A DNA stretch of 64,000 nt, from contig OZ242214.1 of the NCBI GenBank assembly GCA_965206595.1, forward strand, positions 3,808,001 to 3,872,000, read 5' to 3'. Positions within the stretch are counted from its first letter, which is position 1, and the number at the start of each line of letters is the position of its first letter. The DNA is from Candidatus Latescibacterota bacterium (lineage in GTDB: Bacteria; Latescibacterota; UBA2968; UBA8231). Under the pieces are notes generated by a model. It saw only the letters and a program-made list of their open reading frames with translations. It made no database searches and was not told the origin of the DNA. The position numbers were made by a program, and so were the translations under genes. Shown here one piece after another: positions 1-64,000 of this stretch.

Positions 1-234
1 GACTTCGCCCTCACCGCCCGCTTCTCATACGGCCCCTATCTCGAAGCTCACCCTGAGCTCAGCGCCGGCGACTACACCTTGGAGGACCACCGGAACCGGG
101 AGTGCCGGCCCGATACCATGCTCGCCGTGCTCCGCACCCTCGAGGAGCGCTATTGCGGCGTCGTGGGCTACGCCCGCAACATCGGCATGAGCGAGGAGCA
201 GATCCATTCCCTCCGCGAGGCCATTGTCGAATAG
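1..234 (+). CDS. Partial (5'-truncated by window) tyrosine-phosphatase-family protein, C-terminal end
   Basis: Frame 1 reads DFALT...PDTMLAVLRTLEERYCGVVGYARNIGMSEEQIHSLREAIVE*, typical of IphP/Y_phosphatase3 C-termini (DY.LS...L..L.E.YGS...YL..IG). Confidence 0.6.
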   Translation, partial: DFALTARFSYGPYLEAHPELSAGDYTLEDHRNRECRPDTMLAVLRTLEERYCGVVGYARNIGMSEEQIHSLREAIVE

Positions 235-626
235 GCAGCCAATTGCCGGTTATCCGGAGAGGCTGTCCGCGGTCTCGGTCGTGCGTCTTCTGGAAGAACG
301 AGCGAACGTCGAGATCCGGGTGTGACGTGGTTTCCACGCATCCTGTCAGGGGAAGCGCTTCGCGGTGCTGTTGGCGGGAGACAGCGTGCTCGGTGGCACT
401 TGCCGCTGTTACATATGAAACGAGCTCCCAACCGGGTTCGCGAAGTCTTTGTCGGGACCCCTGACGCCAGCTGCCGCGTTCCTTCAGCAGGACGGCTCTG
501 ACGATCTCGGATGCTTGACACGTCGTCGATCCTCGATCTCTTTCCCCGAATGGGCGGCTCCAAAAAACCCGCAGAGCGGTGACGGCCGCCACCCTTCACA
601 CATCCAGCCTTCAGTCAGACCGAACC

Positions 627-1550
627 ATGGAAAAGACACCCCTGGGAAAGACCGGGCTGGAAGTGAGCCGCCTGGGAATCGGCCTTTCGGAGATCGGTTA
701 CATCCTGACCCGGGACGACCAGGAGCAGGCCGCCCGCGTCCTGAATTCGGCGCTGGACGCCGGCATCAACTTCCTCGACACCGCGGCCTGTTATGGCATC
801 AGCGAAGAGCTGGTGGGCAAAACGGTATCCCATCGCCGCAGCGAGTTCCTGCTGGCGACCAAGGCCGGACATTTCGTCCCTCGCGGGCAGGGCGAAGACT
901 GGACGTACGATGTCGTCGCCAACAGCATTGACCGCAGCCTGCGGCTGATGAACACCGACTACCTCGATCTGGTGCAGTTGCACTCCTGCCGGATCGACGT
1001 GCTCGAGCGCGGCGACGTCACCCGGGCGCTGGAGGACGCCAGGGCGGCCGGGAAGACGCGCTCCATCGGCTACTCGGGGGACAACGAGAACGCCGAATGG
1101 GCCGTCGACAGCGGGCAGTTCGAGACCCTGCAGACCTCCTTCAACCTGGTGGACCAGGGAGCGCGCCGGAAAATCTTCCCAGCCGCCGAAGCCAGGGGCA
1201 TGGGCATCATCATCAAGCGCCCCATTGCCAACGCCGTATGGGGGGCCGCGCGGGATCCCAGGCCGTACGAGCACCTTCCCGAATACACCGCCGAGTACTA
1301 TCGGCGCGCAGGGATGCTGCGCACCGAAGGGCCGCTTCCCGAAGAGCCGGACGACCGCATCCTGCTGGCCATGGGATTCGCCTTCGGCCACCCGGAGGTC
1401 GACGTCGCGATCATCGGCACGAAACAGCCCCAGCACATGCTGGCGAACATCGACCTGGTGTCGAAGCGGCTGCCGATCGCGCCCGAGACGGTCGAAGCGC
1501 TGCGGGATCGCTACGACCGTCTCGAAGAGGACTGGGAACAGTGCGGGTAG
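627..1550 (+). CDS. Aldo/keto reductase
   Basis: LGKTGLEVSRLGIG, GINFLDTAACYGISEE, LATKAG, SLRLMNTDYLDLVQLH motifs; ATG 627 preferred. Confidence 0.92.
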   Translation: MEKTPLGKTGLEVSRLGIGLSEIGYILTRDDQEQAARVLNSALDAGINFLDTAACYGISEELVGKTVSHRRSEFLLATKAGHFVPRGQGEDWTYDVVANSIDRSLRLMNTDYLDLVQLHSCRIDVLERGDVTRALEDARAAGKTRSIGYSGDNENAEWAVDSGQFETLQTSFNLVDQGARRKIFPAAEARGMGIIIKRPIANAVWGAARDPRPYEHLPEYTAEYYRRAGMLRTEGPLPEEPDDRILLAMGFAFGHPEVDVAIIGTKQPQHMLANIDLVSKRLPIAPETVEALRDRYDRLEEDWEQCG

Positions 1551-1617
1551 CTGTCCAGGCGGCAGGATGGCTGCGATTCCAGGAAAGATGTTTCAGACGA
1601 AAGCGGGAGAACGCTGA

Positions 1618-2805
1618 ATGACTGATTTAGGGGAACGCGCGGAAAGCGAACGGGGACATGTACGCATCACCGGGGTCACGGCCATGCAGCTCAGGAATTC
1701 CACCGGGCAAAGCCTGGTGCGCGTGGACACCGACTCCGGTCTATTCGGTATCGGCGAAGCGGGAGCCCGGGGTCCGATGTGCAGGGCGCACCTGGAATGG
1801 CTCGCAGGCAAGGTGCTCCTCGGCGCCGACCCGCTCAACATCGACAAGCTCTATCACCAGATGATGGGGCTGCAGCATGCCTACCAGGCGCACGTACCCG
1901 TGGTCAGCGGCGTCGACATCGCCCTGTGGGACCTGGCCGGGAAGATTCTCGGCGTTTCGGTCAGCGAGCTGCTGACCGGCCGCTTTCGCGAGCGCGTCGA
2001 CATGTATTTCAACGGCGATCCCTCCGACTGGAGCGAGCGCTCCGCGGTCGACGACTTCGCCGCGGAATTCAAGTCCCATCCCTACGGGTTCCGCACCCTG
2101 AAATGCAGCTTCCCGATGCCCGAAGAGGAACGTCTCTCGCGGCCGTTCGCCGGGGCGGAACCGAATCAGTCGCTGAAGGGGAGCGACCTGAAGATCATCC
2201 GGGATGGAGTCGGGACCATGCGCGACGCCCTGGGGTGGGATTACGACTTCATCACTCACTGTCACAACGAATGGGACGTGCCGACCGCGATCGGTATCTG
2301 CCAGGCGATCGAGGAATCGCGTCCCGTCTGGATAGAGGATCCGCTGCAGGTCTGGTCCGGCGACGGCTACCGGGCGCTCAGGGCGTCATCGCGGGTGCCG
2401 GTCTGCACCGGGGAGAAGATCGAGGGGTATCGCGATTTCTTTCCCTTTATCGCCGAGGGGTGCATCGACGTGCTCCATCCCGACCTGTGCTGGTGCGGCG
2501 GCATCAGCGGCGGACGCAAGATCGCCGAGCTCGCCGACCACTTCGGCCTTCCTGTGGCGCTCCACAACTGCGGCACCCTCGTTCACAACATGGCCAACAT
2601 CCATTTCGGAGCGTGTGTGCGCAATTTCAGCATGAGCGAGACGCGCCTGTACGAACACCGCTACATTGCCGACATGGGAGGGCTCGACGGCTTCGATATC
2701 GTCGACGGCAAGATCGCGGTACCGGACGGTCCCGGGTTGGGGATCGAGCTCGTGCCCGAGGTGTTGCGCGCCGAGCTCCCGGAAGGCGAGCCGTTCTGGG
2801 AGTAA
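1618..2805 (+). CDS. Mandelate racemase/muconate lactonizing enzyme family (enolase superfamily)
   Basis: VRVDTDSGLFGIGE, SGVDIALWDLAGKILG, WIEDP, TGE, PDGPGLGIE. Confidence 0.9.
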   Translation: MTDLGERAESERGHVRITGVTAMQLRNSTGQSLVRVDTDSGLFGIGEAGARGPMCRAHLEWLAGKVLLGADPLNIDKLYHQMMGLQHAYQAHVPVVSGVDIALWDLAGKILGVSVSELLTGRFRERVDMYFNGDPSDWSERSAVDDFAAEFKSHPYGFRTLKCSFPMPEEERLSRPFAGAEPNQSLKGSDLKIIRDGVGTMRDALGWDYDFITHCHNEWDVPTAIGICQAIEESRPVWIEDPLQVWSGDGYRALRASSRVPVCTGEKIEGYRDFFPFIAEGCIDVLHPDLCWCGGISGGRKIAELADHFGLPVALHNCGTLVHNMANIHFGACVRNFSMSETRLYEHRYIADMGGLDGFDIVDGKIAVPDGPGLGIELVPEVLRAELPEGEPFWE

Positions 2806-2854
2806 CCGATACACCGCCGCCGATCGGCCCCCGGGAAACGGAAGACAAGGGAAC

Positions 2855-3964
2855 ATGAAGATCGAACGAATTGAAGTAAGGTCGGTCGCTCCCCCGACGG
2901 AGCAGTTCACCTGGTCCGACGATCTCCCGGCGCAGTTCGCGACCAACACGGTGCTGCGCCTGTTCGCCGGCGGCATCGAGGCGGTCTCCGGTGTCTGGAA
3001 CGCGACCTCGTACGGGTTCGAGAAATACACTGCCGAGGCGATCCGTCACGTCGCCCCCATCCTCATCGGGCGCGACCCCCTGCAGCGGGAAGCACTCTTC
3101 CACGACATCCGGCCTCGCGTGTTTCCGCTGCCGCCGCAGGTGCTCGCATCCATCGACATCGCGCTCTGGGACCTGGCCGGAAAAGCTGCAGGGATGCCGA
3201 TCTACCGAATGCTGGGGGCCGCGCGGGAGCGCATCCGCTCCTACGCGAGCACACCGCTGCTCGAGGATGTCCCGGCCTACCTGAAGTTCGTCGAGGATCT
3301 GCTCGGCGAGGGCTACACCGCGGTCAAGTTCCACACCTGGTGCATCCCCGACAGGGACCTCGAGCTGTCCCGCGAGGTGGCGCGGGAGTTCGACACCTCG
3401 AAGACCGACTTCATGCTCGACGCCGAGAACAACTACGACCGCGGCAGCTCCCTGAAGGTCGCCAGGGAGATCGAGGAGCTCGGGTTCACCTGGTTCGAGG
3501 CGCCGCTGCCGGACTGGGATCTCGACGGCTACCGGGAGCTGACCCGCAGGACCTCCATCCCGGTGCTGCCGTCGGGCAACTGGTTCATGGACCTGATGAG
3601 CTTCAGGGAGGCGATCGAGAGCAAGGCCTGGCGCTCAGCCCGCACCGACGTCCACATGATGGGCGGCATCACGCAGACGCAGAAGGCGATCGCCCTGACC
3701 GAGGCGGCCGGCATCAACTGCGAGATCATGTCCTGGGGATACAGCCTGAACTCCGCGGCCAACCTTCACCTGATGCTCGCCCACGACAACTGCTCCTTCT
3801 ACGAGCACTCCGTCCCTCAGAAGCCGTACGAGTACGGGATGATCGACGTCATCCGCTCCGATGCGGACGGCTACGTCCACGCCCCGCAAAAACCGGGACT
3901 CGGCCTCGACGTCGACTGGGAACAGATGAAGTCGGCGACGTTTCACGAATTCACCATCGAATAG
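2855..3964 (+). CDS. Mandelate racemase/muconate lactonizing enzyme family protein
   Basis: IDIALWDLAGKAAGMPIYRMLG, VKFH, MLDAE, WFEAP, KPGLGLDVDW; ATG 2855 after AAGGGA. Confidence 0.9.
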   Translation: MKIERIEVRSVAPPTEQFTWSDDLPAQFATNTVLRLFAGGIEAVSGVWNATSYGFEKYTAEAIRHVAPILIGRDPLQREALFHDIRPRVFPLPPQVLASIDIALWDLAGKAAGMPIYRMLGAARERIRSYASTPLLEDVPAYLKFVEDLLGEGYTAVKFHTWCIPDRDLELSREVAREFDTSKTDFMLDAENNYDRGSSLKVAREIEELGFTWFEAPLPDWDLDGYRELTRRTSIPVLPSGNWFMDLMSFREAIESKAWRSARTDVHMMGGITQTQKAIALTEAAGINCEIMSWGYSLNSAANLHLMLAHDNCSFYEHSVPQKPYEYGMIDVIRSDADGYVHAPQKPGLGLDVDWEQMKSATFHEFTIE

Positions 3965-4012
3965 CGCAGGACCTGCTGTCTGATGGTGTGACTGTGCAGT
4001 TCGGCGGGGGGG

Positions 4013-4723
4013 CTACTTCAGGATGTCGAGAGTCGCTGCGATAACGTCCTCGCCCTTCATCAGCCGGCACTTCGCCTCGCCGATCTTCCCCTCCACGAGT
4101 TGGCCTCGCTCTCGCAGGACCTCCTCCATACGGTCGAAGGCGATCGTGCCCCCCATCATCTCCGTCAAAGTCACCTCCACCTCCCCCCGCGCGGGGTGGT
4201 TGAGGATGACGACTTTCGGGTTTTCCGGTGAGATCGACTTGTGGCGATCGTCTCCCGCATAGTCCTCACCGATATGGATGGCCGAGTTGGACTTGTGGTC
4301 CACGCCCAGCAGTAACACGTAGCCGCCTCTCTTGCACAGCCGGTCCAAGGCGCAATCCCTTCCCAGGGCACCGCGGTCCAGGTCATCCACCAGACTATCC
4401 GCATCCGGTCCGATCGCCGTTGCCGCGTGTGTCGGGTGGAGACTGCGAACGGCTCCCGGGAAGTTTCGCCCCGCTTCCGTGATTGCTCCGTTCAACGAGG
4501 GCGAGACGAGGGGGTCGAAGTACTGGCAGCCGCTGTGGGTGAAGGTCGGCACCATCAGCGTCCCCCCGGGCCCGAGCAATTGCACGAATGCTTCCACCAC
4601 GGTCCGTGCTCCACCCTCGACGCGGCCCATGCTCGACAGGGAACTGTGGACCATGACGCTGTCGCCGGCCTTCAGGCCCATGGCCTCCAGACAGCTGATT
4701 ATTTCGGCTCGGGTAACATTCAT
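4013..4723 (-). CDS. AAC(3)/YokD-family N-acetyltransferase
   Basis: GLKAGDSVMVHSSLSSMG..VEGGA, GTLMVPTFT, RSLHPTHA, LLLGV...NSAIHIGE. Confidence 0.85.
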   Translation of the reverse strand: MNVTRAEIISCLEAMGLKAGDSVMVHSSLSSMGRVEGGARTVVEAFVQLLGPGGTLMVPTFTHSGCQYFDPLVSPSLNGAITEAGRNFPGAVRSLHPTHAATAIGPDADSLVDDLDRGALGRDCALDRLCKRGGYVLLLGVDHKSNSAIHIGEDYAGDDRHKSISPENPKVVILNHPARGEVEVTLTEMMGGTIAFDRMEEVLRERGQLVEGKIGEAKCRLMKGEDVIAATLDILK

Positions 4724-4914
4724 TTCGCTTGCCTCGCGGCAGGTGATGTCGCGGCAGTGCCGTTTATGGAGAGCGTGAGTGTCCCGTCGCAGAAATATGT
4801 CGCCATTGAGACGCCGATCCATCCCGGCTCACGGGGTCCCAATTTTGTCAATCTATCTCTGCGGCGGAACACCAGGCATTGACGCGGCAGAACTCGCCGA
4901 TCGCCGGTCCGGAC

Positions 4915-5886
4915 TCACCGGTACACCGCCTGAATCAACGCCTTGATATAGCCGTTGGAATAGGCGCGGCTTGCCATGCCCGCGGTATCGCTCGGGATTC
5001 CGGGGGTGTGATCCATCATGATCGGCCCCTCGAACCGGACATCCCGGTAGGCTTCCATGGCAGCGACCATATCCATGTCGCCCTCGTCGAGAAACACCTC
5101 TTCGAACCGGTAGGGGGTACCGCGGATGTTGCGAAAGTGCACGAATACGATCTTGTTGCGCTCGCCGACCACGTGGATCGACTGCACGATATCCTCCCCC
5201 ATCTCTGCCACGCAGCCCTGGCAGAACAGCATGCCGCAGGCGTCGCTCGGGACCAGATCGAAAACCCTCTGGAAGTTCTCGATGCTCACCATGATGCGGG
5301 CGGCCCCACCAAGCGGTTCCGGAATCGGCGGGTCATCGGGATGGAAGGCGATGCGCACGCCGACATCTTCGGCAACCGGGACGACGCGCTGCAGAAAGTA
5401 TTCGAGATTCTCCCACAGCCGGTCCTCTGAAATGGCCAGATCCGGATAGTGGGGTGGGTCTTTCAGGTATTTCTCGTAATCGAAGGAGCTGTAGCTGATG
5501 CCGCCGCGACCGTAGGTGCTGCCGGTGCGGAAATGGCTGATCGCATAGAACGTCGTCGTCGTCGCGGGGACGCCCGCCGCGCCGATGGCCCGCAGCACCT
5601 TGATCCACCTCTCGATCTGTTCGTCTCTTCCCGGCAATCCGTGGATTATCCTGTCTCGGGGAATCTGGTTGGCGTGGAAGACGAAAAGCTCCAGTCCGTG
5701 ATCCTCCACCAGCCTTTCCATCTGCTTGAGCTCGTCCGTATGGTCCTCGCCATCACCCATTTCTTCGGGAAGGTGGACCATCAAGGACTCGATGCCGATC
5801 GCCAGGAAGAAGTTGAGCCTGTCAGGGGTAACGTCCTGCCAGTGCAGATAGTCCATCAACCTCGCGCCGCGGGCGCCTACGCTCAT
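4915..5886 (-). CDS. uxuA: Mannonate dehydratase-like protein (UxuA family)
   Basis: GLPGRDEQIE, LWENLEYFLQRVVPVAE, HPDDPP, FCQG, FVHFRN, EVFLDEGDMDM, DHTP; start at 5886 or 5856. Confidence 0.8.
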   Translation of the reverse strand: MSVGARGARLMDYLHWQDVTPDRLNFFLAIGIESLMVHLPEEMGDGEDHTDELKQMERLVEDHGLELFVFHANQIPRDRIIHGLPGRDEQIERWIKVLRAIGAAGVPATTTTFYAISHFRTGSTYGRGGISYSSFDYEKYLKDPPHYPDLAISEDRLWENLEYFLQRVVPVAEDVGVRIAFHPDDPPIPEPLGGAARIMVSIENFQRVFDLVPSDACGMLFCQGCVAEMGEDIVQSIHVVGERNKIVFVHFRNIRGTPYRFEEVFLDEGDMDMVAAMEAYRDVRFEGPIMMDHTPGIPSDTAGMASRAYSNGYIKALIQAVYR

Positions 5887-5896
5887 CGGGTGTCGG

Positions 5897-6832
5897 CTAT
5901 TGCTGTCGGCCGGGGGATTGAAATACAACCGGGGGCACCCGCTGACCGATTCCGAAACCGGGTTCGATGGCGCCGTCCCGCTCCACGATCCGGGCTTTGC
6001 ACAGCTGCGAGCCGAGCACCTCATTGACCTCGACCAGGGCCACCTGCCCACCCCCCTGGTCGTAGAGGGGCAACACGTCGCCCTGCTCTACGTGGTTCTG
6101 ACTGCCGATGCCGAGAAAAACCTCGTTCTCCTCTACCGACAACACCTTGGCATTCTCGCCGAGCAGGTCTATTGGAGGACGTTCGACCAGGGCCCTGACG
6201 ATCTGCGTGCTGAGATCGCCGAAAGCCTGGGCCGTCAGTTCCCCGAGCTGCAGTTCGAAAAACCGGTCGGAAGCGAACTCGGTGGAAAACAGCTCGCGAA
6301 ACTCCTTGTCCTGCTGCCGGGGCCGGCCGAACAGATCCAGTCCCAGCGGCCGCTCTTCCGATTTCCTGGACACGTCGAGGACATCGACGTCCTCTCCGGT
6401 CGCGACCTTGATCAAACGCACATCGCTGAGCGCGACCTGGGACGAATAGCTCTTGTAGCCGATGAGGTTGGGATCCCCCGCGGTGAAGCGGCGCATGCCG
6501 AAGCGATCCACTCTGCCGACGATGACGAAATCCGCCTCCAGGCAGCGGCCGAGGCTGACGGCGTTTTCCCCATCCTCCAGTTCTTCCCGCGCCGCCAGAA
6601 CCGAGTCCATGGGCACGACGTGAACGGTGGCTGCCTTCGACAGATACTGCCCCAGCAGCACGGGGACATCCCTGGCCAGGTTCCAATCCCCCTGAAACCC
6701 CGCGTCATCCTCGAAAGGCAGCAGGGCAATGCGCAGCGGGCTGTCGCCCTGCCACCGAGCCTTGGTTTGCGCCGGCGCCCCCAATCCACCGAAAACCACC
6801 AGGAGCCCGTTGAGGGCGCACAATCCCCTCAC
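5897..6832 (-). CDS. Exported protein with CsgG/FlgT-like alpha/beta domain and C-terminal FlgT-like beta domain
   Basis: Signal-like N-terminus; RIALLPFED...LGRCLEADFVIVGRV...VRLIKVATGE; C-terminal AKVLSVEENEVFLGIG...GDVL; overlaps upstream stop (GTGA). Confidence 0.55.
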   Translation of the reverse strand: MRGLCALNGLLVVFGGLGAPAQTKARWQGDSPLRIALLPFEDDAGFQGDWNLARDVPVLLGQYLSKAATVHVVPMDSVLAAREELEDGENAVSLGRCLEADFVIVGRVDRFGMRRFTAGDPNLIGYKSYSSQVALSDVRLIKVATGEDVDVLDVSRKSEERPLGLDLFGRPRQQDKEFRELFSTEFASDRFFELQLGELTAQAFGDLSTQIVRALVERPPIDLLGENAKVLSVEENEVFLGIGSQNHVEQGDVLPLYDQGGGQVALVEVNEVLGSQLCKARIVERDGAIEPGFGIGQRVPPVVFQSPGRQQ

Positions 6833-7617
6833 TGTTCAGAATCCGTCGCCTGCGTCACTGCCGTCTTCTCGATTTTCCGATCGAATTCAAAAAAGATGTC
6901 CACCGTTTCCAGGGGCTGTCCGGAGGCGTCGAATTTCAGCACGAAATCCTCGAGGGTGAGCTGTACTCGCGCCACTTCTTCATCCAGGGGAGCAAACGCG
7001 AGCATGCCGCTGTAACTCTCACCCTTGAACACCCGCGTATCTTCGAGGTATGCCGAGCTGCGCACATTCCCCATGCGCGTGTCGAAGCGATAGAACTCGT
7101 TGCCGCTCTGACCGCGGACGCTGCGGTAGTAGCGTTCGAAACTCTCGTGCGGGGAATGGGACGGAATACCGTAAGAGTGAAGTACCTCACCGAGGTCGGT
7201 GCGGAGCACGGCCGCGAGAGGATCGAGCAGGACCTTGGCATAGGTGTCATTGCTCACCGTGATCCTGAAGACGGTAAAGCGATTCGGCGTGTGCCCGAGG
7301 ACCGGGTCGATCCAGTTGCCGTACGTGTAGGGATTCGTCGAAAAACGACCCCGGTAGGAATCGTCGGGGAACTCCCCGTTCAGGGCCTCTTCCGTCATGT
7401 ATTCGACCCTGATCCGCAGGCCCGAAAGCGAATAGGTGACGGCACCGTCCCCCTCGACGATATAGCTGTCCGCAGAAGCCTGCACGGCCTGCGGTACGAG
7501 ATGGCTGTTGTAGAGGATCGCCGGAGGCGTGAGAAAACACCCGCTCAGAAGCAGCCAGAATATGCCGAAGGGCATGGCGGACGATCTTGCCGATTTGCCG
7601 GGTTCGGGGATTTTCAT
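6829..7617 (-). CDS. Putative lipoprotein, unknown function
   Basis: Hydrophobic stretch plus LLSGC lipobox; 4-nt overlaps with both neighbours. Confidence 0.65.
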   Translation of the reverse strand: MKIPEPGKSARSSAMPFGIFWLLLSGCFLTPPAILYNSHLVPQAVQASADSYIVEGDGAVTYSLSGLRIRVEYMTEEALNGEFPDDSYRGRFSTNPYTYGNWIDPVLGHTPNRFTVFRITVSNDTYAKVLLDPLAAVLRTDLGEVLHSYGIPSHSPHESFERYYRSVRGQSGNEFYRFDTRMGNVRSSAYLEDTRVFKGESYSGMLAFAPLDEEVARVQLTLEDFVLKFDASGQPLETVDIFFEFDRKIEKTAVTQATDSEQ

Positions 7618-8870
7618 TCTACAGCACCGCCTTCACTGAAGTAGTCGATCTGCTGCTGCGCGATGGAGCCTTCCTGGGTCAGGGCAAAAACGACGACGTT
7701 GATGCCAAACCGCAGCTGCGGCTCATTGCCGAAATTCTCCGCCCATCTGTGGACATAGCCCTTGTCCGAGTACAGGGCGACGAGACGGTTGCCGATGAAC
7801 ACACCTTCGAGCCGATACGACTGCTGCGGGAGAATGCGGCCGGCGATCGCCCACTGCTCCTGTTCCGACGGAACATCCAGCTCCGATCCCACGGGAGGAC
7901 CGTCGAAATCATAGAACACGTGGTAGAGGGGATGGGTATTCGGTATGGGTCGAAACTTGCCCTGTGTCCCCAGTGCATCGCGGAAGATCTGGCGCAACGA
8001 CGCCTCTGCCTGGCTGTACTCCAGCGTGGCATTGGCATTGTCGGCGAAGATGAACCCGCCGCGGCGCATGTATTCTCCCAGGTTCGTGAGCTCCCTCCCC
8101 GTCAGTTCAAAAGCCTCTTCCGCGGTGATGTAAACGAAGGGGGTGCGAAACAGCTCCTGTGAATCGACGAAGAGATGGGCATCGACCCTGGCCGTGATTC
8201 CAGTCTGGGCATTGACTGCGTCGACCAGGTTGGGAATCGCTTTTGCAGCGCTGTCGAAAGCCGGTTCCAGATCGGTAGCCCACGCCGTACCCAGGTACAC
8301 AAACCCCTTGACTTTGCGGCGATCCGTCGGATCCTGAATGATGAGGCCCTTGTACTTGCCGGTATCGAGTGCATCGAGGTCGAGCAGCTCCTCGCGCATG
8401 GCGATGCGCTTCTCCGGCTCTTTGGTCCCGGTGACCCTCGCCGCCGAGAACTGGACGGGTCCGGTCTGAAGGTCGATCTCGACACCGGTGTCGATGGCGT
8501 ACCCGAAGGTCTCGACTCGCCCGAACATCGACGCTCCCGCGAGACCCCTGGACGCGGGCATGGACAATCTGGGCTTCAGGGCGCTCACCTTTTTGGTAAT
8601 GGCTCGCGGCCTCAGGCGCTGGCGCTTGAGCTGGAACGGCTTTGTCGCCCGCGGCTTGCGAATGATGAGCCTGGCGACAGCGGGCGGCGGGGCCTCATCC
8701 TTCGGCAGCGCCACCAAGTAGACGAAGGCCACCCCCAGGAACCCCATGCTGATCAACAGACCGATGGCGACGAGCCGGTTGGTCTCGCCCCGCAGGCGGG
8801 GCCGGTCGATGCGATCGCTCGGGGCGCCGAAGCGGGTGAACGCAGTTGTCGTGAGGTTCGCGTCCATCAT
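7614..8870 (-). CDS. DUF4159-domain protein with N-terminal TM anchor and basic Pro/Arg/Lys linker
   Basis: TM LVAIGLLISMGFLGVAFVYLVAL; PFVYIT, NLGEYMRRGGFIFADN, IPNTHPLYHVFYDFD, LEGVFIGNRLVALY, RFGINVVVFALT. Confidence 0.8.
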   Translation of the reverse strand: MMDANLTTTAFTRFGAPSDRIDRPRLRGETNRLVAIGLLISMGFLGVAFVYLVALPKDEAPPPAVARLIIRKPRATKPFQLKRQRLRPRAITKKVSALKPRLSMPASRGLAGASMFGRVETFGYAIDTGVEIDLQTGPVQFSAARVTGTKEPEKRIAMREELLDLDALDTGKYKGLIIQDPTDRRKVKGFVYLGTAWATDLEPAFDSAAKAIPNLVDAVNAQTGITARVDAHLFVDSQELFRTPFVYITAEEAFELTGRELTNLGEYMRRGGFIFADNANATLEYSQAEASLRQIFRDALGTQGKFRPIPNTHPLYHVFYDFDGPPVGSELDVPSEQEQWAIAGRILPQQSYRLEGVFIGNRLVALYSDKGYVHRWAENFGNEPQLRFGINVVVFALTQEGSIAQQQIDYFSEGGAVE

Positions 8871-9250
8871 TCGGGAACCGACAGGCTGACCACGGTCGAG
8901 GCCGGCCCCAGAAAAGCGTTCTCATCGGCGGCCCTCACCTGGACCTGGAGCACGGAACCGGCTTCGAGACTCAGGCTGGTTTCCTCGAGGCTTCTCGCCT
9001 CCGGATCGTCGACCGAGCGCGTCTCCACGCTCCCCGTTGCGTCGGTAAAACCGACGACGAAGGCGGCGACGTTTTGCGTCGAGTCGATCTGCCAGGACAC
9101 CTGGACCGCGTCCCCATCCACGCTTGCCTCCACATCCGTCGGCGTCGCGAGGTAATTCTGGTGGTACTGCTGGGGCATCTCGACATCGTTGCTGCAGCCC
9201 AGGGCGATGACGAGCATGGCCGCGAGCCCGGGAACCTTGGCTATCGACAT
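8867..9250 (-). CDS. Small lipoprotein with fibronectin type III-like domain
   Basis: ALGC lipobox; PTDVEASVDGDAVQVSW...QVQVRAADE...GPAS. Confidence 0.65.
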   Translation of the reverse strand: MSIAKVPGLAAMLVIALGCSNDVEMPQQYHQNYLATPTDVEASVDGDAVQVSWQIDSTQNVAAFVVGFTDATGSVETRSVDDPEARSLEETSLSLEAGSVLQVQVRAADENAFLGPASTVVSLSVPE

Positions 9251-9284
9251 TCGCAGTTGCCTTCCTCGAACCGGAACGGGGGAC

Positions 9285-9848
9285 TTAGAAGCGGGCCACG
9301 ACGGCCGCTCCGGGAGTCCCGGGATTTGCAAACGGCACAACGCTCACCGACGCGTCCGCACGAGCCGCGGCCCCACCGAGGACCAGGACGTCGACGAGAT
9401 TGTAGCCATACACCGCCACGGCGAGAGCACCGAACAGCCGGCGCCGCGTGTGCGAGCTATCGAGATCATCCTTTTTCTCCGACAGCCGCTGCCAGCTCTC
9501 TTCGGCTTCCTCGAAAGAGCCGCCCTGCCGCAGGGAATGGTAGCGCTCCTTCTCCAGGCTGAATTGCGCCGACTGGGTGTTGTAATCCTCGTGCGATGTC
9601 AACCAGACCACCAGACAGGCCACCTCGGCCACCACCAGGGCGGTGCCGCGGCTGCGATGTCCGGCCGCCAGCTGTCCCAGCCCCGGGAACACCGCGGAGA
9701 GAGCGATTGCCCGAGGCCGCGTCAGCGCCTGCTTGCCGGACCCGAGCCGTTCGCCCGGCGCATCCTCGGCCTGCGTTTGAGCGCCGCCCGCCAGCAGCGC
9801 TCCCATAACCATTGACAGCACCCACCCTCGCTTGCTCATACGCTCCAT
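9285..9848 (-). CDS. DUF5683-like membrane protein
   Basis: AIALSAVFPGLGQLAAG motif, two hydrophobic segments, YGYNLVD, C-terminal Phe. Confidence 0.6.
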   Translation of the reverse strand: MERMSKRGWVLSMVMGALLAGGAQTQAEDAPGERLGSGKQALTRPRAIALSAVFPGLGQLAAGHRSRGTALVVAEVACLVVWLTSHEDYNTQSAQFSLEKERYHSLRQGGSFEEAEESWQRLSEKKDDLDSSHTRRRLFGALAVAVYGYNLVDVLVLGGAAARADASVSVVPFANPGTPGAAVVARF

Positions 9849-9911
9849 GACGCCGTCTCAAATGGCGCCCCCGTGATGTCCTGCGGTGTATGCACGTCGA
9901 AAAGACCCCGC

Positions 9912-12900
9912 CTACAACCGGGTCGAGACGATCCAGTCCCTGTGCGCCTTGGCGAACTGGAACACCTCTTTGCTTGCCCGTTTGTCTTCGTACATCTCGA
10001 TCACCCGGTCGTATGTCTCGACTGCATCGCGCCATTGACCGAGGCCTTCCAGACAGACGCCCATGTTGCTCAGCGCGCCCAGCGCACTCTCCGTGTCCGG
10101 ATAGCGCGCGCGAATATCCTCGAAAGAGCTCACGGCGCGCGCGAAATATTGCTTCCTGATGGCCCCCTCCTCCACCGCCTCGGCCGAATCCATCAAGGCG
10201 ACCGCCCGCTCGTAATGATCGTAGGCGATGGCCTCCGTGATCTCGGAGATCAGGCGCGGCACCTGGGCTGCCACTGGATCTTCCGGAAAGCGATCCTGGA
10301 CGAGCTTGTAGGCCAGCATCGCCTCTTCATATGACCCGCGGTTATAGGCATCGTCGGCGAGAGTGAATTGGGCAGCGGCTGCGAATTCGCTCTGCGGATA
10401 GCGTTCGAGGAGTGTTCGGAAAGCTGCCATCGCCTCCGCCTCCCGTTTCAACTCGAGCAGACACCACGCCAGATTGTACTGCGAGTTATCGGCCGTGGTA
10501 TCGTCGGGAAACCTTGTGACAATACGGCTGTAGTAGGGGATGGCAGCTTCGAATTCCCCCAACTGGTAGTGGCTTTCGGCGAGGCCGAACAGGATATCCT
10601 GCAGGGCACGCGCCTGCGGATAGTCGCGCAGCAGCTGTTCGAACATGGTCCAGGCGTCACGGAAATCCCTCAAGCTGTAGTGGGTATTGGCCAGGTAGAA
10701 TCCCACCATCAGACGGTGGTCCGGACCCAGGTCCGCGGCCGCCAGATCCGTGAAGACCTTCCTGGCGCGCTCGAGCTCTCCCCGGTCGAAATAGTGAACG
10801 CCTAGGGTCAACCGCATGTCCGTGGAAAAAAACGAGGCCGGGAACCTGCGCAGGGCCTCCTGAAACACCTTGGCCGCCTCGGCGCTACGGCCCATACGTG
10901 CCAGCGCATCCCCTAGCAGGAAGTAGGCCTTCTCCGCGCGGCCGTACTTCTGGCCCGGTGCCAGCGCATCGTCGAACTGCAGATCGATCAGCTGCCTGGC
11001 GACGACGATCGTCTCCGCGAAGTTGTCGTCCTCGTAGTGGAGATCCATTACGCGCGTCAGGAGAGCGGCCTGTTCCTCGGGGGTCCCCGCCTCGGCGGCC
11101 ATGGCGGCGAGCGTCTTCACCGCCTCGCTGCCGCGGTCCTGCTTCAGGTAGACGAGCGCCAGGGCGTCCTTGGCTGAACGAACCTTGCCCTGTTCCTGTA
11201 CGTTTCCGGCGATCCAGTTGAAGTCCTCTTCCGCAAGACCGTACTGCCCGGCGACAAATGCGGCGTTGCCGCGGCTGAACCGCAACGCCTCTTCCAGGTC
11301 GGCACCGATTGGATAGGTAAGGGCGGCGGTGAAATGGGTTACGGCTGTGCCGTAGTCGTTCAGGCCGCTGTAAGCCTGTCCGAGGAGATAGTTGAAACTG
11401 GCGCGCTGAACGTCCTCGCCCGCCTTCGCCAGACCGGCCTCCAGGACGCGGGCAGCGTGATCGAAGCGACCCGTATTTACCAGGCTGTGCCCGGCGCCCA
11501 GGCGCGACCGTGCGTACAGGGAGGAGGTTTCCGGCACCGCCAGGAAAGCGGTCACAGCGCCGTCAAGGTCGGCCACGGCCTGTTGCGACAGCCCCAGGCG
11601 CATGTGGGCGACGTCGACGTAGTCGCTGGCGGCGTGGTTGTCGAGGAGCTGCCGCGCGCTCGCCGCGGCTTCGCCGTACCTGCCGCGATCGAAGTAGAGC
11701 TCCCCGAGCTGCACGAGGGCCCGGGCGGCCTGGCTCCGGTTTTCCGCCTCGTCGATGATCGCCCGGTATTCCGCCTCTGCCAGGGCAACGGAGTCGTCGC
11801 TTCCCAGAGACTGGTAGGCCAGCGCCCTGTTGAAGCGCGCGTCGAGGAAGTAGGATGACGTTTCATCCATGCACAACGTGTCGTACTGGGCGACGGCCAG
11901 CTGCAGCCACTGCCGGCCCGCACCCGGGCGGGCCTCGGACTCTTCCTCGTCGGCCAGCTGCTGATAGGCGCTGCCGATGCGGTAGCGCACACGGCCCTCG
12001 GGAAACCCGGCGACGTTGGCGATATCGGCGAATCCGTCGAGATAGGTTTCGTACTCCCGCACGGACTCCACGTAGCGGGCCTGCGAAAAGAAACTCTCCG
12101 CCAGGGCATACTGAATGCGCGCCCTCAGCGTCCGGTCGGAGGATTGATCGATCGCCTCCCGGTAAGTGCGGATACTGGCATCGAGATCTCCCCTCTCCCG
12201 ATGCAGGTCGGCCATACGCAGGTACGCCTCTTCGACCAGCTTGCGCTCCGAGCCGAACAGGGTGACCGCCTGCCGGTACGCCTCCAGCCCTTCGTCGTAC
12301 CGTCCCCAGCGAGCATAGGAGGTACCGATGCGGATCTGGGCCTTTGCAGCCAGCTCCAGCGCCGTCTCGTTCACCAGGCCGGCGATCTTCTCCCGCCGTA
12401 TCCGCCGCAACTCCACCTCGGTGAGATTTTCGATCTTCTGCCGGATTATCAACTGGCGGTAGCTGTCTATGGCCCGTGCATACCTGCCCGTCTCCAGGTA
12501 GCACTCGCCGATCTGGAAAAGGCTGCGATCGGCCTGGTACCCGCTGGGGAAACGGGCGAGGAGCCGTTCGAATGCGGAAATCGCCCGGTCGTATTCCCCC
12601 ATCTCGTAGAGCGCCCAACCCGTGTTGTAGTAGCCGACGATGACCTGCGGGTGGTCTGGATAGGCATTGATCAGTGCATCGGCCGCCTCGATGACCTGCG
12701 GAAACTTCCCGGCCTTGAAGTAGAGATCGATGAGCCGTCCGTATGCCAGGACCTTCAGGACTTCGCTGGTCGAACCGTCGATCACCTGTTGAAAAGCGTC
12801 GACAGTCGCTGCAAACGCCTCATCGGCCTGTACCTGCAGTCGTGCCCGCCCGACCTCGTCACCCTCCTCCTCCGCCTGCTGCGCGAAGCCGGCATGGAGC

Positions 12901-13172
12901 TTGGAGAAGGAATTGCCGATCTGGTAGTGGGCGGCTTCCTGGACGGGAAATTCATCATCACCCACGGCGACCTGGATGCCCTCCACGTCCAGGGCCCGGC
13001 TGCGTATCCGCAGGACCGCTTCGTACTTGGTGATCGCCTGATCGTAGGCACCTTCGGCATAGAATCGCTGACCCTCGCGAAAGGTGCTCACCATGTCTTC
13101 CTGGTTGGGCACACGCGAGGCGAGAAAGGTGCCCCCGGCGGTAATCAAAGTCAGCAAAAGAAAGAGGTTCAT
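9912..13172 (-). CDS. Large tetratricopeptide-repeat envelope protein (BamD/CpoB-like TPRs)
   Basis: N-terminal hydrophobic leader; numerous TPRs such as YDRAISAFERLLARFPSG and FRTLLERYPQSEFAAAAQFTLA. Confidence 0.9.
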   Translation of the reverse strand: MNLFLLLTLITAGGTFLASRVPNQEDMVSTFREGQRFYAEGAYDQAITKYEAVLRIRSRALDVEGIQVAVGDDEFPVQEAAHYQIGNSFSKLHAGFAQQAEEEGDEVGRARLQVQADEAFAATVDAFQQVIDGSTSEVLKVLAYGRLIDLYFKAGKFPQVIEAADALINAYPDHPQVIVGYYNTGWALYEMGEYDRAISAFERLLARFPSGYQADRSLFQIGECYLETGRYARAIDSYRQLIIRQKIENLTEVELRRIRREKIAGLVNETALELAAKAQIRIGTSYARWGRYDEGLEAYRQAVTLFGSERKLVEEAYLRMADLHRERGDLDASIRTYREAIDQSSDRTLRARIQYALAESFFSQARYVESVREYETYLDGFADIANVAGFPEGRVRYRIGSAYQQLADEEESEARPGAGRQWLQLAVAQYDTLCMDETSSYFLDARFNRALAYQSLGSDDSVALAEAEYRAIIDEAENRSQAARALVQLGELYFDRGRYGEAAASARQLLDNHAASDYVDVAHMRLGLSQQAVADLDGAVTAFLAVPETSSLYARSRLGAGHSLVNTGRFDHAARVLEAGLAKAGEDVQRASFNYLLGQAYSGLNDYGTAVTHFTAALTYPIGADLEEALRFSRGNAAFVAGQYGLAEEDFNWIAGNVQEQGKVRSAKDALALVYLKQDRGSEAVKTLAAMAAEAGTPEEQAALLTRVMDLHYEDDNFAETIVVARQLIDLQFDDALAPGQKYGRAEKAYFLLGDALARMGRSAEAAKVFQEALRRFPASFFSTDMRLTLGVHYFDRGELERARKVFTDLAAADLGPDHRLMVGFYLANTHYSLRDFRDAWTMFEQLLRDYPQARALQDILFGLAESHYQLGEFEAAIPYYSRIVTRFPDDTTADNSQYNLAWCLLELKREAEAMAAFRTLLERYPQSEFAAAAQFTLADDAYNRGSYEEAMLAYKLVQDRFPEDPVAAQVPRLISEITEAIAYDHYERAVALMDSAEAVEEGAIRKQYFARAVSSFEDIRARYPDTESALGALSNMGVCLEGLGQWRDAVETYDRVIEMYEDKRASKEVFQFAKAHRDWIVSTRL

Positions 13173-13270
13173 TTTTTCGGCCTTGCGATTCGCCCCCTGT
13201 CAAGTGATCCGGTTAATCAGCATTTGCAGTCGGACCCCGGCACGAATCAGCTATTGTTTTCCACGACGCC

Positions 13271-16200
13271 TCAGTCGTCCTCGAATCCCAGGATGGCGTT
13301 GATGAAGGCAGCGGTGAAGCGCTCCCCCCGGAATTCGTCCGCCGCGGGATCATCGAACTTCTTTGTCCGCAGCCGCACGCCGGCGTTGGTCGAGATGATA
13401 TATCCGAAATACCTCGACAGATTCGTCATCATCAACACGGTGTCGCGCTGCTCGAAGCTCTCTTCCGGTTCGGCGAAATCGGTCACCGAGTAGGGGAACT
13501 TCGACGTAATCCCCTGCACACCGAGCTGAAAACGGGTTCTGGTCGTCAGGCGGTATTCCAGTTTCATCAGGGGAATGAGGTGCCGCTGGTGCGCAACGGG
13601 CAGATCCAGGCTGCGCTTCCACTCCTTCCGGTAGCGGATCTTGAAACCGGAAAAAAGACTCAGGCGATCCCAGATTTTCCAGTTGTAATCGATCCTGTGG
13701 GCCATCGTCCAGCGGCTCAGGCGATCGCTTTCCTGCCCGGTCCCGTCCCAGAGCTCCCCTCCGTGCTGATGGTTGACCTCGACCTTGACCTTGTTGTGCA
13801 TGGCGAGATTCGGCACGGTCCGCCAGCGGGCTTCGGTGAAAAGACGCACCAGGGTGCTGTTCTTGTAGTTTAGCGGATCTTCCAGCGGCTCTTCCTGAAA
13901 CGGCACGATGTTGATGTTGCGGGCCAGTCCCGGGAAGTTGGTTGCCTGAATATCCGCCTGGGTAAGGACCCTGTCGCTGTAGACGCTCAGCGGATCTTCC
14001 ACTCCGTCCCGTATGCGTTCCAGCGACAGCTCGGTGAAGAACCTGCCGATTGTCGGCACCTGCCGATTGTAGTCGAGGCGCGAATACAGAACCTCGCTGG
14101 GCACCGATCCGGCTATCTGTTCGGCGTCCAGCAGCCCCAGCGCCAGGCTCAGACCGGCGAGCGGTTTGTATTTTCCGTACAGGTGCATCCCCCTGAGATC
14201 GGGATCGTAGGGCAGGTCCGCTTCCCAGTCGTTCTCCCGCGAATCGATGAAATCGTTGTGGTTGAAATCGACGCCGTACTCGAAGACCTGGGGGTCGACA
14301 TCATACATCAGGAACGGTTCGAGGTCGTCGGGCTGCTGGTTCAGGTTCCGGTTGGTGTCGGGAATGCCGTCGTTGTCCGCATCGAGCCCAGGGAACACGC
14401 CATCGATATCGTGCTGTCCCTGCTTCTTGTCGAAATAGTTGGTGTACCAGCTGTCCGGATAGCGGTCGTTGTCGTCATTGTCCTCGACGAGCCTGTGAAG
14501 GATGGTGTTGTTGTAGGCGATCGGGGTCCCCGACAGATTGAACTCGTCGGCAGCGATGAAGCTGCGGAATTCCGTGGTGAACAAGGGGCCCATGGAAAAC
14601 AGTTCGCCGCGCAGGTCCCAGCGCCGGAAATCCCGATGCAGGGTCACGTAGTAGGCGTTGTCCGAAATGGTGTGGCGCGCTCCGGGAGTCTGTTCCCGCT
14701 CCAGGGCATTGATGGCGATGGCGTCCTGGGGAACGCGCGGTCCCGGCAGTCCGCTCGGGTACATTGAGAACTGGCTGCCGCGGGCGAACTCGGCGTTGAG
14801 CTCGAATCCCTTGACGACCCCGTAGACATTGGCGCTGGCCAGCCGCAGTCCCGTCGGCACCCCGACCTTTACCCGAACGCGCTTCGGCACCCCGTCCCGG
14901 GGATTGCCCCCGGCGCGGGCGACGGTGCGGAAGAACGGGGCGTAGCGGTAGCGGTCCTGGTGGCTGTCGGGGGGTAGAAACTCCGTCGACCGGGCAATGG
15001 GAATTTCCGACAGTTCAAGCCGGTAGTCGTTGGCCAGGACAAGCTCGACTTCGACCGAGGTTATGAACTGCTGCACGGACTCGAGGTCGATGTAGAGAAT
15101 GCCGTAGGTCTCGCCGTCGAAGGCCTGGGGAAGATCCTCTTTCGTGTACATACCGAGAAAATCGCCGGAGGGCTCGGCCAGTTCGTGGGCGAACTCGGAG
15201 TGCACGGTTTTTCCGCTTTCCTCGTCCACAACATGGTCGGGACCGTGGAGCTTGAAGTCCCTGTAGTAGAGGTGGTCGATGAAAAACGGGAACTCGTAGC
15301 CCCGGTAGAAGACGTCGACGTCGGTGGCGAGGTAGTTTATGTAGGATTCATAGGTGCTGAAGGCCCCGCCCCGGTTGACGGTCTGGTAGTCGTTGGAGGC
15401 CGGCCGCGGAGGCAATCCCTTGCGGTTGCCGTTGCTCAGCAGCTCCTGGACGTATATCTGGCGGTCGTCGCCGCGTTTGTGAAGGTGGACGACAAAGGGC
15501 TCCAACTCCGGGCGCAGGACCCCGTCCACGTAGACGTTGACGTCGTGCAGCACCGGTCCGCCCCGGCCATCCAGAGGCGAGTCATCGAGGATGCGGATGG
15601 CGATCAGTGCCGGCGCCGTCTGCACGGCCCCCGGCCTGCCCTGAAGGCTCTCGAACTTGCTCGCCATGAGCGGCTCGTACTGATGCACGTTGAGAAAGGT
15701 GCCGCCGAAGTTGAGGAACCCGACTTTGCGCTCGTAGTGAGCGCCCAGCATCATGGTCGGAACCCTGGCGTTGATGTCCCCGGCCGTGGACGGGCCCTGG
15801 CCGGAGTTGCGCGAAAAGGGGAGCGTCGAGAACAGTGCCGAGAAACTGTCTTTCCCGGTGCCGGCGTCGACCCTGAGACCGTTCAGATTGGAGAGTTTCA
15901 TCGTCAGCGGGGTCAACGACGTGCGGATCTCGTCCCCGTAGATGAATTTGGCCTGCCAGGCGTCGGTGCCGTCCGTGCCGACTATGACGTGGCCGAAGAG
16001 ACGCTCGAAGGCGTTTCCCGTCTGTCCGTGCCCGCCGCTTTCGCCGATCGCGGAGTAACCCCGCTGCACACCGAGGCCCCGGCGCTCGACCCAGGTAACG
16101 GCCTCGGTCCCGTAGAGCAGAGGGTCTCCCATGGAGTTGTAGTGATACCGGAGATTGCTGCTGAGCTCCGGCCGGCGGGAATAGTTCTCGAATCCGTAGT

Positions 16201-16423
16201 TCGTGTAGGGCACCTCGTCGAACCGGCCCACGAAGGGTTGCTCGAACAGAATCCGCGACGGACCCAGCCCGACCCGCTCCGGTTCTTCCGCCGCCTCCTG
16301 GCCGCGTCCGGACCCGGGGACGAGGAGGAGGAATACCGCGCACAATGCGGCCCTTCCGGCAGCTGCGGACACTGGAGTTTTCGATTCCGCGTCGTTCACG
16401 GGTGCTGAGTCGTCTGTTGCCAC
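13271..16423 (-). CDS. Large exported protein, paralog A (predicted outer-membrane beta-rich protein with Asp-rich Ca-binding loops)
   Basis: Signal-like segment; GDEIRTSLTPLT, EDNDDNDRYPD, GVFPGLDADNDGIPD, GVDFNHNDFIDSRENDW shared with 16433 and 19234; amphipathic C-terminal strands. Confidence 0.75.
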   Translation of the reverse strand: MATDDSAPVNDAESKTPVSAAAGRAALCAVFLLLVPGSGRGQEAAEEPERVGLGPSRILFEQPFVGRFDEVPYTNYGFENYSRRPELSSNLRYHYNSMGDPLLYGTEAVTWVERRGLGVQRGYSAIGESGGHGQTGNAFERLFGHVIVGTDGTDAWQAKFIYGDEIRTSLTPLTMKLSNLNGLRVDAGTGKDSFSALFSTLPFSRNSGQGPSTAGDINARVPTMMLGAHYERKVGFLNFGGTFLNVHQYEPLMASKFESLQGRPGAVQTAPALIAIRILDDSPLDGRGGPVLHDVNVYVDGVLRPELEPFVVHLHKRGDDRQIYVQELLSNGNRKGLPPRPASNDYQTVNRGGAFSTYESYINYLATDVDVFYRGYEFPFFIDHLYYRDFKLHGPDHVVDEESGKTVHSEFAHELAEPSGDFLGMYTKEDLPQAFDGETYGILYIDLESVQQFITSVEVELVLANDYRLELSEIPIARSTEFLPPDSHQDRYRYAPFFRTVARAGGNPRDGVPKRVRVKVGVPTGLRLASANVYGVVKGFELNAEFARGSQFSMYPSGLPGPRVPQDAIAINALEREQTPGARHTISDNAYYVTLHRDFRRWDLRGELFSMGPLFTTEFRSFIAADEFNLSGTPIAYNNTILHRLVEDNDDNDRYPDSWYTNYFDKKQGQHDIDGVFPGLDADNDGIPDTNRNLNQQPDDLEPFLMYDVDPQVFEYGVDFNHNDFIDSRENDWEADLPYDPDLRGMHLYGKYKPLAGLSLALGLLDAEQIAGSVPSEVLYSRLDYNRQVPTIGRFFTELSLERIRDGVEDPLSVYSDRVLTQADIQATNFPGLARNINIVPFQEEPLEDPLNYKNSTLVRLFTEARWRTVPNLAMHNKVKVEVNHQHGGELWDGTGQESDRLSRWTMAHRIDYNWKIWDRLSLFSGFKIRYRKEWKRSLDLPVAHQRHLIPLMKLEYRLTTRTRFQLGVQGITSKFPYSVTDFAEPEESFEQRDTVLMMTNLSRYFGYIISTNAGVRLRTKKFDDPAADEFRGERFTAAFINAILGFEDD

Positions 16424-16432
16424 TCTGTGGTC

Positions 16433-19231
16433 CTAGAACGAAGGCCGCAGACCGGCGATCGCCCGGAGAAAGATGCGTGAGTAGTCAACGTCCTGATCCC
16501 TGCGCGAACGGTCGGAGAACCTTCGTGCCCGGCGCTCGAAACCGGCATTGATATTGAGTTGGTAACCGACATAGGATGAGGTGTTCGACACCATGGCTAC
16601 GTAGACCTCCGAATCGAAGTCGGATCCCGGAACAACCTCACTGCGGAAAGTGCTTTTGAGAAAGGGGAATCCCTGGGCGCCCAGCTTTACCGTGGTGCGG
16701 GTCGAGACGGGATATTCGAGGCGCAGAATCGGATAGAAATAGCGCTCGTGGATTTCGAGAACCCGCCGTTCGTCGTCTTCGAGGCGCTGCCGGAGCCATT
16801 TTACCTGTGGAATCACCCGCAGCTGTTTCCACGGACGCCACTCGTAGTCAGCCTTGACGACCACAGCGAGATCGGTGACCGCGTTGTCCGGCTGAATCGC
16901 CGTGCTCTGCTGGAAATTCCTGTCGTACTTGAAGCTCATTTCCAGGTTCAACTTCGGCACGCGGATGTAGCGAACCCGGGTGTAGGTGGTGTTCACCCAA
17001 CTGTCGCGCATCAACAGGGGATCCGGCAGGAGCACGGCGCCGCCCAGCGGGTTGAGCAGTTCCTCCTGCGTCAAGCGAACCAGGGGAACGATGTCGGGCT
17101 CGAAATAGATGGGATTGCGACCCACTCCGAATACGTCGTCCCTGATTTCGTCGCGCACCCGCTTCAACCGTTCCGCGGCGTAGATGTCGATGAGAAACGG
17201 TATGCGACGCTCGTATTCCCAGCGGCCGTACAGCATCTCGGCGCGAGTACCGGCGGAAGCGGCATTCGTTCTGTGGAAACCGACGGTTACGGCCATGCCC
17301 TTGCGCGGACGGAACACGCCGAACAGGTGTCCCCCCCGGCGGTCCGGATCGTAGGGCAGGTCCGCCTTCTGGTCGTCTTCGCGCACGTCGATGACGGCGT
17401 TGTTGTTCATGTCGTCGCCGTACTCGTAGGCGTCGGGACTGACCTCGTAGAGCAGAAAGGGCTCGAAGTAATCAGGCACCCTGTTGACGTTCTCGTTGAT
17501 ATCGGGGCGGCCGTTCTGATCGGCGTCCAGACCGGGGAAGATCCCGTCGGGATCCATGATGTAGCGGCCCCCGGTTATCACGTTTGTGGTCTTGCGCAGA
17601 AAGTAGACGTCCGGGTACTGGTCCTTGTCGTCGTTGTCGTCGACCGTGGGAAACTCGATCGTGTAGGTCCCGTCGGCGAGATTCGGGCCGATCCGGGTGG
17701 GCAGCCGCGGTTCGTGTATGTTTCGCGGATACGAAAACACCGCCAGGGAGCTCGCATACGAGTCGTCCTGCACCGAGAGGGTGGTCGAGTAGTTCTCGTC
17801 AATTCCGAAGACCTCCCCCCCAAGGCTGAACCGATCCCAATCCCGCCGGCCGACGACGAACCAGGCGGGGCTCTGGCTCCTGAACTGACCGCCGCTGGAA
17901 CCAGTGAGGGCCGGGTAGGCGCGATGGTCGAAATTCCTCACGTACTCCGCGTGGAGCAGGTACCCCTTCAAATCCAGATTTATGTGAACACTTGCAAGTG
18001 AGCGGGCCGTCTGGCGGCCGTAGCGCACCCGCACCCGGCGGTAATCGTCCAGGTCTGAAGGCCGGCCCTCCGCCCGGGCGGCGGTGTAGAAATACGTCGC
18101 CGGGTTGGTGGACAACCCGTTGAACACCTCGGACAGCTCGACCTTGTAATCTCCCGCCACATCCATGTCCACCTGGGCCCGGTCGACTACGAGCGAGTCC
18201 GGTCCCTCCATCACGAAAGCGGGCACCCTGAACCAGAACAGCAGGCTGCCCTTTTCCTCTGTCTCGAAATACCCCTGCGTCGTGGGCTCGACGTGTTCGG
18301 CGTTGATGTCCAGGCGGCCGGAACTGTCGGTGATGACCGGCGGTATGATCGTGCGGTCCGGGTGCGCGGTCACCGTGAGCGTCAGGGCGTCTGGGGAAAG
18401 TTTGTCGTACTGGCCACGGCTGTGCACGAGCTCACGGCCGTTGATCAGGACGGCGATGCGGCGCACCCGCACGCCGGCATTGTCGTCGGGATCCTGGTCG
18501 GCGACGCGCACCACGAGCCACTCGGGGGGGTGGATGGTAGCGGGCAAGCTGCCGGTGATACTGCTTTCGCCAATCTCCCGGAAGCTGTCCGTGCGGAACT
18601 GGTTGACCCAGCTGACACCGACGTCCAGCCTCGTCCACTGGGCCCGCAGGTCGCCGCCCAGCAGGTAGGTCGCCAGGCGCGGACGGGAGGTAGCGTACTG
18701 TCGGCCGTGAGCGCTCTGATCGGCGTTTCCGAAGGACTCGAAAATCGGACGGTCGACGCGCGATCCGACCAGGATCAGGGAAACCCTTTCTGATCGGGAG
18801 TCGAAGCGAATCCCGTTCATCGCCGCCAGATCAAGGGTCATGGGCGTGAACTTGGTGCGGATCCTGTCGCCGATCATCAAGCGCGTGCTGACCCCCTTGT
18901 AGCCGTCCTCGGCGATGACCAGCCGGTTCAGGTAGTCCTGGTACAACCTGGGTTTGCTGATGAGACTTCCGGGCTCGGGTGCGATCGAATGGAATTGCTG
19001 CAGCTCGAAGACATTGGTGCCGCTCATCACGAACTGCCCGAGGTTGTCGAACTGTGGCCTGCGATCCTTGCCGTAGAGAACCGTCTCGTAGGGCCAGTAG
19101 CCTTCGTAGGCGTAGTTGACGTAGGGCTCACCCGCGCGGTACAGCATTTGTGCTTCCAGGGCTTGGCTCCCGGGGCAGCCAAGCAACAGCGCGAGACAGA
19201 TGGCGGCGATGTGCCGCCGCTCCAGAAACAT
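16433..19231 (-). CDS. Large exported protein, paralog B
   Basis: Signal peptide; GDRIRTKFTPMT, DDNDDKDQYPD, GIFPGLDADQNGRPD, GDDMNNNAVIDVREDD; ends in Phe. Confidence 0.75.
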   Translation of the reverse strand: MFLERRHIAAICLALLLGCPGSQALEAQMLYRAGEPYVNYAYEGYWPYETVLYGKDRRPQFDNLGQFVMSGTNVFELQQFHSIAPEPGSLISKPRLYQDYLNRLVIAEDGYKGVSTRLMIGDRIRTKFTPMTLDLAAMNGIRFDSRSERVSLILVGSRVDRPIFESFGNADQSAHGRQYATSRPRLATYLLGGDLRAQWTRLDVGVSWVNQFRTDSFREIGESSITGSLPATIHPPEWLVVRVADQDPDDNAGVRVRRIAVLINGRELVHSRGQYDKLSPDALTLTVTAHPDRTIIPPVITDSSGRLDINAEHVEPTTQGYFETEEKGSLLFWFRVPAFVMEGPDSLVVDRAQVDMDVAGDYKVELSEVFNGLSTNPATYFYTAARAEGRPSDLDDYRRVRVRYGRQTARSLASVHINLDLKGYLLHAEYVRNFDHRAYPALTGSSGGQFRSQSPAWFVVGRRDWDRFSLGGEVFGIDENYSTTLSVQDDSYASSLAVFSYPRNIHEPRLPTRIGPNLADGTYTIEFPTVDDNDDKDQYPDVYFLRKTTNVITGGRYIMDPDGIFPGLDADQNGRPDINENVNRVPDYFEPFLLYEVSPDAYEYGDDMNNNAVIDVREDDQKADLPYDPDRRGGHLFGVFRPRKGMAVTVGFHRTNAASAGTRAEMLYGRWEYERRIPFLIDIYAAERLKRVRDEIRDDVFGVGRNPIYFEPDIVPLVRLTQEELLNPLGGAVLLPDPLLMRDSWVNTTYTRVRYIRVPKLNLEMSFKYDRNFQQSTAIQPDNAVTDLAVVVKADYEWRPWKQLRVIPQVKWLRQRLEDDERRVLEIHERYFYPILRLEYPVSTRTTVKLGAQGFPFLKSTFRSEVVPGSDFDSEVYVAMVSNTSSYVGYQLNINAGFERRARRFSDRSRRDQDVDYSRIFLRAIAGLRPSF

Positions 19232-19233
19232 GG

Positions 19234-21933
19234 TCAGCCTATGAAGACCTTGAAGAAGTACTCCACGAATCCCACTGACGGCCGCTGCGATCCCGTGAAG
19301 CTGGTGGAGGTGCGGTAGCCCCCGAACAGAAGGGCGAGATCGTAGCCGCGGTGATTGCTCCTGTTCTGCAGAAACGCCGTGTACGTCCGGCGGCGGAAAT
19401 CCCGCTCGGGACTTGTCGGGTCGAGAGATTTCTCCGGCAGGAAGGGCAGACCTTGAACGCCGGTTTTCAGGTCCGTGTGCGGACCGATGCGGCAGTCGAT
19501 TCGCAGAACAGGGATGATCCAGCGCGTCTGCCGGTCGGGGATGGCCCGCTCGGGAAACTTGCTGCGCTGAAAAACATGCTTGAACTGCGGCAGGATGGTG
19601 AACCGCTTCAGGCGCCAGGTATAGTCGGCCATGTTGACCATGGCGAAGTGGGTGATGGTTCCCGGCGCCGCCGTCTTCGGATCGTCAAGGGACGGCCCCG
19701 TCAGATCGACATAGTTGAAGGAGACGACATTGCGAAAATTCAAGCCTTCGATGGTCTTCAGCTCGGTTTCGAAATGGGTCAGATTGTCGACGCTGTCCCG
19801 GCGCTGGAGCAGGTCCGGCTCCAACTCGTAGCGGCTCGAACGGGTCAGACCGGAGGGCAGCGTTTCCGTTTCGATGAACTGGTAGATGGTGTTGCGAATA
19901 TCGTCCTGCACCCACTTGATCCGGTGGTTAAGACGAATTTCACCCAGCTCTTCCCAAGTGCGCTCGTACCGACCTTCGAGATAACCGGCATCGTTGGACA
20001 AACCCAGAGCCGGCTGGCGGATGCGATAGGCCCCGAAACGCACCTTCGTGCGCGCCGTCGGCCTGACCGAGGCGAAGGCGTGCAGGCCGCGATGGTCAGC
20101 CGGATAGAGGTAATCCGGCAGATTGTCGTTTTCCCGCAGGTCGGCGATGCCGTTGTTGTTGAAATCGTCGCCGAACACCATTTCGGGCGGATCCACGTAG
20201 TATCCCAGAAACGGGGTAAATGCATTTCCGCCCACGTTCAGGTCGAGGATCCCGTCGTGGTTGAGGTCCAGCCCGGGAAAGACCCCGTAGCCTTCACCCG
20301 AAGAGCGCGTGAAAAAAGCAAGCGGATCCCCGTGTTCGGTCCAGTCGGGCCAGGCATCCAGATCGTCGTTGTCCTCGACTAGGGCGAAACGTTCGTAAAC
20401 CTTGCCGCCGACCGTGTGTCCGATAGCGGACCCGCGGAAGATCGAGAAATCGGTAGTGTAGTCAGCGGGGACATCGAACCACTCGATGCCGACGTCCGCT
20501 TGCGAACTGACTGGTCTAAGGAGGTTGAGGTAGAAAGTGGAACTGTCGCGATCGTGGCGGCCGCCGCCGGGTGAGGGCACCTTGAGAAACCGGGTGCTCC
20601 GGGCGAACTCCCCCTGGAGACGGCTTCCCAGGATTTTGGCTTCGAAGTCGAGCCCCAGTATTCCCAGCCCGGTTGGAAACCCGTAGCGGAAGGTGACGCG
20701 GCGGAGGTTGGAGTTGCTGCCTGGATTGCCGCTGGCCCGCAACGTGTTGTTCCAGTCGTAGAAGAGATCACCGTATTCGGTTCCGGAATCGAACAGCGGT
20801 ACCTGCATCCCTCCGACCACGTCGACGCTGTAGTCGTTGGCCAGAATGGCCTCGAAGCGAACGTCTTTCGTCGCTTCCGGAACCTCGTACTCGTAAAAGA
20901 TCACGTCGGTGCCGTTGGCTGCCAGGGGAGCGCTTCCCGAGGCCGGCGCCGCTTCCAGCGAGATCCGATCCAGCAAGATTGGAAAAAAACTTTCGTTGCT
21001 TGCGGCGACGGCTGCCGGCAACCAGGGTCCATTGCGCCGGATGTGCTCCACGTCTCCCGGACTCAACGGAATGGTGTTGCTGCGATCGAAAGTGATGGGG
21101 ATGTGCTCGAGGAGGCGCTCGATCCTTCCCACCCGGAGCTGCTCCACCGCCTCGCCGTCGGCAAACATCGTCACCCCGTAGATCGCCGCCCCCGGTGCCG
21201 TGTCGTGTGGCGCATCATCGGTAAAGAAGACGAACACCCGGCGCAGCCCGCCGTCCCGGACCACTCCCGGGACATCCCCCTTCAAGCCGTTGAGATTGGC
21301 ACTGGCCTCACCGTCGAAGCGGTGAGCGTTGACGTAGGTCGTTCCTATCCTGAGGAGGTCTCCGATCTGGCTCTCCCAGTGAGCGCCGAACAGGGTGGTA
21401 CCGAAAACTCGGCGCTGTTCGATAAACGCGTCGCTCGGCACATAGGAGCTGGGAGCTGTGAGCGGATCTCGCAGATGCGTGGCGATTACGCTGAATCTGC
21501 TTTTGCGCGAAGAGCCGTCCCAGCGGATCCCGTTGAAATTCGGGATGTTCAAGGTCATGGGAGTGAAGGTGGTGCGCAGGTGCTCACCGATTATCAGGCG
21601 GGTGGACCAGCGGCCGAACCCCTCGTCGGCGATGACGAGCTTCTGGAAGAAATTGTTATAGCCCCCGCTGCGCGCTTCGAAGCTGCCTATCCGGCCCGGG
21701 GCATTGCGGCGTACCTCGCTGAATTCCAGGATATCGACGCCATCGATCAGAAGGTCGCCGAAGATGTCGAAACGGCGGTTCTCCCCTTCGAAATCGTAGT
21801 CCCGGTAACCGTTGGCGCCGTAGTTCTCGAATACCTCGTTTGCCCACTGTGTGCGAAAGTCCCTGGACAGGAACTGGGCATCGGACGAGAAAGCTGACAG
21901 GAAAAGACAGAAAGACAGGCTGAGAAGACGCAT
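19234..21933 (-). CDS. Large exported protein, paralog C
   Basis: Signal peptide; GEHLRTTFTPMT, EDNDDLDAWPD, GVFPGLDLNHDGILD, GDDFNNNGIADLREND; ends YFFKVFIG. Confidence 0.75.
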   Translation of the reverse strand: MRLLSLSFCLFLSAFSSDAQFLSRDFRTQWANEVFENYGANGYRDYDFEGENRRFDIFGDLLIDGVDILEFSEVRRNAPGRIGSFEARSGGYNNFFQKLVIADEGFGRWSTRLIIGEHLRTTFTPMTLNIPNFNGIRWDGSSRKSRFSVIATHLRDPLTAPSSYVPSDAFIEQRRVFGTTLFGAHWESQIGDLLRIGTTYVNAHRFDGEASANLNGLKGDVPGVVRDGGLRRVFVFFTDDAPHDTAPGAAIYGVTMFADGEAVEQLRVGRIERLLEHIPITFDRSNTIPLSPGDVEHIRRNGPWLPAAVAASNESFFPILLDRISLEAAPASGSAPLAANGTDVIFYEYEVPEATKDVRFEAILANDYSVDVVGGMQVPLFDSGTEYGDLFYDWNNTLRASGNPGSNSNLRRVTFRYGFPTGLGILGLDFEAKILGSRLQGEFARSTRFLKVPSPGGGRHDRDSSTFYLNLLRPVSSQADVGIEWFDVPADYTTDFSIFRGSAIGHTVGGKVYERFALVEDNDDLDAWPDWTEHGDPLAFFTRSSGEGYGVFPGLDLNHDGILDLNVGGNAFTPFLGYYVDPPEMVFGDDFNNNGIADLRENDNLPDYLYPADHRGLHAFASVRPTARTKVRFGAYRIRQPALGLSNDAGYLEGRYERTWEELGEIRLNHRIKWVQDDIRNTIYQFIETETLPSGLTRSSRYELEPDLLQRRDSVDNLTHFETELKTIEGLNFRNVVSFNYVDLTGPSLDDPKTAAPGTITHFAMVNMADYTWRLKRFTILPQFKHVFQRSKFPERAIPDRQTRWIIPVLRIDCRIGPHTDLKTGVQGLPFLPEKSLDPTSPERDFRRRTYTAFLQNRSNHRGYDLALLFGGYRTSTSFTGSQRPSVGFVEYFFKVFIG

Positions 21934-21942
21934 GGAGCCCGG

Positions 21943-24090
21943 CTAATACACCATGCCCACGACACCCGCAGCGGTTTCGGCATCGGGCTCGATATCCACG
22001 ACCAGACGGTACAGGTAGAGTCCCGGAGGAAGCAGCTCGCCGCCCTGATCGCGTCCGTCCCATGAGAAGGGAAGTCCGGTCCGTCCGCCCGGGCCTGGCA
22101 CATAGTAACCGGCATCCAGGCGCTGGTCGGGCAGGGTCCGGACCAGAGACCCGCCAAGATCATAGATCCCGACCTGCACCGGTGCGTCGGACACGCGGCC
22201 CAGAATGAATCCGAGGCTGAACCTGTCGTTGATCCCGTCATCGTTCGGCGAGAAGACCGCAGGGAAAGGGTGCACATCGCTGAGAATGGAGAGAGCGAAG
22301 CTCGTTGCCGCCGAGACCACCGAATAGGGCTCTCCCGTCAGCGGATCCACTCCTTCCCGCTGCTGTACGGAGAGAGGAGAGTTGGAGTCGGGTGCGTAGA
22401 GCAACCCCTGGAATTCATGACTGGCAGCAAGCAGCCGGGTCGTGAAGGGGATTTCGAGTTCCAGGCTGGCGCTGATCGGGGGATCGAAGGCGATAACCAG
22501 CGAGTCAGCCGTCGCGTAGGTGCCCGCGGCATCGATGCCGACCTCTCCGCTCACCGCCGGGATATCGAGCTGTGCCGGCCATGGCGTCAGGATGACGAGC
22601 CGTTGGACGCCGGCGTCGTCATCTCCGATTTCCAGGTCGAGGGAATAGGTGAACGTGGAATCGACCCCGATCGACACCAGCGACGGCGCGATCGAGGCCA
22701 AGGCGTCGGTTGCTGCCAGCGGTCCTCTGTTGTAGAAGAAAACAAGGCTGTCGAGCTGCGGACTCGCGAAAGGATCGGGTGTCCGCATGCGCAGTTGGAA
22801 CTGGAGAAAGCGCCGCGGTTCGGGTACGGTCAGGCGAGTCTCCGGATCCGGACTCCAGGCCGACCAACCGCTCCAGTTCTCCCCGTCGTCACCGCTGCGG
22901 AACTGGACTGCTATTTCAGCAGTGGCCGAAACGGAATCGAAGCGCACGGCTCGGTCATAATTTTTACGCTCGGGGACACCGAAATCCAATGGTGGAGACA
23001 GATAAGTCCCCCTCTCATCGAACCCGTTTCCGAAGACTTCCAGCTCCCCCACTCGCGGAGCGGCGTTGCGATTGGCGAATTCGGTGACCACCATGCGGAC
23101 ATAGCGCGCGATGATGGTCGCAAAATCGACGGCGGTCTCACGGAAGTCGGTGATCTGGTTCCGGGAGCCCACATCGAGGTAGCTCACGCCATCCTTGCTC
23201 ACCAGAACACTATAGCCGCGCAGCGAGTTGTCTTCGTAGCTTCCGGAGCTCCCCGGGGGCTGCGTTATCACCTTGACGCGGTTGATGGGAAACAGGCGCC
23301 CGAGGTCGACCTCGACCTCATCGAACAGCACCCTGCCCCCCTTTGCATAACTGACCGGGGAACCGATATCGCCGTCGATGAGCTTTAGGTCCTTCGAGAA
23401 CGTGTTGAAGGCGAGATTCTGTCCCTCAAAAGAACGCAGCCGCAGGCCGCCGCGACTGCCGTCGAGACCCCCGGGGAATCCCGCCACGGATCGCGCTCTG
23501 GTGAGATCGAGGTCGGCGAACTCGGCAAATCCGCCCGGGTCGAGGCTGCCGGCCTGGACCGAACGCCAAGTGACTGCCGCTTCCTTGCCGTCCACGTCTT
23601 CGCTATGACTGGACAGCTTGTTGAGCCGCAGCGTCATCCAGTCGGCGCCGTCTTCGTTGTCGAGAGCGAAGTCGGTCCAGAACCACGGTGTCAGGCGGTC
23701 GGTGGGAGAACTCGGCAGGAGTACGCCCTCGGCCTCCAGCACGACGAACATCCCATAGCCTCCGGAGGTCCCGTCGTGCTCGACGACCGCAGCGACCATG
23801 TTGGTACGCCTGTTGAACGGAACATCGTAGACCTCAACCGATCCGGGGTCGTCGTCCGTTCCAACCAGATCGCCGTTGAGATAGAGGCTGTAGCGATCCG
23901 CAGCGGCGATGCGGATGCGGCCATCGACAGCATCCGCGAATTCGGCGAAACCCAGGTAAAAGGTTGTGGTTGCCCACGTATCGACGGAAGCGCGTTCGAG
24001 GATCTGGGAGGAGGCCTGCGAAGCGATTGCCGCCACAAGCAAGGCACTCGGAAGGCGCCACCCGGCTCTATGTAGTGGTCCGGTTCCCAA
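21943..24090 (-). CDS. Secreted discoidin (F5/8 type C)-domain protein with C-terminal CHU_C/FlgD-like Ig domain
   Basis: EVDLGRLFPINRVKV...YSVLVSKDG...ARYVRMVV (discoidin); FSPNDDGINDR and WDGRDQGGELLPPGLYLY tail. Start probably TTG 24090, because the longer ORF to 24288 runs through a terminator. Confidence 0.7.
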   Translation of the reverse strand: MGTGPLHRAGWRLPSALLVAAIASQASSQILERASVDTWATTTFYLGFAEFADAVDGRIRIAAADRYSLYLNGDLVGTDDDPGSVEVYDVPFNRRTNMVAAVVEHDGTSGGYGMFVVLEAEGVLLPSSPTDRLTPWFWTDFALDNEDGADWMTLRLNKLSSHSEDVDGKEAAVTWRSVQAGSLDPGGFAEFADLDLTRARSVAGFPGGLDGSRGGLRLRSFEGQNLAFNTFSKDLKLIDGDIGSPVSYAKGGRVLFDEVEVDLGRLFPINRVKVITQPPGSSGSYEDNSLRGYSVLVSKDGVSYLDVGSRNQITDFRETAVDFATIIARYVRMVVTEFANRNAAPRVGELEVFGNGFDERGTYLSPPLDFGVPERKNYDRAVRFDSVSATAEIAVQFRSGDDGENWSGWSAWSPDPETRLTVPEPRRFLQFQLRMRTPDPFASPQLDSLVFFYNRGPLAATDALASIAPSLVSIGVDSTFTYSLDLEIGDDDAGVQRLVILTPWPAQLDIPAVSGEVGIDAAGTYATADSLVIAFDPPISASLELEIPFTTRLLAASHEFQGLLYAPDSNSPLSVQQREGVDPLTGEPYSVVSAATSFALSILSDVHPFPAVFSPNDDGINDRFSLGFILGRVSDAPVQVGIYDLGGSLVRTLPDQRLDAGYYVPGPGGRTGLPFSWDGRDQGGELLPPGLYLYRLVVDIEPDAETAAGVVGMVY

Positions 24091-24239
24091 TTTGGCAACC
24101 CTTTGTTTTTTTCTGGCGTTAAGGCGGGAAACCGGGCCGTTCGTCGGGATCCGATTGTCCCCGCACGGGGGCGGACAGCTCCTCATACGCCGGTTCCTTT
24201 GTCGATTACCTACCGCAAGCACCTGGCGGAGCGCGCCAC

Positions 24240-24273
24240 AAAAAAGGTGCCACCGGGAACTACCGGTGGCACC
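24240..24273 (-). terminator. Intrinsic terminator after the 24294-26312 gene
   Basis: Perfect 11-bp stem GGTGCCACCGG/CCGGTGGCACC with 6-nt loop, followed by a T-run on the minus strand. Confidence 0.85.
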
Positions 24274-24293
24274 CCGAAACAACTGCAAGCTCC

Positions 24294-26312
24294 TTATTTG
24301 AGGAAGGTGACCTTCTTGCTGAGGCTCAGATTGGGAGCTTCGATCTTGTAGATGTACACGCCGCTGGACACTTCCACCCCGTCGGCATTCCTGCCGTCCC
24401 AGGTGACCTCGAAATTGCCGGCGGGCAAGCTCTCATCAACCAGGTCGACGACGAACTGGCCTTGAGTGTTGAAGACTTTGACCGACACCGGCGCTTCCCA
24501 CGGAAGGGAGAAACGGATAGTGGTTTCCGGGTTGAAAGGATTTGGAAAAGCATCGCCCAGGGCAGCGGCATTCGGCGTGGCATCGCCTTCGACCTCCTCG
24601 ACCGCAGTCGCCGGGTCCCCGAGGCTTACGCGCTTCTGATCGTACGGCAACTGCACGAGCCAGTGGAAAGAATAGTAGCTGACGATCTGGTCCTCGGTCG
24701 GGGGCGGTGCCCAGTCATTCGTTCTCTGGCCGGGGTCATTCTCTCCGACGCTGATGTACATGCCGTCCCAAGCACTGTCGTCGTGATCGACGATCATCGT
24801 CCACTGCGGGTAGGAACTGGGGATATTCGTCGGCTGCAGCAGGAACAGGCCCGAGCCGTCGCCGCCGAGCACGGAACCGTAATCGGTGAGGTTCACGGCG
24901 GAGTGACCGATGGAGATCCAACCCCATTTGGTCGAGTTGAACCCGTACTTGGCCCCGTCGCCCGAGGTATTGCCGTAGGTGGGCTCGGCGCCGAAGCTGC
25001 CCGGGACATACATATCGCCGAAGCCGTCGCCGTTGCGGTTGATCCATCTGATGCCACCGCTGTCGTAATCCATGCTCATGACGATGGAGGTGTGGTGACC
25101 CGAGAGGGTCAGGCCGGTTGGATCGTTCTTGCCGGCGTAGTCTCTGGCTGACCAGCCAGGTCCGCCGACGCGGTCGCTGCCGTTGTTGTCATACAGAAAG
25201 ATGTCGGACAGATCCCACAGATCGAGATTTTCACCACTGTCCAGATCCCAGACCGCAACCGTGCCCACTGTGCCGTCTACGCCCGTGGTGGTGTAAATCT
25301 TGTTGTTGCCGGGATCGACTGCGACTCCGTACTTGCGCGTCGGCTGAAGCTCTCTGTAGTCGATGAAACCGTTGACGGCCCCATGGTCCGCACCCCAGCT
25401 CTCGTCGACGGAAGCCGACTGTGTTGCCGGATCGTAAGAGCCCCTGAAGAGCAGTCCGCCACCCTGATTCTGGCCGTTGGCAACGTACGTCCGCATATCG
25501 TCGGTGACGTTGCCGCTGGTTCCCAACGGAGTCATGTCGAAGACGTGAAACGGCAGGGGGCGGTCGCTCTCCGCCCACCAGAACACGTGCCGGCCGACGG
25601 GAATGTCGCCCGCGTCGGGGGCTGAATTGTGGATTTCGGTGCGGTCGATGTACGTCGCCGCTTCCGGGTTGTTGATGAAGTCGTTGTTCATGTCGACGAC
25701 CCACTCGTAGGGCCGCGTCAGCGTCTCGGCGTCGGGATCGATGATGAGCATTTCGCCCGTTCCCTGCCTGCCGGGAGCATAACCGACGATGTGCGCCGTG
25801 GCGTCGGCGTCGAAGGCTGCGAGGAACAGGTCGTACGAACCCCGGGACACGACGTTCCCTTCCATGTCGCGGCCGTTCCAGACAATGGTGTTGTCGCCGG
25901 TGTCGAAACGTTCGCCGGAAGACCTGTAGACCAACAGGTCCACGTTCTGGTAAACATGCCAGCCCGGCTCGGCGTAATCTCCGAGAACGTGCGGAGCCGG
26001 TCCTTCACCTGTGATGGTCAGCGGCGGATTCTCTCCCTTGGTGTAGATGATCAGCCACACGGTAGCGGAACCGCTCTGCGTTCCTTCGAGCGTGAAGGGA
26101 ATGGACAGATCGGAACCGTCGAATGCGTAGTCTTCTATTGGTGAAAGACCGCTGATGACGACCGTCTCTGGACGGCCGCCGCTGGTCATGTCGTTGAGCC
26201 CCAGACTTCCGTCCCCCACGAAGCGCGAGAAACGCTCTTCCTGGGCATTCGACACACCCGCAAGGAGCACCAGGGATGCCGCTCCTGCTCCAATTATGCG
26301 ATACAAAGACAT
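24294..26312 (-). CDS. Secreted protein with internal FlgD-like Ig module and C-terminal T9SS type A-like/FlgD sorting domain
   Basis: Signal peptide (VSNA|Q); WNGRDMEGNVVSRGSY; C-terminal TAVEE...FPNPFNPETTIRFSL...WDGRNADGVEVSSGVYIYKI...KKVTFLK; AAAGGAGG RBS. Confidence 0.85.
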   Translation of the reverse strand: MSLYRIIGAGAASLVLLAGVSNAQEERFSRFVGDGSLGLNDMTSGGRPETVVISGLSPIEDYAFDGSDLSIPFTLEGTQSGSATVWLIIYTKGENPPLTITGEGPAPHVLGDYAEPGWHVYQNVDLLVYRSSGERFDTGDNTIVWNGRDMEGNVVSRGSYDLFLAAFDADATAHIVGYAPGRQGTGEMLIIDPDAETLTRPYEWVVDMNNDFINNPEAATYIDRTEIHNSAPDAGDIPVGRHVFWWAESDRPLPFHVFDMTPLGTSGNVTDDMRTYVANGQNQGGGLLFRGSYDPATQSASVDESWGADHGAVNGFIDYRELQPTRKYGVAVDPGNNKIYTTTGVDGTVGTVAVWDLDSGENLDLWDLSDIFLYDNNGSDRVGGPGWSARDYAGKNDPTGLTLSGHHTSIVMSMDYDSGGIRWINRNGDGFGDMYVPGSFGAEPTYGNTSGDGAKYGFNSTKWGWISIGHSAVNLTDYGSVLGGDGSGLFLLQPTNIPSSYPQWTMIVDHDDSAWDGMYISVGENDPGQRTNDWAPPPTEDQIVSYYSFHWLVQLPYDQKRVSLGDPATAVEEVEGDATPNAAALGDAFPNPFNPETTIRFSLPWEAPVSVKVFNTQGQFVVDLVDESLPAGNFEVTWDGRNADGVEVSSGVYIYKIEAPNLSLSKKVTFLK

Positions 26313-26944
26313 GCAATTCCTCCTTTGGGAATGTGGATTTTCTCCGTGGAAACTACTTCAAAAATTGGCTTACGCCTGCTGTCGTTGAGGTCGCGTTCTA
26401 TACCCGTTCGCCTTCCTTTCACCTCTCTCCGGCAATTTAGCAACCTAGATCCTGTTTGGAGTTTGTCCGCCAAAAAAAACCCGCGCGGCTCGTATTGGAA
26501 TCTTCCCCACTACGTCCTGCGGGAGTGGCGAACCAGTTTCGTCCGCTATAAGCCCTGCAGAAAATTTTGACTAATGCCGGATTTCCCTCCCTGGTAGCCT
26601 CTCCTGCCATTCCCCAGCTTTCACTAAGGGCGGCCAAGCTACGGCGCTCATCCGAAGAAAGCAAGGGATATGTTTGAAGACCCGGCTCTCAGGATGGAAA
26701 CCAAAAAGAACCTCGCCATGCCTGAGCCGGGTGACGATCGCAGCAGGCCATGGGAGGATCAGCGCCCCTGGAAGGGGCATTTTCCCAATCTGGGGCGTGG
26801 CGGTTTCAACTACTGGCTCCGGCCGCCGGACCCGTACTGCCTCGAGCTCGCACCCACCCAGGTCGCCTCTACACCCGCTATCCCTTTCCATACGGGTCCA
26901 TACGGGGTGCCGGCGACGACGATCAGCTGCCTCGACCGAACAAT

Positions 26945-26982
26945 GTAGTGGTAAAAGTAGTGGTAAAAAGTAGTGGTAAAAA
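26945..26982. repeat. Three tandem GTAGTGGTAAAA(A) direct repeats
   Basis: gtagtggtaaaa-gtagtggtaaaaa-gtagtggtaaaaa in a divergent intergenic region. Confidence 0.9.
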
Positions 26983-27123
26983 CCTCGGTTGGCTCCGCAA
27001 GCGCCATGCCGGATTACTTGGCAGAGCAGGGACAGTCAACCATGTTACCCACGGCCGAACTTGGCCGCTCATGTTGGAAGGCGTCCAAAGGACGCCAAAC
27101 CCGCAAGGAAGAAACCGGACCTC

Positions 27124-28383
27124 ATGGCGTCCACCTCAACCCCGCTGCCCGGCTGTCCAGTCTCGGGACCACCTCCGAGCGAGGGCGAGATCGAGTGCCG
27201 CAGCCTCCAACCTGCGGATTACCCAGTTGTAAAAGAGATTGTCGCCGCATCTTTCCCCCAGGCAGTACAGGCGAACCCGCAAGTCCTGGAATCCTATGAA
27301 CAGGAACCATGGTACGATCCTGCCCACCTTTTCGTTGCCGTCGTCGACGGCCAAGTGGCAAGCCACATGGGAGTTCGCGACGGTCTCCTGTGGTGTTCGG
27401 GTGTCGCTGTTCCCGCGGGGCTCGTCGGCGCGGTATGCACGGCGCCCCCTCTCCGCGGCCGGGGTATCGGGGCGCAGCTGATGCGCGCCTCCTTCGCCGT
27501 CATGAAGCGCCGCGGTCTGGCCGTTTCATATCTGCACACATCCCCCGAACGCTACCGGTTCTACAACCGCCTGCGCTACAGGAAGGCCATCCTCGAGAGC
27601 CCGCGCCTCGTCATCGATCTCGACAGAGCCGGCCTTGACATTGATCTCGAAGGGGCCCAGCATGCAGAACCGCGAACCGCGACCGCTGCAGATGCCCAGA
27701 CTCTCAACGGGATCTACGCCGCTCATTACAGTCAGGTCAGCGGATCATGGTCGAGGACGGTGCCGTTTTGGGAGCGCAGGCTGCTGCAGAAGCCGAAGCT
27801 CTTCGGGGCACAGCCCACAGCCTTCCGCGTCGCCGGCGGCCACCGGCCAGTGGCCTATGCCGCCCTGCTCGAAGCGGCGGCCACGGGCACGGTCAGCGAG
27901 TGGGGATGTCTGCCCGGTGCCGGGGATGTCGCCGCGGGGTTGCTGCAGACCACGTTGCGGGACTGGCGAAACCGGGGTGTGCGGGTGGCCGAGCTGACGC
28001 TGTCTTCCCGCAATCCTCTGCGGCCGCGGATCGAGGATCTGTGCAGCGACCGGTCGGGGCACAGCGAAGTCTGGGTGCGGGTTCAGGACAGGGTCCTGTT
28101 CGTGCAACGGATCGCTCCGCTGCTCGACGCGCGCGCCATCGCTGCCGGGCTCAGTGTGAAGGTGCGGTTCTCCGGTGACGAAGGCACTCTGGAAGTCGGC
28201 AGAGGAGAGCCCCTGCAGCTGGAAATCGAAGACAGCGACCTCTTCTCCCTGGTGTACAACGGCCGCCGCCTGCCCGGTCTGATGGATGAAGGCGGCCTCA
28301 CCGCAACCCCCCGAGATCGTGCCATGCTGGCGCTGCTGTTTCCGGATACCGGCGCGGCGCGCTGTGCTCAGGACGCGTATTGA
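27124..28383 (+). CDS. GNAT N-acetyltransferase, Eis-like multi-domain
   Basis: VGAVCTAPPLRGRGIGAQLM acetyl-CoA motif, YRFYNRL, second degenerate GNAT and C-terminal SCP-like region. Confidence 0.8.
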   Translation: MASTSTPLPGCPVSGPPPSEGEIECRSLQPADYPVVKEIVAASFPQAVQANPQVLESYEQEPWYDPAHLFVAVVDGQVASHMGVRDGLLWCSGVAVPAGLVGAVCTAPPLRGRGIGAQLMRASFAVMKRRGLAVSYLHTSPERYRFYNRLRYRKAILESPRLVIDLDRAGLDIDLEGAQHAEPRTATAADAQTLNGIYAAHYSQVSGSWSRTVPFWERRLLQKPKLFGAQPTAFRVAGGHRPVAYAALLEAAATGTVSEWGCLPGAGDVAAGLLQTTLRDWRNRGVRVAELTLSSRNPLRPRIEDLCSDRSGHSEVWVRVQDRVLFVQRIAPLLDARAIAAGLSVKVRFSGDEGTLEVGRGEPLQLEIEDSDLFSLVYNGRRLPGLMDEGGLTATPRDRAMLALLFPDTGAARCAQDAY

Positions 28384-28442
28384 GCCGCTCCTTTCCCCGG
28401 GCGCCTGCCTGTCGCGGGCCCCTTTTCTGAAGGCGTCGCAGC

Positions 28443-30377
28443 ATGTTCCCGAGTCCGTCTGAAAACGTCACGAAACGCTCATTTCTGATCGGAACGGCGG
28501 TGAGTGTTTTTGTTGGCGTGGGTGTGATATACGGGGAAAACGTCATTCGCGGGAGCCGCATGGCCCAGGACTTCGCCTCTCCCATAGCCCTGTTCATCCT
28601 CTTTGTCCTGGTGGCGGCGTTGAATCCGCTGATGGGTCGGTTGCACCGCCCCTGGCATCTTTCCGCCGCGGAGACAACCCTCGTCTACATCATGGCCCTG
28701 GCCGCGGCGACGATCCCCTCGATGGGGCTCACCTCTTTCTTCATTCCGTATTTGAGCGGCGCTCAGTATTACGCCACGCCGGAGAACAGGTGGGGAGAGA
28801 TTTTCATGTGGCACGTCCCGGACTGGCTGGTGCCGCAGGATCCCAAGGCGATCCAGGATTTCTACGAGGGGAACCCCGACGGGGCTATCGCCTGGGATGT
28901 GTGGCTGCCCCCGCTGATCTCGTGGGCGCCGTTCCTGCTGGCGCTGTTTCTGGTGATGATCGCCGTGATGGTCATTCTCAGACGGCAGTGGATGGACCAC
29001 GAGCGTCTGCAATACCCGCTGATGCAGCCATCGCTGGCGATGATCGCCCAGGAGAAAGGGAAGCTGCTGCCGCCCCTGTTCCGCAGGCTTTCTTTCTGGG
29101 TCGGCCTGAGCATTCCCTTCGCCGTCGGGTGTTTCATCGCCCTGCACCAATACGATCCCAGCGTACCCGACATCTCGCTGTACACGTCAATGCCGTTTTT
29201 ACAGCGCACGACAGTCCTCATCCCTCACCTGAGCTTTGCCACGATCGGCTTCACCTACTTCCTGAGCCGGGACATCTCCCTGGGAATCTGGTTGCTCAAC
29301 CTCATCGCCAAGCTGCAGGAAGGCGCCCTCCGATACCTGGGGATCACCGGCGACGAGACCATGGAATGGGTTACCGTACCCCTGTTGGGACACCAGAACA
29401 TGGGGGCCATGATCGTGTTCGTGCTCTGGGGTTTGTGGGTGGGCAGGAAGCATCTGCGCGCCGTCTTCCGCAAAGCCTTCCGGGGCGATGCCCGGGTGGA
29501 CGACAGTGAGGAGATGATGTCCTACCGGGCCGCCGTCTTCACCCTGCTGGGCGGGACCGGGTTCATGTGGTGGTGGCTGTGCAAGACGGGCCTGGCTCCC
29601 TGGTCCGCCGGTCTCACCCTGTTTGTCGCCTTCGTCATCTTCATCGGTCTGACACGGATGGTTACCGAGGGCGGGTTTTTCATCACCAGGGCGCCGATGA
29701 ACCCCGGAAATTTCATGGTTTCCGGCTTTGGGGTTCAGGCCCTGGGCGGGCCGGGGGTGACCGCATTGGGGTACACGTTCGTGTGGGCGGGTGAATTGCG
29801 GGTGTTCCTCATGGCCGCCTGTGCCAACGCCCTCAAGATTGCCGAACAGCACATCCGCGGCAGCCGGCGCACGCTTTTGTGGGCGATTCTGGTCGCTGTT
29901 CTCGTAAGCGCGGTCGGGTCGATCTGGATGCAGATGGCCGTGGGGTACAGCTACGGCGCCATCAACATGAGCGGTTTTTTTCGGGGCCTCGTGCACTACC
30001 CGTTCAACTTCACCGCGCGCAACCTGCTCAACGCGACCGGCCCCGTTTGGGAAGGTTGGATCTGGACCGTATACGGCGGCGGCTTGATGGGACTGCTGAT
30101 GTGGCTGAAACAGCGCTACCTGTGGTTTCCCATCCATCCGTTGAGCCTGCCGATCAGCTCCATGTGGATGACGGACTCGATCATGTTGAGCGTGTTCATT
30201 TCCTGGTCGATCAAGGGTCTGATCCTGAAATACGGAGGCTCACCTCTCTACCAGAAAGGCAAACCGTTCTTCATAGGTCTGGTCATCGGCCAGTTCTTCT
30301 CGATGGGGTTCTGGGTGGTCGTCGATTTCTTTACCGGAATGACCGACAACGTGGTCTTCAAGCTGATATACGAATAG
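28443..30377 (+). CDS. Multi-pass membrane protein, DUF6785/DUF6784-like (putative peptide/solute transporter)
   Basis: Many TM segments; YATPEN.W, LRRQWMDHERLQYPL, WFPIHPL, FISWSIK..ILKYGG..LY.K.KPFFIGL. Confidence 0.7.
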   Translation: MFPSPSENVTKRSFLIGTAVSVFVGVGVIYGENVIRGSRMAQDFASPIALFILFVLVAALNPLMGRLHRPWHLSAAETTLVYIMALAAATIPSMGLTSFFIPYLSGAQYYATPENRWGEIFMWHVPDWLVPQDPKAIQDFYEGNPDGAIAWDVWLPPLISWAPFLLALFLVMIAVMVILRRQWMDHERLQYPLMQPSLAMIAQEKGKLLPPLFRRLSFWVGLSIPFAVGCFIALHQYDPSVPDISLYTSMPFLQRTTVLIPHLSFATIGFTYFLSRDISLGIWLLNLIAKLQEGALRYLGITGDETMEWVTVPLLGHQNMGAMIVFVLWGLWVGRKHLRAVFRKAFRGDARVDDSEEMMSYRAAVFTLLGGTGFMWWWLCKTGLAPWSAGLTLFVAFVIFIGLTRMVTEGGFFITRAPMNPGNFMVSGFGVQALGGPGVTALGYTFVWAGELRVFLMAACANALKIAEQHIRGSRRTLLWAILVAVLVSAVGSIWMQMAVGYSYGAINMSGFFRGLVHYPFNFTARNLLNATGPVWEGWIWTVYGGGLMGLLMWLKQRYLWFPIHPLSLPISSMWMTDSIMLSVFISWSIKGLILKYGGSPLYQKGKPFFIGLVIGQFFSMGFWVVVDFFTGMTDNVVFKLIYE

Positions 30378-30486
30378 CGGAGGAGGGCCGGGAAAACCGA
30401 GTCCGGGGTTTCGCGCGAGCGCGCGAGTACGGCGACCTGACTGCGTGACAATCCCTTCCCTGCTGCCCATGAAACAGAAGCAGGAG

Positions 30487-31428
30487 TCAGCTTTGTGCGT
30501 GGATTCCGGTTTCGTCGGCAACGACCGGTACGGGATCGGTTATGTAGTCGTCTCCGTCTCCGTTCACGGTCAGCACGACCGTGCCCAGGAGAAACCGCTC
30601 GTCGCCGAACTGCACCAGCTGGCAGGCATACGGATTGGGGGCCTGCGGATGGACGTCCCCCGTTCCGTGTATGGAGAACGGACCGCGAGGCGACGGGCCG
30701 ACCATCGAGTAGTCGCTGTTCTTGAATTCATGGCCGAAGTGCTTGTCGCGAAACTCCGGCAGGATGACGCGAAGGAAGGTCGCGAACAGGAGATAGTAAT
30801 GCCCGCCGATGCCATACACCTGGGGGACTTCGATCTCCTCGGTCATGACGTCGACGACGAGGGGCTGCTCCAGCTTCCAGTCGAGCATGTCCGTCGACGA
30901 GGCCACGGCGACACAGCCCTGGCCGTCGCTTTGGGTACGCGCGCAGACGTACTGGAGCACGCGGTCGCCGCAATCCAGCAGGAAGGGATCGCGCCAGTGC
31001 CCCATCGCCCGTTCGCCCGTGCCGATCTTCTCGTAGACGACGCCGTCGGCCTGCGTCACCGGGTTGCCCTCGGCCTTGGTCCAAGCCCTCAGGTCGTCGG
31101 ACACCGCCATGCCGACCCGTTGCACAAGGTGGGGGTCGTTGCGGCGGATGCCGGTGTAGGCCATCCAGAACCGGCCGCCGCGCTCGATGACGGAGCCGGT
31201 CGCCAGCTTCTTGCCGTCCCAGGCGTCGCCGGCACCCCGCTCCAGCGCCAGACCGACGTACTCCCAGTTGACGAGATCCCCGCTGACGGCGTGGCCGATG
31301 TCCCAGTTCCACCAGCGCTCGTCGAGAGGGAGGCTGTCGGGTGCGGTCAGGAAATAACAGTGGGCCTGCTGGCCCGCGTCGACGAAGTACCAGGCGTCGC
31401 CGATGTAGTTGCCGGGTAAGCTGAACAC
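30487..31428 (-). CDS. GH32-like five-bladed beta-propeller glycosidase
   Basis: [31 protein letters not shown] (catalytic D/D/E present). Confidence 0.75.
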
Positions 31429-31469
31429 GTCAGTATCCGCCTCCTGTTCGGGGAGTTGGGAGAGAATGC

Positions 31470-32009
31470 ATGGCTGATCCAGGACACCTCGCCCTGATCG
31501 ATCGGGGCCCTGACTCGTGGAACCAGTGGCGCCGGGACAATCCCGACACGGTTCCCGACCTGCGCGCCGCTCATCTCCGCGGCGCCACCCTTTGCGGCAT
31601 GGACCTGTCAGGCGCCAGGTTGTCTGTCGCCATCCTTCGCGGCGCCGACCTGACCGGCGCCAACCTGCGCCATGCGGACCTGAGCAGTGCCAATCTCGAT
31701 AGCGTCATCCTCCGTGGAGCCGATCTGACCGGGTCCGATCTCAGAGGCGCCAATCTGACGGGCGGCGACCTGCGGCGGGCGGATTTGGGCGGCGTCGACC
31801 TGCGCAGCGGCATCCTCAACAGGGCCGACCTCGAAGAGGCCGACCTGTCCGGGGCCAACCTCGGCAGCACCCTGCTGTACAACCCCGGGAACCTGACGAT
31901 CGCACAGCTGTGCAGCGCCGGATCGCTGTGGCTGACGGAACTGCACGAGCGCATGAGCCTGGTCGAAAACCACTGCCCCCACCTGCTGGAGCCGCCCGGG
32001 TCCGGCTGA
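31470..32009 (+). CDS. Pentapeptide repeat protein
   Basis: WNQWR..NP...PDL leader and many A(D/N)Lxx repeats. Confidence 0.9.
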
Positions 32010-32154
32010 CGAGCTCCTGCGCCCCAGGCGTGCTTGTCGGGTGCGGCTGACCGCCCTCCCGCGCCCCGGCCTGCTCCGCCGAGGCCGGGAATTTCCCCGG
32101 CGAGCCAAACCCGCTCCGGTGCCGGGCCCGGTGCCTGCGCGCGGCCACCCCCGA

Positions 32155-33621
32155 TCATGACAGCCAGAAGGAGTAGAGGCTGGCGCGGCGAAGATGGAAT
32201 CTCAGACGGATGGGTCTTGCACCGAATGCGGCATGGCTCCCCTCCCCCCACCGGATCTCCCCCGCGAGTCGATCGCCGCGCAGGGCCACGCACTCCCCGG
32301 CCGACCTGCCCGGCAGCGGACGGAGGCTGCCGGCGTCAACCACCTCGACCGCGATCTCACCGCCGGCCACCACGGCAGCGTTCACGCACAGGCTCCCTTG
32401 TGTCCATCTGAAGGGCTTCGTGACCATTTCGCCGGCATCGGCGGCAACCGGATCGAAGGAGACGAAACCGTCCCGCCGCAGCCTGGCAAGGCAGATGACG
32501 GTGTTCGGATCGAAGAACGCGTCGTTGTAGATCGCCGCATCGAGATTTGCGAACAGGTCGCGGTGTCCGCGATAGCGACAGGCGATGTAGTAGATCCAAA
32601 GCTCCTCGTCCCGGACTATCGGGGCCCCGCACAGAGCGACCTGGGCGTTGCCGAAGTTGGCGCCCCCTTCCCAGGGTTCGACGCCGACGAATACCGCCCG
32701 GTCCGCGACCCGTTCCCATTTGCGGGCGTCGCGCGAGACGGCGAGCTCGACCTGGTTCAGGCCGGTATGGTTGGATTGCGCTCCATCGGCGCCCGAGGGA
32801 TTGAAGAGCAGGGGAAAGCCGACGTAGAGACCTTCGTACGGCAGGACCGGCATCATGTAGAGCTGGGCCAGGTAGTCGCGGCCATCGACCACGGGTGGCG
32901 ACAGGTAGGCGGGATCGTCGACGACGGCCTGAATTCTGCGTTTGCGGTTTTCCCGGTCGATCTCGTCGGTGTGGAGGACGAGCTCCGGATCCGTCCAGTC
33001 GCCGCAGTCCGGGCTGGTCGACAGAAAGGCGGATCTCCCCCACTCGGTGCGGTGCTTGACGATAGCGAGATAGCGGTTTCCGATATCGTCGTACACGAGG
33101 GACGAAGTGTCCTGGCTGGGAATGGGCGGCCCCTGCGAGATCTCCCACATGAAACCGTCCGCCGACACCCCCGGATAGCGGTCCATGTTGTCGCTGTCGC
33201 TGAACAATCCCTTGTAGCGCCGCCGGGGGTCGGCTTCGGCCTGGTCGCGGATGACGTGGCAGAGGTTCATCATGCCGGAGTCGAAGGCGACGTTGTTCGA
33301 TCTGGAACCGTTCCATTCGTACAATCCGACGACCGGTCTCTCCCAGTGGACGCCGTCGGCGGAGGTGGCGTAGAGAGTCACGTATTCCCCGGTAAAGTTG
33401 GTAATCCCTTTGTACCACCATTCCCAGCGACCCTTCTCCGGATCCCACTGCGGCACACTGCCGCTCTGCACGGCGCGCTCGCCCCGGGAGCGATCGGGCA
33501 TGATGACCGGCCCGGCTTTCACCGGCTGGTGCAGCACGCGCTGGAGCCCGGACGTCGATTCCACGGCGCCGTCGTCGAGAAACAGCTGCCGGTGTCGGAG
33601 TGGGTGAATTTCCGCGCTCAT
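32155..33621 (-). CDS. Putative five-bladed beta-propeller glycoside hydrolase (paralog of 58149-59741)
   Basis: RQLFLDD, YATSADGVHWERP, DPRRRYK, ELAVSRD..KWER, LARLRRDGFVS, LYSFW. Confidence 0.7.
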   Translation of the reverse strand: MSAEIHPLRHRQLFLDDGAVESTSGLQRVLHQPVKAGPVIMPDRSRGERAVQSGSVPQWDPEKGRWEWWYKGITNFTGEYVTLYATSADGVHWERPVVGLYEWNGSRSNNVAFDSGMMNLCHVIRDQAEADPRRRYKGLFSDSDNMDRYPGVSADGFMWEISQGPPIPSQDTSSLVYDDIGNRYLAIVKHRTEWGRSAFLSTSPDCGDWTDPELVLHTDEIDRENRKRRIQAVVDDPAYLSPPVVDGRDYLAQLYMMPVLPYEGLYVGFPLLFNPSGADGAQSNHTGLNQVELAVSRDARKWERVADRAVFVGVEPWEGGANFGNAQVALCGAPIVRDEELWIYYIACRYRGHRDLFANLDAAIYNDAFFDPNTVICLARLRRDGFVSFDPVAADAGEMVTKPFRWTQGSLCVNAAVVAGGEIAVEVVDAGSLRPLPGRSAGECVALRGDRLAGEIRWGEGSHAAFGARPIRLRFHLRRASLYSFWLS

Positions 33622-33721
33622 GGTCTTTGCGCCGGTTGCCGGGACTCGAGGTGCGAGGAGCAAAACAACGCCGGCAAGCTAACACGGGGTTCCGAAAGCG
33701 AAAAGCGGCGATTCGCGCAAA

Positions 33722-34777
33722 ATGCATTTCCACGGAGGTGGTGAATTGATTCGGGAAGCCGACACATTGTGGACCCGGGTGATCTGTGCGCAGCCCGGCC
33801 GTTACATCGGCTGGCCGACGATTGCGCGAACGTCGTCCGGCGAGCTGCTGGCCGTTTTCTCCGGCGACCGGGACGGACACATCTGCCCCTGGGGCAAAAC
33901 ACACCTGGTTCGATCCGGCGACGATGGCGAGACCTGGAGCGCTCCCGAAGTCATCCGCCATTCACCGCTCGACGACCGCGACGCCGGCATCATCGAGACC
34001 CGGCGGGGGACGTTGCTCGTCAGCTGGTTCACCTCGGTTGCCTTCGAGAGGGATGCCGCCTACCGGCAGCATGCCGCCACTCTCACTCCCGAGACCCGAA
34101 ACCGGTGGCTGGGAAACTGGGTGCAGCGTTCCGAGGATGGCGGCCTGACCTGGGGTGAGCCGATTCGGGTCAACGCCTCGGCGCCGCACGGTCCCGTTCA
34201 ACTGAGCGACGGCAGACTGCTCTACCTGGGCGTGGGCAGGCTCGAAGGTGAACGGACCATCGTAGCAGAAGAGTCGGCAGACGACGGCCGCACCTGGAAT
34301 GTCATCGGCACGGTGTCCCACCCGCCGGAGACGGCGCACCGGGGACTGGGAGAACCCCACCTTGTGGAGACGGCCGGTGGCAAGCTCGTCGGCCTGTTCC
34401 GCGTCGGCGGCGACAGGATGGAGGAGCGGTTCCTCCATCAGTCCGACAGTGAAGACGGCGGCAGAACCTGGACGCCGGCGCGAGTCACACCCATGCTCGG
34501 TTTTCCGCCGCATCTGATACGCCTGCAGGACGATCGATTGCTGGTCGCCTACGGCCGGCGGGTGTCGCCGTTCGGCGAGCGAGCTTGCCTGAGCAGCGAC
34601 GGTGGAGCCTCGTGGGATGTGCAAAACGAGCGCGTTGTCCAGACGGCACCTAATGACGACCTTGGCTACCCGGCGTCGGTGCAGCTGGCTGACGGCTCGA
34701 TCGTGACGATCTGCTACCAGCTCGATCGACCCACTGCCGAGACAACCTGCCTGATGGGTACCAGGTGGCGTCTCTGA
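33722..34777 (+). CDS. Sialidase-like/BNR Asp-box protein
   Basis: Five Asp-boxes (SGDDGETW, SEDGGLTW, SADDGRTW, SEDGGRTW, SSDGGASW); LDDRD; DLGYPASVQL. Confidence 0.85.
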   Translation: MHFHGGGELIREADTLWTRVICAQPGRYIGWPTIARTSSGELLAVFSGDRDGHICPWGKTHLVRSGDDGETWSAPEVIRHSPLDDRDAGIIETRRGTLLVSWFTSVAFERDAAYRQHAATLTPETRNRWLGNWVQRSEDGGLTWGEPIRVNASAPHGPVQLSDGRLLYLGVGRLEGERTIVAEESADDGRTWNVIGTVSHPPETAHRGLGEPHLVETAGGKLVGLFRVGGDRMEERFLHQSDSEDGGRTWTPARVTPMLGFPPHLIRLQDDRLLVAYGRRVSPFGERACLSSDGGASWDVQNERVVQTAPNDDLGYPASVQLADGSIVTICYQLDRPTAETTCLMGTRWRL

Positions 34778-34874
34778 TCCACCATCACTCACCGGGGTAA
34801 ACAGTATGATACCGTCCGGCAGTTGCGCGACCTTCCAAACTCCGACAGATAGGGCGAGTAAAAAGGAGCTCTGA

Positions 34875-35738
34875 ATGGAAAAAACCACCAGGCTGGGCTC
34901 CACGGACCTCGAGGTCAGCAGGCATGGATTCGGAGCCGCCCGTATCGGAGACGGGGTGCCGCTCGATCAAATAGAGAGCACCCTCGACAGCCTTCAGGAT
35001 CTCGGCATAACCTTCATCGACACGGCGGATTGCTACAACGAGAGCGAGGTGCTCATCGGGCGCTTTCTCGGCGACCGGCTCGGCGAGTTCGCCGTCGCCA
35101 CCAAATGCGGTTGCGTCACGGGGGATGAAGAGGGCGAGCCGTATTCGCGCGCCGTTATCGAGCGAAGCATCGACCGCTCGCTCGAACGCATGCACCTCGA
35201 ATGTCTCGACCTCGTCTTCCTGCACACCTGCCCGGCGGAGGTCCTGCGGGCCGGGGAAGCCCCCGACGCCCTGATGCGCGCCCGCGATGCCGGCAAGGTC
35301 CGCTACACGGGGTACAGCGGCGATGACGACGATGCCCTGCAGGCGATCTCGATGGGCGTCTTCGATGCCCTTCAGGTGACCTTCAACATCATCAGCCAGC
35401 AAGCGCTGGACGAAGTCCTGCCGGCGGCCCATCGGGCAGGCATGGGCGTCGTCGCCAAGCGCCCGATTGCCAACGCCAGGCTGCTGCAACCGGACTCGCC
35501 CCAATTCCACGGGGGCCCCCACTGGGATCCGGTCCGCCAGTTGCTGAATGACGAGGGGGCGTGGGACGATCCCCTCGAGTGCGCCCTGCGCTTCACCCTG
35601 TCGCACCCGGTCATCGACTCGGCCATCATCGGCACGACGAAGGCCGGCCACGCCCGTGAAAACGCCGGGAGAGCCGCGGCCGATGCCCTGTCTCCGGAGC
35701 TCCTCGACGCTCTGCATGCACTGCGGCCGGCGGATTGA
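34875..35738 (+). CDS. Aldo/keto reductase (paralog of 627-1550)
   Basis: LGSTDLEVSR, FIDTADCY.ESE, ATKCG, LDLVFLH; AGGAG RBS. Confidence 0.9.
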   Translation: MEKTTRLGSTDLEVSRHGFGAARIGDGVPLDQIESTLDSLQDLGITFIDTADCYNESEVLIGRFLGDRLGEFAVATKCGCVTGDEEGEPYSRAVIERSIDRSLERMHLECLDLVFLHTCPAEVLRAGEAPDALMRARDAGKVRYTGYSGDDDDALQAISMGVFDALQVTFNIISQQALDEVLPAAHRAGMGVVAKRPIANARLLQPDSPQFHGGPHWDPVRQLLNDEGAWDDPLECALRFTLSHPVIDSAIIGTTKAGHARENAGRAAADALSPELLDALHALRPAD

Positions 35739-35741
35739 CCC

Positions 35742-37355
35742 ATGCCCGTTCCCCCCGACTACCGGATCGTCTACAACTGGGATGGCGCCCCGCACGGCTA
35801 TTCGCCGGCTCCCCAGTCGCGGGACGATTTTCTCGAAAAGGTGTACGCGCCCCTCGAAGACACCCAGGTGGGAGCCCTGTTCTGGAGCACCGGCGGACAA
35901 GGGTCGCGCTGGCCCAGCTCGGTCCTGGAGTATATCGGCGAACACCGGGAACGCCCCTACCCCAGTGCCGGCGCCTTCAACGGTACTGAGAACATCCTGC
36001 GGATGTACGACCGCGGCGAAGATCCCCAGCAGGCCCTGATCGCCCGCGGGCACGAGCTCGGCCTGCATGTGTACGCCTCGGTGCGCATGAACGACAACCA
36101 TTTCGGCGGGGCCCAGGTCGGTGACCTGGGGGCGCTGCTCGAGGCCCACCGGGTCGAGCCCTTGCGCGCCGATCACCCGGAGTGGGTGCTCGGAGACCGC
36201 ACTTCCGAGTGGTTTGCCCTGTCGTGGAACATGGCCGTGCCCGAGATCCGCCAGCGTCGCTTCGACGCCGTCGAGGAGACCTGCCGCCGCTACGACTGGG
36301 ACGGCGTCGAGCTCGACTGGCAGCGTCACGCCTTCCATTTCCCGGACCACGAGGGATACCGGCTGCGCTACCTGCTCACCGATCTGCAGCGCGCTGTCCG
36401 TCGTATGACCGATGCCCTGGGAAAAGAGCGCGGCCGCCCCGTCTACCTGGCAGCCCGTGTCGCCGGATCCCTCGAGATGTGCCGCCGTATCGGGTACGAC
36501 ATCCCCGCCTGGGTCGAGGAGGGACTCGTCGACATCATCGTTCCCGCGGGCAACGCCGTCACCGATGCCGACATCGATGTCGCCGGATTCGCCGGGTTGT
36601 GCGCGGGCACGGAGATCGCCGTCTACCCCGGCTTCGACAGCAATCTCCCGGATCCGTTCGTCGGTCCGGAAGAGCCGGACGACAAGGACCGCCTGCGCAC
36701 CCGGGCCATCGCCAGCCGTTATCACCGGGCGGGTGCGTCGGGTATCTACGTCTTCAACTGGCATGCCGACCGCGATTCGAAGCGGCCGTTGCTGACGGCC
36801 ATCGGCTCTGCCGAAACCCTGGCCGGCACGGACAAGATCTACGCCGCCACCCATCGCTACATACAGCACGCCGGGGCCTGGCGCGGCGCCTTCCGCATCG
36901 ACCGCATCTACGGCCAGGTGCCCGTCCGGCTCGAGCGCACCCTGAGCGGTCACGGCCCTGTCGTCCGGCTCGACATCGCCGAGGATTTCGGCGCCCGCAA
37001 GCCGGAGGTGCTGCGCTTGAGACTGCGCCTGAACGAGTGGGTCAAGGGAGATGTCGTGCAGGCATGGTGGGACGGCGAAAGATTGGGACCACCTGAGATA
37101 GCCTACTGCCGGCTCGACGATCCCTCCCCACCGGGTGGAGCGTTTCAGCCGTTGCCCCGCTGGCGCGACATAGCCGAGGTGAGCAGTGCCGTGTGGCTGA
37201 GCTGGGATTTGGGTGCGGCCGCGGTCTCGCCGGGCGAGCATGCGGTACGTATCGACCTGCATGAGCGCCATCCGCAGGTCGCCTCATCCCTGACCCTCAC
37301 CGACGTCGAGCTCGTCGTTCGCTATCGGAAAAACTCCGGGAGCACTGAAAAATGA
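35742..37355 (+). CDS. GHL10-like TIM-barrel glycoside hydrolase-like protein
   Basis: IVYNWDG, YASVRMND.H, YDWDGVELDWQR, WVEEGLVD, GIYVFN; C-terminal beta-sandwich. Confidence 0.65.
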   Translation: MPVPPDYRIVYNWDGAPHGYSPAPQSRDDFLEKVYAPLEDTQVGALFWSTGGQGSRWPSSVLEYIGEHRERPYPSAGAFNGTENILRMYDRGEDPQQALIARGHELGLHVYASVRMNDNHFGGAQVGDLGALLEAHRVEPLRADHPEWVLGDRTSEWFALSWNMAVPEIRQRRFDAVEETCRRYDWDGVELDWQRHAFHFPDHEGYRLRYLLTDLQRAVRRMTDALGKERGRPVYLAARVAGSLEMCRRIGYDIPAWVEEGLVDIIVPAGNAVTDADIDVAGFAGLCAGTEIAVYPGFDSNLPDPFVGPEEPDDKDRLRTRAIASRYHRAGASGIYVFNWHADRDSKRPLLTAIGSAETLAGTDKIYAATHRYIQHAGAWRGAFRIDRIYGQVPVRLERTLSGHGPVVRLDIAEDFGARKPEVLRLRLRLNEWVKGDVVQAWWDGERLGPPEIAYCRLDDPSPPGGAFQPLPRWRDIAEVSSAVWLSWDLGAAAVSPGEHAVRIDLHERHPQVASSLTLTDVELVVRYRKNSGSTEK

Positions 37356-38596
37356 AGGTCACCGCCATAGACATTCACCGGGTCACGCTTCCGTACGACG
37401 AGGCCAGGGCCTACGAGCTCCTCCACTACCACGACCTGACGCAGCGCACGATTTACGTCGTCCACACCGACAATGGGCTGGTCGGCCTGGGCGAAAGCGA
37501 GAGACCGGAAAAACAGGAGGTGTTGGACCAGTACATCGGCTCGAACCCCTTCGACTGGGTAGGAGACGAGAGCTCCCTGGGATTGGGAACGGCGATGTAC
37601 GACCTCATGGGCAAAGCCGCAGGTGTGCCGGTGTACAAGCTCTTCGGCCAGAAGTACCGCTCCTGGGTGGCCGTGGCCGCCTGGACCGTGAGCACCCATC
37701 CGGAGCGCATGGCACGAGCCGTGCAGGCGTTCGCCGAACAGGGCCATACCTGGATGAAGTTCCACTTGTCCCCCTTCGAGAATGTCATCGACCAGACCGA
37801 GGCGATGCAGGCGGTGGCGCCGAAAGGTTTCAGGCTTCACTACGACTTCACCATGCACGGCACCGAAGACCACATGCCCGGATTGCTGGACAAGCTGTCG
37901 GAATACGGAATTGCCGGCTGCTTCGAGGATCCGCTGCCGGGCGAGGACATCGACGGCTACATGGAATTGCGGCAGCGGTCGCGCCTGCCGATCGTCCTGC
38001 ACCACTTCCCGACGGCGGCGACCTACGAGATCTTTCGCAGACCTGCCGACGCCTACATGCTGGGGCATTCGAGGATCGGCGACGCCGTGCGCCGGGCAGG
38101 CTTGTTCGCCGCCGGCGGCAGCCCTTTCATGCTGCAGAATACGGGCAGCGACATCACGCGCGCCATGACCGTCCACATGATGGCCGCCTTTCCTTCGGCG
38201 ACCTTCCACTTCATCAACGCCATTCCCGAAGTTTCGCGCGAGCGCTTCGTCACCGAGCCCCTGAATCCGGTCAACGGCTTCGTTCGCGTGCCGGAGCAGC
38301 CCGGCCTGGGTATCGAGCTGGATATGAAAGAGGTAGAGCGCCTCGAGCGGATCGAGCCGATAGCGAAACCGAAATTCATCCTCGTCTGCAGATACGACAA
38401 CGGCACGGCGTTTTATACCCGCCCGGATCCCCACAACCCGCACTTCATGGTGCGCCCGGACTGGAGCCGTTCGCTGATGCCCGTGAGCTTCGCGGCACCC
38501 TTGAAAACCGAGTACTGGGATGACGACGGGTCCGAAGATTTCGCCGCCATGATGACGAGAATCGAGCGGGACGGAGGCGTGCTGGAGGCGCGGTGA
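37352..38596 (+). CDS. Mandelate racemase/muconate lactonizing enzyme family protein
   Basis: VHTDNGLVGLGE, AMYDLMGKAAGVPVYKLFG, MKFH, FEDP, PEQPGLGIELD. Confidence 0.85.
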   Translation: MKVTAIDIHRVTLPYDEARAYELLHYHDLTQRTIYVVHTDNGLVGLGESERPEKQEVLDQYIGSNPFDWVGDESSLGLGTAMYDLMGKAAGVPVYKLFGQKYRSWVAVAAWTVSTHPERMARAVQAFAEQGHTWMKFHLSPFENVIDQTEAMQAVAPKGFRLHYDFTMHGTEDHMPGLLDKLSEYGIAGCFEDPLPGEDIDGYMELRQRSRLPIVLHHFPTAATYEIFRRPADAYMLGHSRIGDAVRRAGLFAAGGSPFMLQNTGSDITRAMTVHMMAAFPSATFHFINAIPEVSRERFVTEPLNPVNGFVRVPEQPGLGIELDMKEVERLERIEPIAKPKFILVCRYDNGTAFYTRPDPHNPHFMVRPDWSRSLMPVSFAAPLKTEYWDDDGSEDFAAMMTRIERDGGVLEAR

Positions 38597-38600
38597 CAGA

Positions 38601-39503
38601 ATGAAAGACCTCCGGGCCATGCGGGTCACCCACAGCTTCACCGACGACAGTGCAAGCATTCGCATCGAGGGGCTCCCCCGCCCGGTGCGGATGCTGCACC
38701 TGACCGACACGCACCTGCAGTTTTTCGACGAGCGCGACGGCGAGAACTACGACGCCTGTGTCGATTACTGCGGGCGCTATGCGAAAATGAACGAGAAGCA
38801 GGGCACCTCCTGGGTGCCGGGGGATGCGTTCCGCCAGCACCTGGCGCAGGCGGCCAGGGAAAACCTCGACTTGCTGGCGCTGACCGGGGACATCGTTCAC
38901 TTCCCCTCGCCCGCCTCGGTCGATTTCGTCCTCGAGCAGATCGACGCCCTCGGCGTGCCCGCCATGTATACCTGCGGCAACCACGACGTGCACTACACCA
39001 ACGAGCCGGTCAATGACGAGGTGCGGCGGCGGCGATTGGCCGCTCTGCAGCCGTTGCACAACGGCGATCCGGACTGTGCGGCCCGCGATATCGGCGGCAT
39101 TCGATTCGTCGCGATCGACAACGCCGTGCCCCGGATCTCACGCAAGCAGGTCGACTTCATGCAGGCGCAGCTGCAGGCGGGCTTGCCGACCGTCCTGCTG
39201 ACTCATTGGCCTCTGAGCCTGCCGACATTGCGCGATCCCGTCATCGACGAACTGGGGTCGCCGCCGATGATGGGCGATCCGGACTGGCCGTCGGAGAGCC
39301 GGATTTCATGGCAGGTCGGTGAGGACACGCCCGAGACCCTCGAGTTCGTCCATTCGGTGACAACGGCGCCCAACCTGGCGGCCGTGTTCTGCGGCCACGT
39401 GCACATCCCCCACGCTGACGCCATCAACACGCGTGCCGTCCAGTATGTGGGCCGTCCGGGGTTCGAAGGCGGCCGCCGTCTGGTCGAATTCAGGCCTCTG
39501 TAA
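38601..39503 (+). CDS. Calcineurin-like metallophosphoesterase
   Basis: LTDTH, TGD, GNHD, LTH, GHVH motifs. Confidence 0.9.
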   Translation: MKDLRAMRVTHSFTDDSASIRIEGLPRPVRMLHLTDTHLQFFDERDGENYDACVDYCGRYAKMNEKQGTSWVPGDAFRQHLAQAARENLDLLALTGDIVHFPSPASVDFVLEQIDALGVPAMYTCGNHDVHYTNEPVNDEVRRRRLAALQPLHNGDPDCAARDIGGIRFVAIDNAVPRISRKQVDFMQAQLQAGLPTVLLTHWPLSLPTLRDPVIDELGSPPMMGDPDWPSESRISWQVGEDTPETLEFVHSVTTAPNLAAVFCGHVHIPHADAINTRAVQYVGRPGFEGGRRLVEFRPL

Positions 39504-39518
39504 CAGGCATCCGGGTCT

Positions 39519-40358
39519 TCAGACCAGATCCCTGTCGGGGCGAGGGGGGTTGCCCCAGTGGTTGTCGGGATCTTCCCCGTTGATGACGACCCCCTCGGCA
39601 GCCCAACCGAATCCCGGCACCTCCCGCACATCGATAGCGCAATAGCGCAGGGTCAGACCGCACCGCCTGCGCCTCGAGCGATTGGCCCGGGAGCCGTGCA
39701 GAAGAAGGTCGGAGTGCATGGAAATTTCACCCGCCCTGAGCTCGACATCGACACACTCGCCGTAGCGCTCGACATCCAGGGCGACCTGGTTGAACAGGTT
39801 GTTCTCCCCTTCCCCGCTCAACCGGTAATCGATATGGCCGTGGAGATGGGAGCCGGCGATGAAGCGCATGCAGGAATTCTCCCTGTCCGCATCGTCGACG
39901 GCGAGCCAGATCGTCACCGTTTTCGACGGCGTCAGCGGCCAGTGACTGGCGTCCTGATGCCAGGAAATGTCGACGGGATCGCGGGGCAGCCTGCAGAAGA
40001 ACTGGGACGCCAGGCCGACGATCTCTTCGCCGAGGACATCCTGCGCGCAAGCGACGATGCGCGGGTGCCTCATCAAGTCGTACACCCTGGCTGACCGCAG
40101 GTGGGCGGAAGAGATGGAATAGCTGCTCCCCCCGTTGGCCATGGCCTTCGCCAACAGGCGGTCTAAGTCCTGCCGGTGCCCGGCGATTTCGCCGCTGTCG
40201 AAGATCGGCACGCCCTTGACATAGCCGTCCCTGTTGAAGGACTCGATCTGTTCGGGAGTGAGCACCGAAGGACTCTGCGTCGCGCTCGGATAGAACCGCA
40301 GGTCCCGATCCATGGCCCGCAGCTGCTCCGGGGTCGGACCCGTCTTGAAGGTCCGCAT
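39519..40358 (-). CDS. Phytanoyl-CoA dioxygenase (PhyH) family Fe/2OG enzyme
   Basis: WHQD, TIWLAVDD, IAGSH, LLHGS..N.S.RRR. Confidence 0.9.
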   Translation of the reverse strand: MRTFKTGPTPEQLRAMDRDLRFYPSATQSPSVLTPEQIESFNRDGYVKGVPIFDSGEIAGHRQDLDRLLAKAMANGGSSYSISSAHLRSARVYDLMRHPRIVACAQDVLGEEIVGLASQFFCRLPRDPVDISWHQDASHWPLTPSKTVTIWLAVDDADRENSCMRFIAGSHLHGHIDYRLSGEGENNLFNQVALDVERYGECVDVELRAGEISMHSDLLLHGSRANRSRRRRCGLTLRYCAIDVREVPGFGWAAEGVVINGEDPDNHWGNPPRPDRDLV

Positions 40359-40371
40359 CAGTCGCGCCCCT

Positions 40372-41379
40372 TCATTTAATAAGCTCTCCCAGCCTCGGCG
40401 GGCGCACCCCCTTGAACATGCGGTCGTCGGTCACGCTCCCGTTGTGCTGCGCCAGCCGCTTGTAGCCGTTGGGGCCGGTGATGGGCTCGAGCCCGAACAA
40501 CTGCCGGCGCTCCGGGGTATTCAGCTGGCCTGCAGCCTCCAGGGCCACCGCGGCCTCCACCGTCACCCCGGGCTGCTTCTGGTAGAATGGACAGTAGAGG
40601 GTCACCACCGCCCAGCGGTCGCGGTCGCCGCTATTGGGCAACGTCGTGTGCCAGAGCCGGGTGTTGAAGAGAAAGGCGCTGCCGGCCCTTACTTCAGCCG
40701 CCACCATGCCCGGCATGTCGCGCTGGTCCCGCACTTTCGTCGCCTGATGCTCGCCTCCTCCCATGCCCTTGTATTCCAGGTGGTCGGGCTCGTGCTCCCA
40801 CAGGTGCGATCCCGGGACGCAGGCCGTGCAGCCGTCGTCCGCACCGACGTCGGTGAGGTAGACGAGGACCTTGGTGTTGAGCGGGCGTCCCAGATAGCGC
40901 CATTCCGGCTCGTTGCGGTGATCCCGGTGCCAGTTGACGTAGCCGCCTTCCTCCTGCGCGTCCTGCGCTGACTGCGGCTCCAGGACCCGCACCTGTATCG
41001 TCGCCGTCTGCACGTCGTCGCCGACCGTGGCCCTCAGGAAAGGCCAGAGCCGGGGATGGGCGATCATCTCCACGCAGGCCTCGTCCTGCTCGAGGAGATG
41101 GAGGGGGTAGATGTCGAAGTACTTTCTCCCGTGAAAGGTGCCGGAAGCGAAATACTCCCCGTTTCCCGAAATCCCCTCGCCCTTCGCCCGGCCCGCTTCC
41201 CAGTCGAGGCGGGTCACGGCCTGCGCCCTGTCGAATGCGGCCTGCACGCGGGCGAGCTCCTCGCCCTGCAGCACATCTTCGATGATCGTGAAGCCGTCGC
41301 GTTTGTACGCCTCGACCCGGTCTTCGAGAGGAGTCGCCGCAGCCGGCGCGCCCGATGCGGTGTCAGTCAGTGTTGTCAT
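40372..41379 (-). CDS. PhyH family Fe/2OG dioxygenase
   Basis: YKRDGF, WHRD, YLTDV, VPGSH, LWH...N...DR. Confidence 0.88.
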   Translation of the reverse strand: MTTLTDTASGAPAAATPLEDRVEAYKRDGFTIIEDVLQGEELARVQAAFDRAQAVTRLDWEAGRAKGEGISGNGEYFASGTFHGRKYFDIYPLHLLEQDEACVEMIAHPRLWPFLRATVGDDVQTATIQVRVLEPQSAQDAQEEGGYVNWHRDHRNEPEWRYLGRPLNTKVLVYLTDVGADDGCTACVPGSHLWEHEPDHLEYKGMGGGEHQATKVRDQRDMPGMVAAEVRAGSAFLFNTRLWHTTLPNSGDRDRWAVVTLYCPFYQKQPGVTVEAAVALEAAGQLNTPERRQLFGLEPITGPNGYKRLAQHNGSVTDDRMFKGVRPPRLGELIK

Positions 41380-41475
41380 ACCCGATCGATCTCCCGTGAA
41401 ACCGTTGTGCGCTCTGTGTCGATATCGGGGCAATATAACCATGCCGTCGCGAGAGGCATCGACGTCGGCGGGGTC

Positions 41476-43548
41476 TCACCCTTCGCGGCGCAGATGGATC
41501 ACGCTCATGCCATGGACGATGAGGCGCGGAATCGCGAAACGGACCCGCGACCCGCTGCTCTCGTGCGCGAGCACGACCGGCTCCCGCATCTCGGGGTAGC
41601 GCCACTCCACGCGCTCGACCCGGTATCCGTCCGGGACCTCGCACCCTGCCTGCAACGGCCCCACCGGAATCGGGATTTCGATGGCCGCCTCCTCGTCCTG
41701 GCGGTAGTTGATCCAGTGGATGACCACGGCGCCGACGGTCTGCGGGCGCCAGGCCCGTACGCGCACGAACCAGGGAGCATCGGTGACCAGCCGGGGAGGG
41801 CCGGCGAGTCGTTCCAGCTCCTCGAGAAATCGCTGGCCGAAGTCGTCCTCTTCGAGCCGGGGAAAGATCGGCATCTGTTGCGGGATGCCCTTTATCGGCA
41901 CCGTCTCCGGCGTCCAGGGACCGTCGGGAATGTGCATGCTGCCGCCATCGCCACCCGCTTCGAAATGTCCGATCGACCCGGCCGCCGGTGGTTTGCGCCA
42001 CCCCTGCAGCAGCGGCGCTTCGTGCAGCGAGCCGTCGGCGTCGCGGCGGCCGCTCTTCCCGGTGAACACGAGACGGCCTCCTTCGCGGACGAACTGCTCC
42101 AGCCGCTCGCCCTCGGCGGCGCTCAATCTCTCCACTTCCGGCAGGATGAGCGTCTCGTAGCCGGCGGCGCGCTCGATCAGCTGCTCGTCGAGAATGATGT
42201 CGAAGAACCAGTGGCCGTCCTCCAGATGCTGACCCAACCGCTTGAGCGCGTCGAGGCAATCCATCTGCATCTGCATCTCGGCGCGCCTGGGGTAGACGAG
42301 GGCGACCTGGGACCACGGTGTCGCCGGGTGGAGGAACTCCTCGTGGTGGAACATGAAGCGCTGGTAGCGGATGACCGGGCCGTAGTAATCCTCGGGGGCG
42401 ACGTTGACGCTCTCTTCCTGCTCCAGCCGCGGCGGCCCGGCATGATAGGCCAGCGCCGTGCCGTGATGGGCCATGGCCTCGCCGGCCCATATGCGCCAGC
42501 GCTTGTAGTCGTACTTGTTGATGACGAAAGGCCGGCCGCGGCCGGCGGCATACATGAAACGGGACGGCAGGCCCATGTCGGCGAGGTAGCCCTGGGCGAG
42601 GGAACTGACCGCCTTGGAAGGCCCCTGGCTGTACCAGATGTAATCCTCTCCCCTGGCCCACAGCTCCCGGGGCAGCAGACAGCGCTCGTCGTGCGGCCGG
42701 AAGTCGTACTTGTGGTTCCACTGCGCCAGGAGCAGTCCCGGTTTGAGCGACCGACCGTATTCGATGAAGACTTCGTCGAAGGACTCCTTCCGCTTGAGGT
42801 CGGAGCCCTGGGCGAGAACGAGCTTCAGGCGGGCGGCCGCGGCCTCGCTGCAGCCGGGAGCGGCGGTGAGCGCGTCAGCTACCTGATCGAGGTCGGAGAC
42901 CCCGAAAATCTCCTCGATCTCCTCTTCCCCAAGGCGCGTCCCGAGATAGCTGCGCGCATAGTCCAGGCAGTACCGGCAGTGGCAGAGGGACTCGTAGTGA
43001 TGGGTGGCGTTGAAGCCGTCGAGCCCGACCTCGATGCCCTTGCGCACCATCGCCTTGAGAACCGCCAACCACTTCGGATTGCTCATGCAGCCGCGGTAGG
43101 TGCGGTAGGGGCGGCCTTCGATGACACGCCATCTGAGCGCTCCGTCCGCATCCCGTTGCAGGACCTCCCCGGCAGTCGCGCACGGGGGCGGACCCAGCAG
43201 ATCGTCCGTCCAGATCTGCGCCCACTTCTCGCCGAAAAGGCCGAGTGCCTCCTCGTGATTGCCGAAATGCATGGTCGTCGACAGTTGGCCGCTGACGCTG
43301 GCACCCGCTTCCCGTATCCGGGGGATGACCTCGGCCGCCATGTCGAGGTTTGCCCGCGCACTGGCCAGGGGCATCCCCGACCACGACGGTGCGATATTCT
43401 CGTCGCCGGCCAGGGAATAGAAGTCCGCTCCGAAGTTCCCCACCTGCACCAGTTGTATTCGCGCCCGGCGTACGTGATCGACGACCTGAGACGCGGTGGG
43501 CAGGGTCCAGTGTTCGATCATGCGGCCGATGCGACGGTATTCGTCCAT
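41476..43548 (-). CDS. Hypothetical GH-like protein with beta-galactosidase trimerization-type (GATase1-like) domain
   Basis: TIM-barrel-like N-terminus with CHCRYC; YETLILPEVERLS...LEQFVREGGRLVFTG; start taken at MDEYRR. Confidence 0.6.
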   Translation of the reverse strand: MDEYRRIGRMIEHWTLPTASQVVDHVRRARIQLVQVGNFGADFYSLAGDENIAPSWSGMPLASARANLDMAAEVIPRIREAGASVSGQLSTTMHFGNHEEALGLFGEKWAQIWTDDLLGPPPCATAGEVLQRDADGALRWRVIEGRPYRTYRGCMSNPKWLAVLKAMVRKGIEVGLDGFNATHHYESLCHCRYCLDYARSYLGTRLGEEEIEEIFGVSDLDQVADALTAAPGCSEAAAARLKLVLAQGSDLKRKESFDEVFIEYGRSLKPGLLLAQWNHKYDFRPHDERCLLPRELWARGEDYIWYSQGPSKAVSSLAQGYLADMGLPSRFMYAAGRGRPFVINKYDYKRWRIWAGEAMAHHGTALAYHAGPPRLEQEESVNVAPEDYYGPVIRYQRFMFHHEEFLHPATPWSQVALVYPRRAEMQMQMDCLDALKRLGQHLEDGHWFFDIILDEQLIERAAGYETLILPEVERLSAAEGERLEQFVREGGRLVFTGKSGRRDADGSLHEAPLLQGWRKPPAAGSIGHFEAGGDGGSMHIPDGPWTPETVPIKGIPQQMPIFPRLEEDDFGQRFLEELERLAGPPRLVTDAPWFVRVRAWRPQTVGAVVIHWINYRQDEEAAIEIPIPVGPLQAGCEVPDGYRVERVEWRYPEMREPVVLAHESSGSRVRFAIPRLIVHGMSVIHLRREG

Positions 43549-43720
43549 GTTGGCGATGCCTGCCTCTCTCCGTACTGGCGTTCGGGTTTTGTGGTTACCT
43601 TGTCGAAATCCGCGGCCGCGCTGTCTGTCCCGCTTCACTGAGCAGGGGCCCTTCCTCGGAGAGCGCAGCGGGATCGCTTGTCTCAGGCGAACGCCGTCAA
43701 CTATTGAAAGGTGAACGACC

Positions 43721-45163
43721 ATGCGACGCCACCGCACCATCTACTTCAACGACGCCCGTCACTACTACCTGTTCGTATACGATCCGCCGATGCGCCTGGA
43801 GGATGCCTGGGTGCCGGTCGACGAGGTGGCCGAAACCTCCGTCGACACCTTCAGCTATGGCGTCTCCCGTGCGGACGGCCTGTTCTACCCGTCAAAGGTC
43901 GGACTCCAATGGGGTTCCGACCGCAAGCCGTTCCGGAACGCCTACGAATGGCGCTGCTGGGAAAACATGCAGAGCCTCGCGGCGCGCGGACTCGATCCGC
44001 TCCAGGTCCTCGTCGACCGGGCCCACGAGAAGGGCATGGACTTCTTCGCCAGCCTGCGACTGGGGGGATATGGCGGCATGAACCCCGATCACAGCGTCGC
44101 CAACGGGGGCCGCGGATTCGTCCATGCCGAGGTGCGCGACCACCAGCGTGCCGTGGTTGAAGAGTTGGCCACGAGCTACGACACCGAAGCGGTAGAGCTC
44201 GATTTTTCCGCGGCGCCCGGCGGCTGCGCGCACTGTCTCAACCTTGACGAAGCGGGAGAGCAGGCCCATGTATTGACGGATTTCGTCCGCGACTGTGCTG
44301 CTACAGTCAGGGGCCGCTCCGGCGAGCCGGGACTGCTCGGAGCACGTGTCTACCCGACCCGAGAGCTCAACCGGCGCGCCGGATTCGAAGTCGAAACCTG
44401 GCTCGGGGAGGGCCTCGTCGATTTTGTCATACCGAGCTCCTACTCCTGTTTCGTCCTCGATTCCCAGATGCCGATCGCTTGGATCGTCGAGACAGCCCAT
44501 CGGAAGGAGATCTCCGTGTACGGCATCTTGCAGCCCTTTTTCCACGACGGGCGGCGCACCAACACCAATGTCGAGCACGCCACCCCGCAAAAGATGAGGG
44601 CCGCGGCCTCCAACTTCTGGCAGGCCGGCGCAGACGGCTTGTGCACGTGGTTCATGGACTGGCCCCTGCGGGAGGCGGAGCGGAGCATCCTCACCGAGAT
44701 CGGCGACCCCGACCTGACCAGGGAGGGGAACAAGCATTACTTCCTGCGCCAGCGCGCCGAGAAGGAGGAAAGCTTCGACTACGGCGCCGAGTTGCCAGCG
44801 GCGATCGCCGCGGACCCGGAAGAGACGCACGAGATCTCCTTCACGGTCTCCGACGATCCGGGAAACGAACGTATCGGCCGCATGGCGTTGAAGATCAACG
44901 TTGCCGACCTCGTCCCCCCGGACCGGTTCGAGGTCAGCCTCAACGGCGTCTCCCTGGCGTCGGAGCCGTGCCGGCGCTCACCGCGATGGCACGACGCATT
45001 CACCGGCGTGTGGCTGGAGTTCACGCTCAACGAGGTGCGGCCTCGAAAAGGGGTGAACACGCTGCAATTTTCCTTGCGGGAGAGACCCACTGACTTCGGT
45101 GGGGAGATCAGGATCGACGACGTCGAGCTCATCGTCGAGTACGATTTGTACGCCGCGAGCTGA
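43721..45163 (+). CDS. GHL10-like protein (paralog of 35742-37355)
   Basis: IYFNDA, DPLQVLVDRAHEKG, FASLRL, YDTEAVELDF, WLGEGLVD, IDDVELIVEY. Confidence 0.65.
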   Translation: MRRHRTIYFNDARHYYLFVYDPPMRLEDAWVPVDEVAETSVDTFSYGVSRADGLFYPSKVGLQWGSDRKPFRNAYEWRCWENMQSLAARGLDPLQVLVDRAHEKGMDFFASLRLGGYGGMNPDHSVANGGRGFVHAEVRDHQRAVVEELATSYDTEAVELDFSAAPGGCAHCLNLDEAGEQAHVLTDFVRDCAATVRGRSGEPGLLGARVYPTRELNRRAGFEVETWLGEGLVDFVIPSSYSCFVLDSQMPIAWIVETAHRKEISVYGILQPFFHDGRRTNTNVEHATPQKMRAAASNFWQAGADGLCTWFMDWPLREAERSILTEIGDPDLTREGNKHYFLRQRAEKEESFDYGAELPAAIAADPEETHEISFTVSDDPGNERIGRMALKINVADLVPPDRFEVSLNGVSLASEPCRRSPRWHDAFTGVWLEFTLNEVRPRKGVNTLQFSLRERPTDFGGEIRIDDVELIVEYDLYAAS

Positions 45164-45191
45164 TCTTTGCGGGTTGCCGCGCGCAGCGGCG

Positions 45192-45455
45192 TGTTTCCGT
45201 ACGATGAGAAGCAACATCGAACCGATGAAAGACATCGCCAGAATGCTGCGGCGTCACCAAGAGCTCATCCTCAATTGGTTCAGGGCCAGGAAGCAGTTCA
45301 ACAACGGCATTGCCGAGGGCTTGAACCTGAAATGGAATCTGACGGTGAGAAAAGCATTCGGATTCTGCACCTTCAAGGCACTCCAAATCGCTTCATTCCA
45401 TCAGCTTGGCGATTTACCCGAGCCACAATTCACCCACGAATTCTACTGACGAGCC
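45192..45455 (+). mobile_element. ISL3-family transposase 3' remnant with right end
   Basis: RSNIEPMKDIARMLRRH..LILNWF...NGIAEGLN...RKAFGF...LGDLPEPQFTHEF; element ends ...TGACGAGCC (GGCTC terminus). Confidence 0.85.
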
Positions 45456-45477
45456 TTTTTTCAAAAGGAAACCAAAA

Positions 45478-45693
45478 ATGAAACACCTGATCGTACTGCT
45501 GATATGGGCAGCGGTAGCCTCAGCTCATAGCGGGGATCGCGTATACCCCATCTACGAGCTTACAGATGAAATGTTGGAGAACATAAACTTGCATGACGGA
45601 CTGATTGACGAATGGTATGAGATCGGCGAGCCCAGTATGACGCTACTGGATTTCAAGACCGTACAGGACTTCATTCCGGCTGATCCATCCAAT
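45478..45693 (+). pseudogene. Truncated copy of secreted paralog family (cf. 46168, 60948)
   Basis: MKHLIVLL...AHSGDRVYPIYELTDEML...DG.IDEWY..GEPSMTLLDF...DPS; homology stops at an ISKra4 fragment. Confidence 0.8.
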
Positions 45694-45695
45694 GT

Positions 45696-45907
45696 GGTCC
45701 CGTGGAGGCGGCTGCCAAGACCCTGGTCGGCCATCGACTCAAACGAAGCGGCATGCGCTGGAGGCGCGAAGGCGGACAGCAGATTCTCAACTTACGAATC
45801 CACGTGCAATCGAAACGATGGGAGGCTTTCTGGAACTGGTACTTGGTACCTTAAAAAGACTACCTCGCAACCCTACAGGATGGCTGCGTAAAAACGCGGC
45901 TACACCC
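45696..45907 (+). mobile_element. ISKra4-family transposase 3' remnant with right end
   Basis: Frame not in ORF track reads GPVEAAAKTLVGHRLKRSGMRWRREGGQQILNLR...RWEAFWNWY; 7-nt TGGTACY duplication shifts frame; ends TACACCC. Confidence 0.75.
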
Positions 45908-46066
45908 TTTACAAAGCTGCGGCCAGGGACTTCCGCTGGCGCCTTATCCCCCCCGGGGTAGAGTCATCGCCGTTTCAAGGCGAAGATTATCCCAACAAAC
46001 GGGATTGCCTACGCGCGATTGAAATAATGTAGAATTCCAAATACGCCCCCGTTTTGGACAGAACAA
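45908..46066 (+). pseudogene. YegP/DUF1508-family pseudogene
   Basis: YKAAARDFRWRL..G/RVIAVS/GEDYPNKRDCLRAIEIM* matches DUF1508 pattern (YKD..G.FRWRL...NG.IIA.SGEGY..K..C..AI); frameshifts and internal stop. Confidence 0.65.
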
Positions 46067-46167
46067 ACACAGGGGCGCCGCTTGCTGAAACGAGCAGGCC
46101 ATAGAAACGGGCGCCCCCGGGCGCAAACCCCGCCGCCGGGACAACCCATAACTTTCAGGAGACTGAG

Positions 46168-47115
46168 ATGCAACCCATACGATGTGCAGCCATGATCCTT
46201 GTTCTACTGGAAGGTATGTATGGTGCTTCTGCTGCTCATGTGGATGACCGGTTGTATCCCATTTACTATCTCACCGACGAGATGGTGGAGGGGATTCGGG
46301 TAGATGATGGAACGATAGATGAGTGGTACGAGCTAGTGGGCGAACCCAACCTGACGACACTCGACTGCTCAGACAAATACAGGAATTATCCTTACGATCC
46401 GTCCGACCTGGATTTCCGTATCTGGTTGGCGTGGCACGATAACCCGGCTCGTTTTTATGTGGCTTTCGTGGGAAGTGATGACCTCTACGAGAACGATCAC
46501 GACTATGAAGCAACCTTCCCGGACAACGTGATAAACGCTCATGACAGCATCGGTTTTGCCATCGACGCAGATCATGGCGGTGGACCGGGCTTTAAAGTAA
46601 ATACAGATCCGACCTGGGATCAGCGCCATGAGCATTTGGGACGTTCCCAGAGTTACGGTGCCATTGCCCGTACAGCCAGAGGTTCCACCTTGGACCAAGG
46701 AGCAATACGAACGCATGTGGGAACATCATGGACGACTCTCCCGCCTTATGGCGAAGGCGGAGGTGGCGTGTACGGAGAGAATCCTTACATCAGCGTGATT
46801 GAGGCATATGTCACGCCTTACGACAGTTGGGTGGGTTGGGAAGGAGAGGAGATGGAAATCAGCCAAATGACTGCAGGACAGGTTATCGGCTTTGGCGTCG
46901 TGGTGTACGACAAAGAAAACGTAGATAACACCTCTTCAGGGGAAGATTGGATGGCCCAGTGGACCCCTGGATCAACTCCTGACCCTGGCTTCTCTGGACC
47001 AGACAGATACGCGGATGGCCTTCTCCTGGGCCCCAATGGCCTCGTACCAAGTGACAGTGCCGTGGAAATGGATTCATGGGCCCGGATCAAAGCCTCCTTG
47101 CATGTTCCCAAATAG
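46168..47115 (+). CDS. Secreted protein (CBM9/DOMON-like sugar-binding fold suspected) with C-terminal SWxRIK tail
   Basis: Signal peptide; DG.IDEW, DLDFRIWLAWHD.PARFYVAF..SDD, IDADH.GG, GQVIGF; ends SAVEMDSWARIKASL; AGGAG RBS. Confidence 0.75.
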   Translation: MQPIRCAAMILVLLEGMYGASAAHVDDRLYPIYYLTDEMVEGIRVDDGTIDEWYELVGEPNLTTLDCSDKYRNYPYDPSDLDFRIWLAWHDNPARFYVAFVGSDDLYENDHDYEATFPDNVINAHDSIGFAIDADHGGGPGFKVNTDPTWDQRHEHLGRSQSYGAIARTARGSTLDQGAIRTHVGTSWTTLPPYGEGGGGVYGENPYISVIEAYVTPYDSWVGWEGEEMEISQMTAGQVIGFGVVVYDKENVDNTSSGEDWMAQWTPGSTPDPGFSGPDRYADGLLLGPNGLVPSDSAVEMDSWARIKASLHVPK

Positions 47116-47181
47116 GCAAACCGACTATGAGGCGGCGGATTTGGTCTTTCCGAGCCCTTCGCCTGATTTGCAGGGACGGGC

Positions 47182-47739
47182 TGAGATGGACCCCCAAATT
47201 CGGACAGGTACGTTAGGTGGATCCAACCCCTCTACGGAAGGACTGGAGACATGGGAAAACGACGTAGCTTCTCCGCCCATTCAAGGCCAAAGTCGCCTTG
47301 GAAGCCCTGGTCGGCGACCAGACGATGGCCGAGCTCGCCGCCAAGCACAATGTGCATCCCAACGTGATTGCGCAATGGAAACGGCAGGCCCGGGAGAGCC
47401 TGCCCGAGGTGTTCGCCCGCAAGCCCTCCCGGGGCACCGCCGACCATGAGGCTGAGGTCAAGGCGCTGCACGCCAAGATCGGACAGCTGACCGTCGAGAA
47501 CGATTTTTTGTCTCGCGCCTTCGGCCGTTGAGCCGCGACCGGAGGGAAGCGATGATCGATCCGGATCATCCCCGGCTCCCTGTCATGCGCCAAGTGCACC
47601 TTGGTCGCCCTCTCGCGATCCACGTTATTACTACTCGGCTCGCGGGGAAAGTTCCTCAACCGCCAAGTGATGCGCTGCATCAACGAGCAGTTTCTGGCCA
47701 CGCCGTGGTATGGGTCGGCAGATGGTCTGTCATCTTCGC
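47182..47739 (+). mobile_element. Degenerate IS3-family element (left end, frameshifted orfA, partial orfB)
   Basis: TGAGATGGACCCCCAAATTCGGACA left end; MGKRRSFSA/FKAKVALEAL..DQTMAELAAKHNVHP..I.QWK...LHAKIGQLTVENDFL; orfB ..RQ.TL..LSRST.YY...PWYG.RQM with frameshifts. Confidence 0.85.
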
Positions 47740-47958
47740 TCCGACTCCCTTCATTCACTCATCATCGGGGGAGGGGGGGGAATCCTTCCGAAAACTCAGC
47801 AAGGTGACAAACCCTGGTGTTCCCTATTGATATCAACGACTGCAACAGAGGCCATACCTTGGTTTCCTGCTCGTCTATTCTCCCGGATGCAGGGATGCTC
47901 TCCGGGTCCATGAGGACCTTTCTCGCTGGGTACCCTGTCGTTCTTCGCATAGCCGGCC

Positions 47959-48134
47959 GAACCGAATCAATTCTCGTTTGTCGATGGAAGCGGGGAATCT
48001 TCTCGAATAGTCAGCAAGATGACGACTGCTGCTCATTGCCTCCGTCTCCATCGCCAGCGGAACTGAATCGATTCTCATCTGTCGATGGAGCGGCGAATCC
48101 TTTCAGAATGGTCAGGAAGATGACAACCTGCTGC
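47959..48134. repeat. Degenerate ~75-bp direct repeat, 2 copies, 101-nt period
   Basis: gaaccgaatcaattctcgtttgtcgatggaagcggggaatc...aagatgacgactgctgc versus gaactgaatcgattctcatctgtcgatggagcggcgaatc...aagatgacaacctgctgc. Confidence 0.75.
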
Positions 48135-48436
48135 CTGCTCCCGTCAGCTGGCATCCGAGGAATCCTCAGCTATCCTCCTTGCCAACTTGCCGACCAAACG
48201 GAATGATTCATCCTCACCCTCAGCGGCAGCTTGCAGACCCAGAAATGAGGCTCGCATCGATCTCGAACCCACGGTGCCAATTTGACACGCCTCCCTGTTC
48301 CGAGCTAACCAGTAGGGACGGGGATGTCCCATTTCTCTGCACTTTCTCCTATATGATTTTACCATATTATATCATCTTTAAATTCGCGGATGAGATTACT
48401 TAAATTACCCTTGCGTAGTTAAATACATAATTCCCG

Positions 48437-49291
48437 TCAAAAACGGCTCGGTTCGCTCATTTCCCGGCGTGCTTTGGCGACCAGGCCGGGCAAGTGGTCG
48501 GCATGGGCAAGGCGCTGTTCGAGGTGGCGCATGCGGGCCGCGTCCGCGGTCTCCACCATGAGGGGGGCGTACACCCGCTCGTACCAGAAACCGGCCAGGC
48601 TGGCTATGCACTCTCGCAGCAAGGCTTTGTCCTCCTCGCGGAAACGCTGCTGCAGGTTAATCGTGAACATGCGCCGGCGAGTGCCGCCGCCGAACGAAGC
48701 GTGTTTTATGCGGTGGTTGAAAACCACCAGATCGCCCGGTTGCATTTCCAGGGCCACGCACGGGACGTCCGTTCCGGGAATGCCCCAATTCTCCTCGCTG
48801 TTGTTCGAGCCCGAGGTAGGGATCGTTTCATGGACCCCGTCGGCATAGGCTTCGCCGATCCTGTGACTCCCCGGCACAACCCGGAGGCAGCCGCTCAGGC
48901 GCCTCACTTCATCGAGATAGAATGCCAGTTTGATCGAGCGGTAGCCCGGAGCCCGCCGGTAGCCGTCCGAATGCCAGGCCGTGTCGCCTGCGAAATAGTT
49001 GCCGTCACTGGACATGTAGTTGAAATCTTCGCCCAGGAGTGTGGTCCCGATGCTTTCTACGCGTTCGTCGTCGAGCAGCGCGCACAGATACGGATGCCGG
49101 TCAATAAAGGGCAGCAGGGCCGAATTCCGCTTGTCGTCGTGCGGGCGCTGGTTGTGGCCGCCCCCGTGCTCCGACCACACCGCCTCGAAGGCCTGGGAAA
49201 TGGCTTCGGCTTCGCCGGCAAAGAGTCGGGGAAAGTACAAATAGCCGAACAGATCGAAGAAGCGGGCTTTCTGGCTCGTCATCGCGGACAT
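48437..49291 (-). CDS. PhyH family Fe/2OG dioxygenase
   Basis: FFDLFGYL, WHSD, FYLD, VVPGSH, IKHASFGG..RR. Confidence 0.88.
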   Translation of the reverse strand: MSAMTSQKARFFDLFGYLYFPRLFAGEAEAISQAFEAVWSEHGGGHNQRPHDDKRNSALLPFIDRHPYLCALLDDERVESIGTTLLGEDFNYMSSDGNYFAGDTAWHSDGYRRAPGYRSIKLAFYLDEVRRLSGCLRVVPGSHRIGEAYADGVHETIPTSGSNNSEENWGIPGTDVPCVALEMQPGDLVVFNHRIKHASFGGGTRRRMFTINLQQRFREEDKALLRECIASLAGFWYERVYAPLMVETADAARMRHLEQRLAHADHLPGLVAKARREMSEPSRF

Positions 49292-49483
49292 GAGAAGTTC
49301 TCCAATTCGGTCATCTCCATCTCCTGGACCGGTCAACGTCGGTTGTTGATACACAACCGAAGCAGGCCTCGCAAGCATCGCACGCCCCGGGGTTCTGGCC
49401 GTGCGGACAGCCAAGGTCCACCTTTACCCCGCTCGGGAAGTTGAAACCCGGAGTAACGTCATATCGGAGAACGGAAACAGAAA

Positions 49484-51097
49484 ATGAACGCAGACCAAGA
49501 TTATGGATTCGACGTGGCGGGTTTTCTCCATGTGCCGCAGGTGCTCTCGGCCGCAGAGGTAGCAGCCTGCAACGAGGCGCTGGACGCTGCCGGGCGGGAG
49601 GAGGGTATGCTCGAGTGGCCGGCGCCGCATGGGGACCCTTTTCAAGCGCTGCGGGAACACCCGGTTCTGAGCGGCTATGTCGAGTCGCTGTGCGGCGCTG
49701 GCTTCGCGATCGACAAGCCGCCGGCATTGCTCGGCGACGGCAACGCGACGGGCCCGGTCCCCCTTTCGGCAGGCGCCCACGAGCGCCGCCGCCGCCTGCG
49801 CTATGCCAACTACTCCGATACCCGGGTCAGCAAGGGGGTCAGGGTTTTCCTGGCGCTGGCACCCACGCCGGAATCGGGGGGGGTCGTACTGGTTCCGGCC
49901 AGCCACAATCGATACCAGGAACCGCCGCCCGATTTCCTCGCCGGCGCAGGGGATGCGGGAATGACCGAAGAGCCCGTGCTCGCAGCCGGAGATCTGCTCA
50001 TCTGTGCGGCGACGTTGCTTTGCGGGGTTCGCGGCCTTCCCGGACGCATCCTCGAGATGGAGTTCATCAGCTCGGGGGTCAGGCCTGCAGCGGGGTATGC
50101 CGAGATCGAAGCTCCGGAATGGACCGCCGGGTTGACGGCGGCGCAGATGGCCGTCGTCGGCAACAGGACGACGGGGCGCGGCGGCACGGTCGTCTCCGAC
50201 GGCGAGCGCGCCTGGGTGGAGACGGTCGAAGAGCAACCGCCATCGGTGATGTTCAACCTGGACGGACACAGCAAGCCGGATCCCGGGGAACTGTGGTTCT
50301 GGGACGTCCGCGGCTACCTCGTGGTGCGGGGGGTGATGGACGAGGAGTGGCTCGCCGCGGCGAACCGCGCCATCGATGCGGTGTTGGAAATGCAGGACCG
50401 CCTGCCGGAGGGTCACCCGTCGCGCATCGAGGAGGTCCCGGAACAGGCCCTGCGGGAAAACGACTGGAAGTGGCCGGAGGACACTTCTCCGAGGCTCTAC
50501 GGGGAAATCAACCGGCCGCGGATCGGCGGACTATACCAGCTGCCGGAGCCGCATTGCCTGGCGTTTCGCCGCATGATCGGGCACCCGGCCATCGTCAAAC
50601 GGCTGAACTGGATGCTCGGGTACGGTTTCCGGGAATCGACGGAACCGATGTGCTGCGTCTACCCGAAAGGGACCTGCGGCGGCTCGCTGCACGGCCAGAA
50701 CCCGGGGGGCTATACCGAATACAACGGACGCCAGCTCGTGGAGCAGACCAATGTGGCCTGGGCCCTGCAGGACGAGTCGCCCGGATTCGGGGAGGACAGC
50801 GGAGGGTTCCTCTGCGTACCGGGAAGTCACAAGGCGAACTACCCGATCCCGAGAAATCTGACGGCCAGTATCGATCTGCCCCAGGTCTACAAGCCGCCCC
50901 TGAAGGCAGGCGACGTTCTCTTTTTCGGCGGGGTCGCGCACGGCACCACGGCGTGGCGCAGCGACTGGATGCGGCGCACGACCATCCAGTTCATGGGTTC
51001 GGGCAATGTGGCCCTGGCCCCGGGGAAGAAGGGGGCCGGTTGGCGCTGGAGCTCCGACCCGAACAACCCGGCCAGGCCGGTGCCGGACACGGGCTGA
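49484..51097 (+). CDS. Tandem two-domain PhyH-family protein
   Basis: Two repeats: YGFDVAGFL...VPASH...AGDLL and WFWDVRGYL...LHGQ...VPGSHKAN...AGDVLFF...HGT..W...RR. Confidence 0.8.
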   Translation: MNADQDYGFDVAGFLHVPQVLSAAEVAACNEALDAAGREEGMLEWPAPHGDPFQALREHPVLSGYVESLCGAGFAIDKPPALLGDGNATGPVPLSAGAHERRRRLRYANYSDTRVSKGVRVFLALAPTPESGGVVLVPASHNRYQEPPPDFLAGAGDAGMTEEPVLAAGDLLICAATLLCGVRGLPGRILEMEFISSGVRPAAGYAEIEAPEWTAGLTAAQMAVVGNRTTGRGGTVVSDGERAWVETVEEQPPSVMFNLDGHSKPDPGELWFWDVRGYLVVRGVMDEEWLAAANRAIDAVLEMQDRLPEGHPSRIEEVPEQALRENDWKWPEDTSPRLYGEINRPRIGGLYQLPEPHCLAFRRMIGHPAIVKRLNWMLGYGFRESTEPMCCVYPKGTCGGSLHGQNPGGYTEYNGRQLVEQTNVAWALQDESPGFGEDSGGFLCVPGSHKANYPIPRNLTASIDLPQVYKPPLKAGDVLFFGGVAHGTTAWRSDWMRRTTIQFMGSGNVALAPGKKGAGWRWSSDPNNPARPVPDTG

Positions 51098-51105
51098 TTA
51101 CCTCC

Positions 51106-51966
51106 ATGACGGGTGAACCCATCCTCTATGAGATGCACATGCACACGCCCCTGTGCCGGCACGCCCGCGGGGAGCCGGAAGAGTACGCCCAGGTAGCGCA
51201 GCGGCGCGGGCTGCGGGGAATCGTCGTCACCTGCCACAACCCGACAAACGATGGCTGGTCCCGGGACGCGCGCATGAGCGTCGCTGAATTCGACCGCTAC
51301 GTAGACCTTGTCGAACGGGCGCGAACGGCGTGGGCGGGACGTGTGGATGTCCGCCTCGGCATGGAAAGCGACTATGTCCCGGGAATGGAACCGTGGCTGG
51401 AGGAGCTGCACGGCAAAGCGGATTTCCATCACGTCCTCGGTTCCGTTCACCCCCACCTGAGGGAATACAGGGAGCGCTACCATACCGGCGACTTCGAAGC
51501 GTTTCAGCGAACCTACTTCGAACATCTGGCGATGGCGGCCGAGACCGGGCTCTTCGACACCATCGCCCATCCGGACCTGGTCAAGATCACGGCCCCGGCG
51601 GAGTGGAGTTTCGAGCGCGCCGCCGATGCCGTTCGCCCCAACCTCGACCGCATTGCGGCTGCCGGCACGGCGATGGAGTTGAACACCTCCGGACTCAACA
51701 AGAACCCGTCCGAAATGAACCCCGGCCGTGAAATGCTCGGCGAGATGCACGCACGCGGCATTCCGGTCGTTGTAGGTGCCGACGCCCACGACCCGCACAG
51801 GGTGTCGGCAAACTTCGAGGACGCCCTCGAGGTGCTGAGCGAAGCCGGGTACACGAGTGTCAACATCTTCCTCGACCGGCAGCGCCGGGAGATTCCCATC
51901 GACCGGGCGCAGGCAAGCCTGGTGGGGAATGCGCAGACAACTGCGGACGCCCCACTGACTGCATGA
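51106..51966 (+). CDS. Histidinol-phosphatase HisJ/HisK family (PHP domain)
   Basis: HMHTPLCRHA, TCH.P, LGMESDY, LGSVH, AHPDLVK, ELNTSG, GADAH.P. Confidence 0.88.
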   Translation: MTGEPILYEMHMHTPLCRHARGEPEEYAQVAQRRGLRGIVVTCHNPTNDGWSRDARMSVAEFDRYVDLVERARTAWAGRVDVRLGMESDYVPGMEPWLEELHGKADFHHVLGSVHPHLREYRERYHTGDFEAFQRTYFEHLAMAAETGLFDTIAHPDLVKITAPAEWSFERAADAVRPNLDRIAAAGTAMELNTSGLNKNPSEMNPGREMLGEMHARGIPVVVGADAHDPHRVSANFEDALEVLSEAGYTSVNIFLDRQRREIPIDRAQASLVGNAQTTADAPLTA

Positions 51967-52565
51967 TCAGGACCGTCATCTGCGATCTGGGGGGAGTGTA
52001 TTTCACCGACGGCTCGGCGCTGGCAATCGAACGCATAAGCGCGAGGTACGATATCCCGCGGGACCATGTCGGGGATGTGCTGATGGGGGATCTCGGCTCG
52101 CGGTACCGCCTCGGCGAGATAACGGCAACCGACTTCTGGGACGGAGCGAAAAAAGCCTGGGGTCTCGCCGCCCCTGCCGGCGAAGTCGAGAGAATCTGGC
52201 TGCATGCCTACGAACCGATCGCGGCAACGGTCGCCCTCGTTGACCGCCTTGGGGCTGCCGGGTACAGAACCCTCTTCCTGTCGGACAATGTCCGGGAGAG
52301 GATCGACTACCTCGAGGAGACCTACGGGTTTCTGCACCGGTTCGCCGCCGGCGTTCTCTCTCATCTCGTCGGGTTGCGCAAGCCGGATCCGGGGATCTAC
52401 GAGCTCGCCCTGGAAAAAGCCTGTTGTGCCGCGGCGCAGTGCGTCTTTGTCGATGACAAGCCAGCGATGCTGGAGCCGGCGAAGAGGATGGGCATGAGCA
52501 CGGTCGCCTTCGAAAACCCCGGCCAGCTGGAGCGGGACCTGCTCAGTCTCGGTCTCGCTTTCTAG
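51963..52565 (+). CDS. HAD-superfamily phosphatase (YihX-like)
   Basis: DLGGV, LSDN, RKPDPGIY, FVDDK. Confidence 0.88.
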   Translation: MIRTVICDLGGVYFTDGSALAIERISARYDIPRDHVGDVLMGDLGSRYRLGEITATDFWDGAKKAWGLAAPAGEVERIWLHAYEPIAATVALVDRLGAAGYRTLFLSDNVRERIDYLEETYGFLHRFAAGVLSHLVGLRKPDPGIYELALEKACCAAAQCVFVDDKPAMLEPAKRMGMSTVAFENPGQLERDLLSLGLAF

Positions 52566-52586
52566 CTTCATCTTTCAGGGGAAGCC

Positions 52587-54299
52587 ATGGGCATTTTCTA
52601 CGATCTGGGTCGTCCCGTCGTCGGGGGCTGGTTTCAGGGCGGCTGGGTGCTGCACGACCCGGTGCGGGATCGCGACCTGCTGTGGGGGTCGGAACTGGGG
52701 CAGGAAGGGGCGGTGCTGTTCGCCATCGACGTCGACAGCGGCAAGGTGGTGGAGGAGCATCGCATCGGCTGCCGCGAATTCAACGCGACCCCCGACCCGG
52801 AGACCGGCCTGTTGTGGGTGGCGACCAACCACGGCCTCTTCCAGCCGGGCCACCTGCTGCTGTCCTGGAGTCCGCACACCCGCCGGCTCACTTCGCACGG
52901 CTTCCCCCCCATCAGCGGCCAGCGCTTCGCCGGCCCCCCCTTCCTTGCCGGCGACGGCCGCATCTACATCGGCTCCCATCCGCACGGACACGTGAGCAGC
53001 TTCGACCCGGGCGAGGGCACCTGGTGCGACTACGGTTGCCTGGCGCCGGAGCCGATCGTCCCGGGACAGCATATCTGGTGTTATCCGCAATCGGAAACCG
53101 AAGCGGGCGAAATCGTCTGCGCTATCACCCGCGATCCGGCCGCGGTGGTCGCCCTGGATCCGCGCACCGGAAGGACGAGAATCCTCGACGAGGCGCCGCC
53201 GGCCCCCGCCCGAGCGAAGCCTGCCCGTGACATTCAACCCCGTTTCCGGCTGGCCGCCGACTACGCCGTCGACGGCGAGGAGCGGCAGAGCGACTACAAG
53301 CCGCGCGTGGCGAGCGACATCTGCGGGCTCAATCCAGGGCCGGACGGCAGGATCTACGGCAGTACGATCATCTCCATGCACATGTTCCGCTTCGACCCGG
53401 AAACCCGCCGGCTCGAGGACCTGGGCCGCGCCGGCTGGAGCAGCGGCGAGATCTACGACGTCATCGGTTACGGCGACAAGGTGTACCTGGGCAGCTACGG
53501 CGGCGGCTACTGGGCGGTGTACGACCCCGGGAAGCCCTGGGATGCCCAGCGCGAAAACGAGGGCATGTCGCCGACCGCCAACCCGCGAAACTTCGGCCAA
53601 CTCGGCAAGGACATGAACCGCCCCTTCGAGTACGCCGTCGGAGCGGATGACCGCATCTACATCGCCTGCCGCGCCAACTACCGCATTCCCGGCGGCGGCC
53701 TGGCTCGGTTCGATCCGGCCTCCGAAGAGATCGAGGTCTTCCGCGACGAGGAGCAGAGCGTGCAGAGCGTCACGGCCGACAGCCGTTTCGTTTACGGGGG
53801 CACGAGCATTTCGGGGGGCAGGGGTTGTATCGAGACCACTACGGAGGGAAAGCTCTTCCTCTTCGAGGTGAATACCGAACGCCGCCTGTTCGAGTGCATT
53901 CCCGTGGCAGACGCCGACGCCGTCACCTCGCTGGCGGTCAGCAGCACCAGCGGCCTCGTCTACGGCAGCGTCAGCTCAGGCCGGCTGTTCGCCTTCGATG
54001 TCGACGAGCGCCAGGTGGTGGATCGCTGGGAGATGCGTTCCAGGGGAACGCCGCTGATGGGCGTGCCCGAGACCTACGGGATCATCCATCTGACCTGCGG
54101 CCACGACGGCGACATCTACGGTGTGACCCGAAAAGACGTATTCAAGCTCGATGTGAGCACCCACCGCATCCACTACCTCGACCAACCGCCCATCCCCGAC
54201 CTCTACCAGATCGTCGAGGGCAGACCCGGGGTGTTCTACATAGGCGCCCGCGGCCACCTGCTCGAATACCACCTCAAGGACACAGGGCATTTCCGGTAG
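52587..54299 (+). CDS. Beta-propeller repeat protein
   Basis: Repeated GPDGRIYG.T / F.FDP.T blades. Confidence 0.7.
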   Translation: MGIFYDLGRPVVGGWFQGGWVLHDPVRDRDLLWGSELGQEGAVLFAIDVDSGKVVEEHRIGCREFNATPDPETGLLWVATNHGLFQPGHLLLSWSPHTRRLTSHGFPPISGQRFAGPPFLAGDGRIYIGSHPHGHVSSFDPGEGTWCDYGCLAPEPIVPGQHIWCYPQSETEAGEIVCAITRDPAAVVALDPRTGRTRILDEAPPAPARAKPARDIQPRFRLAADYAVDGEERQSDYKPRVASDICGLNPGPDGRIYGSTIISMHMFRFDPETRRLEDLGRAGWSSGEIYDVIGYGDKVYLGSYGGGYWAVYDPGKPWDAQRENEGMSPTANPRNFGQLGKDMNRPFEYAVGADDRIYIACRANYRIPGGGLARFDPASEEIEVFRDEEQSVQSVTADSRFVYGGTSISGGRGCIETTTEGKLFLFEVNTERRLFECIPVADADAVTSLAVSSTSGLVYGSVSSGRLFAFDVDERQVVDRWEMRSRGTPLMGVPETYGIIHLTCGHDGDIYGVTRKDVFKLDVSTHRIHYLDQPPIPDLYQIVEGRPGVFYIGARGHLLEYHLKDTGHFR

Positions 54300-54430
54300 G
54301 GTGCCGACCGCTCAGGGCCGGCCGCGCAGCCCGGAGGGCAGTTTCATCGGGCTCCAGGTTATCCGCGGGACGCGACACTGGTGCGCGCGCAATTCCGCGT
54401 GAATCCGGCCGCTTACCTGCGGACGCGGCA

Positions 54431-56314
54431 CTAAACAGCCGGTGTGTAGCCGGCCTTCAGCCGCGCCGTGCGACCCGGCCGGCCGAAGGCGTTGACCCCT
54501 CGCACCTCCAGTTCGTTCTCGCCGGCCTGCAGCATCCACGTCAGCGGCCCCTCGGCAGCCTCCTCCCACTCACCATCGCCACCTCCGTCGATTCGGACCT
54601 GAAAGTGTGAGAAGTTCGGCGTCGCCGTCTCCACGTCGACTTCCAGGACACCGGCTTCCTCCCCCGCCCGCGGGTACAGGCGCGTCTGATTGACCGACCA
54701 GTTGAAATCGGCCGGCCGCGACGTCTGCAGCGAGTACTCGGGGTATTTCGGATCGATGTCGACCGACCACCACAGGTAGCCGTCCCTCTGGTACTGGCTG
54801 TAGCCATGGTACAGCTCGGCCGGTTCCGCCTGCACGAGATGGTTGTTTCGCAGAGGAATCCCGAAGCGGGCGAAGAGGCTGCCCCAGGATCCGGTCATCC
54901 TCGCCTTCGTCTTCTGCGGCAGCTTGCTGATTCTCAAGTGATGCGCTTTGCCGGCCTCGTGAAACCGGTGGAACTCGAGGGCGCCGACAGGCACGCCGCG
55001 GTTCTCGTACTGGGCGTTGTGCTCGCGGACGGGCCCTGCATCCTGGAGGATCCACTTCTGCAATTCGTCGGACCAGACCTCGGCCAGGCAGTGATGATCG
55101 ACGATGAGGACGCGGGCGACGTACCCCAGCGCCGAAGCGCAACCGGCGAAGACCGCGCCGTAGTGCGTGCACATGCCGAAGCCCCAGTTTCCCTTGGTCG
55201 TCTCGAGGATTTCGAGCGGATCCCACGTCGGACAGAAGGGATACTTTTCCGCCTGCCAGCCCAGCCACTGGCTGTGAACCCAGTCGCGCAGCAGGGCGAA
55301 CTTCTCCAGGTCCGTTTTCCCGGAGGCGACCACCTCTTTCAACCGGTACTGCTTGACCAGGCGATCGACGCGGAAGTGAGGCGTGAGGTAGTCGAAGTCG
55401 TACGAGCTGTAGGCGATGTCGGGCTGATCGGCATCGAGCAGCTCGACTCCGTCAAGCGAGCCCGGAGCTGCGGCAGAGTCGATGGTCAGCGCAACGCTCT
55501 TCAGGACTGGAGTCGCGGACGCCGAATCCGAGCTCAGAACTGCGCGCCATTGGGCAAAACGACCCGGGCTTTCGATTGCCGCCCCTGCCTCCCACGGACT
55601 CCAGTGCCGTGCCGAAAAGGCAGGGGTCGAGCCGGACCGCATCTCGAAGTCGATCCGCGTCCCCCGGGGCGCTGCCTTTTCGTGGCTCAACCGCAGGCGG
55701 CGGACAGCGACCCGCGGCGCAATGCCGTTGCCCTCCGGGTCGGCCACGTCGAAGACCGGCGACACCAGTTCGCCGCGCGGGGCGAACCCCTCGAGGCGCA
55801 GGCGCACCAGGTATTCGCCCCGTGTCCGTCCATCGGGACCAAGGGCATTCCTGTGCCAGGTCCGGCCGCCGTCGAAGCTGCGGCTGCTGCGGCCTCCCGG
55901 GCCCGGGTCGACGAAGAGGGTCCCGTTCATGAATACGATCTCGTTGAGACCCTTCTCGAGATGGCGGGCGGCGATGTGCGTCCGGTCCCATCCACCGGTC
56001 ATCATGCGTTCGACCTTCCGGTGATGGTCGAGGCGATGGCCGTTGACCGTCAGCCGCAGCGGCATGTCCCCGGTGCCGGCACCCTTGACGTAGAAAAGCA
56101 GCTCCGCGCTCTTGACCTGGGCCGAGGGGATATCGAATTCGACACGGGCCCGGTCGTCCCGGCCCAGCTCGTCGCCGAGCTCGCCACTGACCCCCTGCTC
56201 ATTGGTCAACATCAGGGTCGGAGCCAACCTGGCGCCGGCGCTGGTCCGGGCATCGACGAAACGGTCGCGGCGGTAGTCGCGAAAATCACTCCGGACGATT
56301 CGAGTGTTGGCCAT
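54431..56314 (-). CDS. Transglutaminase-like domain protein
   Basis: Cys-His-Asp triad in GMCTHY...HHCLAEVWSDELQKWILQD. Confidence 0.75.
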   Translation of the reverse strand: MANTRIVRSDFRDYRRDRFVDARTSAGARLAPTLMLTNEQGVSGELGDELGRDDRARVEFDIPSAQVKSAELLFYVKGAGTGDMPLRLTVNGHRLDHHRKVERMMTGGWDRTHIAARHLEKGLNEIVFMNGTLFVDPGPGGRSSRSFDGGRTWHRNALGPDGRTRGEYLVRLRLEGFAPRGELVSPVFDVADPEGNGIAPRVAVRRLRLSHEKAAPRGTRIDFEMRSGSTPAFSARHWSPWEAGAAIESPGRFAQWRAVLSSDSASATPVLKSVALTIDSAAAPGSLDGVELLDADQPDIAYSSYDFDYLTPHFRVDRLVKQYRLKEVVASGKTDLEKFALLRDWVHSQWLGWQAEKYPFCPTWDPLEILETTKGNWGFGMCTHYGAVFAGCASALGYVARVLIVDHHCLAEVWSDELQKWILQDAGPVREHNAQYENRGVPVGALEFHRFHEAGKAHHLRISKLPQKTKARMTGSWGSLFARFGIPLRNNHLVQAEPAELYHGYSQYQRDGYLWWSVDIDPKYPEYSLQTSRPADFNWSVNQTRLYPRAGEEAGVLEVDVETATPNFSHFQVRIDGGGDGEWEEAAEGPLTWMLQAGENELEVRGVNAFGRPGRTARLKAGYTPAV

Positions 56315-56421
56315 GGCATCCTTTCCGGTGATTTCGGTTGCTGCGTCCGGTCTCACAAGACCGGCCGGGGATACTTCATACGTCCTGATTTCGAACCTCG
56401 AGCAAACAGGAGGAGAGCCTG

Positions 56422-57165
56422 ATGATACTTGGTGAGATGAACTGGCCCGACATCCGCGACATGGACAAGGAACGCGTCGTCGCCGTCTACCCGATCGCTT
56501 CCTTCGAGCAACACGGGCATCACCTGCCGATGCTCACCGATACGATTCAGCTCGAGGCGATGGTGGAGCGCATGAACGACAAGGCCGGAGATCGAATCGT
56601 TACCCTGCCGACGCAGTGGCTCGGCTACTCTTTTCACCACATGCGTTTCGGCGGCAGCCTGACGGCGCGCTCGCAGACTCACATCCGGATGCTCGTCGAG
56701 ACGGTGGATGGACTGATCGGGGCCGGTTTCGACAAGGTATTGATTGTCAACGGTCACGGGGGCAACGGCGCCGACATGAAGGTAGCCCTCCAGAACCTGA
56801 AGGAGTCCCACGCCGACGCCCGCGTCTACGGCGCCTCCTGGTGGGGAGTATCGGCGCCGCAGTTGGACGCCCTGCGCGAAGCCGGACCCAGCGGATCGGG
56901 CCACGCCGGCGAAACCGAAACATCGATGATGCTGGCCCTGCGCCCGGACCTGGTGCGCACCGACCGGCTCCACCGGGACGGAGGCAAGCCCCCTTCTGCC
57001 TACACGGGCAGCGTCGACCGGTTTCGCAGAATCGACGAGCACAGCAGCCGCGGAAACGTCGGCGATCCCTCCTTCGGGACCGCGGAAAAGGGGGAGCAGA
57101 TGCTCGCTGCCGTGGTCGCTTGTCTGGTGGAAATCGTCGGCGACATACTGAATGGAACCCTCTGA
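56422..57165 (+). CDS. Creatininase/MftE family amidohydrolase
   Basis: EQHGHHLP..TD, NGHGGN, HAGETETS; AGGAGG RBS. Confidence 0.92.
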   Translation: MILGEMNWPDIRDMDKERVVAVYPIASFEQHGHHLPMLTDTIQLEAMVERMNDKAGDRIVTLPTQWLGYSFHHMRFGGSLTARSQTHIRMLVETVDGLIGAGFDKVLIVNGHGGNGADMKVALQNLKESHADARVYGASWWGVSAPQLDALREAGPSGSGHAGETETSMMLALRPDLVRTDRLHRDGGKPPSAYTGSVDRFRRIDEHSSRGNVGDPSFGTAEKGEQMLAAVVACLVEIVGDILNGTL

Positions 57166-57298
57166 CGGCGGTCTCCGCCGTCCGTGCGGCTGCTCCATCG
57201 ATCGGGCCCCGCTCGAGCGCTCGCGCTCCGGGCGGCATCGAGCCTGAACCGGCAGCGATTGGACCTGGTCGAAAATTGAAAGCTCCATTGGAAAGTGA

Positions 57299-58117
57299 GT
57301 GAGTGCGATGCTGAAAATCGAATTGCTGGACCCGAACGACCCCGGCCGCGCCGCGGCGACCTTCCACCGCGACGGCTTCGTGGCGCTGCGGGACGTGTTG
57401 TCAGCGGAGCAGTTGCGCGCCATCCAGGCCTCCTATCGGGAGGTGATCGAGCAGGAACTGCACGCTGATCCGGAGCGCAAAGGCAATCGCGGCCACCATC
57501 GCTACTCCGCATCCGGCAGAGACAACCAACCGGAATGGAGCCTGCTCATGGACCTGCCGACCGTGCTTCCGACGCTGGATTCCATATGGAAGCCGGAGTC
57601 GCGCTGGCACAAGTCCGAATCGGGTGGAGCCGACTTCGTCTGCCGCGGCACTGGGGGAGACTACTCGCTGCCCGGTGCGCAAATACAGGAACTCCACTCC
57701 GACGGCCTGCTCGAAATTGCCGATCCCCACGATCACATCTCCATCCGCGACACCCCTGCCCCGCAGATAACCGTCAATATCACGATGATCGACTTCACCG
57801 TGGAAAACGGCGCCACCCGGATCATCCCGTTTTCGCAGCGGTCGCGCGCCGCGATCCCAACCCTGGCGGAAGAGCCGGACTGGATGAAAGAGTGCACGGT
57901 CTGCATGCCGGAGGGAACCGCCATCCTCCGCGACATCCGCACCTGGCACGGCGGCACCGCCAACAACTCCGACGACGTACGGGCCATGACCGGCGTCGCC
58001 TACCTCGCCCCCTGGTTCCGCTACCGCAGCGACTCGAAAACCCTGACCCGCGAAACGTTCGAAAACCTGTCCCCTCGCGGGCAGGAAGTCTGCCGCTATC
58101 TGGTTCAGGATTCGTGA
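57299..58117 (+). CDS. PhyH family Fe/2OG dioxygenase
   Basis: FHRDGFV, QELHSD, DFTVENGATRIIP, WHGGTAN.S...R. Confidence 0.88.
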   Translation: MSAMLKIELLDPNDPGRAAATFHRDGFVALRDVLSAEQLRAIQASYREVIEQELHADPERKGNRGHHRYSASGRDNQPEWSLLMDLPTVLPTLDSIWKPESRWHKSESGGADFVCRGTGGDYSLPGAQIQELHSDGLLEIADPHDHISIRDTPAPQITVNITMIDFTVENGATRIIPFSQRSRAAIPTLAEEPDWMKECTVCMPEGTAILRDIRTWHGGTANNSDDVRAMTGVAYLAPWFRYRSDSKTLTRETFENLSPRGQEVCRYLVQDS

Positions 58118-58148
58118 CGGGAAACGACGCACACCTCGCCGGCGCGGG

Positions 58149-59741
58149 TTACACCTGGTAGGCGAATATCTTGGCCTGGAACATCTTCAGCCGGACAGCC
58201 ACCATCTCGCCCACCCCGGAGAGGTCGCTGCTTCCCTGCCAGGTCACCACCCGGTCGGCAGCATCCCCCGTCAGGCGGTCGCACTCCTCGAAGGTGAAGC
58301 CCGGGAGCGGGTCGACGTCGCCGTGGAACATGGAGGGCATCATGCGCATGAGCTCCACGCTCACCCACCCCCCCGGCTGGCAGCGGTAGTTCAACCGCAG
58401 CTCGTCGTTGCGCCGGTAGAGGGTCGGTATGGTGAACCGCCCCTCGTTCCGCGCCTCGAAACCGCAGAAGCGGTGCGGCTGCCACAGGGCCCAGCCCATC
58501 TTTCTCGGCTGCTGCTGCGGGAACAGGGCGGCGGCGTACTCCTCCTTGACGTTGTGAAGCCTCGATTCGGCCCAGTACTGGGCGCCCCAGTGTCCGTCCG
58601 GCAGCTCGAAGATTCCGGCGGTGCCCATCATGCCCTCTTCGCCGCTGCCGGGAGGGCCCAGCGTCACGATGGGCCGGCGTTCCGGGCGGTACCAGATCAG
58701 CCCATCCCGGCTGAAGGCAATCTGCACGTCCATCTGGCCGGTCATATGGTGGAAGACCGGCGTCAGCATGCCGTGGAGGTCGGTGCGTCCCGGATACGGA
58801 AAGTAGCTGTGAGCGTAGAAGGAGATGTCGAAGTCGTCCTGGGCATCGGGATGCATCACCAGCTTCGAGGCCGGCCAGCGGCGAAAGTCTTTCGTCCTGC
58901 AAAAGCCGTTCGCCCGGCGTACCATCTCCACCTCCTGAACGCCTGTCCCGATACCCTTCGGATCCTCCGGGGCAAAGCCTTGAGGCTGCATGTACGCGTA
59001 GTAGGTGCCGCTCTCTTCATCATACCCGGCGACGATGCCCCCGTTGACGGAGTACTCCGCCAGCGGCTCCTCGATCTGCTTCCAGCCACGGAAGCGGTCC
59101 GGGGACGTCCAGCCGACCATCCACCCCCGCAGCACCACCTTGGGGCCCCGGTAGTCCTCCCCCCCCTCGTAGTGCATGGCATCCCACCGCTTTCTGGCCT
59201 CCTCGTCAGCCAGCTTCTCCCAGGTGTCGGGGTCGTACCAGCCGGCCCCGGCCCCCATGGCCTTGAACCGCTCCTCGGGCGGGGCCGAGGGGTCCTCGAA
59301 AATGCCCCCCTCCGGGTGGGTGTCGGCGCGGATGTTGTTCTTTTTGGAGCCGTCGTACTCCACCTCTCCCAGGTCGGGACGGGTCCAGTGGTAGCAGTCG
59401 TCGCTGACGGCGTAGCAGGTGCCCGTCCCCGCGGCGTGGTAGAACATGTGATAGCGGCCATCTTCGTACCACAGGTCGCTGGGAGAGAGCCCCCCCTTCT
59501 CCCACTCGACCTCTCCATCGAAAACCACGGGGGCCTTGGCGGCCTCTTCGACCCTGAGCTCGATTCCGACCGGGGCGTCGTACAGGTTGTACTCCCCCTG
59601 GCGGGAGACACTTCTGTTGCCGGGAAAGATCTCCGAGACGTCGATCAGCGGCATCCACGTCCCGGGATTGCTTCTCGGCCTTACCCAGTCGCCCGGGAAG
59701 AAGCCCTGCCAAGGTCCGGAAAGAACTCTCTCTTCAGCCAT
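58149..59741 (-). CDS. Putative five-bladed beta-propeller glycoside hydrolase
   Basis: YAVSDDCYHWTRPDLG, PPEERFK, QIAFSRDGLIWYRP, LKMFQAKIFAY; similar to 32155-33621. Confidence 0.7.
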   Translation of the reverse strand: MAEERVLSGPWQGFFPGDWVRPRSNPGTWMPLIDVSEIFPGNRSVSRQGEYNLYDAPVGIELRVEEAAKAPVVFDGEVEWEKGGLSPSDLWYEDGRYHMFYHAAGTGTCYAVSDDCYHWTRPDLGEVEYDGSKKNNIRADTHPEGGIFEDPSAPPEERFKAMGAGAGWYDPDTWEKLADEEARKRWDAMHYEGGEDYRGPKVVLRGWMVGWTSPDRFRGWKQIEEPLAEYSVNGGIVAGYDEESGTYYAYMQPQGFAPEDPKGIGTGVQEVEMVRRANGFCRTKDFRRWPASKLVMHPDAQDDFDISFYAHSYFPYPGRTDLHGMLTPVFHHMTGQMDVQIAFSRDGLIWYRPERRPIVTLGPPGSGEEGMMGTAGIFELPDGHWGAQYWAESRLHNVKEEYAAALFPQQQPRKMGWALWQPHRFCGFEARNEGRFTIPTLYRRNDELRLNYRCQPGGWVSVELMRMMPSMFHGDVDPLPGFTFEECDRLTGDAADRVVTWQGSSDLSGVGEMVAVRLKMFQAKIFAYQV

Positions 59742-60022
59742 TTTTTCGCCCTCCTGAGCGACGCCGCGAGTACGGGCGTGTTGTTTACGGCCTGAGCACG
59801 GGTGCGCCCACGCAGTCGGGCGCGAAAAGACTGAGGCGCATCCCAGGCCGTACAGTTTCAGGCTCGTTGGTCTCCACCTTCACTACCACGGGGGTGCGCA
59901 CACCGGGCGGCCCGGTAATGATCGCCCGGAGGTCGCACATCCTTCCATCCCTCATCCCGTTCCCTGTTCACAGTACATTCCGACCGACTATCGGAAGGAG
60001 TTGCGCAAAGGAGCACGGGCGG

Positions 60023-60948
60023 CTACTCCCTATCCAAAGACGCTTTGATCCGGCCCCAAGTGACTGACTCTGTTGCGGTGTCTTCTTGAGGATCAATCGG
60101 GGAGGCGGGCAGCAACAGTCCGTCGAGGTAAACATCCGCCCGGTAATGAGATAGCAGGTCCAGTCCGGGTCTTCAGTCTGGACTGCTTCAGGCACCAAGG
60201 TGCCCCAGCTGTATTCGTCGTCGCTGTCGCCCACGAGGATCGCAAAACCTATGACCTCTCCTGCAGTCAGATTGCTGACCACGACGTCTTCAGGCCGACT
60301 ATCCGGTCCCTGCCAACTGTCGTATGGAGTGACGTACAGCTCGATTACCCTGATGATCGGGTTTTCCCCGGCGACCCCACCGCCTACGTCTCCGAAGGGA
60401 GGAAAGAACATCCAGGACTCTTCTGTGTTGGTTACCAGGTACCCGCCGCTCAAGCCTGACCAGGAATGGCCATACAACGCAGGTTGGCCATCGGCCGTAC
60501 GGGCAATTGCCCCATATTGCTGCGATTCTCCCCAAAAATTCACTGCTTCGTCGAATTCCAAAGAACTCCCACCGCCGCTGTGATCTCCGTCGATAGCCAG
60601 GATAAGTTGGGGACTGCCCAACCTATCGGGTTCGATGTACACGTCGTCGCTGCCCAAGAAGGCGACATAGAGCCGAGCCGGGTCATCATGCCAGGCCAGC
60701 CAGATGCGGAAGTCCAGATCGGATGGATCAGGTAAGTTGCCCCCGGCCGTCCGGAAATCCACCAAGGCCATGGTGGGCTCGCCTACCAGATCGTACCACT
60801 CATCTGCCGAGCCGTCGTTCAGCTGAATTCTTTCCAGCATATCGTCGGTGAGCTCCGGAATGGGATACAGACGCTCGCCGCTGTGGGCGCCGGCGGATGT
60901 TGCCAGCGCGAGCATCAGGCAAAGGGTAGCGCAGCAGCTTTTCTTCAT
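60023..60948 (-). pseudogene. Secreted paralog (cf. 46168) with frameshift near 60160
   Basis: HSGERLYPIPELTD...DPSDLDFRIWLAWHD; expected tail DVYLDGLLL...TATESVTWGRIKASLDRE* lies in a shifted frame ending at 60023. Confidence 0.75.
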
Positions 60949-61045
60949 GACTTACCTCCGGGTAGTACTGAAATTCCAAATTAAATGACGGACTAGTGTC
61001 GCGGCCCACGGATAACTTGGAAAATTCCGGCGGACAGGCACGATT

Positions 61046-61795
61046 TCAGGACGCGAAACGCCTGAGATCCGCCTTGTACTCCCAGCCGAGCAGCTCCCTG
61101 GCGCGGTCGACGTCGCAGGTGGCCGCGGCTTCCGGCGTCCCGGCGGCGTGGAAGACGTCGAATTGGACGCTGTCCGTTTCCAGGGCCAGCCGGCACCCCT
61201 CGGCGAGGTCGTGGCGGCAGACCCAGCTTTCGCTGAACCCCGTCATCGGCGTGCCCCCCTTGTTTATCCCGAGGCGCGCGTCGACGATCGAGCACGGGCG
61301 CAGCACGATGATCGACAGCCCCTTGCCCTCGTGGAACTGCCGGCACATCTCCTCCTGCAGGCGCTTGGTGACCGCGTAGAGACTGGCGTCGGGGCGCCTT
61401 ACCTCAGGTCCGAAGAAGATCCCCTCCGGGTGCCTGGTCTGCGCCGAGCCGACGTGAACGACGCGCGCGATGCCTTTGCGGTCGCAGATCTCGAGCACGT
61501 TCCACAGGCCCTTCAGGTTGATGGTGAAGGGCAGGACGTCGCCGTCGCCGTACGCCCCTCCGAGCACGGCGAGGTGAATGACGCGGTCGATTCCGTCGAG
61601 GGCGCTCTCGACCGTCGCGAAGTCGGAGATGTCGCCGTGAACGATCTCCCCCTGCCTCCACTCGCCGTCGATCTCCGCGAACTGCTCCCAGGCTTCCGGC
61701 CCGGAGTCGAAGGCGCGGATTTCGTGCATGCCCTCCAGGTTTGCCAACACCGCCCGCCCCACCCAGCCCGCAGCGCCCAGTACCAAGACTTTCAC
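61046..61795 (-). CDS. NAD-dependent epimerase/dehydratase (uronate dehydrogenase-like SDR)
   Basis: GAAGWVG, GDI.D, IHLA, YAVTK; GGAGGA RBS. Confidence 0.88.
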   Translation of the reverse strand: MKVLVLGAAGWVGRAVLANLEGMHEIRAFDSGPEAWEQFAEIDGEWRQGEIVHGDISDFATVESALDGIDRVIHLAVLGGAYGDGDVLPFTINLKGLWNVLEICDRKGIARVVHVGSAQTRHPEGIFFGPEVRRPDASLYAVTKRLQEEMCRQFHEGKGLSIIVLRPCSIVDARLGINKGGTPMTGFSESWVCRHDLAEGCRLALETDSVQFDVFHAAGTPEAAATCDVDRARELLGWEYKADLRRFAS

Positions 61796-61863
61796 CTCAT
61801 TCCTCCTTGTTTGCCCGGGTCAGGGGCATAAGCTACGTTGGGAAACAGGCGTCAGACAGCAGC

Positions 61864-61940
61864 GCACCCATAGCTCAATTGGATAGAGCATCTGGCTTCG
61901 GACCAGAGGGTTGGGGGTTCGAGTCCTCTTGGGTGCGCCA
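61864..61940 (+). tRNA. tRNA-Arg (anticodon UCG)
   Basis: GCACCCA/TGGGTGC acceptor stem, GCTC/GAGC D-stem, TCTGG-CT TCG GA-CCAGA anticodon arm, GTTCGAGT T-loop, encoded CCA. Confidence 0.95.
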
Positions 61941-61959
61941 TTATTTTGGCCCTTCCGCG

Positions 61960-62580
61960 ATGAAACTCGCCCGCTTTCTACTGGTCCTCTTCTGGTGCTG
62001 GCCGCTGACTGTCTCGGGGCAGGAATCGGCAATCTCCGGTGTGTGGGAGCTGCATTCCGAGGATGGCTTCGGGTCGGTTTCGCTGCGCCTGCAGACTTCG
62101 GCAGACGGCAGCCTTTCCCTGAAAGCCGCGGGGAGAGCCGGCCCCGAGCTGCTCGACCTGGTCGGGGATGAGCTCGCCTTCCTCCCGGACAGCCTCGTGG
62201 CCGCGGTCGACGGCGCCGGTACCTGGCGGGCCGACGGCGATTCCCTGCGCATCTCCTGGTCGCAGCTGGACATAGCCGTAAACGGCGTGCCGCTAACCCG
62301 TTTCCTCGACGCCCTCGCCGCCGATCTCGCGGACGCCCTGGATGATGATTTTCAGCTGGAGGAAGAGGAGCTCGAAGCGTTCCGGGAGTCGGTGGCGAGC
62401 ATGCTGCTCGGCCAGCTCTCCGGCCTGCTGCTTCTCGACGATTCCGTGGCGGCCCGCTTCAGCGTCGAAGAGGACCGCCTGACGCTGACGACCTCGGATG
62501 GCTCGGTGTCGCTTTATCGTTCCGGCGGGGACAGCGCGGTCCGGGAGCTCAGCTGGGGCTACGTCAAGAGCGCACGATAG
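61960..62580 (+). CDS. Secreted protein with C-terminal SWGYVK tail
   Basis: Signal peptide MKLARFLLVLFW...VSG|Q; lipocalin-like G.W strands; ends SAVRELSWGYVKSAR. Confidence 0.7.
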   Translation: MKLARFLLVLFWCWPLTVSGQESAISGVWELHSEDGFGSVSLRLQTSADGSLSLKAAGRAGPELLDLVGDELAFLPDSLVAAVDGAGTWRADGDSLRISWSQLDIAVNGVPLTRFLDALAADLADALDDDFQLEEEELEAFRESVASMLLGQLSGLLLLDDSVAARFSVEEDRLTLTTSDGSVSLYRSGGDSAVRELSWGYVKSAR

Positions 62581-62620
62581 GCTTGCCAAGGGCGATTCCG
62601 CTCCCTGGCGTCACACTCAC

Positions 62621-63133
62621 TTATTGTTTTTCAACGCTTCCGAGAACGCCAGCGGTGTCAATGCGGGCGACAATGCGCATGGTGACGACGTCGTATATGC
62701 TGCGTATGTCCCCGGAACGGATGACGAACTCCCCGATTTCCACCTTCGCCTCCCGGGCCTGCAGAACCACCGGCAGGCCGAAGGGGATGAAGTTGTCGAG
62801 GAGGAATCCCTGGTCGTCGAGGAAGCGCAGATCGTAGCGCAGCTCCACCGGGCGTTCCGCCGTGCCGCGGAACTGTATCCGGTAGAGACCGTCGATTTCG
62901 AGGTCGCCTATGGCGTCGAAGGCCGCGGTCAGGGGCCGCCAGTAGACGCTGTCGACGGCCACGGCCTCCTCCAGTCCGGCAGGTGCGCGCTCGACCTGGT
63001 ATTCGCTCGAAAGGTCGAAGATGCCGTCGTCCTCGAAGCCGGTGCCGCAGCCGCCGGCAGCGGCGAGGGCGAGCGCGAGCAACAGAACGCGCGGAAGTCC
63101 TGCGAATGTCGAGATTCGTGCCACAGTTCTCAT
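62621..63133 (-). CDS. Lipoprotein, YcfL/DUF1425-like
   Basis: AAGGC lipobox; VELRYDLRFLDDQGF. Confidence 0.5.
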   Translation of the reverse strand: MRTVARISTFAGLPRVLLLALALAAAGGCGTGFEDDGIFDLSSEYQVERAPAGLEEAVAVDSVYWRPLTAAFDAIGDLEIDGLYRIQFRGTAERPVELRYDLRFLDDQGFLLDNFIPFGLPVVLQAREAKVEIGEFVIRSGDIRSIYDVVTMRIVARIDTAGVLGSVEKQ

Positions 63134-63401
63134 GGGGTGCGGGGGCAGCGATCGGACTGATACGGACGGCGAAATTTATGGAAAAGGACCGCACGATGGT
63201 CCAGTACCCGGCGGCAGGTGTTCAGGCCATGCCATCCAGCACCTGGAGATCGGTTCCCGGCGCTTGGGGGAAGCTCGCCGAGAGCCAACCGGCCGCCAGC
63301 GTTCCAACGCTCTTCCCGTAACCCACCTGGCAACCCTCTTGCTCCTGCCTCCGGCTTCGCGCTAGACTTGGTTTCTCCATCCCACTTACCCGGACAAGCC
63401 C

Positions 63402-64000
63402 TTGAACCCTTCCGAAAGCACGCCGCAACCGCTGTTCCGGTTTCTGCAGATGAGCGACCTGCACATCACCGCCGACCCGGCGCGGGCCCCGTTCGTCCGC
63501 GCCGTCGAGCGCGCCCGCTGGCTGACCTCCGAGCTGGCCGGCGGCAGCCTCGCCGGCATCGACCTCGTCCTCTGCGTCGGGGACGCCATCAACGGCGGCT
63601 CCCCGGACGAAGCCCGGGAGGACTACGAAGCCTTCAACGCCCTTACCAGGGAGATGCCCCAGCCGCTGCTGGCGGTGCCGGGCAACCACGAGACCAACGC
63701 CCGCGAAGGGGACCCGGAGTACGCCGCCCTTTTCCAGCAGGGGTTCGGGGTCGCCGCCACGAGCCACGCTCACAGACACGGGGACCTGCTGTTCGTGATG
63801 CTCGACAACTCCGGCTCCAGCACCTGCGGCCCGGAGGTGTACGCCCGCCGCGAGCGCTGGCTGCGCGACACCCTCGAGGCGCATCGCGGTCTTCCCAAGA
63901 TCCTCTGCTGCCACGTGCCGCTGGTGCCGATGCGGGACGCTTCGCTGCTTGCCCGGTCGCTGAGAATCGAGTCCTGGATGACGCGCGAGCCGGAGATCCT
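63402..64000 (+). CDS. Metallophosphoesterase, partial (runs off window)
   Basis: Frame absent from ORF track: FLQMSDLH, VGDAIN, VPGNHE, LDNS, CHVP. Confidence 0.85.
   Translation, partial: MNPSESTPQPLFRFLQMSDLHITADPARAPFVRAVERARWLTSELAGGSLAGIDLVLCVGDAINGGSPDEAREDYEAFNALTREMPQPLLAVPGNHETNAREGDPEYAALFQQGFGVAATSHAHRHGDLLFVMLDNSGSSTCGPEVYARRERWLRDTLEAHRGLPKILCCHVPLVPMRDASLLARSLRIESWMTREPEI

Follow-up and report, generated by a model that had tools for sequence, protein, structure and literature searches.

The window, a 64,000-nucleotide stretch of a Candidatus Latescibacterota genome, carries three consecutive genes on the minus strand, here called alpha (19234..21933; 899 amino acids, with a signal peptide), beta (16433..19231; 932 amino acids), and gamma (13271..16423; 1050 amino acids). 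Alpha and beta are separated by 2 bases, and beta and gamma by 9. The first-pass annotation described these open reading frames as tandem diverged paralogs, and pairwise BLASTP bears this out, with 25–27% identity over 950–1080 columns and E-values from 1e-67 to 1e-82. Eight patterns modelled on the sequence blocks listed in that annotation, with the G.(H/D)...Q/K.G block left out, each occur in all three proteins and in the same order. Contigs from three other public runs, belonging to two studies, span region 9000-26500; the differences listed are 22 substitutions, with no indel among them.

None of the three proteins has a match in Pfam or NCBIfam, and searches of PDB sequences returned nothing with the family profile or with a KSB1-type member. 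Fold searches give low similarity, and to outer-membrane barrels only, in keeping with the earlier proposal of a new family. At E<=0.001, a family profile search recovers 1231 clusters (50% identity), of which 413 remain at 1e-30. Named homologs are mostly labelled Ca. Latescibacterota, and ESM Atlas matches are unnamed Latescibacterota clusters; an Atlas match to DUF6029 (0.89, 158 shared features) is a lead only. A weak PDB match to the EF-hand protein S100P (E 2.5e-4, beta residues 319-378) lies outside the Asp-rich loop described below and was treated as chance.

AlphaFold2 modeling of mature alpha from 108 sequences yields a pLDDT of 84 and a pTM of 0.85. The DSSP list of this model, from which the strand number was read and barrel closure presumed, contains 23 barrel strands in residues 80-879, with short turns alternating with long loops, and one further likely strand at residues 47-56, in a low-confidence region, brings the total to ~24. 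The hallmarks of an outer-membrane barrel are present in alpha: a signal peptide, long antiparallel amphipathic strands, short turns, and long loops. The model contains neither an N-terminal plug domain nor a TonB box, and the stretch ahead of the barrel strands is just ~80 residues long and of low confidence. Alpha is therefore predicted to be a plug-less ~24-strand outer-membrane barrel, a barrel being what the first reading had anticipated, and full-length homology suggests that beta and gamma are barrels as well.

The nearest fold match to alpha is SlpA of Deinococcus (PF21620; PDB 8ae1, 7zgx), which ranks first in Foldseek (E 5e-9, TM 0.20, 10% identity), ahead of MtrB and LptD. VIA-align returns a flat series of barrels with Z scores from 14 to 10, the longest alignment being to SlpA (Z 12.9, rmsd 9.0, 406 residues). 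Both proteins are very large single-chain barrels with acidic insertions of a metal-binding type, which in SlpA lie in the lumen according to PMC9388160. However, SlpA has 30 strands, forms a homotrimer, and carries an SLH domain and a coiled-coil tether, neither of which is predicted here, as judged by the lack of a Pfam match and of a long helix in the model. The SlpA_C profile does not match alpha, beta, or gamma; of 27 other members scanned, three show matches of ~90 residues, one over the cut-off, and the match spans strands 7-10 only. SlpA is, at the level of models, a distant fold neighbour only.

Two large inserts interrupt the predicted barrel of alpha. The first, a beta-sandwich at mature residues 189-399 (20680..21312, minus strand), folds confidently when modelled alone (pLDDT 87). 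The second is an Asp-rich segment at mature residues 470-594 (20095..20469, minus strand), which has 18 Asp and 6 Glu in 125 residues and contains DNDDxDxxPD, PGLDxNxDG, and DxNxNG motifs. Because long loops and short turns segregate to opposite sides, both inserts probably lie on the outer, long-loop side. The expectation that the inserts are variable holds for the beta-sandwich, which is the least conserved region across the paralogs of this genome (mean 19% identity, 163-271 amino acids), but fails for the Asp-rich segment, which is the most conserved (mean 38% identity, 119-153 amino acids). As an isolated domain, the beta-sandwich has no Foldseek match at E<=0.001, and its best fold match is a generic beta-sandwich with a Z of 5.0; matches this weak do not establish the fold as new. 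Of 213 long members, 196 contain a Dx[DN]x[DN]GxxD/E motif, compared with 2 of 213 shuffled sequences. Motifs of the Dx[DN]xDG type are calcium-binding loops, so the Asp-rich insert is likely to bind calcium, which gives motif-level support to the calcium-binding loop domain named in the first-pass annotation.

The family is strongly expanded in this 7.05 Mb genome, where 33 matching open reading frames correspond to 32 genes at 15 loci and take up more than 1% of the genome by themselves. The difference of one reflects a gene split over two frames (G000:C1:6373614-6377462), beside which the cargo reading frames look broken too. A FastTree phylogeny, built from 31 members of this genome together with 14 drawn from five others, divides into class II (20 rows from this genome) and class I, and places alpha, beta, and gamma in three class I clades (support 93, 100, and 90) that correspond to their places in the operon. 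The two remaining multi-gene loci of class I in the genome run alpha, beta, gamma as well, with one doubling of beta. The same order is found in 10 of 11 loci of relatives, chosen for strong matches, with a lone gamma as the remaining one; the gammas of genomes G132 and G014 came from a separate search, and that of G014 is cut by a contig end. The first and second members of class II pairs likewise form separate clades. From sequence, then, alpha, beta, and gamma are old subfamilies kept in a fixed order, which suggests, without showing it, a hetero-oligomer, and a heteromeric pore is plausible, although five genomes outside the phylum make do with one copy. At another locus (G000:C1:3746753-3752563), two almost identical tandem beta paralogs, with branch lengths of 0 and 0.017, represent either a recent duplication or an assembly artefact.

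Immediately upstream of alpha lie two genes for exported proteins with tails resembling type IX secretion system (T9SS) sorting domains. Cargo B (21943..24288, minus strand), which ends 9 bases before alpha, combines an F5/8 type C (galactose-binding-like) domain with a type-B-like C-terminal domain (CTD) that matches CHU_C and carries the motif FSPNDDGIND; its true start is probably downstream of the called TTG. The tail scores 27.0 bits against CHU_C (cut-off 27) and 18.4 against TIGR04131 (cut-off 35), and matches FlgD_ig too. Cargo A (24294..26312, minus strand) is a 672-amino-acid exported protein with a type-A-like C-terminal domain, and its four homologs in the genome all lie less than 10 kb from big-barrel genes. 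The genome encodes T9SS components SprA (615 bits, with its neighbours), PorU (618 bits), and PorV.

Across the genome, 147 open reading frames have a CTD-like tail: 55 are aromatic-ended (type-B-like), 75 end in K, R, or E (type-A-like), and 17 are unclassified. An FTPNGDGxND-like motif is found in 54 of the 55 aromatic-ended tails versus 1 of the 75 K/R/E-ended ones, and tails of the F[TS]PNGDGxND type presumably mark type-B cargo. Many type-B-like paralogs match both CHU_C, above its cut-off, and F5/8 type C. Within 6 kb of a big-barrel gene lie 34 of the 55 type-B-like cargo genes, leaving 21 orphans, versus 5 of the 75 type-A-like genes and 123 of 4574 genes overall. Conversely, type-B-like cargo is present in 14 of the 15 barrel loci, and the 32 barrel genes stand directly behind such cargo in 14 cases, behind another family gene in 13, and behind neither in 5. 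Similarity among barrels correlates with similarity among their adjacent cargos (14 pairs, rho 0.62, p 0.0007). Of 78 loci from named genomes, 69 hold type-B-like cargo, as do 48 of the 51 with near-full flanks. Near class II loci there are also exported proteins of ~300 amino acids with a short conserved tail of the AVE..SWG.IK type (L001:17188-18108 and similar), possibly another sorting signal; 7 of 15 homologs are no further than 10 kb from a barrel gene. Class II loci are also where SurA-like foldase homologs gather around barrels (9 of 12 within 10 kb, for example at L006/L007), and a neighbouring gene in genome G009 has a rotamase match.

Barrel and cargo tail also share a distribution. 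The family occurs in all 63 sampled genomes of the same taxonomic family, and of 151 genomes of the phylum, 95 have a big barrel (one weakly), 96 have the cargo tail (two at threshold), and 94 have both. SprA is present in 146 of the 151, including all 51 genomes of families f2-f4, which all lack a big barrel; barrel and tail are jointly absent from most of the other phylum genomes that keep SprA. Given the kinship of these genomes, the absences represent two or three events. A single family gene is present in each of five genomes from outside the phylum.

Downstream of gamma, and likewise on the minus strand, the window operon continues with a giant TPR protein of 1086 amino acids (9912..13172) with a hydrophobic N-terminus, likely a periplasmic scaffold, a DUF5683 protein (9285..9848), and a small likely lipoprotein (8867..9340), whose same-position gene in genome G017 has a weak fn3 match. 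These are followed by a protein with an N-terminal transmembrane helix, a basic and Pro-rich linker, and a DUF4159 head (TM-DUF4159; 7614..8870), an architecture that makes it a candidate energy transducer with a TonB-like role. The operon ends with a 262-amino-acid likely lipoprotein (6829..7617), homologous to the N-terminal part of paralogs of 418-440 amino acids that belong to the other two class I loci, and a 311-amino-acid exported CsgG-like protein (5897..6832), whose same-position gene in genome G055 has a weak CsgG match. The full order is cargo A, cargo B, alpha, beta, gamma, TPR, DUF5683, lipoprotein, TM-DUF4159, lipoprotein, and CsgG-like protein, which ExbB-ExbD-ExbD genes follow in six of nine same-family relatives. 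In this genome, the orthologous ExbB gene (78% and 68%) is found on the opposite strand at a distance of 9 kb, and ExbD1/2 are ~52 kb away, all outside the window. The operon is flanked in the window (4013-6051 and 26989-28383) by an aminoglycoside 3-N-acetyltransferase-family gene, a UxuA-like dehydratase, and a GNAT protein, which are outside the operon in relatives. Further upstream, a DUF6785/DUF6784 membrane protein (28443-30377) is one of 46 homologs in the genome.

The same modules recur at greater distances. Genomes G015, G017, G006, and G003, which represent three other families of the phylum and contributed one strong cargo-tail match each, have cargo, a barrel of ~320 amino acids, one to three big barrels, and a TPR protein; in three of the four stretches retrieved, ExbB and ExbD follow further along. 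The operon of distant genomes consists of cargo, a PorP/SprF-like shuttle, a big barrel, a giant TPR protein, ExbB, ExbD, and DUF4159; records deposited as KSB1, Neomarinimicrobiota, and Bacteroidota contain these genes, and records deposited as Zhuqueibacterota and Cytophagia contain them with extra genes inserted, these five genomes being the ones with a single family gene. Among five small barrels tested against the PorP_SprF cut-off, two pass, one falls below, and two are silent; four other small barrels give weak PorV or FadL-type matches or none. A search of this genome with PF11751 found no match, although the small-barrel ortholog is present, and a profile comparison of the big barrels with the small-barrel alignment found no similarity (probability 0.7%). 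Homologs of the window-type TPR, DUF4159, and ExbB proteins are not found beside class II cassettes. The defining context of the system is type-B-like T9SS cargo upstream and TPR, DUF4159, and ExbBD downstream, in a family of 32 copies in this genome.

This genome also holds a paralogous operon (G000:C1:215531-228894) that encodes a CsgG-like protein, a lipoprotein, a PorP-like small barrel, a 1081-amino-acid TPR protein, ExbB, ExbD, and DUF4159, and has neither a big barrel nor cargo. A motor operon with a small barrel and without a big one raises the possibility that the motor works for the shuttle. Replacement of the PorP/SprF shuttle by the big barrels was rejected because the ancestral operon has a small PorP/SprF-like barrel. 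Since that small barrel passes the PorP_SprF cut-off in two of five cases, the shuttle role is already filled, making the big barrel an additional part.

Comparison with known systems sharpens this picture. In Bacteroidota, a type-B cargo depends on its own PorP/SprF partner, whose gene comes immediately after it, as in the pair SprB-SprF (PMC12618676). Similarly, 14 of the 32 big-barrel genes directly follow type-B-like cargo, in a genome with SprA, PorU, and PorV; unlike PorP/SprF proteins of ~300 amino acids, however, the big barrels have 899-1050 amino acids, ~24 predicted strands, and no PF11751 match, coexist with a PorP/SprF-like gene, and are linked to ExbBD and TPR genes. TonB-dependent transporters such as SusC have an N-terminal plug domain and a 22-strand barrel. 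The many diverged cassettes of a barrel with a surface glycan-binding protein, and ExbB/ExbD in the operon, resemble SusC/SusD, but the big barrels lack a plug, the 20 genomic matches to PF00593 include no member of the family, the partner is a CTD-secreted F5/8 protein instead of a SusD lipoprotein, and TPR and DUF4159 proteins stand in place of plain TonB. SusD (PF07980) has no match in this genome (93% complete) or in the other barrel-bearing genomes among 41 searched, with a positive control in B. thetaiotaomicron; the only SusD-like matches among the 41 are five in the barrel-less family f2 (G013, G023, G033, G037, and G039). The big barrels lack defining features of PorP/SprF, TonB-dependent transporters, and SlpA alike.

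Our leading reading, held tentatively and short of an even balance, is that the big barrels are the outer-membrane platform of a proton-motor-driven capture-and-uptake machine that T9SS supplies with lectins. In such a machine, type-B-tailed cargo would exit through SprA, be collected by the small PorP/SprF-like shuttle, and sit on or beside the large barrel or barrels, where its F5/8 domain would bind glycan. Alpha, beta, and gamma would probably form one hetero-oligomer, with the conserved Asp-rich, probably calcium-stabilised loop taking the part of a TonB plug by gating or filling the lumen and the variable beta-sandwich setting partner or substrate specificity. ExbB-ExbD-ExbD would drive the TM-DUF4159 protein and the giant TPR scaffold, opening the gate so that oligosaccharide enters the periplasm. 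In Latescibacterota the unit of cargo plus barrel would have expanded into a large set of cassettes, as SusC/SusD did in Bacteroidota. It counts against this reading that the model lacks both plug and TonB box, so that the known route of energised gating does not apply. A more doubtful, though conceivable, version is that a plug-less ~24-strand heterotrimer, gated by calcium-stapled loops, equipped with T9SS lectins, and driven by ExbB-ExbD through TPR and DUF4159 proteins, constitutes a new class of energised transporter.

Uptake is supported by the proximity of type-B-like cargo, the co-occurrence of barrel and tail, the conserved TPR-ExbB-ExbD-DUF4159 operon, the barrel model, and the absence of SusD. 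It is weakened by the absence of motor genes beside class II cassettes, the paralogous motor operon that has a small barrel but no big one, the displaced ExbB and ExbD1/2, and the ~19 ordinary TonB-dependent receptors of the genome. The window operon also encodes no hydrolase and no inner-membrane transporter, which counts against it, as does the single copy outside the phylum, which looks like housekeeping more than substrate-specific uptake. Of the 46 permease-like DUF6785 genes, 6 lie no more than 10 kb from a barrel, compared with 189 of 4574 genes overall, which is only a mild enrichment.

The single copy outside the phylum fits better with the main alternative, rather unlikely but serious, in which the barrels hold T9SS-delivered cargo as an adhesin that ExbB/ExbD/ExbD and TPR proteins move or expose, for motility, attachment, or the arrangement of surface polymers. 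Its parts list resembles that of the Agl-Glt machinery of Myxococcus, which, according to PMC3169522 and PMC9946355, comprises one ExbB-like and two ExbD-like subunits, a TonB-like transducer, and TPR proteins, and whose heteromeric three-barrel platform GltA/B/H retains the independently secreted adhesin CglB. ExbB, two ExbD, an apparent TonB-like protein, and TPR in one cluster, together with three barrels, lipoproteins, and a surface-held adhesin-like protein, would be shared features; the clustering holds in relatives and is displaced in this genome. Bacteroidota type-B cargos are described in PMC12618676 and PMC12635249 as adhesins held on their carrier. The two systems, compared by parts list, differ in that the cargo here is T9SS-tagged and the barrels carry two large inserts. 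In addition, one motor would not call for 32 copies and many diverged lectin-like cargos, and motor genes are missing from most cassettes.

It is improbable that the operon replaces GldLM/GldKN, its motor pulling shuttle-bound cargo from SprA and the big barrels acting as a type-B secretion accessory or final cargo anchor. This would suit the paralogous operon with a shuttle only (215531-228894), a class II barrel pair with two cargos that lies 4.7 kb from sprA (L017 and L019; G000:C1:6656656-6673118), and GldM searches that came back empty for sets of 41 and 5 genomes, with no match from a positive control either. However, 51 genomes have SprA without barrels, and DUF4159 matches are weak and partial in all five barrel-less genomes tested. 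General T9SS function thus needs no such operon, and it is the type-B-specific version of this explanation that survives. Weak DUF4159 matches in family f2 include in-frame TGA codons, two at G007:C1:1104759-1105325 and one at G018:C1:4491763-4492308. Quite improbable is a structural protein or general large porin akin to SlpA/OmpM, with ExbBD-TPR maintaining the envelope as Tol-Pal does, which would accord with the SlpA fold ranking, SlpA_C matches, and lumenal insertions described above but conflicts with the missing SLH and coiled-coil tether, the strand count, and the short match, and leaves unexplained both the tie to type-B-like cargo and the at least 51 phylum genomes without a barrel.

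The open-access main texts searched contain no description of the big-barrel family or of T9SS in Latescibacterota. Type IX secretion in KSB1, Marinimicrobia, Gemmatimonad, or Latescibacter, and DUF4159 with ExbD or TonB, were likewise absent among the matches listed. To our knowledge, classes of large outer-membrane barrels are few, and the energised ones rely on TonB and a plug. Association with both T9SS type-B cargo and an ExbBD-TPR motor would make a plug-less family a new kind of trans-envelope design. Non-specific porins are invoked in an early genome study of the phylum (PMC4454575); capture and uptake by the big barrels could account for glycan acquisition by saccharolytic Latescibacterota in the absence of SusD. 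If the reading as a new class of energised transporter is true, the system would be the SusC/SusD counterpart of the non-Bacteroidota FCB phyla, joining type IX secretion to an ExbBD motor, with the single-copy operons of other FCB lineages as its minimal version.
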